Notes under the pieces: generated by a model | What the model was told of the DNA's origin: nothing | Database searches by the model: none | What the model saw: the letters and a program-made list of their open reading frames with translations, nothing else | In this document: one piece after another, positions 1-64,000 of the stretch | How the letters are laid out: each line of letters starts with the position of its first letter | Position numbering within the stretch: position 1 is the first letter of the stretch | DNA from: Candidatus Marinamargulisbacteria bacterium | GTDB taxonomy: Bacteria; Margulisbacteria; Marinamargulisbacteria; UBA817 | Direction of reading: 5' to 3' | Assembly: GCA_023262965.1 (NCBI GenBank) | Contig: JALQXX010000001.1 | Coordinates: 22,581 to 86,580 of the forward strand | DNA length: 64,000 nucleotides | Made by a program: the position numbers and the translations under genes

Positions 1-39
1 TGGAACTTTAGCGGTTTTTTGATAGGATAATACAAATTT

Positions 40-255
40 ATGACGGCCAAAACGGGTTCAAAAGCGTATTATATTATGGATCACTGCATTGCATGCACAA
101 CATGTAGCACGGTATCCCCGCAGGTGTTCAGCTTGGATGTATCTCGGCTCATAGCGGTTGTGCGTTCGCAGCCGACCAATCCGGTTGATGATGCCAAAAG
201 TTTTTCCGCTCTTAAGTGCTGTCCGGTGTCCGCTATTGGCCAGGTAACGCAATGA
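40..255 (+). CDS. small 4Fe-4S ferredoxin
   Basis: 71 aa; CIACTTC ... CP cysteine motif typical of single-cluster bacterial ferredoxins; stop overlaps the nadA start (ATGA). Confidence 0.6.
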   Translation: MTAKTGSKAYYIMDHCIACTTCSTVSPQVFSLDVSRLIAVVRSQPTNPVDDAKSFSALKCCPVSAIGQVTQ

Positions 256-1265
256 TTACTGCCGATGCATTATTTGAAAAATTATCCCATGTCACCTTAG
301 GGGGCACCATATGCCGGTATTCCAAAGATACCTGTGCGACACTGGCGCCCCAAATCAATGCAATTAACGCCCTCAAAGCCCAAAAAAATGCCATTATTTT
401 GGCCCATTCGTATGTCGCACCCGAGATTGTATACGGTGTGGCCGATCATGTGGGGGATTCCTTCGAGCTCAGTAAAATTGCACAATCCACGTCCTCTGAT
501 ATCATTATTTTTGCGGCGGTTAAATTCATGGCCGAAACCGCAAAGGTATTAAACCCCACCAAGCGGGTGTTTATTCCATCTCAGATTAATGGCTGTAGCT
601 TGGCGGATTCAATCACGGTTGAGGGGGTTCAGATTTTGCGTCACACCTACCCAGACCACGCCTTCATTTGTTATATTAATACATCAGCGGCGGTGAAAGC
701 ACACTGTGATTGTACGGTAACATCATCAAATGTATACACGATTGTGGAAAAGTACCCCAATGATCGGATTTATTTTTTACCCGATCGGCTGATGGGCCAA
801 AATATCGCCAATCACTTACAAAGCATTGGCAGCACCAAGATCTTTGACTACTATACAGGCACCTGCTACGTTCATGAAGAATACGATCCCGACATGATTG
901 CCTACATTCGATCCAAGCATCCCCAGGCCGCTATTGTGGCTCATCCAGAATGCCAGCCGGCCATTGTGGATCAGGCTACCTTTGTGGGGTCGACATCCCA
1001 AATGATTCAATACGTAAAAACCACCACACATGATCAATACGTTTTGCTAACCGAATGTGGCTTAACAGCGCGATTACAAGCAGAAGAACCACAAAAGCAA
1101 TTTATTGGTAGTTGCACGATGTGTCGCTACATGAAATCCAATACCCTCGATCACATTCAGCAGTGTTTGGAATCGCCACATCCGTCCTCCGAAATTCATT
1201 TGGATGATGCTACAATTCAGGGGGCGAATCAATCATTGGCGGCCATGTTTCGGTACGCGTCATGA
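252..1265 (+). CDS. nadA: quinolinate synthase NadA
   Basis: ILAHSY, FMAETAKVL, conserved Cys triad and overall NadA length; start placed at the internal ATG at 252 (ORF track begins upstream at 216). Confidence 0.85.
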   Translation: MITADALFEKLSHVTLGGTICRYSKDTCATLAPQINAINALKAQKNAIILAHSYVAPEIVYGVADHVGDSFELSKIAQSTSSDIIIFAAVKFMAETAKVLNPTKRVFIPSQINGCSLADSITVEGVQILRHTYPDHAFICYINTSAAVKAHCDCTVTSSNVYTIVEKYPNDRIYFLPDRLMGQNIANHLQSIGSTKIFDYYTGTCYVHEEYDPDMIAYIRSKHPQAAIVAHPECQPAIVDQATFVGSTSQMIQYVKTTTHDQYVLLTECGLTARLQAEEPQKQFIGSCTMCRYMKSNTLDHIQQCLESPHPSSEIHLDDATIQGANQSLAAMFRYAS

Positions 1266-1927
1266 TATCACCCACGCCGCCGCAGGTCCTTATTTCGCGA
1301 TTGCAGACGTTTTTGGATACCATTCCCCAAGCGGTGACCCCGGTATTGGCGACAAAGTACGCAACCGCTGCCGACATTACGGCTATCAGTTCTGTATTTC
1401 CGCATCTTATTTTTGGTGAAAATCGGGTGCAAAGTGGTCTAGAGAAGCAGGCAATTTGTGGGGATCTTCCCAATGATTGGCACTTTATAGGGCATTTGCA
1501 GCGCAATAAAGTTAAAATGGTCTGTGCCAGCTATAGGTTAATTCAATCGGTGGACTCGGTACGATTATTGGATGCCATTCATCACGCTACGCCATCCGAT
1601 CATCCCCCACAACCCGTTTTATTGCAAATTAATCCCTTGGACACCCCAACGCAATATGGATTGAGTGAATCGGCGATTCAGGAGATTATGGCGGGTCGAT
1701 CAACGTGGTCACGTGTGGCGATTAACGGTCTGATGGGAATTGCGCCACAAACATCCGATACAGAGCTCATAAAAAAAACATTCAAGCAAATACGCCAATT
1801 ATATGATAATCTAAATAGACATGGTGCATTGTTGTCAGTATTAAGTATGGGTATGAGTAATGATTATCGTATTGCTATTGACGAAGGTGCTACAATGATT
1901 CGGATAGGAAGCGTTATTTTTAAATGA
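1262..1927 (+). CDS. yggS: YggS/PLPHP-family pyridoxal-phosphate homeostasis protein
   Basis: 221 aa; FIGHLQRNK, LSMGMSNDY and RIGSVIF motifs of the alanine-racemase-N-fold YggS family; ATGA overlap with nadA. Confidence 0.85.
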   Translation: MISPTPPQVLISRLQTFLDTIPQAVTPVLATKYATAADITAISSVFPHLIFGENRVQSGLEKQAICGDLPNDWHFIGHLQRNKVKMVCASYRLIQSVDSVRLLDAIHHATPSDHPPQPVLLQINPLDTPTQYGLSESAIQEIMAGRSTWSRVAINGLMGIAPQTSDTELIKKTFKQIRQLYDNLNRHGALLSVLSMGMSNDYRIAIDEGATMIRIGSVIFK

Positions 1928-2376
1928 GTTTAATACAATCGGTTTTACAATTTTTTGGGTTTTCAGATCACGATGATGAGTCGGTGTCCAAGCCATCCGC
2001 AGAGGTGATCCATCACGTTTCACCGGAGCGCCCTACCATTCAGGCTTTTCCGGAATCAAAGATGATTCCTAGCGAAATTCGGATTGCTAACCCCAGTGTA
2101 TACGAAGATTCGGTAACCATTGCGAGTCATCTACAAAAAAAGCGAGCGGTACTGGTAAATTTGCAGCAACTATCCCCATCCACAGCCAAGCGCATGATCG
2201 ATTTTTTATGTGGAACGGCCTACGCTATGAATGGTCACATGAAAAAAGTAAGCGATTATTTATTTATATTTTCACCGTCGCACATTTTAATTGAGATGGC
2301 GGATGATATTAGTGATATTGAGCATGCGTACAATGAGCATGATCGGTACAAGCTAGACCAATTTTCGGGCACTTAG
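1924..2376 (+). CDS. sepF: cell division protein SepF
   Basis: C-terminal RAVLVNLQQL...AKRMIDFLCGTAYAMNGHMKKVSDYLFIFSP aligns closely with the Bacillus SepF core (VVVNLQRI...[31 protein letters not shown]); canonical yggS-sepF adjacency. Confidence 0.8.
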   Translation: MSLIQSVLQFFGFSDHDDESVSKPSAEVIHHVSPERPTIQAFPESKMIPSEIRIANPSVYEDSVTIASHLQKKRAVLVNLQQLSPSTAKRMIDFLCGTAYAMNGHMKKVSDYLFIFSPSHILIEMADDISDIEHAYNEHDRYKLDQFSGT

Positions 2377-3128
2377 TGGCGAATACACTCGGAGATTTAC
2401 AAGGGATTATCACCGAACTCCGTGGTCCGAACGGGTGTCCCTGGGATAAAGAGCAGACCTTAGAATCGTTAACGCCTTATATTATTGAAGAAGCGTATGA
2501 ATTGGTGGACGCCATTGAGTCGGCTCAACCCGATGCGATTATCGACGAACTCAGTGATCATTTACTGCATGTGGTGATGCTAACGCAATTAAGCCAAGAG
2601 CGGTATGGTATTTCATTGACGGATGTTATTACGCACTGTTGTCAGAAAATGATTCGTCGGCACCCCCATGTTTTTGGCGATAAAAAGGCCGAATCGGTGG
2701 CGGATGTTATGCAGCAATGGGAGTCGATTAAGCAATCGGAGCAATCGGGAAAATCGGTATTGCATTCGGTTCCGGCAAATGGTCCATCCTTGCAACAATC
2801 ACAAAAGATTCAAAAGAAAATCACGCACTGGGGGTTAAATCCAGTAGCCCTTGATACAGACGCTCATGTATGGCAACAGGCATTATTGCAAATGATGCGG
2901 GATCATTCAACCACAGGGGATAACCTGGGTCCGCTGTTATGGGCGGTTGTGTCTATCTGTGAGCAGTGGGACATATCTGCAGAAGATCACTTACGCAGCT
3001 ATTATCGTGCGTTTATAGAGCAATGTAATCAGCTGGAACCCCTGCTTCAATCCAAACCCTTATCCGAGTGGTCTGTCCAAGACCAACAAATCCTGTGGGA
3101 TCATCTCAAAAAACGTAAACTGGGGTAG
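2376..3128 (+). CDS. mazG: MazG-family nucleoside triphosphate pyrophosphohydrolase
   Basis: GCPWDKEQT...YELVDAI and RRHPHVFGD motifs; GTG start overlapping the sepF stop. Confidence 0.8.
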   Translation: MANTLGDLQGIITELRGPNGCPWDKEQTLESLTPYIIEEAYELVDAIESAQPDAIIDELSDHLLHVVMLTQLSQERYGISLTDVITHCCQKMIRRHPHVFGDKKAESVADVMQQWESIKQSEQSGKSVLHSVPANGPSLQQSQKIQKKITHWGLNPVALDTDAHVWQQALLQMMRDHSTTGDNLGPLLWAVVSICEQWDISAEDHLRSYYRAFIEQCNQLEPLLQSKPLSEWSVQDQQILWDHLKKRKLG

Positions 3129-3482
3129 TTGTGTGATACAGGTATTTTTAAAAACGTGGGCTGGATCCATTACCATCAATGAGTCGGCCATGTGCCGTGG
3201 TACCATCAACCGATGGATTCCCCGCAGTTGGTTCACAACCAAAGATTATTAAGATGGTATTCCCTTATTATAGTTGAGCTGTACCATTTTCGTACCTCAG
3301 TTTATTTTCGATATGGCTAAGGGTATGTTCTGTTAAAAAATCGGGGCGCATTAGTATTATTGTTGTACAAAATAACTCTATAATTGTATTATATACAATA
3401 TGTAAAAAAAAATCTGTCGAAATCCCTCCAAAATATTGGCATAGATATTTTATTAATAAAGTTGTAATCTCATCACACACTT

Positions 3483-3510
3483 GGCGGCCGAAAGGCCGCC
3501 TCCTTTTTAT
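3483..3510 (+). terminator. rho-independent terminator (perfect hairpin GGCGGCC-GAAA-GGCCGCC followed by a T-run)
   Basis: 7-bp GC stem, GAAA tetraloop, then TCCTTTTTAT; oriented for plus-strand transcripts in the mazG/proB convergent gap. Confidence 0.55.
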
Positions 3511-3653
3511 ATAGAGCACAAATTTTTAAAAAATGTCTCTTAAATGGTGGAGATCGCTGGGTTTTTTGTGTGCTTATACGCTATGCGATTGTCACAACAT
3601 ACCGTATTGGATCATATTTTTAAAAAGCCGATTCAATGTAACCCATGGGGGCT

Positions 3654-4403
3654 TTAGGCGTCTATAAACGTTCCGACACCTTTTTTTTCTAGCAAATCGG
3701 CAACAATGGTTGGTCGGCGTCCGTTTCCAATACGGACATCGATGCCTGCGGCTAATGCATTTGATGCGGCTAATAATTTGGAGGACATGCCGCCCCGCGA
3801 ATTGGATGAGGACAATCGAGAATCAACCCAACCCAGTTCGCGTGATGTAATGGCCGATAATTGTTGAACCACGGTATTGGTATCATCCAATAGCCCGTCT
3901 ACATTGGTTAACAAGATTAGTATATCGGCTGCCATTTCAATAGCTAACACGGATGCGAGTTGATCATTGTCGCCAAACTGAATTTCGTCAGTGGATACGG
4001 AATCATTTTCATTAATAATCGGAATAACATGATTGAGTAAAAGCGTATTAATGGTTGTTGTAATATTGGCGGTCTTTATAGAATCGTCAAAGTTATCTTT
4101 GGTGAGTAATAGTTGCCCAACACACCGATTTTTTTGTTGAAACAATTCATAGTATTGCTGAAACAGTATTATTTGCCCAACAGATGCGGCGGCCTGTTTT
4201 TCGGATAATGTATTTAATGTTTGTTGAATGTGACGTGATCCGGATGTAATCGCTCCGGAACTTACAATAATAAATTCAATGTCTGGATGATGCATGGTGT
4301 AATCGGCAACCTGAAAAATTAACGACGTCATATTGGTCACATCCAAGCGATGCGATGCGTCAGTTAAGAGATTGCTTCCAATTTTAAGAACGATTCGTGT
4401 CAT
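3654..4403 (-). CDS. proB: glutamate 5-kinase ProB (short form, no PUA domain)
   Basis: N-terminal RIVLKIGSNLLT amino-acid-kinase motif; 249 aa; downstream of obg as in many bacteria. Confidence 0.8.
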   Translation of the reverse strand: MTRIVLKIGSNLLTDASHRLDVTNMTSLIFQVADYTMHHPDIEFIIVSSGAITSGSRHIQQTLNTLSEKQAAASVGQIILFQQYYELFQQKNRCVGQLLLTKDNFDDSIKTANITTTINTLLLNHVIPIINENDSVSTDEIQFGDNDQLASVLAIEMAADILILLTNVDGLLDDTNTVVQQLSAITSRELGWVDSRLSSSNSRGGMSSKLLAASNALAAGIDVRIGNGRRPTIVADLLEKKGVGTFIDA

Positions 4404-5412
4404 ATACCATTTTAATAAGCGTGTCTTTCAACGCATCAATGCCGTTATTCCAATAGCAGGATAGTGGAATAAAGGACGTATCGCCCAATATCGTTTGCAG
4501 TGTCGATAAATCCGATGGGGATAGTACATCGGTTTTAGAAACAACGACCAGGTTTTTTTTTTCGGACAATAATGTGGGGTCGTATGTATTCAGTTCATTT
4601 TTAAGGGTGTTCAATGTAGACAATATATCCGATACATCCGGTAGTGTTGGTTCAATAACAAATACCAAAACAGCGGTGCGACTAATATGCCTTAAAAATT
4701 GATTGCCTAAACCAATACCTTCAGAGGCACGTTCCAAAATACCTGGCATATCGGCAATAACCAACTCATGATTATTGTGTTTAAGTACACCTAAATTGGG
4801 ATGCAACGTTGTAAATGGGTAATTGCCAATTTTAGGATTGGATTGAGTGAGTGTTTTCAATAACGTGGACTTGCCCGCGTTGGGATACCCAACGAATCCA
4901 ATATTCGCAATAATTTTGAGTTCCAAGCGCAATTGACAGGTTATTCCAGGTTTTCCAGATGTTGCTTTGCGTGGGGTCTGGTTGCTTGACGATGAAAAAT
5001 GGGGATTTCCTTTACCGCCTTTGCCACCTTTGGCAACCATCACCGTATCCCCATCATGGGTCAAATCACCCAATATATGGCCATTACTTGAAACAATCGT
5101 GCCACATGGCACATCAACAATACTGTTTTTACCACGTTTACCATGCTGCCGACGCCGACTGCCATCATCACCATGACCGGCCTTAATAACGCGTTTGGAT
5201 GATATATCTAGAAATGTACTAATCCGTTGTGTAGCTTTTAAAAAAATATCGCCACCATCGCCACCATCGCCACCATCAGGACCACCTTTTGGAACAAATT
5301 TTTCTCTATGAAAACTAATTTTTCCGTTGCCACCGTTACCAGAAATAACGGTTAACTCAACCAGATCAACAAAATTAGGAGTGCTAGTAGCACATGTATC
5401 CACATCAGACAT
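4384..5412 (-). CDS. obg: GTPase Obg/CgtA
   Basis: Obg fold with Gly-rich GGxGGxGG repeats (GGPDGGDGGDGGD), G1 box GYPNAGKST, DMPGI; start placed at the internal Met (ORF track extends to 5445). Confidence 0.9.
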   Translation of the reverse strand: MSDVDTCATSTPNFVDLVELTVISGNGGNGKISFHREKFVPKGGPDGGDGGDGGDIFLKATQRISTFLDISSKRVIKAGHGDDGSRRRQHGKRGKNSIVDVPCGTIVSSNGHILGDLTHDGDTVMVAKGGKGGKGNPHFSSSSNQTPRKATSGKPGITCQLRLELKIIANIGFVGYPNAGKSTLLKTLTQSNPKIGNYPFTTLHPNLGVLKHNNHELVIADMPGILERASEGIGLGNQFLRHISRTAVLVFVIEPTLPDVSDILSTLNTLKNELNTYDPTLLSEKKNLVVVSKTDVLSPSDLSTLQTILGDTSFIPLSCYWNNGIDALKDTLIKMVYDTNRS

Positions 5413-5460
5413 AGATTTATGTATTAAAACCTGTAAAAATACCATCCCCCCCTAAAATGA

Positions 5461-5724
5461 TCATCCCGTTGTAGACGGAATAATATGAACCGATTTCTTG
5501 TTCTTTTTTACAAATTTAAATGAGACTGCACCGTCCACTTTTGCAAACAATGTAAAGTCGTTACCCAACCCCACATGATCCCCTGGTAAAAACCGTGTGC
5601 CACGCTGACGTACTAAAATGGAACCAGCCGTAACCTGCTCGCCACCATAACGCTTGACCCCCAAACGTTTGGATTCGCTATCCCGACCATTTCGTGTACT
5701 TCCCTTACCTTTTTTATGAGCCAT
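5461..5724 (-). CDS. rpmA: 50S ribosomal protein L27
   Basis: [24 protein letters not shown] signature. Confidence 0.95.
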
Positions 5725-5739
5725 TTATAATTCTCCTTA

Positions 5740-6066
5740 TTATTTATTTGTTGTGGACGATCCATCATTAATGGATGTAATGCGTATCAACGTTGATTTT
5801 TGACGATGCCCCCGAGTGACTTTGTAACCAGTTTTTCGTTTGAATTTAAATACGATGTCTTTTTCTCGCTTACCTGCAGTTACAACATTTGCTTGAACAG
5901 AGGCATTTTGAACATAAGGCGCACCATATGTAATGTTGGATTGATTTTGAACCATTAAGACACCATCGAACGATATGGTTTCACTATCAATCAATCCATC
6001 GATAACGAATACATCCCCTTCCTGAACCAAATGCTGTTTATCATTAATTTCAACAACTGCAAACAT
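5740..6066 (-). CDS. rplU: 50S ribosomal protein L21
   Basis: MFAVVEINDKQHLVQEGD... L21 family; rplU-rpmA-obg order. Confidence 0.93.
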   Translation of the reverse strand: MFAVVEINDKQHLVQEGDVFVIDGLIDSETISFDGVLMVQNQSNITYGAPYVQNASVQANVVTAGKREKDIVFKFKRKTGYKVTRGHRQKSTLIRITSINDGSSTTNK

Positions 6067-6123
6067 TATTAAACTCCTGAACTATAATTACGGATTTTAA
6101 AACCTTAATATCCGCATCTCAGA

Positions 6124-6152
6124 ATTGTATCACATGCATTCATGTAAAACAA
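6124..6152 (-). promoter_or_regulatory. candidate sigma-70-type promoter for the rplU-rpmA-obg-proB operon
   Basis: On the minus strand: TTGTTT, 17 nt spacer, TACAAT, about 50 nt upstream of the rplU start codon; by-eye only. Confidence 0.3.
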
Positions 6153-6287
6153 TTCGATTTTTTTGAAAGAAGGGTTGGCCACAAATTACATGGAGCTTGG
6201 CAAATGTCTAAAATATACAATGTGTTTTTTAATTGACGATCAGCCCGATACGTATTAACGTATTGGAGTAGGTAACATGGTAATGTT

Positions 6288-6364
6288 AGGCTCGTAGCTC
6301 CAATCGGTAGAGCATCGGTCTCCAAAACCGAGTGTTGTCGGTTCGAGTCCGACCGAGCCTGCCA
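6288..6364 (+). tRNA. trnW: tRNA-Trp (anticodon CCA)
   Basis: Manual cloverleaf: acceptor AGGCTCG/CGAGCCT, D-arm GCTC/GAGC, anticodon stem TCGGT/ACCGA with loop CTCCAAA, T-arm GTCGG-TTCGAGT-CCGAC, encoded CCA; canonical position upstream of secE-nusG. Confidence 0.88.
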
Positions 6365-6391
6365 TAATTATGAATCAAGGTACTTTTAATA

Positions 6392-6577
6392 ATGACAAAA
6401 AAACATAGCCCTCTTTATAACTTTCAAGCCGAGTTCAAAAAAATCGATTGGCCCAAGCGTGATTTTATTTTTAGGTCTTCTATAATTGTTGTGATTATGG
6501 TATTTTCTTTTACAGCATACATAGCCATTTGCGATTTTTTGTTTTCGACAATAATTTTTAGCATTAGGAATCATTGA
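6392..6577 (+). CDS. secE: preprotein translocase subunit SecE (minimal single-TM form)
   Basis: 61 aa; FKKIDWPKR motif followed by a TM helix; sits between tRNA-Trp and nusG. Confidence 0.75.
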   Translation: MTKKHSPLYNFQAEFKKIDWPKRDFIFRSSIIVVIMVFSFTAYIAICDFLFSTIIFSIRNH

Positions 6578-6589
6578 GAGGTAGTTTAT

Positions 6590-7258
6590 ATGAATGATGA
6601 AGTAACACAGTATGAAGATAAATCCGATTTAGAGGATTTCACTAACGGCGTTGAACCGAATGAATCGGATAGTGACTTTGATGAATTGGATTCCGATACA
6701 GATTCGAGTGATGCGGTTGACGGGGATGGCGATCATTTGTGGTACATTATTCAATGTTATGCTCTACATGAGCAAAAAGTGCGGGATCGTATATTGTATA
6801 TGATGGAAAATGAGTTTAAGGATATTGTTTTGCGTGTATTGCTTCCTGAAGAAGAAACGGTTGAGATCAAAAATAATGAGCGTCGTGAAAAATTAAAAAA
6901 AATGTTTCCTGGGTATTTGTTTGTACAAATGAAGCCCGATGAATCGGCTTGGTATCAGTTGCGACGATTGCCTGGTGTATCAAAATTAGTGGGTACACGT
7001 AATGAGCCAACCCCTGTTTCATCCGAAGAAATTAACCGTATACTTCGTCAACTTGGTGAAAAAATGAAAAAGATTGAGGTCGATTTTGAGTTGAACGAGG
7101 GTATAAAAGTAATTTCCGGGCCGTTTCGTGGATATACTGGGATTATCTCAGAGATTAATCCAGATCGGGGTAAATTAAAATCGTTAATATCTATATTTGG
7201 ACGAGAAACCCCTGTCGAGTTGGATTTTGATCAAGTTGAGAAATATATAGATAAATAA
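6590..7258 (+). CDS. nusG: transcription antitermination factor NusG (with an acidic N-terminal extension)
   Basis: NGN domain (WYIIQCYALHEQKV) and C-terminal KOW (VISGPFRGYTGII); preceded by a ~45-aa D/E-rich tail. Confidence 0.9.
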   Translation: MNDEVTQYEDKSDLEDFTNGVEPNESDSDFDELDSDTDSSDAVDGDGDHLWYIIQCYALHEQKVRDRILYMMENEFKDIVLRVLLPEEETVEIKNNERREKLKKMFPGYLFVQMKPDESAWYQLRRLPGVSKLVGTRNEPTPVSSEEINRILRQLGEKMKKIEVDFELNEGIKVISGPFRGYTGIISEINPDRGKLKSLISIFGRETPVELDFDQVEKYIDK

Positions 7259-7270
7259 AAAGGAGCGTAT

Positions 7271-7705
7271 ATGGCAAAAAAAAAGCAAGTTAAAACAGTT
7301 ATAAAACTTCAGATAAAAGGTGGTCAGGCTAATCCAGCTCCCCCAGTGGGACCTGCGTTAGGTCAGGCAGGCTTGAAAATCCCTGAATTTTGCAAAGCTT
7401 ATAACGATCAAACCAGTGATCGACCAGGTGAAGTAATTCCAGTTGAAATTACGGCATACGTAGACGGGACGTTTTCATTTGTATTAAAAACCCCTCCCGC
7501 ATCGGAATTAATAAAAATGGCTATTAACATTCCCAAAGGATCCAATATGCCAGGGAGGGATATTGTAGCATCTTTAACCACAGCCGATGTTCGTAGCATT
7601 GCTGAGAAAAAGTTGCCCGATTTGAATGCATTCCATATTGAGGCCGCGGAAAAAATTATTGCCGGTACGGCTCGAAGTATGGGGATAGAGGTGGTGTCAT
7701 CATGA
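7271..7705 (+). CDS. rplK: 50S ribosomal protein L11
   Basis: [23 protein letters not shown] signature. Confidence 0.95.
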
Positions 7706-8400
7706 CCAAAAAACGTCAGGCTGTATTAGACAAGCACGATTTTTCGATTGAATACAATCCCCAGGATGCCTTGGAGCTTTGTCAATCGGTTGCAAGTGCG
7801 GGATTCAATGAAACAGTGGAGGCTCATTTTTCACTGGGAATTGATCCACGTCATGCGGATCAGTTGGTTCGGGGTACCCTTGTATTGCCTCATGGCACCG
7901 GAAAAGATGTTCGTATTGTTGTGATTACAGATGATACGGTTGTGCAACCGATTTTGGATGCGGGTGCTATTGAATGTGGTTTGGATGATGTCTTGAAGAA
8001 AATATCCGATGGGTGGTTGGATTTTGATTTGATGATTGCTACACCTAAAGTAATGCCAAAATTGGGTAAGTTGGGTCGTTTGTTGGGTGCTCGTGGGTTA
8101 ATGCCAAGCCCCAAATCGGGAACGGTTACCACGGACGTCTTATCGGCTATCGCGGAATTTAAAGCCGGTAAATCGGCATTTCGAAATGATAAAGAGGGTA
8201 ATGTTCATTTGGTTATTGGAAAAATTAATTTTGATGTGCAAAAGCTTGTAGACAATTTCAATGTAGTGTATTCTCAAATCAATAAGTTGAAGCCTGCAAA
8301 GGCAAAAGGAATATACTTGAAATCCATTACAATCTGCTCTACTATGGGGCCTGGAATTAAGATTAAAACCCTCGATATTAAGTGGAAAGGTAATCAATAA
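7702..8400 (+). CDS. rplA: 50S ribosomal protein L1
   Basis: L1 family; position after rplK. Confidence 0.93.
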
Positions 8401-8946
8401 ATGTCAAATAGAGCACAAATACAGGCAGTGAAGCAGTCCAAAATAGATACTCTCACCGAGGAGTTAACGGTTTCCGATGCCATTTTCTTTACAGAGTATC
8501 GTGGCCTAACGGTTTCTCAGATACAAACATTGCGCTCCGCTTTACGACCATTGGATGCATCTTATATTGTTATGAAGAATAGCTTGATCAAGAGGACGCT
8601 TTCCGGATTAAATATGGATTTCCCGGATTCTGTTTTGGCAGGTCCAACAGCTTTGGTTGTATCTAAAAAAGAGTGTCCGCAAGTTGCTTCAGAAGTCTAT
8701 AAATTTTTGTCTAGCAACGAAGCATTAGTCGTTAAAGGGGGCTATCTAGATGGCGCATTTCTATCAGGAAATGATGTTAAGGCGTTATCGAAACTTCCGT
8801 CAAAACAGGTTCTTTTGGGTCAGTTTGTGGGCGGTTTACAATCAGTAATTAGTCGTTTTGTTATGGGTGTTGGATCTCCGTTAAGGGGACTTGTGTATTC
8901 ATTAGAAGCGATTAAGAATAAAAAATTAGGAGGAAAAAATGTCTGA
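8401..8946 (+). CDS. rplJ: 50S ribosomal protein L10
   Basis: L10 family; position and length. Confidence 0.9.
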
Positions 8947-9352
8947 AGAAACAACAGTCGAAATTGAATTAAGTAAAGAAGCGAAAGGAATTATTGATTC
9001 TGTTGAAAAACTTACCGTTCTTGAGTTGTCAAAATTGGTTAAAGCCCTTGAGGATAAATTTGGTGTGGTAGCTGCAGCTCCAGTAGCAGTTGCTGTGGCA
9101 GCTCCAGCAGGCGATGCCGGTGATAATGCGGATGATCAAAATGATACGGTTGATGTTATTTTAACATCGGCTGGTGATAAGAAAATTCAGGTGCTTAAGG
9201 CCGTTCGTGAATTAACCGGTTTGGGTTTAAAAGAAGCTAAAGAACTGGTAGACTCGGCACCAAAGCCTGTTAAACAAGGTGTTGATAAGGCAGAGGCTCA
9301 GCAAATTAAATCAAAGTTAGAAGAGCAAGGCGCAACAGTTGATTTGAAATAA
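8939..9352 (+). CDS. rplL: 50S ribosomal protein L7/L12
   Basis: Ala-rich hinge and C-terminal KEAKELVD...GVDKAEA motif. Confidence 0.95.
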
Positions 9353-9367
9353 TCTATTTTCTTGAAT

Positions 9368-9408
9368 GCCTGGGATAATTTATTGCAATAAAGTCCCAGG
9401 CTTTTTTA
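9368..9408 (+). terminator. intrinsic terminator/attenuator between rplL and rpoB
   Basis: GCCTGGGA...TCCCAGGC stem with a palindromic loop, followed by TTTTTTATTT. Confidence 0.6.
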
Positions 9409-9425
9409 TTTAATTGAGGTGAAAG

Positions 9426-12400
9426 TTGTCTAAACATAAAAAATATCGAGAGCGTGTTCTTCTTCATGATGATGCACCACAAGAAAAATTAGCTGTACCA
9501 AACTTGCTTGATTTGCAAGTTGCGTCATTTCAGCGATTTTTAAAAGAGGGTATACAGGAAGAGTTGCAAAAAATATCGCCTGTCGTGGGATATGGGGGCA
9601 AATATCAGTTAGAGTTTTTAGAAGGTATTACATTGGGTGAGCCAGAGCTGTCATATGAAGATATGCGCAAACGTGAATTGACGTATGCATCATCGCTTCG
9701 TGTTCCAGTTCGATTGATTACGGTTGAGACCGGTGAAATACAAGAACAAACGGTTTTCTTAAGTGATATTCCATTAATGACAAATAGTGGTACATTTTTA
9801 GTTAACGGAACAGAGCGGGTGATTGTTAGTCAATTTATACGATCACCAGGTATATATTTTCGGGAAAAAACACCTGGCATTCCTGGCTTTCAAGACTATA
9901 CGGCAGCTATTATTCCTGCAAAAGGAGCTTGGCTTGAAATTGAAGTTGACAGCAAACAGTTTTTTTATGCTCATTTAAATAAAGCAAAGAAAATTCCATT
10001 AACGCTTCTCTTGTCCGCGTTGGGTTTTTCAGAAGATGAATTTATCAATCGTATCGGGCACCGCGATTTATTTGAGACAACATTCACAAAATTTCCTTTT
10101 ACAAGTGAAGAAGAGGCTTTAATTGACTTGCACAAAGGTCTTCGTTCTGGAGACCCAGTAACGTTGCAAGGGGCAAAAGCGTTGTTAGACACGTTATTTT
10201 TTAATGAAGACAAATATGATTTGTCCGATGTTGGGCGGCATAAATTGAATCAACGGTTCAGTTATGATCCACCGGTCACAACCAATGCGTTAACAAGGGA
10301 TGATATTATTAATTCTATCCGTTACTTGGTTGATTTAACTCAGAATCGTGGGTTGACTGACGATATTGATCATTTGGGAAATCGGCGTGTTCGAACGGTT
10401 GGAGAACAATTGCAGAGGCAATTTCGAATTGGATTGATTCGGTTAGAACGACTTATTAAAGAACAAATGGCTTTAAAGGCCACTGAATCCGTAACGCCAC
10501 AAAGTCTGATCAACATCCGTCCCTTGGTGGCAGTGATGCGAGAGTTTTTTGGTAGTTCGCAGCTATCACAGTTCTTAGATCAGACGAATCCCTTGGCGGA
10601 GGTTATTCATAAGCGCCGACTCAGTGCATTGGGGCCGGGAGGGTTAACGAAAGAACGCGCGGGTTATGAGGTTCGGGATATTCACCCCACTCACTATGGA
10701 CGAATTTGTCCCATTGAAACCCCAGAGGGGCCGAATGCAGGTCTTATTGGTCCCATGGCGACATTTGCCCGTGTCAATAAATATGGATTTGTTGAAACAC
10801 CTTATTACAAGGTGGTTAAAGGTAAAATAACGGATCATGTTGATTACTTGTCAGCAGATATTGAAGAAAATTTTTACATCGCTCCCTGGGACTCTCCCGT
10901 TAAAAATGGGGTCATTCAAGGCACCCAAATTGTTACACGATACCAACGAGATTTCCATTTTACACCCATTGAGAATATTCAATATATTGGGGTCTCGCCT
11001 CGTCAGCTTTTGGGGGTTGCTTGTGGATTAATCCCTTTTTTGGAACATGATGATGCCAATAGAGCCTTGATGGGTGCGAACATGCAACGTCAAGCAGTGC
11101 CTATATTACACGCAGAGGCACCCTACATTGGAACGGGGTTGGAATCGATTGTAGCTCGTGACACGGAAGTATTGATTGTTGCGGATGAGGATGGGGTCGT
11201 TGCTCATTCCGATTCAACATCAGTTACGGTGGAATCGAGTAATGGTCAACGTGTATATGAGTTACAAAAGTATCAGCGTACCAATCAGAATACGTGTCGG
11301 AATCAGAAACCTGTTGTTGAAAAAGGGCAGTCAATAAAAAAGGGGGATCTGATTGCGGATGGGTCATCCACGTCTAGAGGGGAGTTATCGTTAGGTCGCA
11401 ATATTTTGGTTGGGTTTATGCCATGGGAAGGGTATAACTTTGAGGATGCTATTGTTATTTCGCAACGACTGGTTAAAGAAGATGTTTTTACGTCTGTACA
11501 TATTCATCGATATGAAGTGGATGTGCGAACAACCAAGCTTGGTCCAGAAGAACTGACTCCTGAAATTCCGAATGTGTCAGAAGATGCTTTGGCAAATTTA
11601 GACGAAAATGGAATTATTCGTGTGGGTGCTATGGTTAGCGCTGGCGATATTTTGGTGGGTAAGGTTACGCCTAAAGGAGAGAGTGAGCCGCCAGCAGAAG
11701 AAAAGTTGCTGAGAGCTATTTTTGGTGATAAAGCTCGCGACATGAAGGACACATCTTTAAGATTATCATCGGGAGAATCGGGCAAAGTCATTGGTGTTCG
11801 GGTTTTTTCTAGAGATAATGGCGATGATTTGTCACCGGGTGTTAATACATTGGTGCGTGTTTATATTGCTCAACTTAGGCGCGTATCTATTGGCGATAAG
11901 ATGGCCGGTAGACATGGAAACAAAGGTGTTGTTTCGACGATATTGCCAGAAGAAGATATGCCATTTTTACCAAATGGTCAGCCATTGGATATTATATTGA
12001 ATCCATTGGGGGTCCCATCGCGTATGAATGTTGGACAGTTGTTTGAAACATTATTGGGAATGGCTTCTCATGCTTTGGGAGAAAATTACATGGCCCAATC
12101 GTTTGATGAAGTTGTTGCTCCCAATGCATCGGTAGATAAGTTAGAGGAACGTTTGACAGCTGCATCTAAAATTCCTGGGTATGAATGGATTAAACCAACA
12201 GGAACAGTGTCTCTTCGAGATGGTCGGACGGGGGAACCTTTTGAACGAGATGTTACCGTTGGATACATGTATGTTTTAAAATTGATTCACTTGGTGGACG
12301 ATAAAATTCATGCTCGATCAACAGGTCCTTACTCGCTAGTAACTCAGCAACCATTGGGAGGAAAAGCGCAATATGGTGGACAACGATTTGGGGAGATGGA

Positions 12401-12632
12401 GGTATGGGCTTTAGAAGCATATGGTGCAGCCAATACATTGCAAGAAATGTTAACGGTTAAATCAGACGATTTGACAGGCCGTGCGCGTGCTTACGAATCG
12501 ATTATTAAGGGGAAAACCCTATCTAAGCCTGGCACACCGGAATCGTTCCGGGTTCTTTTACGAGAATTGCGGTCCATTGCATTGGATATTCGTGTTATGA
12601 CTGTCGATAATGAAGAAATTGATAACCGTTAA
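9426..12632 (+). CDS. rpoB: DNA-directed RNA polymerase subunit beta (short form, 1068 aa, TTG start after GAGGTGA)
   Basis: Full-length RpoB homology including GPNAGLIG and NMQRQAVP regions. Confidence 0.95.
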   Translation: MSKHKKYRERVLLHDDAPQEKLAVPNLLDLQVASFQRFLKEGIQEELQKISPVVGYGGKYQLEFLEGITLGEPELSYEDMRKRELTYASSLRVPVRLITVETGEIQEQTVFLSDIPLMTNSGTFLVNGTERVIVSQFIRSPGIYFREKTPGIPGFQDYTAAIIPAKGAWLEIEVDSKQFFYAHLNKAKKIPLTLLLSALGFSEDEFINRIGHRDLFETTFTKFPFTSEEEALIDLHKGLRSGDPVTLQGAKALLDTLFFNEDKYDLSDVGRHKLNQRFSYDPPVTTNALTRDDIINSIRYLVDLTQNRGLTDDIDHLGNRRVRTVGEQLQRQFRIGLIRLERLIKEQMALKATESVTPQSLINIRPLVAVMREFFGSSQLSQFLDQTNPLAEVIHKRRLSALGPGGLTKERAGYEVRDIHPTHYGRICPIETPEGPNAGLIGPMATFARVNKYGFVETPYYKVVKGKITDHVDYLSADIEENFYIAPWDSPVKNGVIQGTQIVTRYQRDFHFTPIENIQYIGVSPRQLLGVACGLIPFLEHDDANRALMGANMQRQAVPILHAEAPYIGTGLESIVARDTEVLIVADEDGVVAHSDSTSVTVESSNGQRVYELQKYQRTNQNTCRNQKPVVEKGQSIKKGDLIADGSSTSRGELSLGRNILVGFMPWEGYNFEDAIVISQRLVKEDVFTSVHIHRYEVDVRTTKLGPEELTPEIPNVSEDALANLDENGIIRVGAMVSAGDILVGKVTPKGESEPPAEEKLLRAIFGDKARDMKDTSLRLSSGESGKVIGVRVFSRDNGDDLSPGVNTLVRVYIAQLRRVSIGDKMAGRHGNKGVVSTILPEEDMPFLPNGQPLDIILNPLGVPSRMNVGQLFETLLGMASHALGENYMAQSFDEVVAPNASVDKLEERLTAASKIPGYEWIKPTGTVSLRDGRTGEPFERDVTVGYMYVLKLIHLVDDKIHARSTGPYSLVTQQPLGGKAQYGGQRFGEMEVWALEAYGAANTLQEMLTVKSDDLTGRARAYESIIKGKTLSKPGTPESFRVLLRELRSIALDIRVMTVDNEEIDNR

Positions 12633-12644
12633 GGAGGTATATTA

Positions 12645-15600
12645 ATGTTAGTTACGGATTCCACTGATTTTGATTATTTGCAAATTGGTTTAGCTTCTCC
12701 AGATAAAATTCGGTATTGGTCTTATGGTGAGGTTGAGAAGCCTGAAACCATTAATTATAGAACCTTTAAACCGGAAAGAAAGGGATTGTTTTGTGAGAAG
12801 ATCTTTGGTCCAGTCAAAGATTGGGAATGCTCTTGTGGAAAATATCGTCGTATTCGGTATCGCGGTATTGTGTGTGAGCGATGTGGTGTCCAGGTAACGC
12901 ATTCCAAGGTTCGTCGTGAACGAATGGGGCATATTGATTTAGCATGTCCTGTGTCACATATTTGGTTTTTAAAAGGTATTCCTGGATACATGAGTATAAT
13001 ACTGGATATTACAACCCGACAATTAGAAGAAGTTGTTTATTACGATGCTTACATCATTACCCAGGTAGATCCATCTATTGAAGATGTTGTACCTTATAAA
13101 AAAATCATTTCTACAGAAATGTATTATGAATTAAAAGAGCAATATGGTGATTCCTTTAAAGCGCAGATGGGTGCGGAAGCATTAAAAGTTATTTTGAAAA
13201 GCATGAATATTGTGGATACAATACAATCTCTAAGAGACTTGTTTCCCACGTTAACCGGACAAAAGAAAGCTAAAACAGCGAAGCGTTTGAGCATTTTGGA
13301 ATCATTACATGCATCGGGAAATCAATTGGAATGGTTGATTATGGATGCGATTCCCGTTATGCCACCGGATTTGCGACCCATGGTGCAATTGGAAGGGGGC
13401 CGTTTTGCAACCTCTGATTTAAATGATTTGTACAGACGTGTTGTTAATCGTAATAATCGATTAAAGCGATTATTGGATATTGGGGCACCGGATATGATTG
13501 TTAGAAATGAGAAACGGATGCTTCAAGAAGCTGTTGATGCGTTAATATCAAATGGCAAACGTGGTCGTGCGGTAACGGGATCCAATGGGCGTCCTTTAAA
13601 ATCATTGGGAAACATCATTGAAGGGAAGCAAGGTCGATTCCGACAAAACCTGCTGGGAAAACGTGTTGATTATTCCGGTCGTTCCGTTATTGTTGTTGGG
13701 CCTAAGCTTAAATTTCATCAATGCGGCTTGCCTAAAGAAATGGCTCTGGAGTTATTCAAGCCATTTATTATCAATGAATTGGTGAATCAAGGATTGGTAA
13801 CCAATGTTAAAGCGGCTAAGCGTAAAATCGAAGATCGCGAATCGTTTATTTGGGATGTGTTGGAGAAGGTAATTAAAGGACAGTCGGTTTTATTAAATCG
13901 TGCACCTACCTTGCATCGATTGGGAATTCAAGCATTTGAGCCTAAATTGGTTGAAGGAGCCGCTATTCAAGTACACCCGTTAGTATGTACAGCGTTTAAT
14001 GCGGATTTTGATGGTGACCAAATGGCGGTTCATGTACCATTATCTATTGAAGCTCAAGCAGAGTGTCGATTGTTAATTCTATCTGTCAATAATATTTTAT
14101 CACCTTCAAATGGAAAATCGATTGTCACTCCAACACAAGATATGATTCTGGGCTGTTATTTCTTAACAGTGGAAAATTCTAAATTTAAAGATACTCCGCC
14201 TAAATATTTTAAATCCATGGATGATGCTTGGAAAGCGTGGGAGCTGCGCGCTATTACGATTCATAGTCCGATTGTTATTCGATTTAACAATGAACGTATT
14301 ACGACAACAATGGGTCGGGTTATATTTAATCGAACAGTGAGGGATGTTTTCCTTGGTTATGATATTGTTGATGAGCCTTTTATTAATTCCGTATTGGGTA
14401 AAAAGGCATTGGGCGATTTAATTTATGATTGGTATATTGCTTATGGAAATAATATTGTTACGGCACTTGCGGATAACTTAAAAGACTTGGGTTTTAAATA
14501 CGCTACATTATCAGGCATTTCAATTTCAATTGATGATTTACGTGTCCCCACAGTTAAAAAAGCCATATTGGATGAAGCGGATAAAAGTGTCGCGCAGCTT
14601 AATCAACGATTGTTGGACAATAAAATTACCGCAGAAGAATTTAAGTTGCGTAGTAATGAGATTTGGCGACGGGCATCTGGTGACATTTCCGATAAAATGG
14701 AGGATGAGTTTGGTCAGTTAAATAATGTATTTATAATGGCAAATTCAGGTGCACGTGGAAACATTGACCAGGTTAGACAGTTAGCGGGTATGCGAGGATT
14801 GATGTCCGATGCTCAGGGAAGAACTATTAAAGTCCCTATTAAATCCAATTTTAAAGAAGGTTTATCGTTAGCTGAATATTTTATTTCGTGTTATGGTGCT
14901 CGAAAAGGATTGGTTGATACGGCGTTGCGTACAGCCGACTCGGGGTATTTGACACGTCGATTGGTTGATGTTGCTCAAGATGTTATTATTACAGAGGAAG
15001 ATTGTGGGACAACAATGTCGGTCACTATTCATCCTTTAATAGACAATACCAAAGTACTTATTCCAGTCCATGAGTTGGTAGAAGGTCGTATTGCTGCAGA
15101 GCCTTTCATGTATGAAAATGTGTCTATTGAAGCCGGTAATATTATTACAAAAACAGTTGCTATGGCTATGAAAAAAGCCAAAATCAATGCCTTTAAAATA
15201 CGCAATACATTCACATGTCAGACACGAAGAGGTGTTTGCCGTAAATGTTATGGGCTTGATTTGGGCACTGCTAAATTGGTGAATTTGGGTGAGGCTATTG
15301 GTATTGTGGCGGCACAATCGATTGGAGAGCCGGGAACTCAGTTAACCATGAGAACATTTCACACGGGTGGAGTTGACTTACGTAAAGCTTCTGCGAATAC
15401 AATCACAGCGCCTTGTGCAGGCACGGTGATATTTCCGGCTTCTTTTCAACCGGCATTATTGGATAATGGTGTATCAAAAGATATTCTGGTTATTGAAGAC
15501 ACCACGTTTTCTATTGAATCGGGTAAAGGCAGTGAATCTTTTATTTTGCCAAAAGGTAGTGTTCTTCAGGTTAAGACATCTCAAAAAGTTAAAAAGGGAG

Positions 15601-16790
15601 ATATTGTTGCCCTCTATGATTCATCATCTCAATATTCGGTATCAAATTTGGATGGATTTGTACGTTTATTTGATGAGGGATCTGATGATTACGAGATTGC
15701 TTTGTTTGATCCGGATAAAACACTGACTATTGATGTATCTACAGATAAGCTTGTCGGATACAAACAGTACGATAAAATTGGAATTACAACCGATTTGGGT
15801 ACAAATGTTCAGCTTCCGACACCAGGATTGTTTATATCTGTTCAAGAGAAAAGCCGATCCAAGTCTATATTAACGTATACCCCTGCCAATATATTTACAA
15901 CGAGTAAGCGTTCCGACTTGTTTGTTGCAGATGGCGATAAAATATCTTTAAACGATGTATTGTTTCGAGAGTATGTTAGCGATTTGGAGGCATCTAAAAC
16001 AAAAGATATTGTTCAAGGATTACCACGTGTTGAAGAATTATTTGAGGCTCGAAAACCCAAGAATTCGGCTATATTAAGTGAATTCGACGGTATTGTGGAA
16101 TTCAATCGTCGAGAAAACTATTATGCATTGGCGATATTGTCAGAATTGGGGGAAAAACGAGAGTATAAATTACCTTCAAAAACACGGTTTTTGGTTTTTT
16201 CAGGTCAGTCGGTTGTCAAAGGCCAGCAGATTACAGATGGAGTTATTTCTCCGCAAGATCTATTGTTGACCAAAGGTGTTGTTGAAACACAACTTTACTT
16301 AATTAATGAAATTCAAAGCGTGTATTTTTCTCAAGGTGTTTTTATTAATTTGAAGCACCTAGAAGTTATTGTGCGACAAATGACTCGTAAAGTTATCATT
16401 AATGATGGCGGGGAATCAACATTGTTACCTAACGAATTAATTGATAATAAAATTGTTGAAGATATGAACAATGAATTTCAAAAAAATAATAAGCCCTTGA
16501 TAACGTACGGCAACGTATTGTTAGGTATTACACGAGCATCGTTGAATACAGAAAGTTTTATATCGGCTTCCTCGTTTCAAGAGACGGCTCGGGTGTTAAC
16601 GGAAGCCGCTATCCGAGGTAAAAAAGATACCATGTACGGACTCAAAGAGAACGTTATTATTGGTAAATTAATTCCTGCGGGTACCGGACTGAACCAGTAT
16701 GAACATGTTGTTTTACGAACAGAGGCAGGAGTAGATGCAAGTTTGACGGAAGAAAGCAAGGTGTTTTCTCATGATGAATTTGACATTTAG
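12645..16790 (+). CDS. rpoC: DNA-directed RNA polymerase subunit beta-prime (unsplit)
   Basis: Zn-finger CxxC...CxxC, NADFDGD catalytic motif; 1381 aa. Confidence 0.95.
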
Positions 16791-16795
16791 TGGTA

Positions 16796-16824
16796 TTGAC
16801 ATTTGATATGGCAAAAATTACACT
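16796..16824 (+). promoter_or_regulatory. candidate sigma-70 promoter for the rpsL-rpsG-fusA-tuf operon
   Basis: Perfect TTGACA, 17-nt spacer, TACACT, about 30 nt upstream of the rpsL RBS (AAGGAG). Confidence 0.4.
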
Positions 16825-16855
16825 TGGATCTTATGGGTTATATTAAGGAGTATAC

Positions 16856-17230
16856 ATGGCAACTACAAATCAATTAGTAAAAAAGAAACGCACTAAAAAA
16901 TTAGTGAAAGGAAAGTCTCCAGCTTTAAAAGCGTGTCCACAACGTCGCGGTGTTTGTACACGTGTTTACACAACAACCCCCAAAAAGCCAAATTCGGCTT
17001 TGCGTAAAGTTGCGCGTGTTCGTTTAACATCGGGCGAAGAAGTAACGGTCTATATTGGTGGCGAGGGGCATAACGTTCAAGAGCACGCTGTTATATTGGC
17101 GCGCGGTGGTCGAGTGAAGGATGTGCCAGGGGTTCGTTATCACACTGTTCGAGGTGCGTTGGATACAGATGGCGTAAAAAATCGACGTCGAGGTCGATCT
17201 AAATATGGCGCGAAGCGTCCGAAAGGGTAG
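16856..17230 (+). CDS. rpsL: 30S ribosomal protein S12
   Basis: [19 protein letters not shown] signature. Confidence 0.96.
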
Positions 17231-17707
17231 GTGAATCGTTTGTCAACAAAGCGAAGTACAAAGCGATATTTGAAATTAGACTATAAGTATAATAGCGAAA
17301 TGGTTTCAAAGTTTATTAATAAAATTATGCGTGATGGGAAAAAATCAATAGCTGAGGGCATTGTTTATATTAGTTTAGATATTTTGGCAAAAAATGTGTC
17401 GGAAGATCCATTAAAAGCATTTGAAACGGCTATTGATAATATTGCGCCTCAAATGGAAGTTCGGTCCCGCCGCGTTGGTGGATCAACGTATCAGGTTCCA
17501 GTCGAAGTTACGCGTGATCGTGGTGTTGGTCATGCAATGAATTGGATTATTTCATTTTCACGTTCGCGAAAGGGCCGAAAAATGGCTGAGAATTTAGCCC
17601 AAGAATTAACCGATGCATTTAACAATGTTGGTGCTTCTGCTAAAAAACGTGATGATACGCACAAAATGGCCGAGTCCAATAAAGCGTTCGCGCATTTCAG
17701 GTGGTAA
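17231..17707 (+). CDS. rpsG: 30S ribosomal protein S7 (GTG start)
   Basis: S7 family. Confidence 0.93.
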   Translation: MNRLSTKRSTKRYLKLDYKYNSEMVSKFINKIMRDGKKSIAEGIVYISLDILAKNVSEDPLKAFETAIDNIAPQMEVRSRRVGGSTYQVPVEVTRDRGVGHAMNWIISFSRSRKGRKMAENLAQELTDAFNNVGASAKKRDDTHKMAESNKAFAHFRW

Positions 17708-17713
17708 AAAAAA

Positions 17714-19795
17714 ATGGCAAATAATTTAAATAAATTACGAAATATTGGTATTGCTGCTCATATTGATGCTGGTAAAACGACGTTAACTGAGCGGATATTA
17801 TTTTATACTGGCCGATCTCATAAAATTGGAGAGGTTCATGATGGTAATGCCACCATGGATTGGATGATTCAAGAACAAGAGCGTGGTATTACTATTACGT
17901 CTGCAGCAACAACATGCTTTTGGAAAGATAATGTTATTAATATTATTGACACCCCTGGTCACGTGGATTTTACTGTAGAGGTAGAGCGATCGTTGCGTGT
18001 TTTGGATGGAATGATTGCGGTTTTTTGTGCAGTTGCGGGGGTTCAGCCTCAGTCGGAAACGGTATGGCGTCAAGCTGTTAAATATAAGGTTCCACGTTTG
18101 GCTTTTGTCAATAAGATGGATCGAACAGGTGCCAACTTTGATCGTGTTGTTGCAATGATTCGAGACAACTTATCGTCAAATCCTGTTGTTGTTGATTATC
18201 CAATAGGAGCCGAATCGGATTTTGTGGGTTATGTAGACCTTATCAAAAACAAAGCGTTCTATTTTGATGGTGATAAAGGTGAAATTATAAACGAAGGTGA
18301 TATTCCAAATGATATGTTGGATCGCGTTGAAACATTACGATCTATATTGATTGAATGTGTTGCTGAGGCGGATGAAAATTTACTGACGACATATTTAGAA
18401 AACGGCACACTCGACGCAGAGGATATTATTAAGGGCTTACGTATTCGTGTATTAGCCGGAGAAGTTATTCCTGTTTTTTGTGGGTCCGCCTTTAAAAATA
18501 AAGGGGTTCAATCGTTGTTGGACGCTGTTGTTGACTTTTTACCATCACCGATTGATGTTGGGACAATTAAAGCTACGTTTAAAGATTCTAGTGATGTCAT
18601 TGCTTTAAAGCCGGATAGTAAAGAAACCTTTTCAGCGTTGGCATTCAAAATCATGACGGATCCCTTTGTGGGTAAGTTAACATATCTTAGAGTTTATTCG
18701 GGGCAGCTGGATGCGGGATCGTATGTTTATAACACCGTTTCCGATACAAAAGAGCGTGTTGGTCGAATTATGCAAATGCACGCTAATACACGTGAGGAAT
18801 TAAAAGTTGCTAAAGCAGGCGATATTGTTGCGGTAATCGGTTTGAAAAATACCCGAACCGGGGATACGTTAGCTGCAGAAAATCAAACGTTTATGCTTGA
18901 GAATATTGAGTTCCCAGAGCCAGTTATTTTTGTTGCTATTGAACCAAAAACAAAGTCGGATCAAGAGAAGCTTTCGAAGTCTCTCGAAAAGTTATCGGAT
19001 GAAGATCCAACGTTTTCCTATTCAACGGATCAAGAAACAGGGCAAACCATTATTTCGGGAATGGGTGAATTGCATTTAGAGGTTATTGTGGATCGATTAT
19101 TACGAGAATTTGGTGTTGATGCCAATATTGGTCAGCCTCAAGTTGCGTACAAGGAATCGATTTCAAAAGCAGCTGAAGGAGAAGGTAAGTTCATCAAACA
19201 AACCGGTGGCCGAGGTCAGTATGGACACGTTATATTGGATGTTGTGCCTCTCGAGCGTGGTCAAGGATTTGTATTTGAAAATAAAGTTGTTGGTGGTTCA
19301 ATTCCAAGAGAGTACATTCCATCCGTTGAAAAAGGTGTGAAAAATCTATTTGTTTCCGGTGTTGTAGCGGGTTACCCTGTTGTGGATGTTAAAGTCGTTG
19401 TAAAAGATGGCTCGTTTCACAATGTGGATTCATCCGATATCGCTTTCCAAATAGCGGCTTCATACGCTGTCAAAGAGGCATTTAAGTCTGCCAACCCACT
19501 TATTTTACAACCAATCATGGATGTTCAAGTGGAAGTGCCTGAAAATTATATGGGGGATGTTATTGGTGACTTAAATTCTCGCAAAGGGAAAATTGAAAAA
19601 ATGTCTGACAATAATCAAGGCAACAAAGAAATTGAGGCCAAGGTTCCTTTGGGAGATATGTTTGGTTATGCTACAGCGCTGCGATCATTTACCCAAGGTC
19701 GAGGTATTTACACAATGCAATTTTTTGGTTATAGTGAAGTTTCTAAACAGCTATACAAAGAATTGACTGAGAAATCATCAAAAGAAAAGGAGTAA
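17714..19795 (+). CDS. fusA: elongation factor G
   Basis: [23 protein letters not shown]-boxes; 693 aa. Confidence 0.96.
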
Positions 19796-19799
19796 TAAA

Positions 19800-21002
19800 A
19801 TGGCAAAAGAAAAATTCGAACGGAATAAACCACACGTAAATATTGGTACAATTGGTCACGTTGACCACGGCAAAACAACATTAACTGCCGCCATCACCAG
19901 TGTTTTGTCTTCAGTTGGACACGCTCAAAAGCGGGATTATAATCAAATCGACTCTGCTCCTGAGGAGCGTGAAAGAGGTATTACCATTGCTACAGCTCAC
20001 GTTGAGTATGAAACAGATAATCGTCATTATGCTCACGTAGATTGCCCTGGTCACGCGGATTATATTAAAAATATGATTACTGGTGCGGCTCAAATGGATG
20101 GCGCTATTTTGGTTGTTAGTGCAGCGGATGGACCAATGCCTCAAACTCGGGAACATATTTTATTGGCGCGTCAGGTAAACGTCCCTAATATTGTCGTGTT
20201 TTTGAATAAGTGCGATCAAGTAGATGACGAAGAATTGTTGGATTTGGTTGAAATGGAAATGCGTGAACTATTAAGTAAATATGAATTTCCTGGTGATGAT
20301 ATTCCGTTTGTCAGAGGGTCGGCATTAAAGGCATTGGAATCGCCAGATTCGTCTCGAGAAAATCCAGATGCAAAACCAATATGGGATTTGATGGATGCGG
20401 TTGACTCATATATTCCTCAGCCTGTTCGTGATACGGAAAAACCTTTTTTGATGCCCGTTGAAGACGTTTTTAGTATAACAGGTCGTGGAACAGTAAGTAC
20501 CGGTCGTGTTGAACGAGGCATTGTTAATGTTGGTGATGAAGTTGAAATCGTTGGAATGTCGGATTCAGTTAGAAAAACCACAGTTACTGGAGTAGAAATG
20601 TTTCGTAAGTTGTTGGATTCTGGTCAGGCAGGTGACAACATCGGTGCTCTTTTGCGTGGTGTTGAGAGAGATGATATCTTAAGGGGTCAGGTTTTATGTG
20701 CTCCTGGTTCAATTACTCCTCACAAAAAGTTTGAGGCGGAGGTTTATGTCCTTAAAAAAGAAGAAGGTGGCCGTCACACGCCATTTTTTAAAGGATACCG
20801 TCCTCAATTTTATATTCGTACAACCGATGTAACCGGTGAAGTTATTTTGCCTGAAGGAACAGATATGGTTATGCCTGGAGATAACACCCGATTGACAATT
20901 AATTTGATTACTTCTGTTGCTTGTGAAGAAGGGTTGCGTTTTGCTGTTCGAGAAGGTGGCCGAACCGTTGGGGCCGGGGTTGTTACTAAAATTATTGAGT
21001 AA
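19800..21002 (+). CDS. tuf: elongation factor Tu
   Basis: [22 protein letters not shown]; 400 aa. Confidence 0.97.
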
Positions 21003-21011
21003 GAGATTTCC

Positions 21012-21371
21012 GTGGCAGCATTAGCAAAAAAAAATAAATCAAAATCCGTTTCTGTATCAAAGCCTCAGCATAAAATTCGGATTCGTCTAAAGTCATTTGA
21101 TCATCGTTCTTTAGATGCCGCGACAATTAAAATTGTTAGTACGGCTGAAAAGTCCGGTGCTAAGGTAGTGGGACCAGTCCCACTACCGGTTCGAAAGAAG
21201 GTTTGGTGTGTGTTAAAGTCACCGCATGTTAATAAGCGTGGTGGTGAACACTATGAGATTCGTATTTATAAGCGATTACTCGAAATTATTGATCCCCCTT
21301 CATCGACTATCGATGCATTGATGGGTATTGATTTAGCGTCTGGTGTTGATATTGAAATTGAGCTGGGATAA
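21012..21371 (+). CDS. rpsJ: 30S ribosomal protein S10 (GTG start, short N-terminal extension)
   Basis: [15 protein letters not shown] signature. Confidence 0.9.
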
Positions 21372-21374
21372 AAT

Positions 21375-21995
21375 ATGACATTCAAAAAAAAGTTTATAGT
21401 TGGAAAAAAATTAGGAATGACTCAAATTGTTGCTGAGTCTGGTGAGATTATTCCGGTTACCGTTGTTCGTGCATATGATAACTACATATATCGTCATAAA
21501 ACAATTGAAAAGGATGGTTATTCCTCGGTTGTTGTGGCATACGATTCGGTCAATAAAAATCGGATTAATAAACCTCATCTTGGTCAGTTTAGCGGGGATC
21601 TGTACTTTAAGCACTTTAAAGAGTTTAGAGTAGAATCGCCGTTGTCTTTTGAGTTGCAATCTGTTATTGATCCGTCCATATTTGTTTGTAATCGTCGGTA
21701 TGATGTTCAGTCTAAAACAATAGGTCGCGGATTTACGGGTGCTATTAAGGCATGGAATCATCAAAGAGGTCCTATGTCACATGGATCAAAAAATCATCGC
21801 CTTTTGGGATCTATTGGTCAGGCCACAACTCCTGGTCGTGTTAAAAAAGGTAAGAAAATGCATACGCGATATGGAAATGAAACTGTGACAGCAAAAAACT
21901 TAGAGTTAATGAAGATTGATGGTCAGCATCTTTTCTTTAAAGGTGCGATTCCAGGTAAAATGGGCACAGTATTTGTAACAGGAGTTGATGAATGA
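21375..21995 (+). CDS. rplC: 50S ribosomal protein L3
   Basis: L3 family, position. Confidence 0.92.
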   Translation: MTFKKKFIVGKKLGMTQIVAESGEIIPVTVVRAYDNYIYRHKTIEKDGYSSVVVAYDSVNKNRINKPHLGQFSGDLYFKHFKEFRVESPLSFELQSVIDPSIFVCNRRYDVQSKTIGRGFTGAIKAWNHQRGPMSHGSKNHRLLGSIGQATTPGRVKKGKKMHTRYGNETVTAKNLELMKIDGQHLFFKGAIPGKMGTVFVTGVDE

Positions 21996-22612
21996 GTACT
22001 TACACAATTAGTTCAGTATCTACAACCGATACAAAAGGTCAGGCTTTGTCTTTCGATAGTGTATCTGTTTCAGACAATTTGTCTGGCAATGTTCATTTAA
22101 TTTTGACCACTCAAAAAAATGATCGTTTTGTATATGCAAACACGATGAATCGACGTGATTTTGATTCGGGTGGGGCAAAACCATACAAGCAAAAAGGAAC
22201 GGGTAGAGCGCGTCAGGGAACATCTCGGTCTCCTTTGAAAGTTGGTGGAGCGGTTGTCTTTGGACCTAAACCCCGTCGAGTCAAACGAAAATCAAACAAA
22301 ACTTTTTTTCTCTCAACATTAAAACAGCTTTTGCTCTCAAAAGTATCGGAATCTGTTGTTTTAGTGAAAGATGAGGCTATAAAAAAAGCAGCTGATTTTT
22401 CGCCACTTGTTTCCAATAAAAAAAGCTATTTAGTGATTATGGATGTGTTTAACTCGGATGATGTGACATTGTTTTTGACCATTAAGAATTTACCAAATTT
22501 ATATTTCAATAATGTTCATTCATTAAATATTGAGGATGTTCTTCGTGCAGATTCAATTGTTTATACACCTTCTGCGTTTGATGGATTGTTTAAAGATAGA
22601 GGTGATCAATGA
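21992..22612 (+). CDS. rplD: 50S ribosomal protein L4
   Basis: L4 family, position. Confidence 0.9.
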   Translation: MSTYTISSVSTTDTKGQALSFDSVSVSDNLSGNVHLILTTQKNDRFVYANTMNRRDFDSGGAKPYKQKGTGRARQGTSRSPLKVGGAVVFGPKPRRVKRKSNKTFFLSTLKQLLLSKVSESVVLVKDEAIKKAADFSPLVSNKKSYLVIMDVFNSDDVTLFLTIKNLPNLYFNNVHSLNIEDVLRADSIVYTPSAFDGLFKDRGDQ

Positions 22613-22875
22613 TTAAGCAAGTTGTTGTAACAGAAAAAACGGCGCGCTTGAGTGAATCAAATTGTTATACATTTTTGGTTGATTCAAGTGCAACAAAAAT
22701 TGATATCAAGCGTTTTGTAGAATCGTATTATAATGTTTCTGTAAAGCGTGTCAATGTATTGAAAAGCATGTCAAAATCGGTTCGTCGTGGACGTGTGGTT
22801 GGCGCAACATTAGAGCGTCGTAAAGCTTATGTCTTCACAAAAGAAAAGATACAGGCTTTGGAGGAGGCTTCTTAA
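22609..22875 (+). CDS. rplW: 50S ribosomal protein L23
   Basis: L23 family, position. Confidence 0.9.
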   Translation: MIKQVVVTEKTARLSESNCYTFLVDSSATKIDIKRFVESYYNVSVKRVNVLKSMSKSVRRGRVVGATLERRKAYVFTKEKIQALEEAS

Positions 22876-22877
22876 AA

Positions 22878-23699
22878 ATGGCAAAAAAAAGTTATCGTCC
22901 AATAACTCCCGGTATGCGGAATAAACGCACGCTATTGAACGAAGAATTAACCGGACATGCACCCTATAAGCCATTGGTATCGCGATTGCAGCGTTCCAGT
23001 GGTAGAAATAATTATGGACAACTAACTGTTCGTCATCAAGGCGGTGGTGTTAAGCGATTGTTTCGCAAGATAGATTTTAAGCGAAACACATCTTCAGAGG
23101 CCGTTGTTGAGTCAGTTGAATATGATCCAAATCGCTCAGCATTTATTTCTCTGATTCGATCCAACTCAGGTGCCAGAAAATATATTCTTGCACCTAGAGG
23201 TATTCGTGTGGGGGATCGTGTTGGGGAAGGTGAAAATGCGGACATTAATGTGGGATCGTGTTTGCCTTTATATAAAATTCCTGTAGGCTCATCCATCTTT
23301 AATATTGAACTTTTCCCAAATAAAGGTGCTCAATTGGTGCGTTCAGCAGGTTGTTATGCAACATTGATGGCAAAATCGGATCGACATGCTTCTGTTCGGC
23401 TCCCATCCGGAGAAATTCGATTGGTTTTATTGAACTGTACAGCAACGTATGGGCGTGTTTCAAATGATGCTCATTTTTTAAAGCGAGACGGTAAAGCTGG
23501 TATAAAACGTAAGCGTAATATTCGTCCAACGGTACGTGGATCGGTTATGAACGCTGTGGATCATAAACATGGCGGAGGAGAAGGTCGAGCTCCAATTGGT
23601 TTAACTGAACCACGTTCTGTTTATGGTAAAAAGGTTAATGTTCGAACACGATCCAAACGAAAAAGTTTGAAGCATGTTGTTCGTGCAAGAAAGAGGTAA
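22878..23699 (+). CDS. rplB: 50S ribosomal protein L2
   Basis: L2 family; GRNxxGxITxRHxGGG-type motifs. Confidence 0.95.
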   Translation: MAKKSYRPITPGMRNKRTLLNEELTGHAPYKPLVSRLQRSSGRNNYGQLTVRHQGGGVKRLFRKIDFKRNTSSEAVVESVEYDPNRSAFISLIRSNSGARKYILAPRGIRVGDRVGEGENADINVGSCLPLYKIPVGSSIFNIELFPNKGAQLVRSAGCYATLMAKSDRHASVRLPSGEIRLVLLNCTATYGRVSNDAHFLKRDGKAGIKRKRNIRPTVRGSVMNAVDHKHGGGEGRAPIGLTEPRSVYGKKVNVRTRSKRKSLKHVVRARKR

Positions 23700-23702
23700 A
23701 AT

Positions 23703-23966
23703 ATGGCACGTTCCACAAAAAAAGGCTATTTTGTTGATGATCATTTATCCAAAAAAATTGATGCACTTAATGAAAGCGGCTCTAAAAAAATGATTAAAAC
23801 ATGGTCTAGAAGAAGTACAATTATCCCTTCAATGATTGGACATACAATAGGTGTACATAATGGTATCAAGCATATTGCGGTCTATATCAGTGAAAATATG
23901 ATTGGGCATAAATTGGGTGAATTTAGTTATACCCGACTGTTTAAGGCCCATCCTGGAAATCGATAA
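23703..23966 (+). CDS. rpsS: 30S ribosomal protein S19
   Basis: [24 protein letters not shown]. Confidence 0.95.
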
Positions 23967-23974
23967 GGTTTTTT

Positions 23975-24358
23975 ATGTCAAAATCAAACAAATATAGTAA
24001 TCAGTTAGTAAAAGCGTCTTTAAAGTATGTTCGCATTTCCCCTTTAAAACTTCGAAAAGTTGCTGATACAGTCCGGTATTTATCCCCGGAGATAGCCATG
24101 CAACGATTACGATTAATGCCACAAAAAGGTGCAGATATATTATATAAACTAATTCATTCATGCGTTGCGAACGCATCACATAATTTTGATATAGCTGCAA
24201 CAAACCTTAAAATTCAGACATTAATGGTGAATGAAGGACCCAGGATGAAACGATTTCAACCCCGTGCAAGAGGTCGCATGTATGCGATACATAAGCCATT
24301 TGCACATGTAGAATTAATTTTAAAGGAAGAAGGAGGCTCACATGGGTCAAAAAGTTAA
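23975..24358 (+). CDS. rplV: 50S ribosomal protein L22
   Basis: L22 family, position. Confidence 0.92.
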   Translation: MSKSNKYSNQLVKASLKYVRISPLKLRKVADTVRYLSPEIAMQRLRLMPQKGADILYKLIHSCVANASHNFDIAATNLKIQTLMVNEGPRMKRFQPRARGRMYAIHKPFAHVELILKEEGGSHGSKS

Positions 24359-25040
24359 TCCTAGGGCTTTTCGCTTAAAAGGTGTCCAGGAATTTTTAAA
24401 CAATTGGTTTTCGATTTCACATTATTCCGATTTTTTATTGGAAGATGTCTCTATTCGTGCATTTATAAAAGATAATCTGAGACGTGCGTTTATATCAAAA
24501 GTAATTATTCGTCGAAAAGGCAATGATCATGTATTGATTGATATTCATACATCAAAGCCTGGTGTTATTTTGGGTAAGGCTGGTGAGTCAATAACGCGTT
24601 TTAGAGAAAAAATCACACGCGTTTTTGGTAAGCATTTTAGCGTGAATGTTATTGAGGAAAAGTCTCCGGATAAAAGTGCTAAGCTTCTTTCGGAAATGAT
24701 TGCTGTTCAGTTGGAAAAAAGGATTCCTTTTCGTCGTGCCATGAAGTTAGCGGTCCAATCGGCATTAAAAGCAGGCGCAGAGGGTGTTCAGGTTAAATGC
24801 TCCGGTCGTTTGGGGGGTGTGGAAATTGCAAGAAATGAATGGTACCAAAAAGGTCGTATGCCATTACATACTATTCGGGCTAAGATTGATTATTGTTTAA
24901 CAGAAGCTCATACAATATATGGTAAAATTGGTGTAAAGGTATGGGTTAATCATGGTGAGTCATTTTCAGTTAAAAAAGACTTTGCTCCAACCAATACATA
25001 CACTAGAAATGTGAAGGAGTCGCGCCGTGTTAATGCCTAG
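24342..25040 (+). CDS. rpsC: 30S ribosomal protein S3
   Basis: [16 protein letters not shown] domain. Confidence 0.95.
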
Positions 25041-25446
25041 TCGAACCAAGTATCGCAAGTCTCAACGTGGACGAAATAGAGGTAAAGCGCAATCTGGCAA
25101 TTCAATCTCTTTTGGTGATTATGGGTTAATTGCTTTGGAAAATGTTTGGCTTACTCAGCGACAGATTGAGTCCGCTCGACGTGCATTAACACGGTACATA
25201 AAACGAGGTGGGAAGGTTTGGATTCGTGTTTTTCCCGATAAAAGTGTCACTAAGATTCCACAAGAAACACGTATGGGAAAAGGAAAAGGGCAACCTGAAT
25301 ATTGGGTGGCTGTTGTTAAATCGGGGCATGTCCTTTTTGAATTAAGCGGTGTTACGCCAGATGTTGCGCGTGAAGCGTTGCGATTGGCTTCACACAAGTT
25401 GCCGATCAAGTCTAAATTTATTAAGAAAGAGGTTTGGGATCAATGA
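25027..25446 (+). CDS. rplP: 50S ribosomal protein L16
   Basis: [11 protein letters not shown]... L16. Confidence 0.95.
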
Positions 25447-25643
25447 CCACAAAAATTAAGGAATTGAGAGCACTTTCTTCGGACGAGTTATTGAAAATGG
25501 TAGGAGAAAAATCCAAGTTGTATACCGGTTATCGGTTGTCAAACATGCGGGCGGATGGATTTGACTCATCTCTTTTTTCAAAATTGCGAAAAGAGATTGC
25601 TCAAATATATACTATTTTAAACGAAAGGAAATTCAATGAGTAA
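25443..25643 (+). CDS. rpmC: 50S ribosomal protein L29
   Basis: L29-like [16 protein letters not shown]; start at ATG overlapping the rplP stop (ATGA). Confidence 0.85.
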
Positions 25644-25881
25644 ATCGTTAAAAAAAACACGAGGTATTGTTATATCTCGATCTGGGAATAAGACTGTGAA
25701 GGTTTCGGTTGAAACGCGTCGTTCTCACCCTTTTTACAAAAAGGTGGTACGAGTTACATGGTCAGCACTTATGCATGACGAACATAATCAGTATTCTGTT
25801 GGGGATTCTGTTTATTTTGTTAGCTGCAGACCGTTGAGTGCTAAAAAGAAATGGCGCGTTGTGGGAATGGTGGCTGCCTGA
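25636..25881 (+). CDS. rpsQ: 30S ribosomal protein S17
   Basis: S17 family. Confidence 0.9.
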
Positions 25882-26249
25882 TGATACAACAAGAAACAGT
25901 ATTAAATGTTGCAGATAATTCTGGTGCAAAAAAAATACTATGTATTAGTGTTTGTGGTAGCACAGGTCGTCGATATGCTTCTCTAGGGGATGTTATTGTT
26001 GCAACAGTAAAAGTTGCCAATCCGGGAGGATACGTCCAAAAATCTGAAATTGTAAGAGCAGTGGTTGTTCGTTCTGTTCGCAAAAAAAGACGTCCAGATG
26101 GTACCGTTATTTGTTTTGATGATAATGCAGCCGTTATTATTAATAAAGATGGCAATCCAAAAGGCACCCGGATTTTTGGTCCGATTCCCCGAGAACTTAG
26201 AGAAAATAATTTTATGAAAATAATTTCATTAGCAGAAGAGGTTGTTTGA
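25881..26249 (+). CDS. rplN: 50S ribosomal protein L14
   Basis: [18 protein letters not shown] signature; start at the internal ATG (ORF track starts 30 nt upstream). Confidence 0.95.
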
Positions 26250-26257
26250 GGTACTAT

Positions 26258-26578
26258 ATGGCAAATAAAATTAAAAAAGATGATAAGGTAATCGTAACAT
26301 GCGGTAAAGATAAGGGGAAAACCGGTGTTGTTCTTCGATGCATCTACAAAGATAATCATGTGTCTCAGGTTGTTGTCGAAGGTATTAATGTTTTAAAAAA
26401 GCATCGCAAAAAATCGGATAAAGCTGAAGGCGCGATTGTTGATTTTCCCGCGCCTTTAGATGTTTCAAATGTTGCTATTGTATGTCCTAAAAAATCCGTG
26501 GCAACACGTGTGGGATTTACATATCTGAAAGATGGCGAAAAGAAGCGTTTAGCAAAGGCATCCGGTCAAACATTTTAA
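26258..26578 (+). CDS. rplX: 50S ribosomal protein L24
   Basis: KOW-type L24 (MANKIKKDDKVIVTCGKDKGKTG). Confidence 0.9.
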   Translation: MANKIKKDDKVIVTCGKDKGKTGVVLRCIYKDNHVSQVVVEGINVLKKHRKKSDKAEGAIVDFPAPLDVSNVAIVCPKKSVATRVGFTYLKDGEKKRLAKASGQTF

Positions 26579-26584
26579 GGGAAC

Positions 26585-27124
26585 ATGGTTATGAAAGATA
26601 TAAAAGATATTATTAAAAAGACAGAGTTAGATGTAAAAAAGAAGTATGGTTACACAAACCCCCATCTAATTCCCCAAATTACTAAAGTTATTATTCATAG
26701 AGGCTTAGGAGAAGCGATAACAAATTCGGCTGTTCTTGATAAAACTTATGAATTGTTTTACGCTATCACGGGTCAGAAACCAGTATTTACACGAGCTAAA
26801 AAATCCATATCGAATTTTAAATTGCGTGAAGGTCAGATTGTTGGTTGTAAGGTAACGCTTCGATCACAGCGCATGTTAAATTTTTTAACAAATTTACTGT
26901 ATGTTTCATTGCCCAAAATTCGGGATTTTAGAGGCTTGAATCAGAGCGGTTGTGATAAAGGTGGCAATTTTTCATTTGGAATTGTCGATGATTCTATATT
27001 TCCAGAATCAAATACAGATTTGGATAAACTGCGTGGTATGGATGTGACTATTTGTACAACAGCATCTTCCAAAGATGAATTGCTGTTTTATTTGCGTGGG
27101 ATTGGGGTCCCCTTTAAACGATAA
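26585..27124 (+). CDS. rplE: 50S ribosomal protein L5
   Basis: L5 family. Confidence 0.93.
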   Translation: MVMKDIKDIIKKTELDVKKKYGYTNPHLIPQITKVIIHRGLGEAITNSAVLDKTYELFYAITGQKPVFTRAKKSISNFKLREGQIVGCKVTLRSQRMLNFLTNLLYVSLPKIRDFRGLNQSGCDKGGNFSFGIVDDSIFPESNTDLDKLRGMDVTICTTASSKDELLFYLRGIGVPFKR

Positions 27125-27148
27125 TTAGAAAGGAAATCGGTAAATTTT

Positions 27149-27328
27149 ATGGCAAAAAAATCAATGATTGAAAAAAATAAGCGAAAAACAGGTGCTCAAT
27201 ATCGTAATCGATGTAATCTTTGTGGTCGACCACGTGGGTTTCTTCGGTTTTTTGGTATCTGTAGATTATGTTTTAGACACTTGGCTTCTTCGGCAAAACT
27301 GCCTGGAGTAACAAAGTCGTCTTGGTAA
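27149..27328 (+). CDS. rpsZ: 30S ribosomal protein S14 type Z (zinc-ribbon form, 59 aa)
   Basis: Translated by hand as [59 protein letters not shown] with a CxxC...CxxC motif; absent from the ORF track because it is under 60 aa. Confidence 0.88.
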
Positions 27329-27338
27329 AGGAGTAAGT

Positions 27339-27740
27339 ATGACTATTATAGATCCAATTTCAGATATGTTTACTCGAATCCGAAACGCTTTGATTGTTTC
27401 GTTTGATTCGGTAACATTTCAATATTCAAATATTCGTTGTGAAATCGCAAAAATATTATTAAATGAAGGCTACATTCAAGGTTATGAAATTTTAAATACA
27501 GATCTTAGGAAAAGATCTATTAAAATTGCTTTGAAGTATGATAAGCATGGTAAGCCAGTTATTGAAAATATTCGACGTGTAAGTAAGCCATCTAAGCGTA
27601 TATACACAAAGAAAAAGGATATTTACAAGGTATTAAATGGTTTTGGCACCTTGATTTTATCGACGTCTCAAGGTGTTCTATCAGGAAAAGAGGCTCGTAT
27701 TAAAAATATCGGTGGGGAAATTATTGGGGAGGTTTACTAA
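27339..27740 (+). CDS. rpsH: 30S ribosomal protein S8
   Basis: MTIIDPISDMFTRIRNA signature. Confidence 0.95.
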   Translation: MTIIDPISDMFTRIRNALIVSFDSVTFQYSNIRCEIAKILLNEGYIQGYEILNTDLRKRSIKIALKYDKHGKPVIENIRRVSKPSKRIYTKKKDIYKVLNGFGTLILSTSQGVLSGKEARIKNIGGEIIGEVY

Positions 27741-28264
27741 TGAGTAAATTGGCTAGAAAACCCATTGATCTTTCTGATGTGAATGTATCAATGGAATCCA
27801 CTACATTGATTGTTAAGGGTAAGCATGGATCCATGTCTTTGAATGTGCCTCCAGTGGTTACGGTATCGTTAAGTCCATCGGAATTGTATGTGGCATCTTC
27901 AAATCCGGCGCATTTGGGACTTTATTTTTCTTTAATTCGCAATATGGTTCATGGTGTTAAGCATTTATTTTTGGAAACATTGGTTTTAAAAGGCGTTGGG
28001 TATCGGGCCGCTTTGGCGGATAAAAAGATTACGCTGAATTTGGGATATTCCCATCCGGTTGTATTTACGATTCCCGATGGAATATCGGCTGAAATTCCAA
28101 CTCAGACAGAGATTAAGTTGACTGGTGTTGATAAGCAATTGGTTGGACAAGTTGCCGCGGATATAATAAAATTACGACCAGCTAAAAAAGATCCGTATAA
28201 AGAAAAAGGGATTAAACGCACCCGAGATCGAATTCTCAAGAAAGTTGGAAAAAAGGTTAAATAA
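27740..28264 (+). CDS. rplF: 50S ribosomal protein L6
   Basis: L6 family. Confidence 0.92.
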   Translation: MSKLARKPIDLSDVNVSMESTTLIVKGKHGSMSLNVPPVVTVSLSPSELYVASSNPAHLGLYFSLIRNMVHGVKHLFLETLVLKGVGYRAALADKKITLNLGYSHPVVFTIPDGISAEIPTQTEIKLTGVDKQLVGQVAADIIKLRPAKKDPYKEKGIKRTRDRILKKVGKKVK

Positions 28265-28265
28265 A

Positions 28266-28550
28266 ATGCAATCTAGAAGTTATGTGTTAAAAATTTCAAA
28301 GAAATCTTTGCGGCATGTGTATGTTTGGTTAGTCGATGATTCTAATAATATAGTCGCTTCCAGTTCAACGCTTGCGCTCAAGTTTAATCAAGCAAACGTA
28401 GATAATTGCACAGCTCTTGGGGAAGCGATTGGCGCAAAGGCACTTGCATTGTCTGTTAAAAAAATTCGATTTGATCGAAGTGGAAATTTGTACCATGGGC
28501 GTGTAAAAGCAGTGGCTCAAGGTGCGCGAAAGGCTGGATTGGAGTTTTAG
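28266..28550 (+). CDS. rplR: 50S ribosomal protein L18
   Basis: L18 family; start at the internal Met after the rplF stop. Confidence 0.85.
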   Translation: MQSRSYVLKISKKSLRHVYVWLVDDSNNIVASSSTLALKFNQANVDNCTALGEAIGAKALALSVKKIRFDRSGNLYHGRVKAVAQGARKAGLEF

Positions 28551-28552
28551 GT

Positions 28553-29101
28553 ATGTCATACAATGCAATAGATGATTCTCAAGAAAAATACTTTGAAAAA
28601 TTAATTAAAATTAATCGAGTTACTAAAGTTAATAAGGGGGGTAAAAAACTAGCGTTTCGGGCTTTTGTTATTGTTGGTGATCAAAAAGGTCGTGTTGGTT
28701 TGGCAACAGCTAAATCAAAAGAGGTTCCATTAGCTATTCGTCGTAGTATTGATAAAGCCAAAAAACAGATGCATGATATTAATTTGTCACAAGGAACGAT
28801 TCCCCATGAGATTGTCGGGCACTACAAAGCTTCTTCGGTGGTTTTGCGTCCCGCTCCAGACGGAACGGGGGTTATCGCGGGTGGATCCATACGAATTCTG
28901 TTAGAGTCTTTGGGGGTTGAAAACATTGTTGCTAAATCCATTGGTTCCAGCAACTCATTAAACATGGCAAAAGCGGCTTTGGATGGTTTGTTAAAATTAA
29001 AAAATTTGGCCGATGTTGAGGCACGTAGAGGTGTTAAGATATCGCGTTCATTTTTAAAAAAAGAAAGGGTAGGTGATAATAATGACTCAAGCGCGAGTTG
29101 A
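28553..29101 (+). CDS. rpsE: 30S ribosomal protein S5
   Basis: S5 dsRBD and C-terminal domain. Confidence 0.93.
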
Positions 29102-29600
29102 GGCACCCGTTGTCAATTCATTAAGTAATGTTGTTTCTGAATCCAAATCTATTCGGTTAGGATCTATTTCTCCGTTTCCTGGTTCCGTTAAACCACGAAA
29201 ACGTGTTGGTCGGGGAAATGCGTCTGGTTGGGGTGGCGAAGCTGGTAGAGGACATAAAGGTCAAAAATCCCGTTCTGGGTTTTCCCGAAAGCGCGGATTC
29301 GAAGGTGGGCAAAATCCTCTGTATAAACGCATTCCTAAAAAGCGGGGATTTACAAATATTTTCAAGGTTCATTATCGATTAGTTAATATATCCAACTTGA
29401 ATTTTGAGCGATTTGGATCCTCTATTGAATGTAAGCACCTGGTGGATTTCGGGTATTGTTCACAAAATGAGCGTATTAAGTTCGTGGGAAACCTACCCGA
29501 ATCGGTTCGCTTAACAACGATTGAAGGGGATGCAATATCACACGCATTAAAGTCACGTTTAGATGCTTTGGGATGCGTCTTCATTCAGCGTAAAGGCTAA
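29073..29600 (+). CDS. rplO: 50S ribosomal protein L15 (start uncertain, overlaps the rpsE 3' end; no L30 gene in between)
   Basis: [27 protein letters not shown] signature. Confidence 0.85.
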
Positions 29601-30862
29601 TGTCGTTTTTTTCAGCATTATTTCGGTATGCCGATCTTCGATATCGATTGGTATATTCGATCATTGTTTTGGCCATTTATCGATTTGGGTCTCACATTCC
29701 AATTACAGGCATTGATTTATCGGACTTAACACGTTTGGTAAATTCGAATAGCTTGGTCTCATTTATTGACTTATTTTCAGGTGGGTCCTTTAGCCGGTTC
29801 TCTATATTTTCCTTAGGAATTTTGCCCTATATTAATGCTTCAATTATTATGCAGTTAATGACTTTTGTTCTACCAGAATTGAAGTCTATTTTGGAGGAAG
29901 GGGAGCACGGGCGAAAAAAAATAGCGCAATGGACTCGATATGTAACGGTTGGTTTGGCGATTATTCAGGCCGTTGTGATTACAATCGGATTTCGTTCGTT
30001 TCTGTTACCAGACGTATCGTATCCATTTTTTATGGTGTATTCGATTATCGGACTTGTGGCAGGGTCATGTTTGGTTATGTACATGGGAGAACTGATGACA
30101 GAGAAAGGTATTGGTAATGGGGCCTCTCTAATTATATTTGTGGGAATTATTTCGCAAATGCCTTTCTATATCAAAAATACGTGGGGGCTGATTCAGTCCG
30201 GTACCAGTGTTATTAATGTTGGCTTTATGGTTTTGATGCTTATTGGAATAATTGTTGGTATTATTATCATTCAAGAAGCTCAGCGAAAAATTTTAGTGCA
30301 ATACGCTAAGCGTGTGGTAGGACGTAAAATGTATGGCGGGCAGTCTACGTATATTCCATTGCGGTTAATTCAAGGTGGGGTTCTGCCAATTATTTTTGCA
30401 TCAGCTCTTTTACAGTTTCCTCTTATTATTGCTAACTTCATGCCTTTTGAGTCCATACAAGTATTTTTTTCTCGTTACTACACCTTTGATGGCATTATAT
30501 ACAATGCGTTATTCTGCATTTTAATTTTCTTTTTCACGTATTTTTACACTGCCGTATCATTTAGTCCTGTGGATCTAGCTGAAAATATTAAAAAGTATGG
30601 TGGATTTATTATGGGGGTTCGTCCCGGAAAGCCAACCGAGCAGTATTTAGAGGCAATTGTTTCGAAATTAACTTTTTTTGGAGCGTCTTTTTTGTCACTG
30701 ATTGCTCTTTTGCCTATTATTGTCGCCACACTAACGCATGTAAATAGTTTTATGGGATTGGGTGGTACAGCATTGCTGATTATTGTGGGTGTTTCTTTGG
30801 ATTTATTGAAACAAATTGATGCATTTATTATCCAAAAAGAATATGAGAAAGTGGCTGTCTAA
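29600..30862 (+). CDS. secY: preprotein translocase subunit SecY
   Basis: 10-TM SecY; 420 aa. Confidence 0.95.
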   Translation: MSFFSALFRYADLRYRLVYSIIVLAIYRFGSHIPITGIDLSDLTRLVNSNSLVSFIDLFSGGSFSRFSIFSLGILPYINASIIMQLMTFVLPELKSILEEGEHGRKKIAQWTRYVTVGLAIIQAVVITIGFRSFLLPDVSYPFFMVYSIIGLVAGSCLVMYMGELMTEKGIGNGASLIIFVGIISQMPFYIKNTWGLIQSGTSVINVGFMVLMLIGIIVGIIIIQEAQRKILVQYAKRVVGRKMYGGQSTYIPLRLIQGGVLPIIFASALLQFPLIIANFMPFESIQVFFSRYYTFDGIIYNALFCILIFFFTYFYTAVSFSPVDLAENIKKYGGFIMGVRPGKPTEQYLEAIVSKLTFFGASFLSLIALLPIIVATLTHVNSFMGLGGTALLIIVGVSLDLLKQIDAFIIQKEYEKVAV

Positions 30863-31509
30863 TGGTTAAGTTACTCATTTTTTTAGGTCCTGCCGGTTCG
30901 GGAAAAGGCACTCAAGCCCAAATTCTTGCTAAAGAATTTGGTTATACACATTTATCTACGGGTGATATGTTGCGTGCAGAGGTGAATTCGGGCTCGGATC
31001 TTGGCCATATGTTATCAGAATGCATGTCTTCTGGGGATCTGGTAGATGATACCATCATTGATGCGTTAATCCGTTCTAATATTCAAAAGTCCTTAAATAG
31101 TAATAGTTCAGGCATTATTTTTGATGGATTTCCACGTACAATTAATCAGGCAAACTTGCTAGGTGTGTTATTAAAGTCTTTTTCACTTACATTGCAGAGG
31201 GTTTTCTTTTTTGATATTTCGTTAGAGGAATCTGTTCGACGTATTTCTGGGCGCCGGGTGGATTCTCGAGATAATCATGTATATCATATCAATTCGAATC
31301 CTCCACCAGCGGAGGCCAGGCCATTTTTGATAACACGATCAGATGATTCCGCTGATAGTGTCACACATCGGTATCATATATTTTGCGAACAAACAAAACC
31401 ACTTTTGAAGTTTTATAGTAATGAGTTGGTTAGAATTGATTGTTTATCGTCCATTTCAGATATATCCACAACCATCTCAACGATGTTGGCTGAGCAAAAG
31501 ACGGTGTAA
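30862..31509 (+). CDS. adk: adenylate kinase
   Basis: P-loop GPAGSGKGTQA; 215 aa. Confidence 0.92.
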   Translation: MVKLLIFLGPAGSGKGTQAQILAKEFGYTHLSTGDMLRAEVNSGSDLGHMLSECMSSGDLVDDTIIDALIRSNIQKSLNSNSSGIIFDGFPRTINQANLLGVLLKSFSLTLQRVFFFDISLEESVRRISGRRVDSRDNHVYHINSNPPPAEARPFLITRSDDSADSVTHRYHIFCEQTKPLLKFYSNELVRIDCLSSISDISTTISTMLAEQKTV

Positions 31510-32261
31510 TGGTTCACACAGTAGCGGATTCTAGTAAACATAAAAGTATGCGTGAGGGCGGTAAAATTTTGTCTTCCGTGTTTGATTTTTTAGGGGGAAT
31601 TGTTAAAGAGGGTGTTACGGCTCGGTATATTGATGATCATGTTAAACAGTTTATTGAGAAGCATCATGCTGAACCGGGTTTTTTGGGATACCAAGGCTAT
31701 GGTTATTCGACATGTATATCTAAGAATGATGAAATTGTGCATGGTATACCGTATCCAGACAAAGTATTTTTTGAAGGTGATTGCGTATCAATTGACGTAG
31801 GTGTTCGATATAAGGGGTACTATGTTGATGCAGCGCGTACATTTTTAATTGGCCGTGTTTCGGATGCTGTGCGTCATTTAGCGGCGGTAACGGAGCAGTC
31901 ATTTTTTGTTGGCATATCCGTTTTGAAGTCTGGGGTGAGGTTGGGCGATATGGGATATGAGATGCAGACATATATTGAGTCGCATGGATTAACGGTTGTA
32001 CGTGATTTATATAGTCATGGGGTGGGACGATCGTTGCATGAGGATCCGTTGATTCCAAATTATGGCAAAAAGGGGTCTGGCGTGAAGGTTTGTCGTGGTA
32101 TGAGTTTGGCAATTGAACCTATGGTAGCTATGGGTGGCGCAGATATTGAAACTTTGGATGATAATTGGACAATTGTTACAAAAGATCGTCAATGGGCCGC
32201 TCACTATGAAAACACGATTATTATCACAGACAACGGTGTTGACGTTGTGACTATTGCTTGA
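31509..32261 (+). CDS. map: methionine aminopeptidase type I
   Basis: Pita-bread-fold metal ligands. Confidence 0.9.
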   Translation: MVHTVADSSKHKSMREGGKILSSVFDFLGGIVKEGVTARYIDDHVKQFIEKHHAEPGFLGYQGYGYSTCISKNDEIVHGIPYPDKVFFEGDCVSIDVGVRYKGYYVDAARTFLIGRVSDAVRHLAAVTEQSFFVGISVLKSGVRLGDMGYEMQTYIESHGLTVVRDLYSHGVGRSLHEDPLIPNYGKKGSGVKVCRGMSLAIEPMVAMGGADIETLDDNWTIVTKDRQWAAHYENTIIITDNGVDVVTIA

Positions 32262-32288
32262 CATGGAAAATATTGGAGAAATAAGGCA

Positions 32289-32317
32289 TTGATAAAAAAA
32301 AAAATTTGGGGTAAATT
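32289..32317 (+). promoter_or_regulatory. candidate promoter for rpmJ-rpsM-rpsK-rpoA-rplQ
   Basis: TTGATA, 17 nt spacer, TAAATT in the map/rpmJ gap; by-eye only. Confidence 0.3.
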
Positions 32318-32358
32318 GTAAGACTAGTTGTAAAGTTTGAATTGTTTAGAGGGTAGAA

Positions 32359-32472
32359 ATGAAAGTTAGATCATCAGTAAAAAAAATATGTAGTAAATGT
32401 CGCACCATACGCAGACACGGTCGTGTTATGGTTGTTTGTGAAAATCCAAAGCACAAACAGAAACAAGGATAG
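32359..32472 (+). CDS. rpmJ: 50S ribosomal protein L36
   Basis: Hand translation [37 protein letters not shown]; not in the ORF track (37 aa). Confidence 0.93.
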
Positions 32473-32481
32473 GAGGAAAAA

Positions 32482-32850
32482 ATGGCTCGAATTGTTGGCG
32501 TAGACTTACCAAAGGATAAACGCCTTATTATTGCTTTAACGTATATATACGGTATTGGCCCACATTTATCAAAGAAAATTATTGAGGAACTTAATCTAGA
32601 TCCTTCAAAGCGTGTTAAACAGCTTGAAGAATCTGAGATTGTTTCCATTCGAGATAAGGTTCGAACATTTAAAGTTGAAGGAGACTTGCGCATTGAGGCG
32701 GTTCAGAACATTCGGCGTTTAGAAGATATTGGGTCGTATAGAGGGCGTCGTCATAAATTAAAGTTACCTGTTCGTGGTCAGCGGACGCACACAAATGCAC
32801 GAACAAAGCGCGGCAAGAAAATTGCGGTCGCTGGTAAGAAGAAAGCTTAA
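32482..32850 (+). CDS. rpsM: 30S ribosomal protein S13
   Basis: [14 protein letters not shown] signature. Confidence 0.95.
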
Positions 32851-32863
32851 TTAGGAGGTATTT

Positions 32864-33247
32864 ATGGCTCAAAATAAACGAACAAAATCACAATCCCGTA
32901 GTGTTTTGGTTGGTGTTGCGCATGTCAAATCAACATTTAATAATACGATTGTGTCAATTACAGATATGTCGGGGCACGTTATGTCCTGGGCATCAACGGG
33001 CATGATGGGATTTAAGGGAAGTAAAAAAGGAACGCCTTTTGCGGCACAATTAGCCGCAGAGCAAGCTGGTCAAAAAGCTGTCAGCATGGGCGTTTTAGAA
33101 GTTGATGTTAATGTGAAAGGTCCCGGATCGGGTCGAGAGACGGCTATCCGTGCTTTACAATCAGCAGGCTTGGTTATACGATCTATTACAGATTGTACAC
33201 CAATGCCTCACAATGGATGTCGGCCTAAAAAGCGTCGTCGTGTGTAA
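32864..33247 (+). CDS. rpsK: 30S ribosomal protein S11
   Basis: S11 family. Confidence 0.95.
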
Positions 33248-33270
33248 AGAATTATTTAGGAGGTAATAAT

Positions 33271-34236
33271 ATGGTTGAAAATTTGGATACATGGGTTCGT
33301 TTTGATCAAATTGATTCACATCATGGTGTTTTTGAGATGTCCCCTCTCGAGCGTGGGATGGGATTAACAATTGGAAATGCCTTGCGTCGTGTTGTTTTGT
33401 CATCGTTACAAGGGGTTGCTGCCACATCTATAAAGATAGATGGTGTCATTCATGAATTTGATTCAATTAAAGGGGTCCAGGAAGATGTTATTGATATTAT
33501 TTTTAATGTCAAGCTAGTTGTTTTTTCATTGTTTAATGATAAACAGTCGCGTACGATTCGATTGAATGTTTCGGGTCCTAAGGACGTTGTGGCCAGCGAT
33601 TTTATATTACCTCCAGATGTTACAATTGTTAACCCAGATCAGCATATTATGACAATAACAGAGTCCGTTGATGTGACCTTAGAGTTTAATGTTGAACAAA
33701 ATAATGGGTATCGTGCATCAGAGGATCAAGATCGATCGGAAGCAGAGGCTTCGCGTATCTTTTTGGATTCATCATTTTCACCTGTTGTTCGTGTGAATCA
33801 TTTGGTAGAAGATACGCGTGTTGGCCAAGCGTTTGATCATGATAAATTGATTATGGATATTTGGACAAACGGTAGTGTTTCAGCCGAAGACTGTATGAGA
33901 AAAGCTTCCTCTAAGCTAATGGAGAGTTTTAGTTTATTTGGTGAATTGAATCGTCGTCCCGTTTTTGAGGATGTTGATTTGAGTGAGGCATCTGAAGAAG
34001 TATCATTGTCACCGGGTGCAAAACGGGGGGTCTTGGATATTTTAGTAGAAGATTTGGAATTGTCAGCACGTTCTTTGAATTGCTTGAAGAAAGCCAATAT
34101 TAATACAGTTGCTGAATTAATGCGACGGGATATGTCCGATTTATATAATATTAAAAATTTTGGAAAGAAAAGTGCAGAGGAAATCAGCGCTAAATTGCGA
34201 GAGTATGATTTGTATCTAGCTGTAGACGAGGATTAA
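33271..34236 (+). CDS. rpoA: DNA-directed RNA polymerase subunit alpha
   Basis: NTD plus alpha-CTD; 321 aa. Confidence 0.93.
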   Translation: MVENLDTWVRFDQIDSHHGVFEMSPLERGMGLTIGNALRRVVLSSLQGVAATSIKIDGVIHEFDSIKGVQEDVIDIIFNVKLVVFSLFNDKQSRTIRLNVSGPKDVVASDFILPPDVTIVNPDQHIMTITESVDVTLEFNVEQNNGYRASEDQDRSEAEASRIFLDSSFSPVVRVNHLVEDTRVGQAFDHDKLIMDIWTNGSVSAEDCMRKASSKLMESFSLFGELNRRPVFEDVDLSEASEEVSLSPGAKRGVLDILVEDLELSARSLNCLKKANINTVAELMRRDMSDLYNIKNFGKKSAEEISAKLREYDLYLAVDED

Positions 34237-34237
34237 T

Positions 34238-34588
34238 ATGAGACATAAAAAAGGAAATAAAAAATTAAGTAAACCAACGGATCAGCGGATCGCTTTGTTG
34301 CGCTCACTGACGCTATCTTTAGTCAATCATTATCGAATACAAACAACGGATGTTCGTGCAAAAGAAACCCAACGATATGTAGAGCGGTTGATTACTCTTG
34401 GCAAGCAAGGTGATTTGCATGCGCGTCGTCAGGCCTTAAAGCTTTTGCCGAGCCCGGATGCTGTGAAAAAAATATTTGATGTTATTGCGGCAAGCTATGT
34501 CTCAAGAAATGGTGGGTATACTCGTCTGATTAAGGCGGGCCATAGACGAGGGGACGCATCGCCTGTAACCATTATTGAATTTGTCTGA
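34238..34588 (+). CDS. rplQ: 50S ribosomal protein L17
   Basis: L17 family. Confidence 0.93.
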   Translation: MRHKKGNKKLSKPTDQRIALLRSLTLSLVNHYRIQTTDVRAKETQRYVERLITLGKQGDLHARRQALKLLPSPDAVKKIFDVIAASYVSRNGGYTRLIKAGHRRGDASPVTIIEFV

Positions 34589-35354
34589 TACAGTACGCTA
34601 TAAGGGTGTTTTATCATACGCAGGGATCGGTTTTTGTGGATCCCAGGTTCAGGCGGGGGATGTTCGTACTGTTTTCGGTTTAGTTGAGAGTGTTTTGTCA
34701 TCTTTATTGAACCAATGTGTCCGTTGTGTTCCGGCCGGACGTACGGATAGTGGGGTGAGCGCTTCTTGTATGGTTTTTCATATGGATTCCCCGGCGTCAT
34801 TCAATGTCAGTCCCATTATTCGTTCGGTTAATCGGCATTTGAAATCATCAGGGATTATAATCAGAGCACTTGAAAAGACGGTTTCGGATTTTCACGCCAT
34901 TGCATCGGCAACGTTGCGAACATACACCTATTTTTTTACGTTTGATGCACGGATTCCACATTACTTATTACATGCTGTGGCGTATATTGATCGATCGCCC
35001 TTGTTTATTCCAACGGAATCTGAGATTGCATCTATTTTTTGTGGGACTAAAAATTTTGAATGGTTGTCGGCTAAATCAAATGCCCCATCTACAATTCGAT
35101 CCATCCAATCAATCACGTTTGATGAAATGACCTATAACGGACTATGGTATCAACCGTGTGTGATCTACCGTTTCACAATATCAGCTTCGGGATTCTTGTA
35201 CCGTATGGTTCGAAATATTACCGGATTGCTCTTGCATTCTATGGTGAACTTTACTAATATGAGTAAACTAAGAGACTATCTATGCATTCATCGGGTTGTG
35301 AGGTATCGACTTGCTCCCGCTCAAGGATTGCATTTGACAGATATCGTATACTAA
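34575..35354 (+). CDS. truA: tRNA pseudouridine(38-40) synthase TruA (TTG start)
   Basis: Catalytic AGRTDSGVSA motif; rplQ-truA-rplM-rpsI order as in Firmicutes. Confidence 0.85.
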   Translation: MNLSDTVRYKGVLSYAGIGFCGSQVQAGDVRTVFGLVESVLSSLLNQCVRCVPAGRTDSGVSASCMVFHMDSPASFNVSPIIRSVNRHLKSSGIIIRALEKTVSDFHAIASATLRTYTYFFTFDARIPHYLLHAVAYIDRSPLFIPTESEIASIFCGTKNFEWLSAKSNAPSTIRSIQSITFDEMTYNGLWYQPCVIYRFTISASGFLYRMVRNITGLLLHSMVNFTNMSKLRDYLCIHRVVRYRLAPAQGLHLTDIVY

Positions 35355-35374
35355 ATTAAGGTGGTTTATTAATT

Positions 35375-35821
35375 ATGAAAAAAAAACAGATTCGATCCTT
35401 TTATCCAACAAAAGATAACACAAAAGAGTCTTGGGTTGTTTATGATGCAGGGGGGCAGGTTTTGGGGCGTGCCGCTTCAGAGATTGCTTCGTTAGTGTTA
35501 GGGAAATACTTGCCTGAGTATACACCAGGAGGTGATAATCGACAGTTTGTTATTGTGATTAATGCCAGCAAGGTGATGGTCACCGGAAAAAAAATGACCG
35601 ACAAAATGTATTATCGCCATTCTGGGTATCCCGGTGGGCTGAAAGCCACGTCATTGCGTCATTTAATGGAAAAAAAACCAACTGAGGCACTTCGAAAAGC
35701 GGTTAATGGCATGTTACCCCACAATTCATATGGCCGTAATCTTCAATCGAAGGTGTTTTATTATGCCAACGATGCCCATCGCCATGAAGCGCAGCAGCCA
35801 ACACATTTTACGAAAGGATAG
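35375..35821 (+). CDS. rplM: 50S ribosomal protein L13
   Basis: L13 family. Confidence 0.93.
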   Translation: MKKKQIRSFYPTKDNTKESWVVYDAGGQVLGRAASEIASLVLGKYLPEYTPGGDNRQFVIVINASKVMVTGKKMTDKMYYRHSGYPGGLKATSLRHLMEKKPTEALRKAVNGMLPHNSYGRNLQSKVFYYANDAHRHEAQQPTHFTKG

Positions 35822-35824
35822 ACT

Positions 35825-36403
35825 ATGACAGAGGATACAAAAAAGAAGTCAAAAAAAACCGTGGCATCAAATCAAAAAAAAGAAGCGCCAAAAAAGAAAG
35901 TTGTTCTAAAAAAGAAGGCTTTAGAATCGGATTCCGCTCCCAAAAAGAAGACTGTGATAACAAAAGAGTCTACACCCACAGCTACAGCTAAGAAAAGACC
36001 TGCAATGAGCGTTCCTAAAGAATATATATACGCTACGGGTAGACGAAAATCGTCTGTTGCTAAAGTATGGTTATTTAAAGGTAACGGGCGTGTCCAGATT
36101 AATCGACAAGATCCGTTGGTGTATTTGTCATCGGAACGATTGATTTCAAAGGTTATGTTTCCGCTTAATTTGATGGACTTAGCATCTTCGTATGATGTTC
36201 GTGTTGACGTTTTGGGCGGTGGGTTGGCCGGCCAAGCTGACGCCGCTACCTTGGGCGTATCCAGAGCTGTTTTAGCAATTAGTGAAGATTTTCGAAAATC
36301 GTTGCGTGAGCATGGTTTATTGACGCAAGATCGACGTGAAAAGGAGCGTAAAAAATATGGTAAGCGCGGCGCACGAAAAAGTCCACAGTTTAGAAAACGA
36401 TAG
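35825..36403 (+). CDS. rpsI: 30S ribosomal protein S9 with a ~60-aa lysine-rich N-terminal extension
   Basis: S9 core YIYATGRRKSSVAKVW...KYGKRGARKSPQFRKR preceded by a KKK-rich low-complexity tail. Confidence 0.92.
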   Translation: MTEDTKKKSKKTVASNQKKEAPKKKVVLKKKALESDSAPKKKTVITKESTPTATAKKRPAMSVPKEYIYATGRRKSSVAKVWLFKGNGRVQINRQDPLVYLSSERLISKVMFPLNLMDLASSYDVRVDVLGGGLAGQADAATLGVSRAVLAISEDFRKSLREHGLLTQDRREKERKKYGKRGARKSPQFRKR

Positions 36404-37586
36404 ATCTTCCATTTTTCGTATAAAGACATATAACAAGATTTCATCCAAAGGGTTAAGTTTATTCCCATTGGATCATTTTGAAATTTCATCGGACTTACTT
36501 CATCCCCATGCATACATTTTGCGAAGTCAACATATATGGGATGATCCATTGCCCGGCACGGTAATGGCTATTGGGCGCGCAGGTGCTGGGGTTAATAATA
36601 TTCCGGTTGAGCTGTGTACAGAAAAAGGGATTGTCGTTTTCAATACCCCCGGGGCAAATGCCAATGCCGTCAAAGAATTGGTGATTGCGGGGATGTTGTT
36701 GGCAGCACGAGATATTGTTGGGGGCATTAATTATGTGAATAGTATTGCTGCTGATCCCGATATGGTGGCCTTAGTAGAAGCCAATAAATCCCGTTTTAAA
36801 GGATATGAGTTGGCGGGGAAACGGTTGGGGGTAATTGGCTTGGGCGCTATTGGTATCCAGGTGGCCAATGCGGGCTTAAGTTTGGGAATGTCGGTTAAAG
36901 GGTATGATCCGTTTATTTCGGTTGATGCAGCATGGGAGTTATCACGTGATGTGGAGCGATCAAATAGTTTGGAGCATTTGATGAGAACGTCGGATTTTAT
37001 TAGTGTTCACGTGCCTTATAATGATAAAACACGTGGATTTATTCATGCTGATCGTATTCAAATGATGGCGAAGGGCGCGGTTCTTTTGAATTTCTCGAGA
37101 CACGAGTTGGTTGACGAATCCGCTATGATAACAGCACTTCAACAAAATGCCATTCGATCCTATGTCAGTGATTTTCCAAATCCGAGGTTGGCTGGGGTAC
37201 CCAATGTTATATCCATTCCGCATTTGGGGGCATCGACTGCTGAAGCAGAGGATAATTGTGCCATTATGGTCTCAAAAAATGTTCGGGATTTTTTAATAAG
37301 TGGGGCTATTCGGCATTCGGTGAATTTTCCGAGCATATACATGGATCGATCGGCGCCATTTCGAATTGCTGTTGTTAACAAAAATGTGCCAAAGGTTATT
37401 GGTAAAATTACATCGGTTATTGCTGATGCGGGCGCTAATATTGCTGAAATGGCCAATAAAAGCCGGGATAATATCGCGTATACCATTATTGATTTAGAAA
37501 CGCCGGTGTCCGATGACACGTTGGGGGCACTGGTGAATTTAGATGATGTCGTTCGTGTTCGTCGATTGCCCACCATTGAGGGGTAG
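36357..37586 (+). CDS. serA: D-3-phosphoglycerate dehydrogenase (2-hydroxyacid dehydrogenase with C-terminal ACT domain)
   Basis: NAD-binding GLGAIGIQVA, catalytic region, C-terminal ACT; start chosen at the ATG 10 nt after AAGGAG, overlapping the rpsI 3' end. Confidence 0.8.
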   Translation: MVSAAHEKVHSLENDRSSIFRIKTYNKISSKGLSLFPLDHFEISSDLLHPHAYILRSQHIWDDPLPGTVMAIGRAGAGVNNIPVELCTEKGIVVFNTPGANANAVKELVIAGMLLAARDIVGGINYVNSIAADPDMVALVEANKSRFKGYELAGKRLGVIGLGAIGIQVANAGLSLGMSVKGYDPFISVDAAWELSRDVERSNSLEHLMRTSDFISVHVPYNDKTRGFIHADRIQMMAKGAVLLNFSRHELVDESAMITALQQNAIRSYVSDFPNPRLAGVPNVISIPHLGASTAEAEDNCAIMVSKNVRDFLISGAIRHSVNFPSIYMDRSAPFRIAVVNKNVPKVIGKITSVIADAGANIAEMANKSRDNIAYTIIDLETPVSDDTLGALVNLDDVVRVRRLPTIEG

Positions 37587-37828
37587 TGATTGATGGGGGG
37601 GGCTTAATAATGGTTTGGATGCGTCGGTTAAACATTATTATTTAAATCGTGTATTTTTATTTGCCATCTCTTTTTTAACCATATTTAAGAGGCTTGTTTT
37701 TGTGATACATTTTTGTTGGAAGACAGGCATTGGCACTAACGGTATGATTGGACCGAATGGTTGGTCTACCCGACAATATGGTTGTGTTGATTCTAAAGGT
37801 TTGAGAGACCAATATCGATAATTTGGGT

Positions 37829-38773
37829 ATGAATTGCTATGCATTGAGTAAACGATGGTTGATAATGGGATTGATTGGACTATCTTCATATGCAGTATGG
37901 GCTAATTTTGATGATGTGGATTATGATTTTGCGATATCGGAGCGTCGATATGCTGATGCGTTGCGTATTTTGAATAACAAGCCTGACGATAAGCGAACTA
38001 TTCCAGAAATCAATTTAATCGCCGATTTGACACTTATCATGGATGTTGATGGATTGGCGTGGCCACGTGATACAGTTGCTTTGCGTGAAAGTGATGTGGA
38101 TCCCGAGATACGTAATCAGGTGGCGGGGTATTTAAATGCTGCGTATGATCGATTTTTGAATAACGAAAAATCAACAGCGCGATTGGTGCTGCTGCAGATT
38201 TTATATATTTATCCGGATTATCCAAAGGCCCAACATTTTTTGGCCAAAGCGTTTCAACTGTACCCCGGATCGTATAAAGTGGTTAACCAAGAAGATCGGT
38301 TGCTGAAACGAAGTGATAATTATTTTTATGGGGGTAATTATTTGAAAGCCGTGGAGGACTTGTCGGTTTTGATTGTGTTGAGAAACGATAACCCTATTTT
38401 GCATGAAAAATTGGGGTCCGCGTATTACATGATGAATGAAAAACAAAAGGCCATCGAATCATGGACTACAGCGGTATTTTTTAACTCACAAAATTCAGAA
38501 TTGGAAGAACTGATTGAGGCGACTACAGAGTATTTGGCTAAGGAAAGCCTTCAGCCGAATACCGTTAGTTCTGAAGCCACCACCGTTGTTATGGATGATC
38601 CCCAAGTGATGGGCGTGTTTAAGCAGCAATCCGATGCATTTGATTTGAGGAAAGGACTACAAGAGCAAGGATTAACGGTTCGGATTGATAATGATGCCGA
38701 TGGCAAGTGGGTGGTGTATGTGTCTCAAAAAGAACTTCGCGAAAAAAATGCTGAAAAAAAGGGGGATAAATAA
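37829..38773 (+). CDS. exported TPR-repeat protein with a C-terminal SPOR (septal peptidoglycan-binding) domain
   Basis: N-terminal hydrophobic anchor/signal (RWLIMGLIGLSSYAVWA); TPR-like helical repeats; C-terminal VMGVFKQQSDAFDLRKGLQEQGLTVRI...WVVYV resembles SPOR; the stop lies 3 nt before the next gene. Start could be TTG 37823. Confidence 0.6.
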   Translation: MNCYALSKRWLIMGLIGLSSYAVWANFDDVDYDFAISERRYADALRILNNKPDDKRTIPEINLIADLTLIMDVDGLAWPRDTVALRESDVDPEIRNQVAGYLNAAYDRFLNNEKSTARLVLLQILYIYPDYPKAQHFLAKAFQLYPGSYKVVNQEDRLLKRSDNYFYGGNYLKAVEDLSVLIVLRNDNPILHEKLGSAYYMMNEKQKAIESWTTAVFFNSQNSELEELIEATTEYLAKESLQPNTVSSEATTVVMDDPQVMGVFKQQSDAFDLRKGLQEQGLTVRIDNDADGKWVVYVSQKELREKNAEKKGDK

Positions 38774-38775
38774 TC

Positions 38776-40230
38776 ATGTCGATAGGTAGCTATGGTAATG
38801 TTACAATTGCAGTACTCATTACTGCTATCATTGGTGTTGGCGTCCCGGTATTTTCCAATGTTATTGATCAAACAACCCTGCAGGACACACTTCAATCAAA
38901 AGCGCAACATGTTTTGGATACCATGTATGGCAAGGGGCTTTTTGCTGTGTCCGTTGATGTCACCATGGCGAATGAATCATGGCGTGTAAATTACACAGAT
39001 CGTGCAAATATATCCTTTGAAGAAAAGAAAGATACCTCGTTAGAAAAATACAATGTCTTACCAGGATATGCCGCTATTAAAAATTTATCCCCGAATGAAC
39101 TGGTTCAATTGCCATTTAATGCAACCATTACAAAAATTCCCGGGGCAATTATATCAATTAAATTAACCGTTTTTGCATCAAAGACCGTTCCCAAGCAGCG
39201 TGTGAAGGATGTGGATAAGCTGTTGACCAAATTGCTTGACTTGCAACCGGAACGGGGGGACGGGATTGCGGTTGTGTTTGAAGAATTTCCAGCGATTATA
39301 CAATCCCAAATCCAAGAAACAAAAATTCCATTGGAAGGTAAATTGATGATGGCCCTATTAGCGTTAACATCGGTGGCTCTTCTAGTGTATATTATGCTTA
39401 AAATTAAGCAATTAGGCATTAATAGAGAGTCGGTTAATGCCCAGTTAAAAATGGCGAAAGCCGCTGCAATAGCCAACACAACGGGGGGAATGGCGGATTC
39501 GGTTGGGGATGATAACCCATCGATGGATGCGGTTCATTCCGAGGGGGCATCGGGTTTCTTCAGTTTTATTGGCAACCATCAATCCAATCAATTGCTATCG
39601 ATTCTTAAAAAGAATGCCTTTTCTGTGGAGGAGTTGGCCATGATTGTGTCGTATTTATCGCCAAAAATGGCGCATCAGGTTATGGCATTTTTACCCATTG
39701 ATAAGCAAGTTGAATTAATTAAAATACTGATTAATGAGCAAACCGTTGAGCGGGATCGATTGGTTAAGATTGAAGGCAATATTAAGCATAAATTGGAATG
39801 TATGGTGGGTGGTGCGGATAAATTGATTCGATTGATTGGACGATTTGATGACGAGGCTAAGAAGCAATTTCTACGTGTTGTTGAAGAAAGTGCCGATGTA
39901 TATAATGTGGTTCGTTCGCAAATATTCTTGTTTGATGATATTCAAACATTGAGCAGTGCTGAAATTAAAAAAGTTATTGGGCGTATTAAGTTAGAAGTAT
40001 TGGCAATGTCGCTTATGAAGGGTCCCACAAATGCGATTAAACATCTGAAATCCAATTTGAGTAGCAGCGCTCAAGCCATGGTGTCCCAGTTTGTTGAATT
40101 GAAAAAAGACAGTGTTTCGGATAGTGATATTCACGGTGCACAGCAGCAGATTATTCGGGTGATGCATGACCTGCATGCCAGTGGCCAAATCGATGTTGTG
40201 TCAAAGGTGCTCAAGGGAGTAAAGGGGTAA
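38776..40230 (+). CDS. membrane protein: FliF-like two-TM periplasmic ring region fused to FliG middle and C-terminal domains
   Basis: TM1 near residue 10 and TM2 near residue 190 flank a ~170-aa periplasmic segment. The cytoplasmic residues ~260-484 align along their whole length with FliG_M/FliG_C (FSF...LSIL...AMIVSYLSP...QVMAFLP...QVELIK; VGGADK; VRSQIFLFDDIQTLSSAEIKKVIGRI...LAMSLMKG...QQQIIRVMHDLHASGQIDV). Confidence 0.75.
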   Translation: MSIGSYGNVTIAVLITAIIGVGVPVFSNVIDQTTLQDTLQSKAQHVLDTMYGKGLFAVSVDVTMANESWRVNYTDRANISFEEKKDTSLEKYNVLPGYAAIKNLSPNELVQLPFNATITKIPGAIISIKLTVFASKTVPKQRVKDVDKLLTKLLDLQPERGDGIAVVFEEFPAIIQSQIQETKIPLEGKLMMALLALTSVALLVYIMLKIKQLGINRESVNAQLKMAKAAAIANTTGGMADSVGDDNPSMDAVHSEGASGFFSFIGNHQSNQLLSILKKNAFSVEELAMIVSYLSPKMAHQVMAFLPIDKQVELIKILINEQTVERDRLVKIEGNIKHKLECMVGGADKLIRLIGRFDDEAKKQFLRVVEESADVYNVVRSQIFLFDDIQTLSSAEIKKVIGRIKLEVLAMSLMKGPTNAIKHLKSNLSSSAQAMVSQFVELKKDSVSDSDIHGAQQQIIRVMHDLHASGQIDVVSKVLKGVKG

Positions 40231-40234
40231 CGTC

Positions 40235-41017
40235 ATGCATATAATGATTTTAATGGGATTGGCTCTATCGGTTATAACCTTATTTTATGGGGTGCCGGAT
40301 TTATGGGATAATGCCGGTGTTTATTTGGATGGGCGCTCATTTTTGTTTGTTTTTGGGGGAGCGTTAGGGGCAACCATGATATCCATAACGCCCAAAGAAT
40401 TTTTGTCAATTATAAAAATATTGACGGGCTATATGTTTATAACATCAAAAGCATTAAATAATTACGATGTTGTATATACACTTATCGAAATATCCGAGGT
40501 GGCCAATCGGTCTGGAAAAGAAGCCGTACTGGATATGGGAAAGGCCCTTGGGGATGGCTTTTTGGATCGCGCATTGGTACTAATGGGGGCGGGTTTGGAG
40601 CGATCATTTGTGCAAACTGTTCTCGAAACCGATATTTTTGAAGAAAAAAGTCGTCATGCCCAGATGATTGTATTTATACGAACAATGGGGTCTTCGGGAC
40701 CTATGTTTGGTATGTTGGGAACCGTTATGGGGATTATGAAAGTGTTACAAAACGTTACGGATATTGATTCGGTTGTGTCGGGTATGGGACTGGCGCTGTT
40801 AACCACCATGTATGGATTAATTTTATCGGCGGTTTATTTTATTCCATTGGCCAATCGACTGAAACGCATGAATGATGAAAATGCTCTCACCAAGGAGATT
40901 ATCATGGAGGGCGTTCTGGCCATTATGGATGACAATATTCCATTAATGGTTGAGAAAAAATTGCTGGCGTATCTACAGTCTAAAGACAAGAGAAACAAAA
41001 AAGAAGTTAAAAGGTAG
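40235..41017 (+). CDS. motA: MotA/PomA-type stator proton-channel protein (4 TM)
   Basis: Two N-terminal TMs, a ~100-aa cytoplasmic loop, TM3 with SGPMFGMLGTVMGIM (Pro-containing), TM4, and a ~55-aa C-tail. This is MotA topology, not the 3-TM TolQ/ExbB. Confidence 0.75.
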   Translation: MHIMILMGLALSVITLFYGVPDLWDNAGVYLDGRSFLFVFGGALGATMISITPKEFLSIIKILTGYMFITSKALNNYDVVYTLIEISEVANRSGKEAVLDMGKALGDGFLDRALVLMGAGLERSFVQTVLETDIFEEKSRHAQMIVFIRTMGSSGPMFGMLGTVMGIMKVLQNVTDIDSVVSGMGLALLTTMYGLILSAVYFIPLANRLKRMNDENALTKEIIMEGVLAIMDDNIPLMVEKKLLAYLQSKDKRNKKEVKR

Positions 41018-41022
41018 TAATC

Positions 41023-41685
41023 TTGTTTAAAAATAGAGTTTCTGAAGAAATGTCGGGTTCAGAAAATGAGTTTTCCGTGGTGTTTTCCGATATTATGTCA
41101 TTTATTGCTGGATTATTTATTTTGCTTTTTACAATTGCAAACAGTCAAAATAGTATTTCGGATTATTTATCAGAGATGGGGCTTCGTGTGGGCGGGAAAA
41201 ACGTTGAACAGACACAGAAAACAACATCGGAGGACTTGTTTGTTAGCGAGATAAAAAACTTTATTCAAGATGAGCGATTAAGTCAGTATGCAATTATTTT
41301 GGTGGATGAGCAGCTCATTCGAATTATTTTTAATGACCCTATTTTATTTAAATCGGGAACCGATGTATTATTGCCCGAGTCAACCGCTGTGTTGAATGGG
41401 TTTATTGCGATTGTCAAACGTGTGGATAATCCGTTGTGGATTGAAGGGCATACGGATAATTTTCCGGTAAATCCAGGCGGTTTGTTTCGATCTAATTGGG
41501 ATTTGGCCTATTATCGGGCCTCTGCGGTTGCCAATTATATGATGTCAAAGGGAATTCCGCCCTCACGATTGGCTGTTATTAGTTATGGCGATCAACGGCC
41601 AATGACATCCAATGCAACGGTTAACGGTCGTAAAAAGAATCGGCGAATTGAAATTGGTATTGTTCGTGTCAAACGTACGGACTAA
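41023..41685 (+). CDS. motB: MotB-type stator protein (TM helix with a conserved Asp plus an OmpA-like peptidoglycan-binding domain)
   Basis: FSDIMSFIAGLFILLF matches the MotB plug/TM Asp segment (YADFMTAMMAFF); C-terminal IEGHTDN...RRIEIGIV is an OmpA/MotB domain. Start is TTG 41023 or ATG 41050. Confidence 0.75.
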   Translation: MFKNRVSEEMSGSENEFSVVFSDIMSFIAGLFILLFTIANSQNSISDYLSEMGLRVGGKNVEQTQKTTSEDLFVSEIKNFIQDERLSQYAIILVDEQLIRIIFNDPILFKSGTDVLLPESTAVLNGFIAIVKRVDNPLWIEGHTDNFPVNPGGLFRSNWDLAYYRASAVANYMMSKGIPPSRLAVISYGDQRPMTSNATVNGRKKNRRIEIGIVRVKRTD

Positions 41686-41690
41686 ATGAA

Positions 41691-43535
41691 TTAATTGGCA
41701 ACATTATCTGCTTGTTGAGGCAAGCTGATTGTGAAGGCAGTGCCTTCGGATTCATTGCAACAACATGTAATGGTCCCGTTATGGATGTGAACCAATTCCA
41801 ATACAATCGCCAATTCAATAAACGATACATCAATACGTTCGGCCAATATGGCGAATAACTTCGCTTCGAATGATAACTGAATTAAACGGATTTGATTGGG
41901 GAGGTAAATAACCGTATCGGTTTGAATAATGATCTTGCACGCATGTGTCGTTTGGGTGGCATTGCAATGAATCGTGGTATTTTCTGCTAATAAATGAATG
42001 CTGCTAACCAAATGTTGAATTATTTGACGTATTTTTTGCTTGTCGGCGGATATAAATAGCGGGTCAGGAGTGGTTTGAATATGCAATATATTGTATTTTT
42101 TTCGTAAATTCGGACCAAGGTAGTCCACAACCGTTGTAAATAATGTGGTTAAACAAAACCATTCCATATGTACGGTATAATCACCAGAGTATAAAATAGT
42201 GATATTCAATAAATTATTGATGTGGTTTTTGAGTATAATGGCATTATTTGAGCTGATATTTAGGCAGTCATGTTGTTTGGGGTTTAAGGCGCCATTGTAC
42301 TCTTTTTGCAGGATATTTATGAAACCCATAATCGACGTCAGGGGTGTTTTGAGCTCCTGAATGATCGTTCGTAAAATGGTGTTTTTAATGGTTCGGGATT
42401 GATGCTCTTTTGTAATGTTTCGAATAACCGTAATCAATCCCATTTTTTTAGCGTTTGCATCAATGATGGGGGACATGGTGATGTGATAAAATTGTTTTTT
42501 GTAAGGGCCATCTGGAATGCTGATTTCTCGACACAATGATGTTGATTCGTCCTCGATGCTATGGTTTGAAAATAAAGATACAAAATTCTCATTTTTTATA
42601 TATTTTAAAATGTTCTGCCCTTTTGCGCGATCGGTTGAAAACGTGAGCATGGTTTCAGCCGCACGATTGGCCATCACCAGCTTGTAGTTGAGATCCGTAA
42701 TAATAATCGCGTCGGGAAACTGGGAAAGAATCAATTTGGAGCGATTTTTTTCAAAGATTAATTCATCCGTTTGTTGTTTGGTATTGATGATCATGGTGTT
42801 AATGCCTTGTGCTAAAAAACCCAATTCATCGTTACTTCGTACTTTCATAGTGGGTATCAATTGACCGGATCCAATTTTTTTGGTAACATCTATGATTTCT
42901 GATACCGTTCGGGTGATGTTTTTGAGAAGCCAATTAAATAAGGCGATCAATAGGCTGCTGACAATAAATAATGTAATGACAATGATCAAATACGCCCATT
43001 GCTTTTTGGTATGAATGTCGGTCATATTGATTGTAACCATTAGGGTGAGGTTTTTAATCAGGGGATGATCAAAACGAAATGTGCGAAACCACTGATGCTG
43101 TATATGGTAATCGGATACGAGTGATGCACGTTGTAAGGGTGTTTTGCGATTTGTATCATGAATGGCATACATGTGGGAACCTTCCGTGTAATACAATTGT
43201 GGGATAGCGTTGGGAAATAGCCGCTGCCACATTGGAATGGGCAATGCCATTTTGTGGCCTATTGAGTAAATCCATAATTGGTTGCGGGTGTTTTGTAGAT
43301 GTAATTCGGTGGATTTACTCAAGTTAGTATTGGGAAATTGATAAAAATAATTTTGAATAATGGTTTCGTATAGATGATGGTGGCGTTGAATGGCGTAGGT
43401 TTCTGCGTAACGATACAATTCGGTATCAAAATAATGATCAATGACTTGAATGCACATCACCAAAATAGAGAAAGTCATGAAGAGTGTAATAAATAAAAAT
43501 GGAAGTAAGATACGATGACGAATGGATAGTATCAT
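41691..43535 (-). CDS. sensor histidine-kinase-like membrane protein (2 TM, HAMP, PAS, DHp, CA); probably degenerate (H-box His replaced by Gln)
   Basis: Domain order is recognisable, but the H-box reads IIQELKTPLTSIMGF instead of xHELKTPL, and the G1/G2 boxes are poorly conserved. No response regulator in the window. Confidence 0.6.
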   Translation of the reverse strand: MILSIRHRILLPFLFITLFMTFSILVMCIQVIDHYFDTELYRYAETYAIQRHHHLYETIIQNYFYQFPNTNLSKSTELHLQNTRNQLWIYSIGHKMALPIPMWQRLFPNAIPQLYYTEGSHMYAIHDTNRKTPLQRASLVSDYHIQHQWFRTFRFDHPLIKNLTLMVTINMTDIHTKKQWAYLIIVITLFIVSSLLIALFNWLLKNITRTVSEIIDVTKKIGSGQLIPTMKVRSNDELGFLAQGINTMIINTKQQTDELIFEKNRSKLILSQFPDAIIITDLNYKLVMANRAAETMLTFSTDRAKGQNILKYIKNENFVSLFSNHSIEDESTSLCREISIPDGPYKKQFYHITMSPIIDANAKKMGLITVIRNITKEHQSRTIKNTILRTIIQELKTPLTSIMGFINILQKEYNGALNPKQHDCLNISSNNAIILKNHINNLLNITILYSGDYTVHMEWFCLTTLFTTVVDYLGPNLRKKYNILHIQTTPDPLFISADKQKIRQIIQHLVSSIHLLAENTTIHCNATQTTHACKIIIQTDTVIYLPNQIRLIQLSFEAKLFAILAERIDVSFIELAIVLELVHIHNGTITCCCNESEGTAFTISLPQQADNVAN

Positions 43536-43539
43536 GCGA

Positions 43540-44250
43540 TCAGTTTGTCGTCATGGCGTATAAAATGATGCCGGTTGCAACGGATACGTTTAGAGAATTG
43601 GTGTTGCCAGGCATGGGAATGTGAACGTACTCATCAACCAATGGGGCGAGTCCCGGAGAAATGCCGTTATGTTCCGCGCCACAGATGAGCACGAGTGGCG
43701 TATTGAATGCTGTATGGGGAAGAGCGCTTCCGGTGTTGGATGATGCAGCATATACCCAGTAACCGGCTTTTTTTAATAGTCGTAGTGTGTTTCCGACATT
43801 CACCACTTTTGTGAATGTCATGGATGGCATGGTGCCTGCAGCGGCTTTCTCAACCGCGGGGGTTAGTGGAACGGCACGATCTTTGGGATAAATCAGGTGG
43901 GATACCCCAAAGGCCACTGCCGATCGGCAGATGGCCCCAACGTTATGGGGATCGTTTAGATGATCCAAAACAAGGATGTGGTTAGGGGCTTTAGCGATCA
44001 ATTCGGGTACCGTCATTTGGGGATAATCATGGGTGAGGCATGCGATGCCTTGATGGTCACCGGAAAATCGTTCATTAAATTGCTGATTGCTGAGCCATTG
44101 AATCGCAATTCGCTGGGATTTAGCGGATGCAATCAGTTGATTTAAGGCGTTATCCATCCGCCGCTCTTTAACAAATAGTTTTTCAATCGGGGTATGGGTG
44201 TTTAATAATGCCTGAACAGCGTGTCGGCCTATGACAATACGTGATGACAT
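43540..44250 (-). CDS. rlmB: SpoU/TrmH-family RNA 2'-O-methyltransferase (RlmB-like)
   Basis: SPOUT motifs LVLDHLNDPHNVGAICRSA, LICGAEHNGIS, SLNVSVATGIILY. Confidence 0.8.
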   Translation of the reverse strand: MSSRIVIGRHAVQALLNTHTPIEKLFVKERRMDNALNQLIASAKSQRIAIQWLSNQQFNERFSGDHQGIACLTHDYPQMTVPELIAKAPNHILVLDHLNDPHNVGAICRSAVAFGVSHLIYPKDRAVPLTPAVEKAAAGTMPSMTFTKVVNVGNTLRLLKKAGYWVYAASSNTGSALPHTAFNTPLVLICGAEHNGISPGLAPLVDEYVHIPMPGNTNSLNVSVATGIILYAMTTN

Positions 44251-45500
44251 GCGTCAATAAATCGGGTTAGACCCTCGTCCAATTCGTCTTTAGTGATGAT
44301 AAGTGGTGGCATTAATCGAATAACGTGACCGTGTCGCCCACATGATAAAATTAGTAACTGATTTTGAAGGCATCGATCGCGGATACGTTTGACTATTTCA
44401 GCGTTGGGGGCACCGGTTTCGGTTACCCATTCGATCCCAATCATGAGGCCTTTGGCGCGGATATCCCCAACATACGGATGATTGGCGAATGCCGCTTGCA
44501 AGCGAGCATAGGCGTGTTCTCCTAAGGTAGTAACGGTGGGCAATTGGTCTTGTAAGATACGTAAAGTGGCACAAGCCGCCGCACAGGTCAATGGGTTGCC
44601 ACCATAGGTTCCTCCGTGGGATCCGGTCTTCCATGCGGCCATAATGCTCGGAGTAGACAGGCAGGCCCCTAAGGGCAATCCAGAGGCAATGCCTTTGGCG
44701 GTGGTTAAAATATCGGGTGTAATCGCGTAATGCTGGTAGTAAAACCATTGGCCGGTTCGGCCAATTCCCGACTGAATTTCATCAAATATCAAAAAGACGC
44801 CTGTAGCATTGCACCAATCCCGTAGGATTTGCAATACCGATGCAGGAGCGGGTACGTAGCCACCTTCCCCCAGGAAGGGTTCGATAATAACCGCAGCCGT
44901 TTGGTTGGCGTCAACAGCCGATAGCGCGTTTTTTAAGTAATCACTATACCCAGACTCGGTATGTAATGGCGGATTATTTCGAAAAAAATACGGATATTCC
45001 AAAACGATGCGATGGGGAATGGCCATGGGGTAACGATCCACGTAATTGGGATTGGAGGTGGTTACGGACAGGGATCCCAAGGTCCGCCCATGAAAGCCCC
45101 CGTTAAACGATACAATTTGTTGGGCATTTCGGACATACATGGCGCATTTGAGAGCGGCTTCAATGGCTTCAGTGCCACTTTGCGTGAAAAATACCGAGCT
45201 TAGTTCACCGTTTGTGATACGGCCGAGTTCTTCGGCCAATAGAATATTTTGGTCGTAATAAATGACGCCTGCACACCCATGCAACAATGTCTGCGATTGG
45301 GTGTGGATGGCCGCAACCACCTCGGGGTGGCAATGACCGGTTGAATTAACGGCGATCCCGGCGCCAAAATCCAAATAGGCCTGATCGGCGTAATCGATTA
45401 AATAACAACCCCTTCCGTGCTTGATTTCAAGGGTGGTGGCGTGACCAAGCACGCTTGATAAACAGGTTTTGGATCGATCCACTAAATGCAAATGTGCCAT
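44229..45500 (-). CDS. class-III PLP-dependent aminotransferase (acetylornithine/GABA aminotransferase-like)
   Basis: DEIQSGIGRTGQWF, TTAKGIASGLPLGA (Lys for the PLP Schiff base); start at the internal Met. Confidence 0.8.
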   Translation of the reverse strand: MAHLHLVDRSKTCLSSVLGHATTLEIKHGRGCYLIDYADQAYLDFGAGIAVNSTGHCHPEVVAAIHTQSQTLLHGCAGVIYYDQNILLAEELGRITNGELSSVFFTQSGTEAIEAALKCAMYVRNAQQIVSFNGGFHGRTLGSLSVTTSNPNYVDRYPMAIPHRIVLEYPYFFRNNPPLHTESGYSDYLKNALSAVDANQTAAVIIEPFLGEGGYVPAPASVLQILRDWCNATGVFLIFDEIQSGIGRTGQWFYYQHYAITPDILTTAKGIASGLPLGACLSTPSIMAAWKTGSHGGTYGGNPLTCAAACATLRILQDQLPTVTTLGEHAYARLQAAFANHPYVGDIRAKGLMIGIEWVTETGAPNAEIVKRIRDRCLQNQLLILSCGRHGHVIRLMPPLIITKDELDEGLTRFIDACHHVLS

Positions 45501-45569
45501 TGTATTACCATTAAACCGAATCTCTATTAAAACATCAATCAAATAGTCAAAACACCGGGTCGGGGCCGC

Positions 45570-46460
45570 TTATTCGGATGATGTGGGGGGGGATATGTGA
45601 CGCAAAAATGTTTCGGTTAGGTGCTTGTTGGGGATGTGGGTGTAGCGTTCGGTACTGAGAATAGAGCTGTGTCCCAAAAATTCTTGAACATCACGCATGG
45701 GCGCCCCATTTGAAATCAGGAGATTGGCGCAGGTATGACGGCAGCCGTGCGGTGTAATGACACTATCGGCGGAATGGAATTGATTGGCTTTTTTAACAAT
45801 GCGCTGAATGCTTCGAACGGTTAATGGGGTTCCGGATTTGGCATAAAATACGTAATCATGGCGTGGCAGTGGCCATTCGTTAGCGGCGTGATTCAGGTAA
45901 TCCTGAATGTGGCGCATAGCACGCGGCCCCAGCAAGGCCATACGGGTTTTATTGCCTTTTCCGTGGATGCGGCAGATGGCGTTATGAGAATCGATGGCGG
46001 ATCGGGTGAGGGTGGTGAGCTCGCTGACCCGTATACCAGAGCACAACAGTACCGCAAGAATCGCTTTATTGCGCTTATCCATAACGGTGGATTCGGGATA
46101 ATTATGCAACAGCTCCATAACACGGGATTCTTCAAGATGGGAGGGAATATGACGATGCGGCTTGGGGCGTCGAATCGGTGCCCATGGATTCTTGTCCACA
46201 TGATTGGCCTGTATTAGGAAACGCCAAAACTGACTTAAAGCCACTATCTTACGATAAATGCTGGTGTGTGAATAAGCCCGATTATGTAGGGCCTCGAGGT
46301 ACGCATGGATAACGGTATCGGATACATGGTTCAGGTCCGTTAGGCCGGTTAAGGCAACAAACTGATGCGTATCCCGAATATATGCGTCAACAGTGTGGGA
46401 CGATCGGCGGCATTGAAAGCGCAGATACGCATCAAACTGCTGAATCCGTTGAGAGATCAT
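45570..46460 (-). CDS. tyrosine site-specific recombinase (XerC/XerD-like)
   Basis: C-terminal HGCRHTCANLL...LGHSSILSTERYTHI (R..HxxR..Y); N-terminal SAM-like core-binding domain; start uncertain (overlaps the upstream gene). Confidence 0.8.
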   Translation of the reverse strand: MISQRIQQFDAYLRFQCRRSSHTVDAYIRDTHQFVALTGLTDLNHVSDTVIHAYLEALHNRAYSHTSIYRKIVALSQFWRFLIQANHVDKNPWAPIRRPKPHRHIPSHLEESRVMELLHNYPESTVMDKRNKAILAVLLCSGIRVSELTTLTRSAIDSHNAICRIHGKGNKTRMALLGPRAMRHIQDYLNHAANEWPLPRHDYVFYAKSGTPLTVRSIQRIVKKANQFHSADSVITPHGCRHTCANLLISNGAPMRDVQEFLGHSSILSTERYTHIPNKHLTETFLRHISPPTSSE

Positions 46461-47205
46461 GGGAATTGTTCGTATTGACCGGGTGATCCGGGCTATCAGC
46501 GACCCTGTCGCCAGGATTCGCTGGGGACGTATCGGCAACACCATCGTTGCTGGGTGTTGCCGGAAAATAATCGGCCCGATTGGCATCCGTTAACGGGATC
46601 CAGTCTCCGTTGGATTCCACCCACAGCTCACGTTCGGCGGTTTTTCGGGTGTCAATATGCACATGATTGTTGTCAATGTTGAGCCCCAATCCTTTAATAT
46701 CGGGGAATGTTTCGGCAATTTGGAACAACTCGTAAATGCTCATGTCCGGGACTTGGATGTCGGCCGCAATGCCTTGGGGGTGAACGTCTCGTTTAATACC
46801 GTATTTTTGGGTGCGGCATTCGGGGCAATAGTACCCCGTACAAATGGTGATTTTTTTGCCGATTTGTGCCCGAATCGCTTCGATGACCCCCACCAGACCC
46901 AGGCTAATACGCAATGATTGCGAACAGGAACAGTCTTTTTTTCGGGAATCAAAATCACGTTTGACAAAATGCTCCGATATGCGGTATCGATTCCATTTGG
47001 AATCCGGGCGTGACTTACGGTACGGACGTTTATTGGGTAACTGGGCTGAAAATAGCGTTTCGGAGGCAGCATCTGGTTTCGATACGGATGGCCTGGACTG
47101 ATTTAAGGGCGATTTGTTGATCTGCTGGGATCCCGATCGGCGTGGCCGCCTACGGCGACGTCTGGCCCCGGATTCCTTGGATGACGACGGTTCTTTTTTA
47201 TTCAT
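46432..47205 (-). CDS. M15-family zinc peptidase (DUF882/YcbK-like) with a ~90-aa Arg/Lys/Ser-rich disordered N-terminus and no signal peptide
   Basis: HPQGIAADI (HxxGxAxD) and NHVHIDTR zinc-ligand motifs; N-terminus ARRRRRRPRRSG. Confidence 0.6.
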   Translation of the reverse strand: MNKKEPSSSKESGARRRRRRPRRSGSQQINKSPLNQSRPSVSKPDAASETLFSAQLPNKRPYRKSRPDSKWNRYRISEHFVKRDFDSRKKDCSCSQSLRISLGLVGVIEAIRAQIGKKITICTGYYCPECRTQKYGIKRDVHPQGIAADIQVPDMSIYELFQIAETFPDIKGLGLNIDNNHVHIDTRKTAERELWVESNGDWIPLTDANRADYFPATPSNDGVADTSPANPGDRVADSPDHPVNTNNSHDLSTDSAV

Positions 47206-47837
47206 AATAATGTCATTGTAGCATAAAAATCCAATGCAATTTTAACCTCTTTCATATCTTGCCAGGTGAGCCACTTGGGAGAGCCTTTTTCTTTGGAGGC
47301 ATTTCGAAGTAAATATGAGGGGTGAAACATAGGCATTATGTAAAGCTCATGGGTCATGTAGGATACGGGCGTGGTTACCCATAGGCCACGCTGTTTTGAA
47401 ATAGGATCGGTGGTCCCTAAAAAATCCCGCACAGCGGCAGTACCCAATAAAATAATAATTTGGGGTTGAACCAGTTGTATTTGTCGGATTAAAAAAGGCT
47501 GACAAGCAGTCATTTCGGCGGGGGTGGGTGTGCGATTTTCGGGTGGACGGCATTTGACAGTGTTGGTGATATAGGTGCGTTCGCGATCGATACCTACGGA
47601 CGATAGAATCGAGGTTAGGAGCTGTCCCGCACGACCCACAAAGGGGAGACCTTGCTCATCTTCTTGCTGGCCGGGCCCTTCACCAATAATCATGAGCGGT
47701 GCGGGTACGGGGCCACTACAAAACACCACATGGTGACGGTCTTGGCACAAACCACAGGCCCGGCATTGGTTAGCGGTATCCCGCAGTTGGTCATGGTTGT
47801 GGTTATCGTATGGGGTGGGTTGGTCAATCGCAATCAT
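47202..47837 (-). CDS. family-4 uracil-DNA glycosylase
   Basis: CRACGLC, GEGPGQQEDEQGLPFVGRAGQLL, HPSYLLR motifs. Confidence 0.85.
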   Translation of the reverse strand: MIAIDQPTPYDNHNHDQLRDTANQCRACGLCQDRHHVVFCSGPVPAPLMIIGEGPGQQEDEQGLPFVGRAGQLLTSILSSVGIDRERTYITNTVKCRPPENRTPTPAEMTACQPFLIRQIQLVQPQIIILLGTAAVRDFLGTTDPISKQRGLWVTTPVSYMTHELYIMPMFHPSYLLRNASKEKGSPKWLTWQDMKEVKIALDFYATMTLL

Positions 47838-48676
47838 GTGATGAGTAAGGATATGTCCAATGCGTTGGCTGAATGGGTAAGCGCCCCAACACTGATCCGG
47901 TCGATGGCCATACCGCGATAGGCGGCAATGGTGTCCAAACGTATGTTTCCTGAAACCTCTTTTAAAATATGGGGCGCCAGGCGGTTAATACGATCAATAC
48001 TCTGGTGAATAGCGGCATGCGTCATATTATCACACATAATGACATCGATGGCGGGCAAATGCAATTCATCGATTAGATCGGGGGATTGAACCTCGATTTC
48101 AACCCCGATGTGGGGATTTGCTGCCTTAAATGCGATTAATTGATCGTTGAGTGCGGGAATGCCGTAGGTGGTGATGTAGGGCCGCAAGTGGTTCTCTTTA
48201 ATGAGCATCATGTCATACAGGCCGTGGCGGTGATTGTAGCCACCGCCGCAGACGACGGCTTGCTTTTCGAGCCCGCGCATGAGAGGGGTGGTTTTTCGTG
48301 TATCCAAAATGTGAATCCGGGGATCGTTCAATGCCCGGACATAGGCCTGGGTGAGTGTCGCGACCCCGCTTAAATGTTGAATGATATTGAGTAGGGTTCG
48401 CTCAAGGGCCAAAATGGATTGAATCGACCCCGATAGATGACAACAGATGTCATGGGGAGCGAGGGCTGCACCGTCGGGTTTGACGTGGGTTAGGGTGATG
48501 TCGGGATAAATCTCTGGAATGGTGTTGAGTACCACGTGGCCAAAGAAAACGCCGGAGGCTTTGGCTTGCATAACGGCTTTAGCGGATAGGGGGGTTGGCA
48601 ATAGGGTCTCTGTGGTGATGTCGCCCGATTGAATATCTTCCTGTAACGCCGATAACACCCATTCTTTTATTGACAT
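47834..48676 (-). CDS. nadC: nicotinate-nucleotide pyrophosphorylase (carboxylating), quinolinate phosphoribosyltransferase
   Basis: QPRTase fold (LQEDIQSGDITT, DTRKTTPLMRGLEK, MLIKENH); start at the internal Met (MSIKEW). Confidence 0.85.
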   Translation of the reverse strand: MSIKEWVLSALQEDIQSGDITTETLLPTPLSAKAVMQAKASGVFFGHVVLNTIPEIYPDITLTHVKPDGAALAPHDICCHLSGSIQSILALERTLLNIIQHLSGVATLTQAYVRALNDPRIHILDTRKTTPLMRGLEKQAVVCGGGYNHRHGLYDMMLIKENHLRPYITTYGIPALNDQLIAFKAANPHIGVEIEVQSPDLIDELHLPAIDVIMCDNMTHAAIHQSIDRINRLAPHILKEVSGNIRLDTIAAYRGMAIDRISVGALTHSANALDISLLIT

Positions 48677-48696
48677 CTCATGTATAATAAACAAAA

Positions 48697-49530
48697 ATGC
48701 GAAAAAAAGACAGGGATAAGGCGTGCCTTTCGGTACTGCTGATTCAAATGGCGAGTGGGGAAGATCCCTTAGAAAATAAGCAGCAAATGCTGTCGGAATT
48801 GGCACGTCATTCAATGGATGATGTGGACCTGGTGATTGTTCCGGAAATGTTTAATTATCGCATGATTCAATCATCCGCGGTTCCTGCAAATCTGATGGCG
48901 GATACCATGGTATGGCTGTCGGATATGGCAAAAGACCATGGGGTGTATGTGATCGCAGGTAGTATGATAGAGACGGGGGGAGATCGGTATTGCAATACCA
49001 CATGGGTGCTGGATGATGGGGGTCGAATTGTGGAATCGTATCGAAAAATGCATTTATTTGATGCCGTTGTGGCCGGGGTGAATATGGGGGAATCGAATCG
49101 GTTTTTGGCCGGTAATGCGCCGAAATGCGTGTCGATTTATGGATGGTGCATTGGGCTTAGCATCTGTTATGATATTCGGTTTCCGGAATTGTATCGGCAT
49201 TATTTTTTGGAACAGGTGGATGCGGTGGTCATTCCATCGTCGTTTACCTATGAAACGGGGGCTAAGCATTGGGAGGTGCTGTGCCGAGCACGGGCCATTG
49301 AAAATCAATGCTATGTTGTTGCCCCCAATCAATCCGGCGTCGGGGCGCGTGGGGTACGTACATATGGCCGAAGTCTGGCGGTGGATCCAGATGGCCTGAT
49401 TCTGGCGTGTTGCGATGAGACGGGGGTTAGCAGTGTGCGTGTTGTATTGGATAAAGGGGTGATTGCTACGGTTCGATCGCGTATCCCCGTGAAGAAACAT
49501 TGCCGGTTGTCTAATTTATCACTGACATAA
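48697..49530 (+). CDS. carbon-nitrogen hydrolase (nitrilase-superfamily amidohydrolase)
   Basis: VIVPEMFNY (Glu), CYDIRFPELYR (Cys nucleophile), Lys in between: the E-K-C triad. Confidence 0.75.
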   Translation: MRKKDRDKACLSVLLIQMASGEDPLENKQQMLSELARHSMDDVDLVIVPEMFNYRMIQSSAVPANLMADTMVWLSDMAKDHGVYVIAGSMIETGGDRYCNTTWVLDDGGRIVESYRKMHLFDAVVAGVNMGESNRFLAGNAPKCVSIYGWCIGLSICYDIRFPELYRHYFLEQVDAVVIPSSFTYETGAKHWEVLCRARAIENQCYVVAPNQSGVGARGVRTYGRSLAVDPDGLILACCDETGVSSVRVVLDKGVIATVRSRIPVKKHCRLSNLSLT

Positions 49531-49544
49531 CCATTTATAAGCGT

Positions 49545-49567
49545 GAATCATTGGATCCCCATGATTC
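49545..49567. terminator. weak inverted repeat in the convergent gap (GAATCAT-N9-ATGATTC)
   Basis: 7-bp stem between convergent genes; flanks are AT-rich with no strong U-run. Confidence 0.25.
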
Positions 49568-49601
49568 TATATTGGAAAATAACAGCTAATTAAAAAATAT
49601 A

Positions 49602-49952
49602 TTAACAAACCGCCGAGTCAAGTGTTTGAAACAGCTGAATGGTTTTTTTGGTAGCGGACACAATTCCGGACATGGCAAACATCTTGGTGATGGTATCTTG
49701 TGAACAAACAATCCGCAATTGACCGGATTTTTCAATGAGTTTTTTGCCGGCAATGGCAATTGTTCCCAATCCCACACTATCCACAAACGATACCTCGTTT
49801 AAATCTAAAACAATTTCTTTAACGTTGGATTCATCGATTAAACGTGAAAACGTTTGGGTTAATCGACGCGATTGATAGTCATCCAACTCGCCTTTTAATG
49901 TAATAATTTTCCAATTTTTATTTTGGGATACATTTATTGCTAAATCAATCAT
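49602..49952 (-). CDS. STAS-domain anti-sigma-factor antagonist (SpoIIAA/RsbV-like)
   Basis: 116 aa; LDLNEVSFVDSVGLGTI (phosphorylatable Ser context). Confidence 0.75.
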   Translation of the reverse strand: MIDLAINVSQNKNWKIITLKGELDDYQSRRLTQTFSRLIDESNVKEIVLDLNEVSFVDSVGLGTIAIAGKKLIEKSGQLRIVCSQDTITKMFAMSGIVSATKKTIQLFQTLDSAVC

Positions 49953-50023
49953 TCCAAGACTCCTCTATGTTCATGTTTTATATCTCTCTTATCATTCAGT
50001 GTACACCACGATTGTGGAAATAT

Positions 50024-50794
50024 TCAATGAATGTCCCGAATATAGTCCACAACGGTATGGTGAACCACACGATTACTGGTGATGACGTTTCCTGAATAAA
50101 TTGTGTCTTTGCCGGATGTGTCACTAAATTGCCCGCCCGCTTCTTCGACAATAATTTTGAGCGGGGCAATATCCCAGGCATTTAAATTAAAGTCAATTGC
50201 GTATTCGCCGCAGCCCATGGCCACCAGCATATGCGGATAAAAATCCCCAAAGCCGCGCTGACGCCCGGTATCCCGCAGTAAATCAATCACACGGTCGGGT
50301 TGCTTGGACGCTTCGGAGCCGAATAAACTCCCGTAAAAGCCGTTGGCATTCGCTAGCGAATCAATGCCCGATACGTGAATACGATCGCCATTGTAGTAGG
50401 CCCCGTGGCCTTTTTGCGCCCACCATCGGCCATGAAGGGCGGGTGCCGAGACCATGCCCGCAATGACCTGACCATTATCTTCAATCGCAAATAATGACCC
50501 AAAAAAGGGCAGTCCGCGAATAAAATTTTTGGTGCCATCAATGGGGTCAATAATCAATTTTAAGGTCGAATTGGGGTGTAATGTACTGCCGTACTCCTCC
50601 CCAATAATGGATAGGGGGAGATTCTGATCACGAACCGTCGCGCGGATGTGATTTTCAATGGCCAAATCGGCCGCAGATACCGGCGTTTGGTTATCTTTAA
50701 TTTGCACATCCAATTTGCTGGATTTGAAGTGACTCATAGCGATTGTGTCGGCATGATCGGCGATGGTGGTTAAAAAGGGTATCCAGTGTGTCAT
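50024..50794 (-). CDS. inositol-monophosphatase-family phosphatase (SuhB/HisN/CysQ-like)
   Basis: IIDPIDGTKNF and WDIAPLKIIVEEAGG motifs. Confidence 0.8.
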   Translation of the reverse strand: MTHWIPFLTTIADHADTIAMSHFKSSKLDVQIKDNQTPVSAADLAIENHIRATVRDQNLPLSIIGEEYGSTLHPNSTLKLIIDPIDGTKNFIRGLPFFGSLFAIEDNGQVIAGMVSAPALHGRWWAQKGHGAYYNGDRIHVSGIDSLANANGFYGSLFGSEASKQPDRVIDLLRDTGRQRGFGDFYPHMLVAMGCGEYAIDFNLNAWDIAPLKIIVEEAGGQFSDTSGKDTIYSGNVITSNRVVHHTVVDYIRDIH

Positions 50795-50848
50795 AGGGTT
50801 TATTATGCCGTAATTGGTGTCAACACACAATCGGCAAATACTGGGGGA

Positions 50849-52144
50849 TTATAGACGCAGTTGATTGTGATGATCACGTATAAATCCCTGAATAACCGCT
50901 AATGTGTCATCAATGACCGCATCATTGTGCTCGGAGGATACAAAATTGGCTTCATAGGGCGATGGTGGAATTAAAATGCCGTGGTCTACCATGTAATTAA
51001 AATAGGCTTTAAAAAGATCGGTATTGCTATTGTTCACGTCGGTTAGGGATCGAACCGGTGTTGCGCTAAAAAATACAGTGAACATGGTGCCAAGCGCATT
51101 CACCTGCATGGCCACATTGTTCGCCTGACACAGATGCTGTATGCCTGCAACCAAGCGGTGGGTTTGACGTTCAGCGGTCTCGTACACACCGTAATCGGCA
51201 ATCAACGACATCATCGCCAATCCCGCACGCATAGCCAGCGGGTTGCCCGATAATGTGCCGGCTTGATATACCGGCCCCAAGGGGGATACGTGGTGCATTA
51301 ATGCCGTGGATCCGCCATATGCGGCACAGGGCAATCCCCCACCAATCACCTTGCCCAAACAGGTGATGTCCGGTGCAATCCCATAATGACCTTGAGCGCC
51401 GTTTTTGTGAACACGAAATCCCGTCATTACTTCATCAAAAATGAGCAGGGATCCGTGATCTGATGTGATGCGTCGACACGCATGTAAAAATTCTGGGTCG
51501 GGCAATACAACCCCCATATTGCCGCACACCGGCTCCATGATTAATGCCGCAATTTGAGCGCCGTATTGATCAAAACAGGTCGTTAAAGCGGCCGTGTCAT
51601 TAAAGGGAATAACATGCGTAAATGCGGTGACTTCGTGAGGAATCCCCGCACTGCTGGGCGTTCCCAAGGTTAGCCCGCCGGATCCCGCAGATACCAATAA
51701 ACTGTCCACATGACCATGGTAACCGCCCTCAAATTTAACCAAGTGCGATCGATTCGTCGCGCCACGCGCCAGTCGAATGGCACTCATCGTGGCTTCGGTG
51801 CCGGAATTCACAAATCGGATGGTTTGCATCGCGGGCATCATCGATTGAATACGCTTGGCCAAGGCGGTTTCATGCCGGGTCGGGGCCCCAAAGGAGGTTC
51901 CTTTAATAATCGCGTTGTGAATGTCGGCAATCACCATATCATGGGCGTGACCAGCCAGGAGTGGCCCGTAAGACAACACGTAATCGCAGTAGCGCTTGCC
52001 CTCAACCGAGGTCACATAGGGGCCTTTTCCGGATTCAATAAATATTGGGTCGCGACCAACCGCTTTGTAGGCACGAACAGGGCTGTTGACGCCGCCTACC
52101 AATACGCTTTGAGCATCCGCAAATAAGGTGTTACTTGTTACCAT
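50849..52144 (-). CDS. hemL: glutamate-1-semialdehyde 2,1-aminomutase
   Basis: GGVNSPVRAYKAVG, class-III aminotransferase fold; 431 aa. Confidence 0.9.
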   Translation of the reverse strand: MVTSNTLFADAQSVLVGGVNSPVRAYKAVGRDPIFIESGKGPYVTSVEGKRYCDYVLSYGPLLAGHAHDMVIADIHNAIIKGTSFGAPTRHETALAKRIQSMMPAMQTIRFVNSGTEATMSAIRLARGATNRSHLVKFEGGYHGHVDSLLVSAGSGGLTLGTPSSAGIPHEVTAFTHVIPFNDTAALTTCFDQYGAQIAALIMEPVCGNMGVVLPDPEFLHACRRITSDHGSLLIFDEVMTGFRVHKNGAQGHYGIAPDITCLGKVIGGGLPCAAYGGSTALMHHVSPLGPVYQAGTLSGNPLAMRAGLAMMSLIADYGVYETAERQTHRLVAGIQHLCQANNVAMQVNALGTMFTVFFSATPVRSLTDVNNSNTDLFKAYFNYMVDHGILIPPSPYEANFVSSEHNDAVIDDTLAVIQGFIRDHHNQLRL

Positions 52145-52173
52145 TGATTATAGTCTACTAAAAAACACCCGCA

Positions 52174-54126
52174 TTAGGCTATATAGCGATTCTGTTTACT
52201 TTCAATGGTATTTAATAAGGACTGAAGAATGGTTTGATATAGCCGATCCCCATAAACCGCATCCTCCACCGTGTCATCGATGTTGGGATTATCATTGACT
52301 TCAATAATATATACGTCGTTATTCACCTCTTTTAAGTCAATACCATACAGTCCACGACCAATGGCTAAGGATGCCTGCACCGCTTTTTTGATGACCCGTG
52401 GAGGCACCGATTGAATGGGCAGCGTTTCCCAGTTTCCCGAAGATGCGTGATCGTTTTCCCAGTGATAAATTTGCCAGTGACCTGACGCCATGTAATACTT
52501 GCAGGCAAATAGGGGTTGATTATTAATTATCCCAATTCGCCAATCATAAGGTGTTGGCAAAAATTCCTGCGCAATAACCAAATCACTTTTTTTGAACATG
52601 TCTTTTAAAATACGGTAATAGTCGTCGCTGGTGTTCGCCAAATACACCCCTTTCGAAAACGATGATTCGGGTAATTTTAAAACAATCGGGAAGGTGGAAA
52701 TGTTCAGCGTCGTGTGATCATACAATTTAGGGGATACAATCCAGGATTTGGGTAGGGATAGCCCGCGATTGGTGAGACGTTCATGCAGATAAATTTTATT
52801 GGAGCACATCAAGATGGACCACGGATCATCAATCACGACCAAGCCTTCGGTATACGCTTGACGGGAGATGTCATAGGTGTGATGGTTAAGGGCCGTTGTT
52901 TCACGAATAAACAGTGCATCAAACTCACAAATCCGCTTGCGATCTCTTTTGGTAATAAATTCAACATATAATCCCATTTTTTGACCAATATCTTTGAATT
53001 TTTGCAGCGCTACTTCACAAGACGGTGGTGTGGGGTCATCGGGATTGACCAGTATCGCGACATCGTATTTGTAATTTTTTAATTTGATTCGGTTGTATCG
53101 TTTTTTGGCAATGTATTTTTTAAGGCCGCTTTTGAATATATCGGGGTAGTTATTAAGAACGTAATTCAAACTGATATGTTTTAATTTGTAAATTGTCCAG
53201 TGCGTCTTTTTTTTGAATTCAATACGAATAAAGGGCCATTCAAATAATCGAAATAGTTGCTTGGTTATTTTATTGAATTTTTTTTCGGTAGCTAAACCAA
53301 AAATCATCGTGATTTGGATATGCGAGCGGCTGTCTTTATCTAAAATGGTTTGAAACACAGGATCGATTTCATACAGAAGGGAATCGTGGACCCCCATGTT
53401 GGTATAATCGTTAATGGTTACAATAGAGGGCATAACGCGATGGCCGCGTGCGGATGCCAATAAGGATACGTAATACCCGACGCTGTGAATAGTATAGGTT
53501 CGACTTAAATTGATAACGTGATAAAAGTTTGAGTGAATAAACACCTTGTTGGTAAAGTAGTCCTGACTGGAAAATAATTGTAACGAGGTGAGTCGGGATA
53601 ATTGTTTTTGATGGGTATCGGCAATAATAATCATACGGCCTTCCGGATTGGCGCGATGATTAATCCACTCCATTCGAACCGCGTGATAACCCGATTCATA
53701 ATAATTGGGCAACGATTCTACTGATGTAAATCCATAGGATGTGTACCAACGCAATAGACGGGCATTGGCAGCATCGGCTTCAAGCCGAATCCGTTCGTAA
53801 TTCATATCGACGGCGTAAGTCATTACATGGCTGAGTAATGCATGACCTACCCCGTGATGTTGATGGTCTGGCAATACCCCAATGGAATATAACCGAATGG
53901 TTTTTTTGTATATAAAAAATATGGCGCTGCCACATAGTACGTTGGTATCGTTTTCCTGAATGTAGGCCACCAGTACGTGCTGATAGTGGCTGGATACACT
54001 ATTGGAAATACTGGCCATGGAACTTTGTAGGTACTCTTGAAAAGCGGTTTTCTCTAATTCACACAGAAACGAATAATCGTCGCTGGTGGCGTTTCGAATA
54101 TAAATGGTTGGCTTTGATTTTATCAT
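52174..54126 (-). CDS. bifunctional GNAT N-acetyltransferase plus RimK-like ATP-grasp ligase (Ngg-like architecture)
   Basis: N-terminal GNAT (VLPDHQHHGVGHALL); C-terminal ATP-grasp (FPIVLKLPESSFSKGVYL, IAQEFLP, YGIDLKEV...VYIIEVNDNP); 650 aa; ATGA-overlaps the cobA/hemD stop. Confidence 0.65.
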   Translation of the reverse strand: MIKSKPTIYIRNATSDDYSFLCELEKTAFQEYLQSSMASISNSVSSHYQHVLVAYIQENDTNVLCGSAIFFIYKKTIRLYSIGVLPDHQHHGVGHALLSHVMTYAVDMNYERIRLEADAANARLLRWYTSYGFTSVESLPNYYESGYHAVRMEWINHRANPEGRMIIIADTHQKQLSRLTSLQLFSSQDYFTNKVFIHSNFYHVINLSRTYTIHSVGYYVSLLASARGHRVMPSIVTINDYTNMGVHDSLLYEIDPVFQTILDKDSRSHIQITMIFGLATEKKFNKITKQLFRLFEWPFIRIEFKKKTHWTIYKLKHISLNYVLNNYPDIFKSGLKKYIAKKRYNRIKLKNYKYDVAILVNPDDPTPPSCEVALQKFKDIGQKMGLYVEFITKRDRKRICEFDALFIRETTALNHHTYDISRQAYTEGLVVIDDPWSILMCSNKIYLHERLTNRGLSLPKSWIVSPKLYDHTTLNISTFPIVLKLPESSFSKGVYLANTSDDYYRILKDMFKKSDLVIAQEFLPTPYDWRIGIINNQPLFACKYYMASGHWQIYHWENDHASSGNWETLPIQSVPPRVIKKAVQASLAIGRGLYGIDLKEVNNDVYIIEVNDNPNIDDTVEDAVYGDRLYQTILQSLLNTIESKQNRYIA

Positions 54127-55562
54127 AAATTCTCCAAAATTTTCTCAATAATAGATTCAATGCTAGGGTAGGTTGATTCGTGAATGTCTTGAGCCCCATA
54201 CCCACACAATGCGCGGGTTGTTTGAGGACCGATACTCATAATCGTATGGGCAGAAAATGCGGGGTATACGGCGTGTAAGCGATGGACTGAGGCGGCATTC
54301 ATTACAATAAACGTGTCCGCAGGATGAATCCATTCAAGGGCCATCGGAGGGATGCTGGGGACTGTGTTGGTGTATACGGTTACATAGGTGACACGATCGG
54401 AGTGGGTGGTTTCCAACACGCGGTCCGATTCGCTGGAGCTGGGGACAAGCACGCGATCATGAGGGGAGATGGTATCTAAAAAGGCGGTGAAGCCTTCAGC
54501 GGAGGGATGGGTTGCAATATGATCGGGGGTAATGCCGTAATCCTGCAGCGCGTTTTGGGTTTGGGTGCCAACCACGCCAATACGGGTGTGAGCCCATTGC
54601 CGAATATCCCCGTGGGTGTGCCGAATGGATTCAAAAAAGCCGCAAACCCCGTTTTGACTGGTGAATAGCAGATGGGAAAATGCCGATGGGGTGATGCTGG
54701 TTAATGCATCGGGGTGTGTGGTGATGGTATTTAAGGGAAGTTGCAGGGTTTCGGCCCCCAATGTGTGAAGGGCGTTGGCCAACTTGGATTGTTGATGGGC
54801 TGCCCGGGTCACCACAAATCGACGGTTGTGCAAGGGTAGTCGATGGCGCCAATCCATGCGATGACGGATGGTATCGCCCACAACCACCAGAGCAGGGGGT
54901 TGTACCTTATGCGTTCCTTGAATGGCTTGAATCGTTTGAAGGGTACCCGTTACCACGCGTTGATTGGCGGTTGTTCCCGATTCAATAATCGCAATCGGGG
55001 TGTCTTTTCCGCGTAATGGGGTTAATGTGTCCACAATATAATCCAATTGATATAATCCCATCATAATGACCAGTGTATCCGCAGATGGCCATTCCGGAGC
55101 CGGTGTATCATGAGCACGAGTAGCCGTCACAAAGGCCAGTGAATGCGCGGTATCCCGATGGGTGACGGGAATGCCTGCGTAGGTAGGGGCCGCAATTGCG
55201 GAACTGATGCCCGGTATGATTTCAAATGGAACCTGGTGGGCGGTGAGCCAATCAATCTCTTCGGCGCATCGACCGAATATCATGGGGTCCCCGCCTTTTA
55301 AACGGACCACGCATTTGCCGGCCCGGGCATCGGCAACCAACCGCTGGTTGATGGCGGTTTGTGTTACCGAATGCCGCCCCTTTTTCTTGCCAACACATAT
55401 TTTTTCAGCATGATCATTGGCCATAATCAGATTGGGGTGCACCAAATAATCGTATAAAATAACATCGGCCAATTGAATGATACGGTGGGCCTTTTGGGTA
55501 ATGAGCTCCGGATCACCCGGGCCTGCACCCACCAAGTAGACAGCGGTTGGGGCAATGGTCAT
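54123..55562 (-). CDS. fused uroporphyrinogen-III C-methyltransferase / uroporphyrinogen-III synthase (CobA-HemD)
   Basis: N-terminal SUMT (VYLVGAGPGDPELIT, GGDPMIFG); C-terminal HemD-like half. Confidence 0.8.
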   Translation of the reverse strand: MTIAPTAVYLVGAGPGDPELITQKAHRIIQLADVILYDYLVHPNLIMANDHAEKICVGKKKGRHSVTQTAINQRLVADARAGKCVVRLKGGDPMIFGRCAEEIDWLTAHQVPFEIIPGISSAIAAPTYAGIPVTHRDTAHSLAFVTATRAHDTPAPEWPSADTLVIMMGLYQLDYIVDTLTPLRGKDTPIAIIESGTTANQRVVTGTLQTIQAIQGTHKVQPPALVVVGDTIRHRMDWRHRLPLHNRRFVVTRAAHQQSKLANALHTLGAETLQLPLNTITTHPDALTSITPSAFSHLLFTSQNGVCGFFESIRHTHGDIRQWAHTRIGVVGTQTQNALQDYGITPDHIATHPSAEGFTAFLDTISPHDRVLVPSSSESDRVLETTHSDRVTYVTVYTNTVPSIPPMALEWIHPADTFIVMNAASVHRLHAVYPAFSAHTIMSIGPQTTRALCGYGAQDIHESTYPSIESIIEKILENL

Positions 55563-56407
55563 AGTGTTAATAATCCATGAATCACCTGCTCAGGCGAATC
55601 ATACGTCATGTAGTGACCATGATTCATGTGCTCTACAAACACCCGCCATTCACGCCTTGGCGTGTAGTAAACGCCTAATGGGCAATGGCAATTGAATGCA
55701 ATACCTTCGAGGATGCGGTAATAGTCTGCCCCACGTTTTTGGGTGTCGTTATCCCCAATCGCAGCTAAACAATCCCCAATACGGGTATCATTTGCACGAT
55801 GCTGGAGTGCAATTATCCCTTGACCGGGTGCTGGAACAAAATCCATGGGATCCAACTCATGGGTGATTTGGTGATCCAGCCCCAAGCGTTGCAGTCCGGC
55901 TGTGGATAAAATAAGCCCGTCGTACCCCCGTTCTTTGGTAAGCGTAATACGGGTGTCACTATTACCACGAATGGGTTCGCAGGTAACCAAGGGGTACAGC
56001 ATTCGACATAAGGCTTGCCGACGCATACTGCCCGTTGCCAAGCGGGTAGGCTCCGTTTTTAAACAGCGATTGGTGACCATAATCACGGCATCGGTGGCAC
56101 GTTCCTGGGTGACATACCGCCCATACACCAAATCCGATGACGGCCGCGCGGTAATGTCTTTAAACGAATGGACCCCAATATCAATCTGATGGGCGCTTAG
56201 GGCGACTTCAATTTCCTTAACAAATACATTTTTGCCACCAATTTCGGATAAAGGGTTGGGATTGCGGTCCCCGGATGTTTGAATGATATGGATTGTAACA
56301 AGGCTATGGGGATAGGCCTTCTGAAGCATTTTTTGAATATATCCCGCTTGCTTTTGGGCCAACGCTGATCCGCGTGTCCCTAAGCGTATTGGGATAGGGG
56401 CTGACAT
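55559..56407 (-). CDS. hemC: hydroxymethylbilane synthase (porphobilinogen deaminase)
   Basis: IRLGTRGSALAQKQA; start at the internal Met. Confidence 0.85.
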   Translation of the reverse strand: MSAPIPIRLGTRGSALAQKQAGYIQKMLQKAYPHSLVTIHIIQTSGDRNPNPLSEIGGKNVFVKEIEVALSAHQIDIGVHSFKDITARPSSDLVYGRYVTQERATDAVIMVTNRCLKTEPTRLATGSMRRQALCRMLYPLVTCEPIRGNSDTRITLTKERGYDGLILSTAGLQRLGLDHQITHELDPMDFVPAPGQGIIALQHRANDTRIGDCLAAIGDNDTQKRGADYYRILEGIAFNCHCPLGVYYTPRREWRVFVEHMNHGHYMTYDSPEQVIHGLLTL

Positions 56408-57426
56408 AATTTTTTTTCGGACCGATAGTGATCCCAACGGTGTAATTCGGATATGGCGTTGTCAATAAAGCGCATAACCGGTTCGATATCGTTTTTTCGG
56501 GTTTGAATGGTTTGATTGGATATGGCTTCTAATTCCGCTACCCCCACAAGTGTTACGGATGCCAACGTTCCGCAATCCGGGGATACATTTCGTGGAATCC
56601 CCAAATCAATGATGGTTAGGGCATGGTCAATGTGCCCAATGTCACAGCAACGAATAAAGGGCTCTTTTGATGAAATGGCAATGTAGAGCGTTCGAAATTG
56701 ATGGAATTGGTGTCGCACGGTTGCAAATGGGATCACCTGAATATGGGGTATTGTCTCCGCCAAGGTGTCCACACGACTCATGGTTCGATTGGCAATGGTC
56801 AGCTGACTATGCCCCATAGCGCTTAATTTAACCAAGGCCCGTTGAATCATCATCCCCGATCCAATCAATAACATGGGCTCGTTTAAAAAGTTGGGATTGT
56901 GTTGCTTAATCGCTTCGATCCCAATCGAACTAATGGAATGTGCCCCAGCAGAGATTTGCGTCTTGGTACGGGCTTCTTTTCCAGTAGCAATAATGGACTG
57001 AAATACTTTGTTTAAATGCGCGCGTGTGGCCCCAAATTCCATGCAAAATGCATGGCCTTGCTTAATTTGTGTTAAAATCTCACTTTCTCCGATCACCATG
57101 GATTTGAGGCCGCAGGCCAGCTCATGCAGATGGCGTAAGGCACTGTTGTGATGGTAAAGCGTCGTAATGGTCGACAAAATGGACGTCGCAATGCCCGTTA
57201 AGGCATGAATTTTTTGATGAAGAATGCTAACGGCTTTTTGAGGATGGGGTGATGTAAAGACCCATTCCGTACGATTGCAGGTGGATATAATAACCATTTC
57301 GTCAAAAAATAATGTGCCCAGTAATGTGGATAAATAGTGTGTCATATCATCTTTATTGCACGATACTTTTTCAAGTAGAGCAATAGGTGCGGTTTTAAAA
57401 TCAATGCTTAAAACAACAATCATCAT
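56380..57426 (-). CDS. hemA: glutamyl-tRNA reductase (short, 348 aa)
   Basis: STCNRTEWVF active-site Cys; NADP-binding GSGMM. Confidence 0.85.
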   Translation of the reverse strand: MMIVVLSIDFKTAPIALLEKVSCNKDDMTHYLSTLLGTLFFDEMVIISTCNRTEWVFTSPHPQKAVSILHQKIHALTGIATSILSTITTLYHHNSALRHLHELACGLKSMVIGESEILTQIKQGHAFCMEFGATRAHLNKVFQSIIATGKEARTKTQISAGAHSISSIGIEAIKQHNPNFLNEPMLLIGSGMMIQRALVKLSAMGHSQLTIANRTMSRVDTLAETIPHIQVIPFATVRHQFHQFRTLYIAISSKEPFIRCCDIGHIDHALTIIDLGIPRNVSPDCGTLASVTLVGVAELEAISNQTIQTRKNDIEPVMRFIDNAISELHRWDHYRSEKKLCQPLSQYA

Positions 57427-57522
57427 AACACAACCAGTTTAGATATATTCTCAAAAATGTTCAATGATTTTTGGGGGGTATAATGCCGATAATTCGTTTT
57501 AGATTGGTAAAAATTGGCCGGT

Positions 57523-58437
57523 TTAGGTGGCGGACTGTATAGATGATACTTCTAAAATCAGTCGGTCCCCGGGACTGACACGCTGTTTGAACGCAATTTT
57601 TCTGGCAGCTATTGTGGTTACAATGCCTTGTGGCGATATGGATAAGACCATGCCTTTCATATCGCAGATTGGAATAAAGGTATCGGATACAATGCGCGCA
57701 TCCATTTGCCACACGCCCGCGGATAGTTCAGAACGATGGTGTAAATCGGTGACGGTGTCTTCCAACATTTGCCACTGAGATACCCCCATCATCACGGGAT
57801 TTCCGGGAAAATGGCCCCGGGTTAAGGGGTGTTGAAGGGAGTACGTTAGCCCGTACAACGCATAGCCCGATTGGTGGGTGTAGCGGGTATCAATAAAGGT
57901 CATGTGCGGATTTTTATACGCAAACGGTGCAATCGCTACCGGATGGGCAAGCGCGTCGGGGTGCATGGGCGGCACCGGATCGGGACGGTTGGGTTCGGAG
58001 GGGGCTTCTTGGGTATAAAAAGCCGTTAAATCCCCACGCGCCTGTGTGTCTCCGCAGGATAAGGTGAATGCGTGTTTGTAAAATCCGTTCCTGTGACTGC
58101 GTTTTTGGGTGGCTCCTTGAATGGGGGTGTCGGCCGTGCAGGGCCCGCCGGTTAATGTGAAATTACTGATGCCAGCAAAATAGGCAAAATAGCCCGGTTT
58201 GATGGCCCCGGAACTACTAATGCAGGCTAAGGCCGCGATTTCGGTGGTTAAAGGCGTGGGGAGTTGGGGGGGGCTATGATTGTCCCAAAATAGGGTTCGT
58301 CCCAAGGTATCGTTGGGCGATATGTGTAGCGAAAAATCACTCGAATCGGGGGATGTAATTGTAACCGTGTCCAATAACATGTTTTGGTAACGATGGGGAA
58401 TGCGGTCACAAATAGCGGTATAATCCAATACGGTCAT
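57523..58437 (-). CDS. tandem hotdog-fold protein, FabZ-like (degenerate N-terminal copy, catalytic-His-containing C-terminal copy)
   Basis: N-half: IPHRYQNMLLDTV and YFAYFAGI (FabZ LPHRFPFLLVDRV / YYFAGI) but no HFPG. C-half: RGHFPGNPVMMGV and AFKQRVSPGDRLILEV. ATGA overlap with the upstream sigma factor. Confidence 0.6.
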   Translation of the reverse strand: MTVLDYTAICDRIPHRYQNMLLDTVTITSPDSSDFSLHISPNDTLGRTLFWDNHSPPQLPTPLTTEIAALACISSSGAIKPGYFAYFAGISNFTLTGGPCTADTPIQGATQKRSHRNGFYKHAFTLSCGDTQARGDLTAFYTQEAPSEPNRPDPVPPMHPDALAHPVAIAPFAYKNPHMTFIDTRYTHQSGYALYGLTYSLQHPLTRGHFPGNPVMMGVSQWQMLEDTVTDLHHRSELSAGVWQMDARIVSDTFIPICDMKGMVLSISPQGIVTTIAARKIAFKQRVSPGDRLILEVSSIQSAT

Positions 58438-59189
58438 GTAGACATGGTAATTTTTTGACGCAGTTTTTTCAAGGCATCATTTAATAATCGGGATACGTGC
58501 ATTTGGGATATGGCTAGCCGATTGGCAATTTCTTTTTGGGTCAGCCCTTCGTAAAAACGCAACTGAATTAATTTTTTTTCGCGTTCGGATAACACGGTCA
58601 ACGCATTATTAATCATCTCGCGCGTCAGCATATCATCATTTTTGTCGCCAGTGCCTAAATTATCCATCAGAGAAAATGTGTCGTTACTGGATTTGCTGGT
58701 TTGTATGGGTTTGTCTAAGGACACTACACGAAACGATTGCCCCGCCTCCATAGACTCCAAAACCGCCTCTTCGGTGAGGTCCAATCCCTTTGCAATTTCC
58801 GGAACGGTGGGCGCACGATCCCACTCTGCGGTTTTTTCTTTAATATAGTGACGTATTTTGGAATACTGCTCTTGTAATTTTCGAGGCAATTTAACAATTA
58901 AGGCTTTATCGCGAATGTAATGACGAATATCACCGATGATGGTGGAACTGGCATAGGTTGAAAAGGCAATATTGCGGGATATGTCGTAGGTTTCCAAGGC
59001 TTTTAGAAGACCCATGTTGCCGGTTTGAATCAAGTCGGGCACATCATCGGTATTGAAGGCTAATTTGCGAGCAATGAAGGTGACTAAGTTCTGATACGCA
59101 ACTAAAATAGACTCTTTGAGTGACTCATTTTTTGTTTCGAGATACTGGCGAACCAGGGCTTCACGTTCATGGGTATTGGCTTGCGTCAT
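58434..59189 (-). CDS. sigma-70-family group-3 alternative sigma factor (SigB/SigF/FliA-like)
   Basis: Region 2 (YASSTIIGDIRHYIRD), region 4 HTH (LTQKEIANRLAISQMHVSRL); 251 aa. Confidence 0.85.
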   Translation of the reverse strand: MTQANTHEREALVRQYLETKNESLKESILVAYQNLVTFIARKLAFNTDDVPDLIQTGNMGLLKALETYDISRNIAFSTYASSTIIGDIRHYIRDKALIVKLPRKLQEQYSKIRHYIKEKTAEWDRAPTVPEIAKGLDLTEEAVLESMEAGQSFRVVSLDKPIQTSKSSNDTFSLMDNLGTGDKNDDMLTREMINNALTVLSEREKKLIQLRFYEGLTQKEIANRLAISQMHVSRLLNDALKKLRQKITMST

Positions 59190-59261
59190 CTGTGTTAATA
59201 GTAAATATAACTGATGGACAAATCAATTTGATTTTTAGGACGCGTGGTTTAAAATAAATAG

Positions 59262-61454
59262 ATGGTGCTGAATCAATCCAAATCGTATGCGTATGATTCC
59301 CGAAAAATTCAACCGGGGGATGGTTTTATATGCTTGCCCAAAGGGGATGCGTATATTAACGATGCTTTGGCACGTGGTGCAACGGAGGTGGTTCGATTGG
59401 ATCGCTTGGGTTTTGCTCAGGAAAGCCATCGGTACTATGGAGACCCCACCAAACAGGTGTGCTTGATTGGGGTTACGGGTACCAATGGGAAGACATCGGT
59501 GGCGCATTTTACGGCGCAATTGTTGCGGCAATCGGGGTATTCGGTATTGGTTATTGGAACCATGACGTCGGCCTTAACCACGCCAGAATCGTGGGATATT
59601 GCAAAGCAGATTCGACACCATGTGGATAATGGGGGTACGCATGTGGTAATGGAAGTATCATCGCATGGTATTGATCAAGGGCGTGTGTTGGAATGCGCGT
59701 TTGATGTCAAATGCTTGACCAATATTACCCATGATCATCTGGATTATCATAAGACCTTTGATGCTTATAAAGCCACTAAGATGCACTTTATGATCGATTA
59801 CCCGGGCGTCGCAATTTATGCGGATGAGGTGCCGTTATTGGCGGAGAATTTGCCACAACTTATGGGGGCTTTTCATAAAAAAAATGTGGCAACGGCCATG
59901 GCTATATGTCGTATTTTGGGAATCAATGCCACGACCTTGAAGGCCGTTTTGCCCAAACTCACCGCGCCTGCGGGACGGTTTCAACCGGTGATTTTGGGGC
60001 AGCCCTTTCATATTATTGTGGATTTTGCCCATACCCCGGATGCGTTGGCGGTTGTGCTAACCGATGCGTTGGCATTGGTGAATGGGCATCGGGAGCGGGT
60101 TCGGGTTGTATTTGGATGTGGGGGGGATCGGGATACCCGTAAACGGTCAGAAATGGGGCGAATTGCGGGTGAATATGCCGATCATGTGTACCTAACATCG
60201 GACAATCCGCGATCGGAATCGCCGGAGGCCATTATTGCGGCGATTCAAACGGGGGTGTCGAGGCCCGGTGTCCAAGCCATTACAGATCGTCATTCGGCTA
60301 TCGCGCGGGTGATTGCGGATGCGAACCCACGTGATATTGTGGTGATTGCGGGTAAAGGGCATGAAGCCTATCAAGTCATGCGCTGGTATCGCTATCAGAG
60401 TGATGATGTGGCCATAGCCACGTATGAAGTGATTCGCCAAAATCGGTATCATACATCGGTTACCTGGGTGATGGATGATTTGAAAACGCCTGCGGATGTG
60501 GTGTTTATAACAAAAAATAAGTCGCAAGCATTGCCCTACGCACCGATTCCCTATTGTCAGGTGAAGCCAACACCGTCGCAGGGCCGTGTCCGGGATTATT
60601 TGGCCAAAATCAAAGGTCCTAAACTGTGTATATTGGAATCGGCAAATCGATTTTCGATGATGGGATGGTTGCACTATGTGTTGGGGCGTTTGGGCAGTGT
60701 AACCGTTGTGGACGGCATGACCTTGCCGACAGTACCCCATCAATTGGCGCAGATGATGTTAATTGAACAAACGGTGAACCCGGTGATTATTCGATTGGAC
60801 CCCAATCACCCGGGATTCTTATCCCAGTGGGTATCGGTTATTCAGCCCGAGCATATTATTGTGGGTGACAATTATCACGCTAATGGGTATGTCGCGCCAT
60901 CGGTTGTGACGGTGTTAAAAAATAAAGTGACAATGCGTGATTATGCGTGTCCATTATGGATTCACGATCGCATGGCCGATATCAACGATGCGCTTGGCGA
61001 TTATGCGTATTTACGATGTGTTAAGGCGCCGCATTGGGTGGATTATTGTGTGAGGCTCGCCCAACAATTAATGGTTGAGTTGGATAAATACCACAGCCCG
61101 CTTTCGGATATGTTTTATGAATACAGTATGACCCGGCGGTGGCTGCAAAAAGTGCAGTGGTCGGATGGTTCTGTAACGGCATACGCCGCATTGGGTTCAT
61201 CGGATGAATGGGCGATGCACCAATATGTGGATTATATGAATCATGTATCAGCGACGGTGTATCACCATATTGCCACTTCGGAGGGGGATCGGTGGGCGCG
61301 GTATTTGCGGCAATGGTGCCGATCCACGGACCGCATTCAGGTGTATGATCCACCAACCGTGACGGCCTTCGCGAATACCGTGCAATCGCGCCCCGATGCC
61401 CTGCATGTCATATGGTGCCAGCATTTTTCGGACATGAACACATGGACTACGTAA
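59262..61454 (+). CDS. murE: MurE-like UDP-MurNAc-tripeptide ligase (~400 aa) fused to a ~330-aa C-terminal domain of unknown function
   Basis: GVTGTNGKTS P-loop, DNPR specificity motif (LTSDNPRSE), GKGHE; the 330 aa after GKGHE...QNRY have no Mur-ligase motifs. Confidence 0.7.
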   Translation: MVLNQSKSYAYDSRKIQPGDGFICLPKGDAYINDALARGATEVVRLDRLGFAQESHRYYGDPTKQVCLIGVTGTNGKTSVAHFTAQLLRQSGYSVLVIGTMTSALTTPESWDIAKQIRHHVDNGGTHVVMEVSSHGIDQGRVLECAFDVKCLTNITHDHLDYHKTFDAYKATKMHFMIDYPGVAIYADEVPLLAENLPQLMGAFHKKNVATAMAICRILGINATTLKAVLPKLTAPAGRFQPVILGQPFHIIVDFAHTPDALAVVLTDALALVNGHRERVRVVFGCGGDRDTRKRSEMGRIAGEYADHVYLTSDNPRSESPEAIIAAIQTGVSRPGVQAITDRHSAIARVIADANPRDIVVIAGKGHEAYQVMRWYRYQSDDVAIATYEVIRQNRYHTSVTWVMDDLKTPADVVFITKNKSQALPYAPIPYCQVKPTPSQGRVRDYLAKIKGPKLCILESANRFSMMGWLHYVLGRLGSVTVVDGMTLPTVPHQLAQMMLIEQTVNPVIIRLDPNHPGFLSQWVSVIQPEHIIVGDNYHANGYVAPSVVTVLKNKVTMRDYACPLWIHDRMADINDALGDYAYLRCVKAPHWVDYCVRLAQQLMVELDKYHSPLSDMFYEYSMTRRWLQKVQWSDGSVTAYAALGSSDEWAMHQYVDYMNHVSATVYHHIATSEGDRWARYLRQWCRSTDRIQVYDPPTVTAFANTVQSRPDALHVIWCQHFSDMNTWTT

Positions 61455-62347
61455 TTCCCCTGTTGTGGGTGCTGGGGATGGGAATAGCCTACCGAATGTT
61501 TATTCGATGGGCCCATCGGCGGCAAATGAATCAAGTGATTTATGAGGACGCGCCTCAGCGCCATCATCAAAAAAGCGTTACCCCGACCATGGGGGGCGTG
61601 GTTATTTTGGGGAGCTTTGTGGTGGGAATGATTGGCGTCAACGCCTGGACACCGGTGACGGTATGGGTGGTGATGACAACGCTACTATTTGGGGGCATTG
61701 GCCTTATTGATGATGGGCTATCGTTGCGACGTAAGTCCAATAAGGGGATGTCGGCCAAACAAAAATTGGGCATGCAGGTGGGGGTTGCGGTGGTGGCTAT
61801 GATTGCTTGGCACTACGCTATTGCGCCCTTGATAGGGTGGCAATGGCTGCTATATGGGTTCTTGCTGGTAGGCGCCTCGAATGCGACCAACTTAACGGAC
61901 GGCTTGGATGGGTTGTTGGGGTCGGTCATGCTGATAACCATGGGCGGGCTGTGGTGGGTGTGTCAGGCACAGGGATTGCCGGTGGAAGGGCGTATGGTGG
62001 TGGTAATGATGGTGTCACTAGCCGTTTTTTTGGTATTTAATTGGCATCCGGCCCGATTGTTTATGGGTGATACGGGGTCGTTATTGTTGGGCGGTTTTTT
62101 TGCGGCAACGGCTGTGGCAACGGGTCAGTGGCCGATTATGATTGGTTTGGGGGCGATTTATATTGTGGAGACCCTGAGTGTTATGATTCAAGTGATCGGG
62201 TTTCGTTACACCCGAAAGCGGGTATTTTTGATGAGCCCGTTGCACCACCATTTTGAATTAATGGGGCTTTCGGAGCGTGTGATTGTGCTGCTGTTTGCGG
62301 CCTTTCATGGAGTATGTACATGGATTCAGTTAAGCCGATACCTGTAG
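61442..62347 (+). CDS. mraY: phospho-N-acetylmuramoyl-pentapeptide transferase
   Basis: TPTMGGVVIL, NATNLTDGLDGL; start is 61412 or 61442. Confidence 0.9.
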   Translation: MDYVIPLLWVLGMGIAYRMFIRWAHRRQMNQVIYEDAPQRHHQKSVTPTMGGVVILGSFVVGMIGVNAWTPVTVWVVMTTLLFGGIGLIDDGLSLRRKSNKGMSAKQKLGMQVGVAVVAMIAWHYAIAPLIGWQWLLYGFLLVGASNATNLTDGLDGLLGSVMLITMGGLWWVCQAQGLPVEGRMVVVMMVSLAVFLVFNWHPARLFMGDTGSLLLGGFFAATAVATGQWPIMIGLGAIYIVETLSVMIQVIGFRYTRKRVFLMSPLHHHFELMGLSERVIVLLFAAFHGVCTWIQLSRYL

Positions 62348-63483
62348 CCGTTTTGGGAGATGGGGTGACCGGTCAAGCGGTTTCGGCCTATCTGCGTCAA
62401 TCAACGGCGTATGAACAGGTGACCGTGGATGCGGCCCAATGGGTGGTGGTGAGTCCGGGCATTCCCCCGCGAAAATGGCCCAAAACCACGGCGGAGATAC
62501 TATCGGATAATGAATTTGCGTACCGTATTTTGCATCAAAAAAACCCCAAGTTGGTGATGATTGGTGTGACTGGAACCAATGGAAAAACAACGGTGGTATC
62601 CGCATTGGCCCATGCCTTGGGTGTTCGGGCCTACGGGAATATTGGACGACCTTTGATACAGGACGTCGACACCATCGATGTGTCAAAACCCATTGTGATC
62701 GAACTGAGCAGCTATCAATTGGTTACCACAACCACCATGCGGTTTACCATTGGGGTGATTATGAACATTGAGCCGGATCATTATGATTGGCATGAATCGT
62801 ACGAAAACTATCGCGATGCCAAATGCCGGTTAAGCACGCTGTCGTCGGTGCTGTATGCCCCACAGGCGGTATGGTCGCATTGTGCGAAGGACCACTGTGA
62901 ATGGGTGAATACCGATGCCTTAACGCCGCAATGTCTGCCACCATTGACGGCTCGCCATGATCAGCATAATGCGGCATTGATTCAAGCCATTTTGCAGCGA
63001 CTGGGGCAAGCGCCTGCGTATGTTCAACAGAAAATGGCCACATTTGAACGCCCCCCCTTTCGGTACGAGACGATTTTTTGTTCGGAGGACTTATGTATTA
63101 TTAATGATTCCAAAGCCACCAATATGGCGGCAACAGAGGCGGCTTTGGCGAGTGTGGTTGGGGGGCCGGTATTGCTCATTTTATGCGGTCAAGCCAAATC
63201 CGATTATACGATGGATTTTATGAATCGTGTAACCGAGCGATGTGACTGGGTGTATGCAGCGGGGGGATTATCACGCAATCGCCATCAGTTTCCGGTAAGC
63301 AGTCAGGGGGCTATTCAATTTTTTGATACGTTATACGATGCCACATGTGCGGCACTGATGCAATGTGTCAAGGGGATCATTTTATTCTCACCCTCAGCCG
63401 CAAGTTTTGACGAGTTTACGAATTATGAGGCCCGTGGAAAGGCGTTTACAACCTATGTTGACCACATTCAGACTATGGCGTAA
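62314..63483 (+). CDS. murD: UDP-N-acetylmuramoylalanine--D-glutamate ligase (short form)
   Basis: N-terminal Rossmann-like domain, GVTGTNGKTT P-loop; position between mraY and ftsW. Confidence 0.8.
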   Translation: MYMDSVKPIPVAVLGDGVTGQAVSAYLRQSTAYEQVTVDAAQWVVVSPGIPPRKWPKTTAEILSDNEFAYRILHQKNPKLVMIGVTGTNGKTTVVSALAHALGVRAYGNIGRPLIQDVDTIDVSKPIVIELSSYQLVTTTTMRFTIGVIMNIEPDHYDWHESYENYRDAKCRLSTLSSVLYAPQAVWSHCAKDHCEWVNTDALTPQCLPPLTARHDQHNAALIQAILQRLGQAPAYVQQKMATFERPPFRYETIFCSEDLCIINDSKATNMAATEAALASVVGGPVLLILCGQAKSDYTMDFMNRVTERCDWVYAAGGLSRNRHQFPVSSQGAIQFFDTLYDATCAALMQCVKGIILFSPSAASFDEFTNYEARGKAFTTYVDHIQTMA

Positions 63484-64000
63484 GTGGGATGCCAAACTGC
63501 TGATCCCCGTCCTATTTATTGGGATTATGGGGTACATTATGATTTTTTCGACCACATCGTTTAAAGGACTGTCGGATTATAATGATGCGTATTATTTTAT
63601 AAAGCGACATACCATTTATTTGATGGTTGGGTTGGTGGGATTTATGATTGCCAATAGTATTCCGATTCGGTTGTATCGGCGGTACAGTGTCTGGGGCTAT
63701 ATAATGGCGATTGGGTTATTGTTGTTGCTGTTTATTCCGGGGATTGGGACCACGATTGGCGGGGCTACCCGTTGGCTACGGTTGGGTACGATTCAATTTC
63801 AACCCGTGGAGATTGTCAAATTTTGGTGGGCGGTAGCGGTGAGTAAGGTGCTATCGAGCAAGCAGGCCCATCTGCAGTCGATTCAAATGGGGGTGGTGCC
63901 GGTGGTGATTGTTATGACGGTGCCCATTGCGTGTTTAATGATGCAACCCGATTTGGGAAATGCCATTTTAACATTGATGGTTGGGGTTGTGGTTTTGCTG
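63455..64000 (+). CDS. ftsW: SEDS-family peptidoglycan glycosyltransferase FtsW/RodA (5' partial, runs off the window)
   Basis: Frame reads MLTTFRLWRKWDAKLLIPVLFIGIMGYIMIFS...PDLGNAILTLMV, multi-TM SEDS; ATG at 63455 overlaps the murD 3' end. Confidence 0.75.
   Translation, partial: MLTTFRLWRKWDAKLLIPVLFIGIMGYIMIFSTTSFKGLSDYNDAYYFIKRHTIYLMVGLVGFMIANSIPIRLYRRYSVWGYIMAIGLLLLLFIPGIGTTIGGATRWLRLGTIQFQPVEIVKFWWAVAVSKVLSSKQAHLQSIQMGVVPVVIVMTVPIACLMMQPDLGNAILTLMVGVVVLL

What the first reader, a model, noticed from the sequence alone, without database searches (positions are those of the whole stretch)
57523..59189. Alternative sigma factor co-transcribed with a pseudo-dimeric double-hotdog FabZ-like protein
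A group-3 (SigB/SigF/FliA-like) sigma-factor gene ATGA-overlaps a 304-aa protein built from two hotdog repeats. The first repeat keeps the FabZ N-terminal PHRY/LLD and YFAGI segments but lacks the catalytic HFPG. The second keeps RGHFPGNPVM and the C-terminal PGD motif. No anti-sigma factor (RsbW/SpoIIAB-type kinase) is adjacent. The only STAS antagonist in the window lies 8.5 kb away (49602-49952). A dehydratase-like protein in the anti-sigma position is unusual and may be a regulatory partner or a sigma-dependent lipid-modifying enzyme.
Basis: partly seen in the sequence, partly recalled or inferred. Interest (0 to 1): 0.5.

Follow-up and report, generated by a model that had tools for sequence, protein, structure and literature searches.

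The report
Conserved sigma factor and dehydratase pair
An alternative sigma factor gene is joined to the gene for an unusual two-in-one fatty-acid dehydratase-like protein. The pair stays together across the uncultured phylum Margulisbacteria, which makes it a real, undescribed pairing, but whether the second protein is only an enzyme or also controls the sigma factor is not known.

Summary
A 251-aa SigB/F/G-type sigma gene (58434..59189, minus strand) overlaps by ATGA a 304-aa protein (57523..58437) made of two FabZ-like hotdog repeats.

The two repeats should form one composite FabZ-type active site. His209 sits in GHFPGNPVMMG in repeat 2, and Glu66 lies on the central helix of repeat 1. Both are invariant in 126 of 126 full-length family members. 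The mirror site is degenerate.

The protein belongs to an uncharacterised family of about 310 aa, with at least 119 clusters at 50% identity. In one large clade, 47 of 47 testable non-identical loci have the same sigma gene immediately upstream. Four contig-edge loci add to this, one of them labelled Margulisiibacteriota, and a named Marinamargulisbacteria genome shows the pair too. Of 52 junctions, 29 have a 4-bp overlap. The pair persists although both flanks change.

Other clades, some labelled Planctomycetota, have no such sigma (0 of 18). One subclade has an ECF sigma directly downstream instead.

The best reading is an active single-site dehydratase co-expressed with the sigma as its envelope-lipid effector. 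A role as sigma regulator is not excluded. I found no literature precedent.

The parts
58434..59189 (-). Group-3 (SigB/SigF/SigG-like) alternative sigma factor, 251 aa
   Evidence: Pfam Sigma70 r2, r3 and r4. TIGR02980 scores 220.8 bits against a 234.35 cutoff. Orthologues are 64-72% identical in near relatives and 43-50% in Marinamargulis-type loci. NCBI names one orthologue a 'B/F/G family' sigma.
58434..58437 (-). ATGA overlap of the sigma stop and the hotdog start (translational coupling)
   Evidence: Read directly from the sequence. The same 4-bp overlap occurs in 29 of 52 non-identical junctions, a 1-bp overlap in 3, a longer overlap (14 or 17 bp by my start-codon choice) in 2, and gaps of at most 45 bp in the rest.
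57523..58437 (-). Fused FabZ-type double-hotdog protein, 304 aa (end coordinate includes the stop codon)
58012..58437 (-). Hotdog repeat 1 (about aa 1-142). It keeps PHRY..LLD, the central helix with Glu66 and YFAGI, but lacks the HFPxxP motif.
   Evidence: Profile alignment to FabZ residues 22-122. Model helix at residues 61-76. E66 is present in 126 of 126 members; the FabZ-equivalent His position is His in only 10 of 126.
58240..58242 (-). Codon of Glu66, the predicted catalytic base supplied by repeat 1
   Evidence: GAA read. Aligns with the FabZ central-helix Glu. Invariant in the family.
57913..58011 (-). Pro-rich inter-repeat linker (about aa 143-175)
   Evidence: Low pLDDT at residues 145-148 and no regular secondary structure. 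Poorly conserved and gap-rich in alignments.
57526..57912 (-). Hotdog repeat 2 (about aa 176-304), with GHFPGNPVMMG, the central helix and FKQRVSPGD
   Evidence: Matches the FabZ His loop in Pfam, NCBIfam and PDB searches. Model helix at residues 217-234.
57811..57813 (-). Codon of His209, the predicted catalytic His
   Evidence: CAT read. G208, H209 and F210 are each present in 126 of 126 members.
59190..59261 (.). 72-bp divergent intergenic region between the sigma gene and the murE fusion; it must hold both promoters
   Evidence: A TTGATT-16-TAAAAT match faces murE. Relatives carry conserved back-to-back extended -10 boxes here; the window does not.
59262..61454 (+). Conserved divergent neighbour: MurE fused to a degenerate MurF-like domain, heading the mraY-murD cluster
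   Evidence: Pfam Mur_ligase_M and Mur_ligase_C in the N-terminal half. Divergent murE is present in nearly all sigma-linked loci. Weak MurF similarity in the C-terminal half.
56380..57426 (-). hemA, 96 bp downstream on the same strand. No predicted terminator lies between, so it may be co-transcribed. This neighbour is lineage-specific.
   Evidence: Pfam GlutR_N. No minus-strand terminator found in 56300-59400. Relatives have other genes at this position.
49602..49952 (-). Orphan STAS (RsbV/SpoIIAA-like) gene with the DSVGLG Ser motif. It is context for the anti-sigma question, not part of the operon.
   Evidence: Pfam STAS 63 bits. phmmer against B. subtilis RsbV gives E 9.5e-8. Sequence read.

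Best explanation
The locus is a two-gene operon. It encodes a SigB/F/G-type alternative sigma factor and, translationally coupled to it, a catalytically competent fused FabZ-type dehydratase.

The two hotdog repeats pack like a FabZ dimer and build one composite active site. His209 comes from repeat 2 and Glu66 from the central helix of repeat 1. The mirror site has decayed. The enzyme most likely dehydrates a 3-hydroxyacyl thioester (acyl-ACP).

Because its gene rides on the sigma transcript, its level tracks the sigma factor's level. I read it as the built-in envelope or lipid-remodelling effector of this sigma. The operon sits back-to-back with the peptidoglycan (mur) operon.

Shown: gene structure, fold, residue conservation, and conserved linkage. 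Inferred: dehydratase activity, the ACP substrate, and the role as effector rather than regulator.
For: Fold and active site:
- H209, within G-H-F, and E66 are each present in 126 of 126 full-length members. The mirror-site residues are not conserved: His at position 54 in 10 of 126, Glu226 in 79 of 126.
- E66 aligns with the FabZ catalytic Glu, and H209 lies in the stretch that matches the FabZ catalytic His loop.
- The FabZ-like F-K-x-R-V-x-PGD segment is kept in repeat 2.

The family also exists without a sigma:
- 0 of 18 testable loci in other clades, some labelled Planctomycetota, have the upstream group-3 sigma. Their contexts are varied. A sigma-independent enzymatic function is therefore ancestral.

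Co-expression:
- 47 of 47 testable loci have the sigma immediately upstream. Four contig-edge cases add to this. Two reciprocal look-ups starting from the sigma also find the pair.
- Junctions are overlapped, or separated by at most 45 bp, in 52 of 52 cases.
- The pair survives loss of the murE neighbour and at least three different downstream contexts.

Precedents:
- ECF41 sigma genes are co-transcribed with conserved enzymes that are their only detectable targets, and ECF41 activity depends on a fused C-terminal domain (PMC3426412).
- The title of PMC3875570 reports a role for an ECF sigma factor in fatty-acid biosynthesis and membrane fluidity in Pseudomonas aeruginosa (listed; paper not read).
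- Cj0977 is a sigma-28-regulated hotdog protein (PDB 3bnv title).

The STAS protein has the phosphorylatable Ser motif. This implies a conventional RsbW-type kinase and anti-sigma elsewhere in the genome.
Against: - No activity, substrate or expression data exist.
- The model's His loop (residues 207-215) has low confidence.
- Scores against the curated FabZ and FabA models are far below cutoff.
- In relatives, the conserved promoter elements upstream of the sigma look like housekeeping extended -10 boxes, not an autoregulatory SigB-type promoter. The 'sigma induces its own effector' step is therefore unsupported.
- Strict conservation of translational coupling over such a deep divergence (sigma 43% identical) is more typical of physically interacting partners.
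- A different subclade of the same family sits directly upstream of an ECF sigma. This hints at a closer tie to sigma factors than that of a mere target gene.
- I could not check whether these genomes carry a canonical fabZ or an rsbW.
Confidence: 0.5

Rival explanations
1. Regulatory partner. The double-hotdog protein binds the sigma factor. It would act as an anti-sigma factor, or as a 'trigger enzyme' or ligand sensor whose acyl-thioester occupancy sets sigma activity. This would replace or supplement an RsbW-type kinase, and is analogous to the hotdog sensor domain of FapR.
For: - The sigma-hotdog adjacency is invariant in about 50 non-identical loci. Sigma identity falls to 43% and hotdog identity to 26-30% across them, and both flanks change.
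- A 4-bp overlap is kept in 29 of 52 junctions.
- No RsbW-like gene is found in the window, and none next to the pair in the related loci I annotated.
- Predicted promoters in relatives are of housekeeping type, so control may be post-translational.
- A separate subclade (hotdog identity 46-61% within it) has an ECF sigma 20-40 bp downstream and no other candidate anti-sigma beside it.
- The hotdog protein evolves about 1.9 times faster than the sigma, as anti-sigma factors typically do relative to their sigma (own knowledge).
Against: - The catalytic His and Glu are invariant in all 126 members. A pure binding protein would not need them.
- Most non-Margulis members have no sigma nearby.
- Distance-matrix correlation between sigma and hotdog (r 0.71; partial 0.40) is no higher than either shows with MurE.
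- Overlapping gene boundaries are common in these compact genomes; the hotdog and ruvC genes also overlap by 4 bp.
- The STAS Ser motif implies an RsbW-type kinase elsewhere.
- No paper links anti-sigma factors to hotdog folds.
Confidence: 0.2
2. Housekeeping replacement. The fused protein is simply the FabZ of Margulisbacteria fatty-acid synthesis. Its position after the sigma gene is inherited synteny within a conserved mur / sigma / hotdog block and has no functional link.
For: - The active site is intact and FabZ is the closest sequence relative.
- The gene appears in every lineage of the clade that was sampled.
- The divergent mur cluster is conserved too, so the whole block is syntenic.
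- No canonical fabZ was seen in any Margulis-type sequence held, though that is only about 0.4 Mb in total.
Against: - The protein diverges about 1.6 times faster than MurE and 1.9 times faster than the sigma. Identity falls to 29-37% between subclades. That is fast for an essential core enzyme.
- Homologues labelled Planctomycetota are presumably accessory copies. This is an inference: such genomes normally carry a canonical fabZ.
- The pair stays intact where murE adjacency is lost and where downstream genes differ. This points to selection on the pair itself.
Confidence: 0.2
3. Specialised-metabolite dehydratase. The protein is a fused analogue of the ApeI:ApeP heterocomplex and works in an aryl-polyene-like or other secondary-lipid pathway.
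For: - Precomputed Pfam hits to PF22818 ApeI-like.
Against: - No ketosynthase, ACP, reductase or other biosynthetic-cluster gene lies next to it in any of about 70 loci. The neighbours are mur, hem, ruv, dnaA and ZnuA genes.
- The PF22818 hits are flagged weak or faint, and my own hmmscan did not reproduce them.
Confidence: 0.05

Closest known systems
FabZ (3-hydroxyacyl-ACP dehydratase; TIGR01750, PF07977)
   Different: The two hotdogs are fused in one 304-aa chain and only one of the two sites is kept. Scores lie far below the curated cutoffs (37.9 against 155 bits). The His loop is followed by MMG instead of PGV. The gene is co-transcribed with a sigma factor rather than with lpx or fab genes.
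ApeI:ApeP dehydratase heterocomplex (PDB 6qsr; Pfam PF22818 ApeI-like)
   Different: The two units are separate polypeptides inside an aryl-polyene gene cluster. Here they are fused, and no biosynthetic-cluster genes are nearby.
HadAB of M. tuberculosis and the MFE-2 hydratase 2 domain (double hotdogs with one active site; PMC4491049)
   Same: An asymmetric double hotdog in which one half supplies catalytic residues and the duplicate site has been lost.
   Different: Those belong to the MaoC/hydratase-2 lineage, with an Asp-His dyad in a single subunit. Here the chemistry is FabZ-type, with His and Glu split between the two halves.
PKS and FAS dehydratase (DH) domains
   Different: In PKS DH domains the His is in the N-terminal hotdog and the acidic residue in the C-terminal one (own knowledge). 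Here the order is reversed, which suggests an independent fusion. This protein is stand-alone, not part of a megasynthase.
ECF41 sigma factors with their conserved co-transcribed 'COE' enzymes (PMC3426412)
   Same: A sigma gene lacks an adjacent anti-sigma gene but has a phylogenetically conserved, co-transcribed enzyme gene.
   Different: ECF41 is a group-4 sigma regulated by its own C-terminal extension. Here the sigma is group 3, 251 aa long, without an extension, and its regulation is unknown.
RsbV-RsbW-SigB and SpoIIAA-SpoIIAB-SigF partner-switching modules
   Same: The sigma is of the same family, and a STAS antagonist with the phosphorylatable Ser exists in the window.
   Different: No GHKL kinase anti-sigma gene lies at the sigma locus in any of about 50 loci. 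The only conserved partner gene encodes a hotdog protein.
FapR (hotdog-fold malonyl-CoA sensor fused to an HTH; PDB 2f41)
   Same: A hotdog domain is used in transcriptional control of lipid synthesis. This is the model for the regulatory rival.
   Different: FapR is a single hotdog that lacks catalytic residues and is fused to a DNA-binding domain. Here the catalytic residues are invariant and no DNA-binding domain is present.

Membership tests
FabZ (TIGR01750 / NF000582 / PF07977) | Hotdog fold (long central helix wrapped by an antiparallel sheet) | tested here: met
FabZ (TIGR01750 / NF000582 / PF07977) | Catalytic His in the GHFPxxP loop | tested here: met
   Met in repeat 2 only: H209 in RGHFPGNPVMMG, present in 126 of 126 members. 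In repeat 1 a His occupies that position in only 10 of 126.
FabZ (TIGR01750 / NF000582 / PF07977) | Catalytic Glu on the central helix of the partner hotdog | tested here: met
   E66 of repeat 1 aligns with the FabZ LILEAMAQ Glu and is present in 126 of 126 members. The Glu of repeat 2 (E226) is present in only 79 of 126.
FabZ (TIGR01750 / NF000582 / PF07977) | Score at or above the curated family cutoff | tested here: not met
   TIGR01750: 37.9 against 155.15. NF000582: 37.5 against 113. PF07977: 18.5 against 23.
FabZ (TIGR01750 / NF000582 / PF07977) | Single hotdog subunit of about 150 aa that forms homodimers | tested here: not met
   The chain is 304 aa, with two non-identical repeats joined by a Pro-rich linker.
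FabZ (TIGR01750 / NF000582 / PF07977) | 3-hydroxyacyl-ACP dehydratase activity | not testable with these tools
   Needs an enzyme assay or complementation.
SigB/SigF/SigG sigma subfamily (TIGR02980) | Sigma-70 regions 2, 3 and 4 in a protein of about 250 aa without region 1.1 | tested here: met
   Pfam r2 at residues 31-96, r3 at 107-164, r4 at 196-245.
SigB/SigF/SigG sigma subfamily (TIGR02980) | Score at or above the curated cutoff | tested here: inconclusive
   The score is 220.8 against 234.35, so it is the best model but falls just below the cutoff. Orthologues score 214-220. NCBI names one orthologue 'B/F/G family'.
SigB/SigF/SigG sigma subfamily (TIGR02980) | Locus encodes an RsbW/SpoIIAB-type kinase anti-sigma and a STAS antagonist | tested here: not met
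   Neither is adjacent in the window or in about 50 related loci. One orphan STAS gene lies 8.5 kb away.
RsbW/SpoIIAB-type anti-sigma factor | GHKL (HATPase_c) kinase fold | tested here: not met
   The partner protein has a double hotdog fold. It gives no HATPase_c hit.
ApeI:ApeP dehydratase / PF22818 | Significant match to PF22818 | tested here: inconclusive
   Precomputed hits are listed but marked weak or faint. My hmmscan at E up to 10 returned only PF07977.
ApeI:ApeP dehydratase / PF22818 | Embedded in an aryl-polyene cluster (KS, ACP, KR and others) | tested here: not met
   The neighbours are mur, hem, ruv, dnaA and ZnuA genes.
PKS/FAS DH double hotdog | Single-chain double hotdog | tested here: met
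PKS/FAS DH double hotdog | His in the N-terminal hotdog, acidic residue in the C-terminal hotdog, part of a megasynthase | tested here: not met
   The order is reversed here (Glu66 N-terminal, His209 C-terminal), and the gene is stand-alone. The PKS arrangement is from my own knowledge.

The most novel reading that the evidence does not exclude
The fused FabZ-like protein is a new kind of sigma-factor regulator. It would be an enzyme-derived, acyl-thioester-sensing hotdog protein that binds its co-translated SigB/F-type sigma and gates it according to lipid or envelope status. In another clade it would do the same for an ECF sigma. In Margulisbacteria it would take the place of, or act alongside, the RsbW kinase.
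Probability: 0.2. Interest if true: 0.8.

Novelty: new variant of a known kind. Interest (0 to 1): 0.55.

Why it matters
Group-3 SigB/F-type sigma factors are textbook examples of control by kinase anti-sigma factors and STAS antagonists. Here, across a whole uncultured phylum that is sister to the Cyanobacteria, the only conserved partner gene of such a sigma encodes a lipid-type dehydratase with an intact active site.

Either reading gives a testable entry into the biology of organisms known only from metagenomes:
- The operon may hard-wire a membrane-lipid modification into a stress or developmental sigma.
- It may instead reveal a metabolic-enzyme-based way of controlling a sigma factor.

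The work also defines an uncharacterised family of single-chain FabZ pseudo-dimers (at least 119 clusters at 50% identity). Its His and Glu are arranged in the opposite order to PKS DH domains. This bears on how double-hotdog enzymes evolve.

Tried and rejected
- Anti-phage defence system. PADLOC gives nothing for the hotdog protein and only a partial MzaA-type sigma similarity. The locus is core-genomic, next to the mur genes.
- Aryl-polyene, ladderane or other biosynthetic-cluster role. No biosynthetic neighbours occur in any locus. The 'Kuenenia' label of L008 sits on a 61% GC contig with unrelated context.
- SigB- or SigF-type autoregulatory promoter. I found none. Relatives instead share back-to-back extended -10 boxes, TGnTAnnnT on both strands 16 nt apart: 34 and 31 of 43 loci against 8.5 expected. 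The window's own 72-bp spacer lacks them.
- Co-evolution (mirror-tree). Sigma and hotdog distances correlate (r 0.71), but no more than either does with MurE. The partial correlations are 0.38-0.47, so the test is uninformative.
- FecR neighbour in L034 and L037. It is a secreted FecR/TPR protein with no anti-sigma domain and no sigma nearby. I did not count it as a sigma link.
- Natural sigma-hotdog fusion proteins (Rosetta stone). None appears among the sigma hits (219-282 aa) or the hotdog hits.
- Canonical fabZ or rsbW in the same genomes. I could not test this. Only the window and short flanks of related loci were available, and none was found there.
- Complex prediction of the pair. This was not possible, because the structure tool takes single chains from the window only.
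- AFDB fold search. It was unavailable.
- Literature. No paper holds both 'anti-sigma factor' and 'hotdog', and none ties an ECF sigma to a hotdog partner.
Full report
**Observation**

The minus strand carries a 251-aa ORF (58434..59189) and a 304-aa ORF (57523..58437). The stop of the first and the start of the second share the tetranucleotide ATGA.

The first ORF is a sigma-70 family protein with regions 2, 3 and 4. Its best curated model is the SigB/SigF/SigG subfamily TIGR02980, at 220.8 bits against a cutoff of 234.35. It scores well ahead of FliA/WhiG, which gives 136 bits.

The second ORF matches FabZ models only weakly: TIGR01750 gives 37.9 against 155 bits, and Pfam FabA gives 18.5 against 23. 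A profile of the family nevertheless aligns both halves to solved FabZ structures. Residues 3-102 align to FabZ residues 22-122, and residues 199-229 align to the FabZ His loop.

The neighbours are a divergent murE-type gene 72 bp upstream and hemA 96 bp downstream, followed by hemC and a cobA/hemD fusion. No RsbW-like ORF exists in the window. The STAS gene at 49602..49952 is genuine.

**Anatomy of the hotdog protein**

An AlphaFold2 model built on nine homologues has pLDDT 82.8 and pTM 0.86. It shows two sheet-plus-long-helix units, with helices at 61-76 and 217-234, joined by a poorly ordered Pro-rich linker.

- Foldseek places FabZ on each half (target-normalised TM about 0.8) and double-hotdog dehydratases on the whole chain.

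In FabZ, each active site joins a His of one subunit to a Glu on the partner's central helix (established knowledge). Here His209 lies in RGHFPGNPVMMG of repeat 2. Glu66 of repeat 1 aligns with the FabZ Glu.

I aligned 126 full-length members of the family. His209 and Glu66 are present in all 126. The reciprocal pair is not conserved: His at position 54 occurs in 10 of 126 and Glu226 in 79 of 126. The protein is thus a single-chain FabZ pseudo-dimer with one conserved composite site. That is the signature of a working enzyme rather than a decayed scaffold. The model's His loop (residues 207-215) has low confidence, probably because the alignment was shallow.

**Family**

The word-indexed search found only nine clusters, 39-48% identical. 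An exhaustive profile search of 1.84 billion cluster representatives found 328 proteins at E up to 1e-3. Of these, 119 had E up to 1e-30, and nearly all were 300-335 aa and aligned end to end. This is a real, uncharacterised family of about 310 aa. The sources call its members a generic FabZ/FabA dehydratase, a hotdog family protein or a hypothetical protein.

**Conserved linkage**

I collected loci by exact-protein look-ups, one genome scan and one metagenome scan. I then searched each locus with profiles of the sigma and of the hotdog protein.

The hotdog sequences fall into two groups.

- In the group that contains the window protein (locus GC 0.28-0.53; identity to the window protein down to about 26-30%), all 47 non-identical loci with enough upstream sequence have an orthologous group-3 sigma gene immediately upstream on the same strand.
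- Four further contig-edge loci show the sigma C-terminus. One of them is L007, labelled Candidatus Margulisiibacteriota.
- In the other groups (mostly GC 0.6-0.7, some members labelled Planctomycetota), 0 of 18 loci do.

Look-ups that started from the sigma side gave the same pair. One was a sigma 56% identical to the window's. The other was the sigma of a named Candidatus Marinamargulisbacteria genome, GCA_003265975.1.

Between the deepest branches the sigma is 43-50% identical and the hotdog protein 29-37%. Among 52 non-identical junctions:

- 29 have the 4-bp overlap.
- 3 have a 1-bp overlap.
- 2 have a longer overlap (14 or 17 bp by my start-codon choice).
- The rest have gaps of at most 45 bp.

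A divergent murE (or murE-murF) gene lies upstream in most loci but is displaced or absent in L079/L096, L080, L085 and L098. Downstream genes fall into at least three unrelated arrangements:

- hemA in the window.
- A convergent unknown gene plus ZnuA.
- ruvC-ruvA-dnaA-dnaN-recF.

The two-gene unit is therefore the most stable element of the neighbourhood.

**Other clades**

Contexts in the non-Margulis groups are heterogeneous. Two patterns stand out.

- In one subclade (L109/L110, L113, L114, L118; hotdog identity 46-61%), an ECF sigma factor of about 200 aa follows the hotdog gene after 20-40 bp. A cysH-like gene follows the sigma, and a formyltransferase gene precedes the hotdog gene.
- In L034 and L037, a secreted FecR/TPR protein follows. 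It lacks an anti-sigma domain, and I give it little weight.

The ECF adjacency is a second, independent association of this rare family with a sigma factor of a different group and in a different gene order. With only a handful of independent context types, two sigma adjacencies are unlikely by chance. I put the chance at roughly 1%, assuming sigma genes make up about 1% of genes. This is a post hoc estimate.

**Operon and promoters**

Upstream of the sigma gene, most Marinamargulis-type loci share two extended -10 boxes (TGnTAnnnT). One faces the sigma, about 35-45 nt before its start, and the other faces murE 16 nt away. They occur in 34 and 31 of 43 loci, against 8.5 expected from shuffles. 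These look like housekeeping-type promoters.

I found no SigB- or SigF-like motif. The window's own 72-bp spacer lacks the boxes; only a TTGATT-16-TAAAAT match faces murE. No terminator is predicted between the hotdog gene and hemA. In this organism the transcript may therefore run on into the haem genes.

**The anti-sigma question**

The STAS protein carries the DSVGLG motif. Its Ser is the phosphorylation site in RsbV and SpoIIAA (motif knowledge is my own). This implies a cognate RsbW-type kinase somewhere in the genome. I could not search whole genomes. The window and about 0.4 Mb of related flanks contain no RsbW-like ORF and no canonical fabZ.

A mirror-tree test was uninformative. Sigma and hotdog distances correlate (r 0.71), but no better than either does with MurE. 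The hotdog protein evolves about 1.9 times faster than the sigma and 1.6 times faster than MurE.

**Mechanism**

My preferred reading (confidence 0.5) is that the protein is an active single-site 3-hydroxyacyl-thioester dehydratase made from the sigma transcript. It would act as the sigma's envelope-lipid effector.

Published parallels exist:
- ECF41 sigma genes are co-transcribed with enzyme genes that are their only detectable targets; ECF41 activity depends on a fused C-terminal domain (PMC3426412).
- An ECF sigma factor is reported, in the title of PMC3875570 (paper not read), to have a role in fatty-acid biosynthesis in Pseudomonas aeruginosa.

The regulatory rival (0.2) draws on several points:
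- the strictness of the coupling;
- the lack of a local anti-sigma gene;
- the housekeeping-like promoters;
- the ECF-linked subclade.

Against it stand:
- the invariant catalytic residues;
- the family members that lack any sigma;
- the STAS motif.

A moonlighting 'trigger enzyme' would reconcile the two readings. The housekeeping-FabZ rival (0.2) cannot be dismissed without a genome census, but the fast divergence argues against it. A role in a specialised biosynthetic cluster (0.05) finds no support in gene context.

**Comparison with known systems**

- By sequence, the protein is closest to FabZ.
- By architecture, it is closest to the ApeI:ApeP heterocomplex and to single-site double hotdogs such as HadAB and MFE-2 hydratase 2 (PMC4491049).
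- By whole-chain shape, it is closest to PKS DH domains, but with the His and the acidic residue in the opposite halves.

It fails the curated FabZ thresholds and the single-subunit criterion. I therefore file it as a FabZ-derived new family, not as FabZ. The sigma is SigB/F/G-like but lacks the canonical partner genes at its locus.

No paper in the searchable library joins anti-sigma factors with hotdog proteins, or describes this pairing in Margulisbacteria.

**Verdict**

The feature is real and strongly conserved, and it is undescribed in the literature I could search. I class it as a new variant of known kinds: an alternative-sigma operon with a conserved non-canonical partner, and a fused FabZ pseudo-dimer family. 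Interest is moderate to high (0.55). The mechanism is open and directly testable, but the most probable reading is an enzyme effector rather than a new regulatory principle.

**Limits**

- Taxonomic labels rest on three named records.
- The loci come from metagenomes and were de-duplicated only for identical sequences.
- There are no expression, interaction or activity data.

Noticed in passing
window 59262..61454 (+): The 730-aa 'MurE' is a fusion. The N-terminal half has the Mur ligase M and C domains. The C-terminal 330 aa or so has no Pfam hit, but it shows weak colinear similarity (E 6e-5) to the separate MurF of Marinamargulis-type loci. The P-loop position reads ILESANRFS instead of GITGSAGKT. 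This suggests a degenerate, fused MurF in this subclade. The fusion is shared by L001, L004, L029, L044 and L058, while L038, L040 and L121 keep separate murE and murF genes.
   Followed up: partly
window 38776..41685 (+): A 484-aa protein has FliG middle and C-terminal domains behind a long N-terminal part that looks membrane-associated by eye (not analysed). MotA-like and MotB/OmpA-like ORFs follow it. I saw no other flagellar genes in the parts of the window I annotated.
   Followed up: partly
window 49602..49952 (-): An orphan STAS (RsbV/SpoIIAA-like) gene carries the phosphorylatable Ser motif DSVGLG. Its neighbours are an inositol-monophosphatase-like gene and a nitrilase-like gene (both named by eye from the translations, not tested). 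No kinase or phosphatase partner lies nearby.
   Followed up: partly
L109/L110, L113, L114, L118 (e.g. L118 4240..7354): In a high-GC subclade of the same hotdog family, the gene lies in a tight same-strand run: formyltransferase, double hotdog, ECF sigma factor, cysH-like reductase. This is a second, independent adjacency of the family to a sigma factor.
   Followed up: partly
L053, L055, L060, L064, L067, L068, L072, L108 and others, about 35-62 nt upstream of the sigma start: Conserved back-to-back extended -10 boxes, such as TGATATTAT on the sigma strand and TGTTATAAT on the murE strand, lie 16 nt apart. This is a compact divergent promoter pair. It is absent from the window's own spacer.
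   Followed up: partly
L034 9006..10184 and L037 6454..7641: A secreted FecR-domain plus TPR protein is encoded 16-19 bp downstream of the double-hotdog gene in two loci of unassigned taxonomy (hotdog cluster 2). A divergent ClpX-like AAA+ gene lies upstream.
   Followed up: partly
window 1..64000: GC content steps from about 0.38-0.42 (6-44 kb, the ribosomal-protein and rpoB/C cluster) to 0.46-0.52 (44-64 kb). GC skew stays positive over nearly the whole window, with no lasting sign change.
   Followed up: no
window 52174..54126 (-): A 650-aa fusion of a GNAT acetyltransferase with a RimK-like ATP-grasp N-terminal domain and an ATP-grasp ligase ends the same-strand run that begins with the sigma gene and passes through the haem genes.
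   Followed up: no
L008 (contig DYIT01000051.1): The contig is labelled Candidatus Kuenenia stuttgartiensis but is 61% GC. From memory, that species is about 41% GC, so the contig is probably mis-binned. Its double-hotdog gene should not be read as anammox-specific.
   Followed up: no

What the first reader, a model, noticed from the sequence alone, without database searches (positions are those of the whole stretch)
59262..61454. MurE fused to a ~330-aa unknown C-terminal domain; murF missing from the dcw cluster and no ftsI/mraZ/mraW upstream
The first ~400 aa are a compact MurE (P-loop, DNPR, GKGHE). The remaining ~330 aa are rich in His/Trp/Tyr, lack any Mur-ligase motif and run straight into mraY. 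The canonical murF between murE and mraY is absent. Upstream of murE there is a divergent sigma-factor gene instead of ftsL/ftsI. The extension could be a substitute D-Ala-D-Ala-adding or regulatory module, or a novel fused partner in peptidoglycan precursor synthesis.
Basis: seen in the sequence. Interest (0 to 1): 0.6.

Follow-up and report, generated by a model that had tools for sequence, protein, structure and literature searches.

The report
MurE fused to a degenerate MurF
The "unknown" C-terminal half of this cell-wall enzyme is the missing MurF gene, fused onto MurE and so altered that it keeps the MurF fold but appears to have lost every catalytic motif, which leaves open how this group of marine bacteria completes its cell-wall precursor.

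Summary
The 730-aa ORF at 59262-61454 is real. It recurs as a single ORF in more than 20 independent contigs from a marine Marinamargulisbacteria clade. Residues 1-391 are a bona fide compact MurE.

Residues 392-730 ("X") hit no Pfam, NCBIfam or PDB sequence model. Only 22 relatives exist among 1.84 billion representative proteins, and all belong to this family. X is nevertheless the missing murF:
- In sister lineages a 375-aa canonical MurF sits in the same slot, with the same flanking genes.
- The X profile scores 32 such MurFs at a median of 17 bits (MurE/MurD ≤0.1, shuffles ≤8.1).
- hhalign gives a collinear alignment (E=7e-4).

By alignment, the canonical Mur-ligase motifs are gone. The P-loop TGSAGKTT reads xExxxRxS, the Mg2+ Glu is lost, the His motif is deleted, and DDxYNANP and KGSR are absent. 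X is still under strong purifying selection (dN/dS about 0.06).

Best reading: a MurF-derived pseudo-ligase kept as a structural or regulatory partner of MurE. I could not test whether another MurF exists elsewhere in these genomes. This is a new variant of the known MurE-MurF chimera, of moderate interest.

The parts
59262..61454 (+). murE-X fusion gene (730 codons plus stop)
   Evidence: ORF list. Conserved as a single ORF in more than 20 independent contigs.
59262..60434 (+). MurE half (aa 1-391): compact but canonical UDP-MurNAc-L-Ala-D-Glu:meso-DAP ligase. P-loop G73-S79, E131, D158/H159, K173, DNPR 314-317, GKGHE 364-368.
   Evidence: Pfam and NCBIfam. Invariant columns in A1. 46% identical to sister-clade MurEs.
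60435..61451 (+). Module X (aa 392-730): MurF-derived domain with the Mur-ligase fold but none of the canonical catalytic motifs.
60465..60575 (+). Vestige of the MurF N-terminal domain (aa 402-438; 'W..ADVVFITK' aligns with MurF 'PGD.FIP.KG', followed by a ~14-aa deletion). Low confidence when modelled alone.
   Evidence: Merged alignment. pLDDT <50 for X residues 1-44.
60558..60863 (+). Stretch of X that still shows sequence-level similarity to MurF (aa 433-534, equivalent to compact MurF 39-139).
   Evidence: hmmsearch and hhalign give the same register. The reciprocal MurF-profile hit falls in the same place.
60636..60650 (+). Degenerate P-loop: E459...R463 (family pattern xExxxRxS) in place of MurF G65...K69 (TGSAGKTT).
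   Evidence: hhalign register. E459 and R463 are invariant in the X family.
60576..61133 (+). Central (ex-ATPase) domain of X (aa ~439-624). The position of the MurF 'GltHie' His motif carries a 7-aa deletion just after G535-D536.
   Evidence: AF2 secondary structure. Merged alignment.
61134..61451 (+). C-terminal Rossmann-like domain of X (aa ~625-730). DDxYNANP, GDMxELG and KGSR are not retained. Invariant K630, D648 and W718.
   Evidence: AF2 secondary structure. Merged alignment. Invariant columns.
61412..62347 (+). mraY, overlapping the end of murE-X (an alternative ATG lies at 61442).
   Evidence: Pfam. TIGR00445 212 bits > 192. DNA at the junction.
62314..63483 (+). murD
   Evidence: TIGR01087 232.6 bits > 211.95.
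58434..59189 (-). Divergent sigma-70-family gene. Together with the ApeI-like/hot-dog gene at 57523..58437 (-) it is conserved upstream of murE across Margulisiibacteriota, fused or not.
   Evidence: Pfam. Synteny in L002, L003, L008 and L009.

Best explanation
Module X (aa 392-730) is the vertically inherited murF of this lineage. In the ancestor, murE and murF were adjacent and overlapped by a few bases. Loss of the murE stop codon joined them head to tail without a linker. On the stem of one marine Marinamargulisbacteria clade, the MurF half then diverged very rapidly. It kept the central and C-terminal Mur-ligase domains as a fold and reduced the N-terminal UDP-binding domain to a vestige. 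It replaced or deleted the residues that every Mur ligase uses to bind ATP and Mg2+ and to activate the substrate carboxylate. Since then it has been under strong purifying selection. The most likely present role is therefore non-catalytic: a pseudo-ligase domain that stabilises, scaffolds or regulates the still-canonical MurE half, and possibly docks it to MurD, MraY or MurG. D-Ala-D-Ala addition would then be done by something encoded elsewhere, or not at all. Shown: descent from MurF, fold retention, motif loss by alignment (residue-level equivalences are reliable only for MurF 39-139), purifying selection, and clade-wide conservation of the fusion. Inferred: catalytic inactivity and the scaffold or regulatory role.
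Against: MurF activity is normally essential for a cross-linkable pentapeptide stem. No other murF was seen in the 64-kb window or within about 10 kb of the fusion in relatives. If none exists genome-wide, an inactive X would be hard to reconcile with the intact murE, mraY, murD, ftsW and murG genes. Several invariant charged residues (E459, R463, D536, D573, D576, K630, D648) fall near former active-site positions, which could mean a ligand is still bound. Residue-level equivalence outside X 42-143 rests on a heuristic profile merge and on fold, not on a superposition I could inspect. dS is near saturation (pS about 0.7), so the dN/dS value is approximate.
Confidence: 0.65

Rival explanations
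1. X is still the working D-Ala-D-Ala-adding enzyme: an extremely divergent MurF that binds ATP and its substrates with a rebuilt active site.
For: It sits in the murF slot of an otherwise intact operon. It is under purifying selection as strong as its neighbours. No other murF was found in any fetched sequence. Invariant charged residues cluster at former active-site positions.
Against: The GxxGK[ST] P-loop has an invariant Glu in place of the first Gly and an Arg in place of the Lys. The Mg2+-binding Glu and His are lost or deleted. The N-terminal UDP-binding domain is vestigial. The C-domain motifs are gone. From established knowledge of the family, no characterised Mur-ligase-superfamily member works without these. 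All MurE, MurD and MurF sequences from the same lineages keep them.
Confidence: 0.15
2. X has been neofunctionalised into a ligand-binding or catalytic domain with a different job. It might sense UDP-MurNAc-peptide or a nucleotide to control MurE, or carry out chemistry that does not use a P-loop.
For: A burst of divergence was followed by tight constraint. Invariant polar residues line the old cleft. Trp content gained.
Against: There is no similarity to any other family. No new cofactor or metal motif is evident. This reading overlaps with the regulatory version of the best explanation and cannot be separated from it by computation.
Confidence: 0.14
3. X is an unrelated, novel domain that displaced murF. 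The Mur-ligase-like fold is convergent or generic P-loop-like.
For: Standard domain and profile searches find nothing. X is only about 12% identical to MurF.
Confidence: 0.03
4. The long ORF is an assembly or frameshift artefact joining murE to a downstream gene.
For: Two relatives (L004 with P0016, and L090 with P0017) show murE and X as separate ORFs.
Against: Those two contigs are error-prone: neighbouring genes are also split, and L090 has coverage 0.2. Intact single ORFs occur in at least 20 independent assemblies made with different technologies. dN/dS shows the coding frame is maintained.
Confidence: 0.01

Closest known systems
MurE-MurF chimeras (NCBIfam NF008896/PRK11929; Bordetella pertussis structure 8F5D; Shirakawa et al. 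2023, PMC10214165)
   Different: In the known chimeras both halves carry all motifs and are independently active, and they are recognised by InterPro. Here the MurF half appears to lack every catalytic motif and is invisible to Pfam and NCBIfam. NF008896 scores 347 bits against a cutoff of 1023, and only over the MurE part. The fusion arose independently, in Margulisiibacteriota rather than Proteobacteria.
Canonical compact MurF of Margulisiibacteriota (about 375 aa; e.g. P0139, P0245)
   Same: Same genomic slot and flanking genes. Similar length (about 340 vs 375 aa). Collinear alignment. Shared blocks: Y..K before strand 1, G.LT.L, and P.H.V/I at the end of the ATPase core.
   Different: 12% identity. 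P-loop, Mg2+ ligands, carbamyl-Lys and C-domain motifs are not retained. There is a 14-aa deletion in the N domain and a 7-aa deletion at the His motif.
[quoted passage not shown]
   Same: A Mur-ligase fold retained for an apparently structural role outside its original catalytic job. It appeared among the Foldseek hits to X.
   Different: PAP11 derives from MurE, not MurF. It is eukaryotic and part of a transcription complex. Its catalytic status is still undetermined. X remains inside the peptidoglycan operon, attached to an active-looking MurE.
MurT (Mur-ligase-like subunit of the MurT/GatD lipid II amidotransferase)
   Same: Best Foldseek hit (9sq9_B, E=5.7e-8). Also a two-domain Mur-ligase derivative without the N-terminal UDP-binding domain.
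   Different: From established knowledge, MurT keeps a functional P-loop and ATP-dependent chemistry and has a DUF1727 C-terminal domain. X has neither. X scores specifically with MurF profiles and occupies the murF locus.

Membership tests
MurE (TIGR01085; UDP-MurNAc-tripeptide synthetase), applied to aa 1-391 | Score above the curated family cutoff | tested here: met
   TIGR01085 scores 340.7 bits against a cutoff of 257.3. Note that the stricter equivalog NF001126 scores 360.9 against 373, just below its cutoff.
MurE (TIGR01085), applied to aa 1-391 | GxxGK[ST] P-loop, Mg2+ Glu and His, carbamyl-Lys, and the DNPR meso-DAP motif | tested here: met
   G73-S79, E131, D158/H159, K173 and D314-N-P-R317 are all present. 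All are invariant in the family except the Pro of DNPR, which is DNSR in most relatives.
MurF (TIGR01143; Pfam Mur_ligase_M plus Mur_ligase_C), applied to X | Recognised by curated family or domain models | tested here: not met
   X alone gives no Pfam or NCBIfam hit, and none of 15 family members does either. The control, sister-clade MurF, scores 308.8 against a cutoff of 288.6.
MurF, applied to X | ATP-binding P-loop GxxGK[ST] | tested here: not met
   TGSAGKTT aligns to xExxxRxS. E459 and R463 are invariant.
MurF, applied to X | Mg2+-binding Glu and His, carbamylated Lys, and the C-domain motifs DDxYNANP, GDMxELG and KGSR | tested here: not met
   The Glu position is variable, the His motif is deleted, the Lys is only about 50% conserved, and the C-domain motifs are absent in the merged alignment. 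Residue-level confidence is lower outside MurF 39-139.
MurF, applied to X | Mur-ligase fold (central ATPase-like domain plus C-terminal Rossmann-like domain, with an N-terminal UDP-binding domain) | tested here: inconclusive
MurF, applied to X | Common descent with MurF: specific sequence similarity and an orthologous genomic position | tested here: met
   MurF-specific HMM scores with controls, hhalign E=6.9e-4, and identical synteny.
MurF, applied to X | ATP-dependent addition of D-Ala-D-Ala to UDP-MurNAc-tripeptide | not testable with these tools
   Requires an enzyme assay or complementation.
Bifunctional MurE/MurF chimera (NF008896) | Both ligase modules intact in one polypeptide, with a score above the cutoff | tested here: not met
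   347.3 bits against a cutoff of 1023, matching only model positions in the MurE part. The MurF module lacks the catalytic motifs.
Pseudoenzyme (catalytically dead homolog under selection) | Homology to an enzyme family, loss of catalytic residues, and purifying selection | tested here: met
   Homology, motif loss, and dN/dS of 0.06. Actual loss of activity was not tested.

The most novel reading that the evidence does not exclude
This Marinamargulisbacteria clade has no canonical MurF at all. Either X performs the last cytoplasmic ligation with an active site unlike any known Mur ligase, or the cells build lipid II from a tripeptide (or otherwise non-D-Ala-D-Ala) stem. The second case would imply a non-canonical way of cross-linking peptidoglycan in free-living marine bacteria.
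Probability: 0.2. Interest if true: 0.8.

Novelty: new variant of a known kind. Interest (0 to 1): 0.5.

Why it matters
MurF is regarded as an essential, universally conserved step of peptidoglycan precursor synthesis and as an antibiotic target. Here the vertically inherited MurF of a widespread marine clade has been welded to MurE and apparently stripped of its ATP-binding and catalytic residues, yet it is maintained by strong selection.

If a second MurF exists elsewhere in these genomes, this is a clear natural example of a Mur-ligase pseudoenzyme kept for a scaffold or regulatory role. That would support the idea that Mur ligases work as a physical complex.

If no second MurF exists, these bacteria either have a new kind of D-Ala-D-Ala-adding site or make an unusual cell wall.

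There is also a practical consequence. Annotation pipelines call these proteins MurE and would score the genomes as lacking murF, which could mislead metabolic reconstructions of Margulisiibacteriota.

Tried and rejected
- Searching X alone in the word-indexed 5.8-billion-protein database found nothing.
- phmmer and profile hmmsearch of X against PDB sequences gave only noise: GST and Alba at E>0.2.
- Pfam hits to X (WYL_3, EF-hand_15, TIR and others) each occur in only one member at E>0.01, so I rejected them as chance.
- hhalign of X against single E. coli MurF and MurE sequences found nothing. Only lineage-matched compact MurFs revealed the relationship.
- hhalign in global mode produced a degenerate alignment.
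- Single-sequence AF2 of the whole protein failed with pLDDT 33.
- P0016 with L004, and P0017 with L090, looked like possible unfused or intermediate states. They turned out to be error-ridden contigs with X fragments in shifted frames. No true intermediate was found: no fused MurF with intact motifs, and no free-standing X.
- I tried to detect a second murF in fusion-bearing genomes in two ways. First, I checked whether any of the top 120 compact-MurF homologs lies on a contig with the same length as a fusion-bearing contig. None does, but the list stops at about 50% identity. Second, I ran a concatenated fusion-plus-MurF query on the genome collection.
A tighter subset worked.
- Exact look-ups of the window protein and of P0259 found no record.

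Full report
**Observation.** The window holds an ATG-initiated ORF of 730 codons at 59262..61454 on the plus strand. Residues 1-391 are a compact MurE. Pfam Mur_ligase_M covers 71-188 and Mur_ligase_C covers 238-366. TIGR01085 scores 340.7 bits against a cutoff of 257.3. The P-loop (G73-S79), DNPR (314-317) and GKGHE (364-368) are all present. The remaining ~340 residues, called X here, hit no Pfam or NCBIfam model. The ORF overlaps mraY (61412..62347) and murD follows (62314..63483). Both pass their NCBIfam equivalog cutoffs. A sigma-70-family gene lies divergently upstream. A MurF-profile scan of all six frames finds no separate murF anywhere in the 64 kb. X is enriched in Trp (3.5% vs 0.5%) and slightly in Tyr, but not in His. 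The lack of ftsI/mraZ upstream is normal for the whole phylum.

**Not an artefact, and clade-restricted.** A search with the whole protein returned one identical protein and 14 full-length homologs of 734-758 aa at 39-45% identity. Where named, they are labelled Margulisbacteria or Marinamargulisbacteria. Contigs of 580 kb, 1.68 Mb and 317 kb show the same layout: ApeI-like and sigma genes divergently upstream, then murE-X, mraY, murD, ftsW, murG. Five further marine metagenome loci also carry MurE(1-393)+X as one ORF. Two apparent split versions (L004, L090) lie on contigs where neighbouring genes are also broken, or where coverage is 0.2. X appears there in shifted frames, so these are sequencing errors. 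A profile of X searched against 1.84 billion representative proteins found only 22 hits, all from this family or fragments of it, and no MurF. Neither X alone nor its profile matches any PDB sequence.

**What X is.** The nearest relatives without the extension gave the key lead (P0018, P0020, and the Marinamargulisbacteria SAG AAA071-K20). They have a ~400-aa murE followed by a 374-377-aa Mur ligase and then mraY-murD-ftsW-murG. In the SAG the same ApeI-like and sigma genes lie upstream. That 375-aa protein is a bona fide MurF (TIGR01143 308.8 bits against 288.6), and it is common across Margulisiibacteriota. X therefore occupies the murF slot.

Four further tests support descent from MurF:
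- The X profile hits a sister-clade MurF at 22.6 bits (E=7e-9 for three pre-chosen targets), aligning X 53-144 to MurF 50-140. The same register recurs with MurFs from two further genomes.
- In a specificity control, 32 compact MurFs score a median of 17.4 bits (max 26.7). Twenty-one MurEs score at most -0.3, nine MurDs at most 0.1, and 320 shuffled MurFs at most 8.1.
- hhalign of the X alignment against a 28-sequence MurF alignment gives E=6.9e-4 in the same register. The MurF profile also reciprocally picks out the X region of the fusion ORFs.

In sister clades murE and murF overlap by 4 or 17 nt, or are 22 nt apart. A stop-loss or frameshift event is therefore enough to create the linker-less fusion. 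The tail of MurE and the head of MurF can both still be recognised around residues 380-415.

**What has changed.** A merged profile alignment of X and compact MurF is collinear from end to end. Going through the motifs in order:
- The N-domain motif PGD.FIP.KG survives as aDVlFiskk, followed by a ~14-aa deletion.
- The P-loop TGSAGKTT is xExxxRxS, with an invariant Glu for the first Gly and an invariant Arg for the Lys.
- NqNNEiGvPLT is sl.hnL.GLtL.
- The Mg2+-binding Glu of IvEmG is lost.
- The 'GltHie' His motif is removed by a 7-aa deletion.
- The carbamyl-Lys position is Lys in only about half the members, and Thr in the window.
- The hRl Arg is Trp.
- DDtYNaNPDG, GDMlELG and KGSRg are not retained.

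Assigning roles to these residues rests on established knowledge of Mur-ligase invariants, not on a test done here. Residue-level equivalences are solid for MurF 39-139 and approximate elsewhere. By contrast, MurE, MurD and MurF from the same lineages keep all of these residues.

The divergence is one-sided. X is 12% identical to MurFs, which are 55% identical to each other. The attached MurE half is 46% identical to sister MurEs, which are 53% identical to each other.

**Selection.** Within the fusion family the X half is less conserved than the MurE half (mean pairwise identity 33% vs 62%), but it is clearly constrained. Between two members, dN/dS is 0.062 for X (pN 0.113, pS 0.697). The comparison values are 0.051 for the MurE half, 0.052 for mraY, 0.132 for murD and 0.086 for murG. 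dS is near saturation, so the ratios are approximate, but pN is far below pS. The invariant residues are W402, D412, F415, P438, K449, E459, R463, P507, P529, G535, D573, K630, D648 and W718.

**Mechanism.**
- Shown: X descends from MurF, keeps the central and C-terminal Mur-ligase domains as a fold, lacks the family's nucleotide, metal and substrate motifs by alignment, and is maintained by selection as part of MurE.
- Inferred: X no longer catalyses ATP-dependent ligation and acts as a structural, scaffolding or regulatory partner of MurE.

This fits what is known about MurE-MurF chimeras. Their two halves stabilise each other through a hydrophobic patch, and the chimera binds other Mur ligases through its central domains (PMC10214165). 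It also fits the precedent of plant PAP11, a MurE homolog retained as a structural subunit of the plastid RNA polymerase (PMC11561172; 9epc_Q was among the Foldseek hits). I put about 0.93 on descent from MurF and about 0.65 on the full pseudo-ligase reading.

**Rivals.** The main rival (0.15) is that X is still the D-Ala-D-Ala-adding enzyme with a rebuilt active site. In its favour are the operon position, the strong constraint, the conserved charged residues at old active-site positions, and the lack of any other murF in the sequence I could reach. Against it is the loss of every feature on which Mur-ligase chemistry is known to depend. A neofunctionalised ligand-binding or catalytic role (0.14) cannot be separated from the regulatory version of the best explanation by computation. 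An unrelated domain (0.03) and an artefact (0.01) are effectively excluded.

**Open question.** I could not determine whether fusion-bearing genomes encode another murF, or ddl. None of the top 120 compact-MurF homologs lies on a contig of the same length as a fusion-bearing contig, but that list stops near 50% identity. The single genome-collection scan was swamped by Bacteroidota MurE matches and returned only three relevant loci, all unfused. This question decides how surprising the finding is.

**Novelty.** MurE-MurF chimeras are known and common, mostly in Proteobacteria, with both halves active and recognisable by InterPro. A chimera whose MurF half has lost all motifs, escapes all family models and yet is conserved appears nowhere in the searched literature. 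No paper pairs 'Mur ligase' with 'pseudoenzyme', and the Marinamargulisbacteria papers I read do not discuss the cell wall. Databases label these proteins MurE or hypothetical. I rate this a new variant of a known kind, with interest 0.5. That would rise to about 0.8 if no other MurF exists in these genomes.

Noticed in passing
window 52174..54126 (-): A 650-aa ORF fusing an N-terminal GNAT/RimI-like acetyltransferase to a C-terminal RimK-family ATP-grasp ligase, with an unassigned middle region of about 230 aa. It gives a very weak hit to D-Ala-D-Ala ligase (TIGR01205, 19 bits), as expected for any ATP-grasp protein. It is not found next to murE-X in relatives (L002, L009), so there is no evidence of a link to the missing MurF activity.
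   Followed up: partly
L002 16343-17287; L003 16343-17287; L009 16345-17289; L004 7585-8484: In the fusion clade a GFO/IDH/MocA-family oxidoreductase gene follows murG directly. In unfused sister lineages that position holds other genes (ThiD2/TMP-TENI, or a large gene on the opposite strand). It may be a clade-specific addition to the cell-wall operon.
   Followed up: no
window 60201..60212 (aa 314-317), and alignment A1: The meso-DAP recognition motif of MurE is DNPR in the window protein and in sister-clade MurEs, but DNSR in nearly all other members of the fusion clade.
   Followed up: no
window 59262..63483; L005, L007, L008: All the cytoplasmic cell-wall enzymes of this phylum are unusually short: MurE about 400 aa (no Pfam PF01225 N-domain hit), MurF about 375 aa, MurD about 385-390 aa, MraY about 290-310 aa. 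E. coli has 495, 452, 438 and 360 aa respectively.
   Followed up: partly
window 57523..59189 (-); L002, L003, L008, L009: An ApeI-like/hot-dog-fold gene overlaps the 3' end of a sigma-70-family gene. The pair is conserved divergently upstream of murE across Marinamargulisbacteria, whether murE and murF are fused or not. This suggests a shared promoter region with the cell-wall operon.
   Followed up: partly
window 54123..57426 (-): A heme/siroheme biosynthesis block: hemA (GlutR), hemC, and a cobA-hemD fusion (TP_methylase plus HEM4, 479 aa). The hemA ORF as listed overlaps the hemC ORF by 58 nt.
   Followed up: no
L004 (whole locus); L090 (whole locus): These ENA long-read or low-coverage contigs carry many frameshifts: sigma, ftsW, murG and murE-X are all split. 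Gene calls from them create spurious 'short MurE' proteins (P0016, P0017) in public protein collections.
   Followed up: yes
L007 (GCA_042576685.1, contig JBHPEX010000056.1): This bacterial dcw-type locus (murE, murF, mraY, murD, ftsW, murG, ruvA, ruvC), typical of Margulisiibacteriota, is labelled 'Thermoproteota archaeon' in NCBI. The bin is probably mislabelled or contaminated.
   Followed up: no
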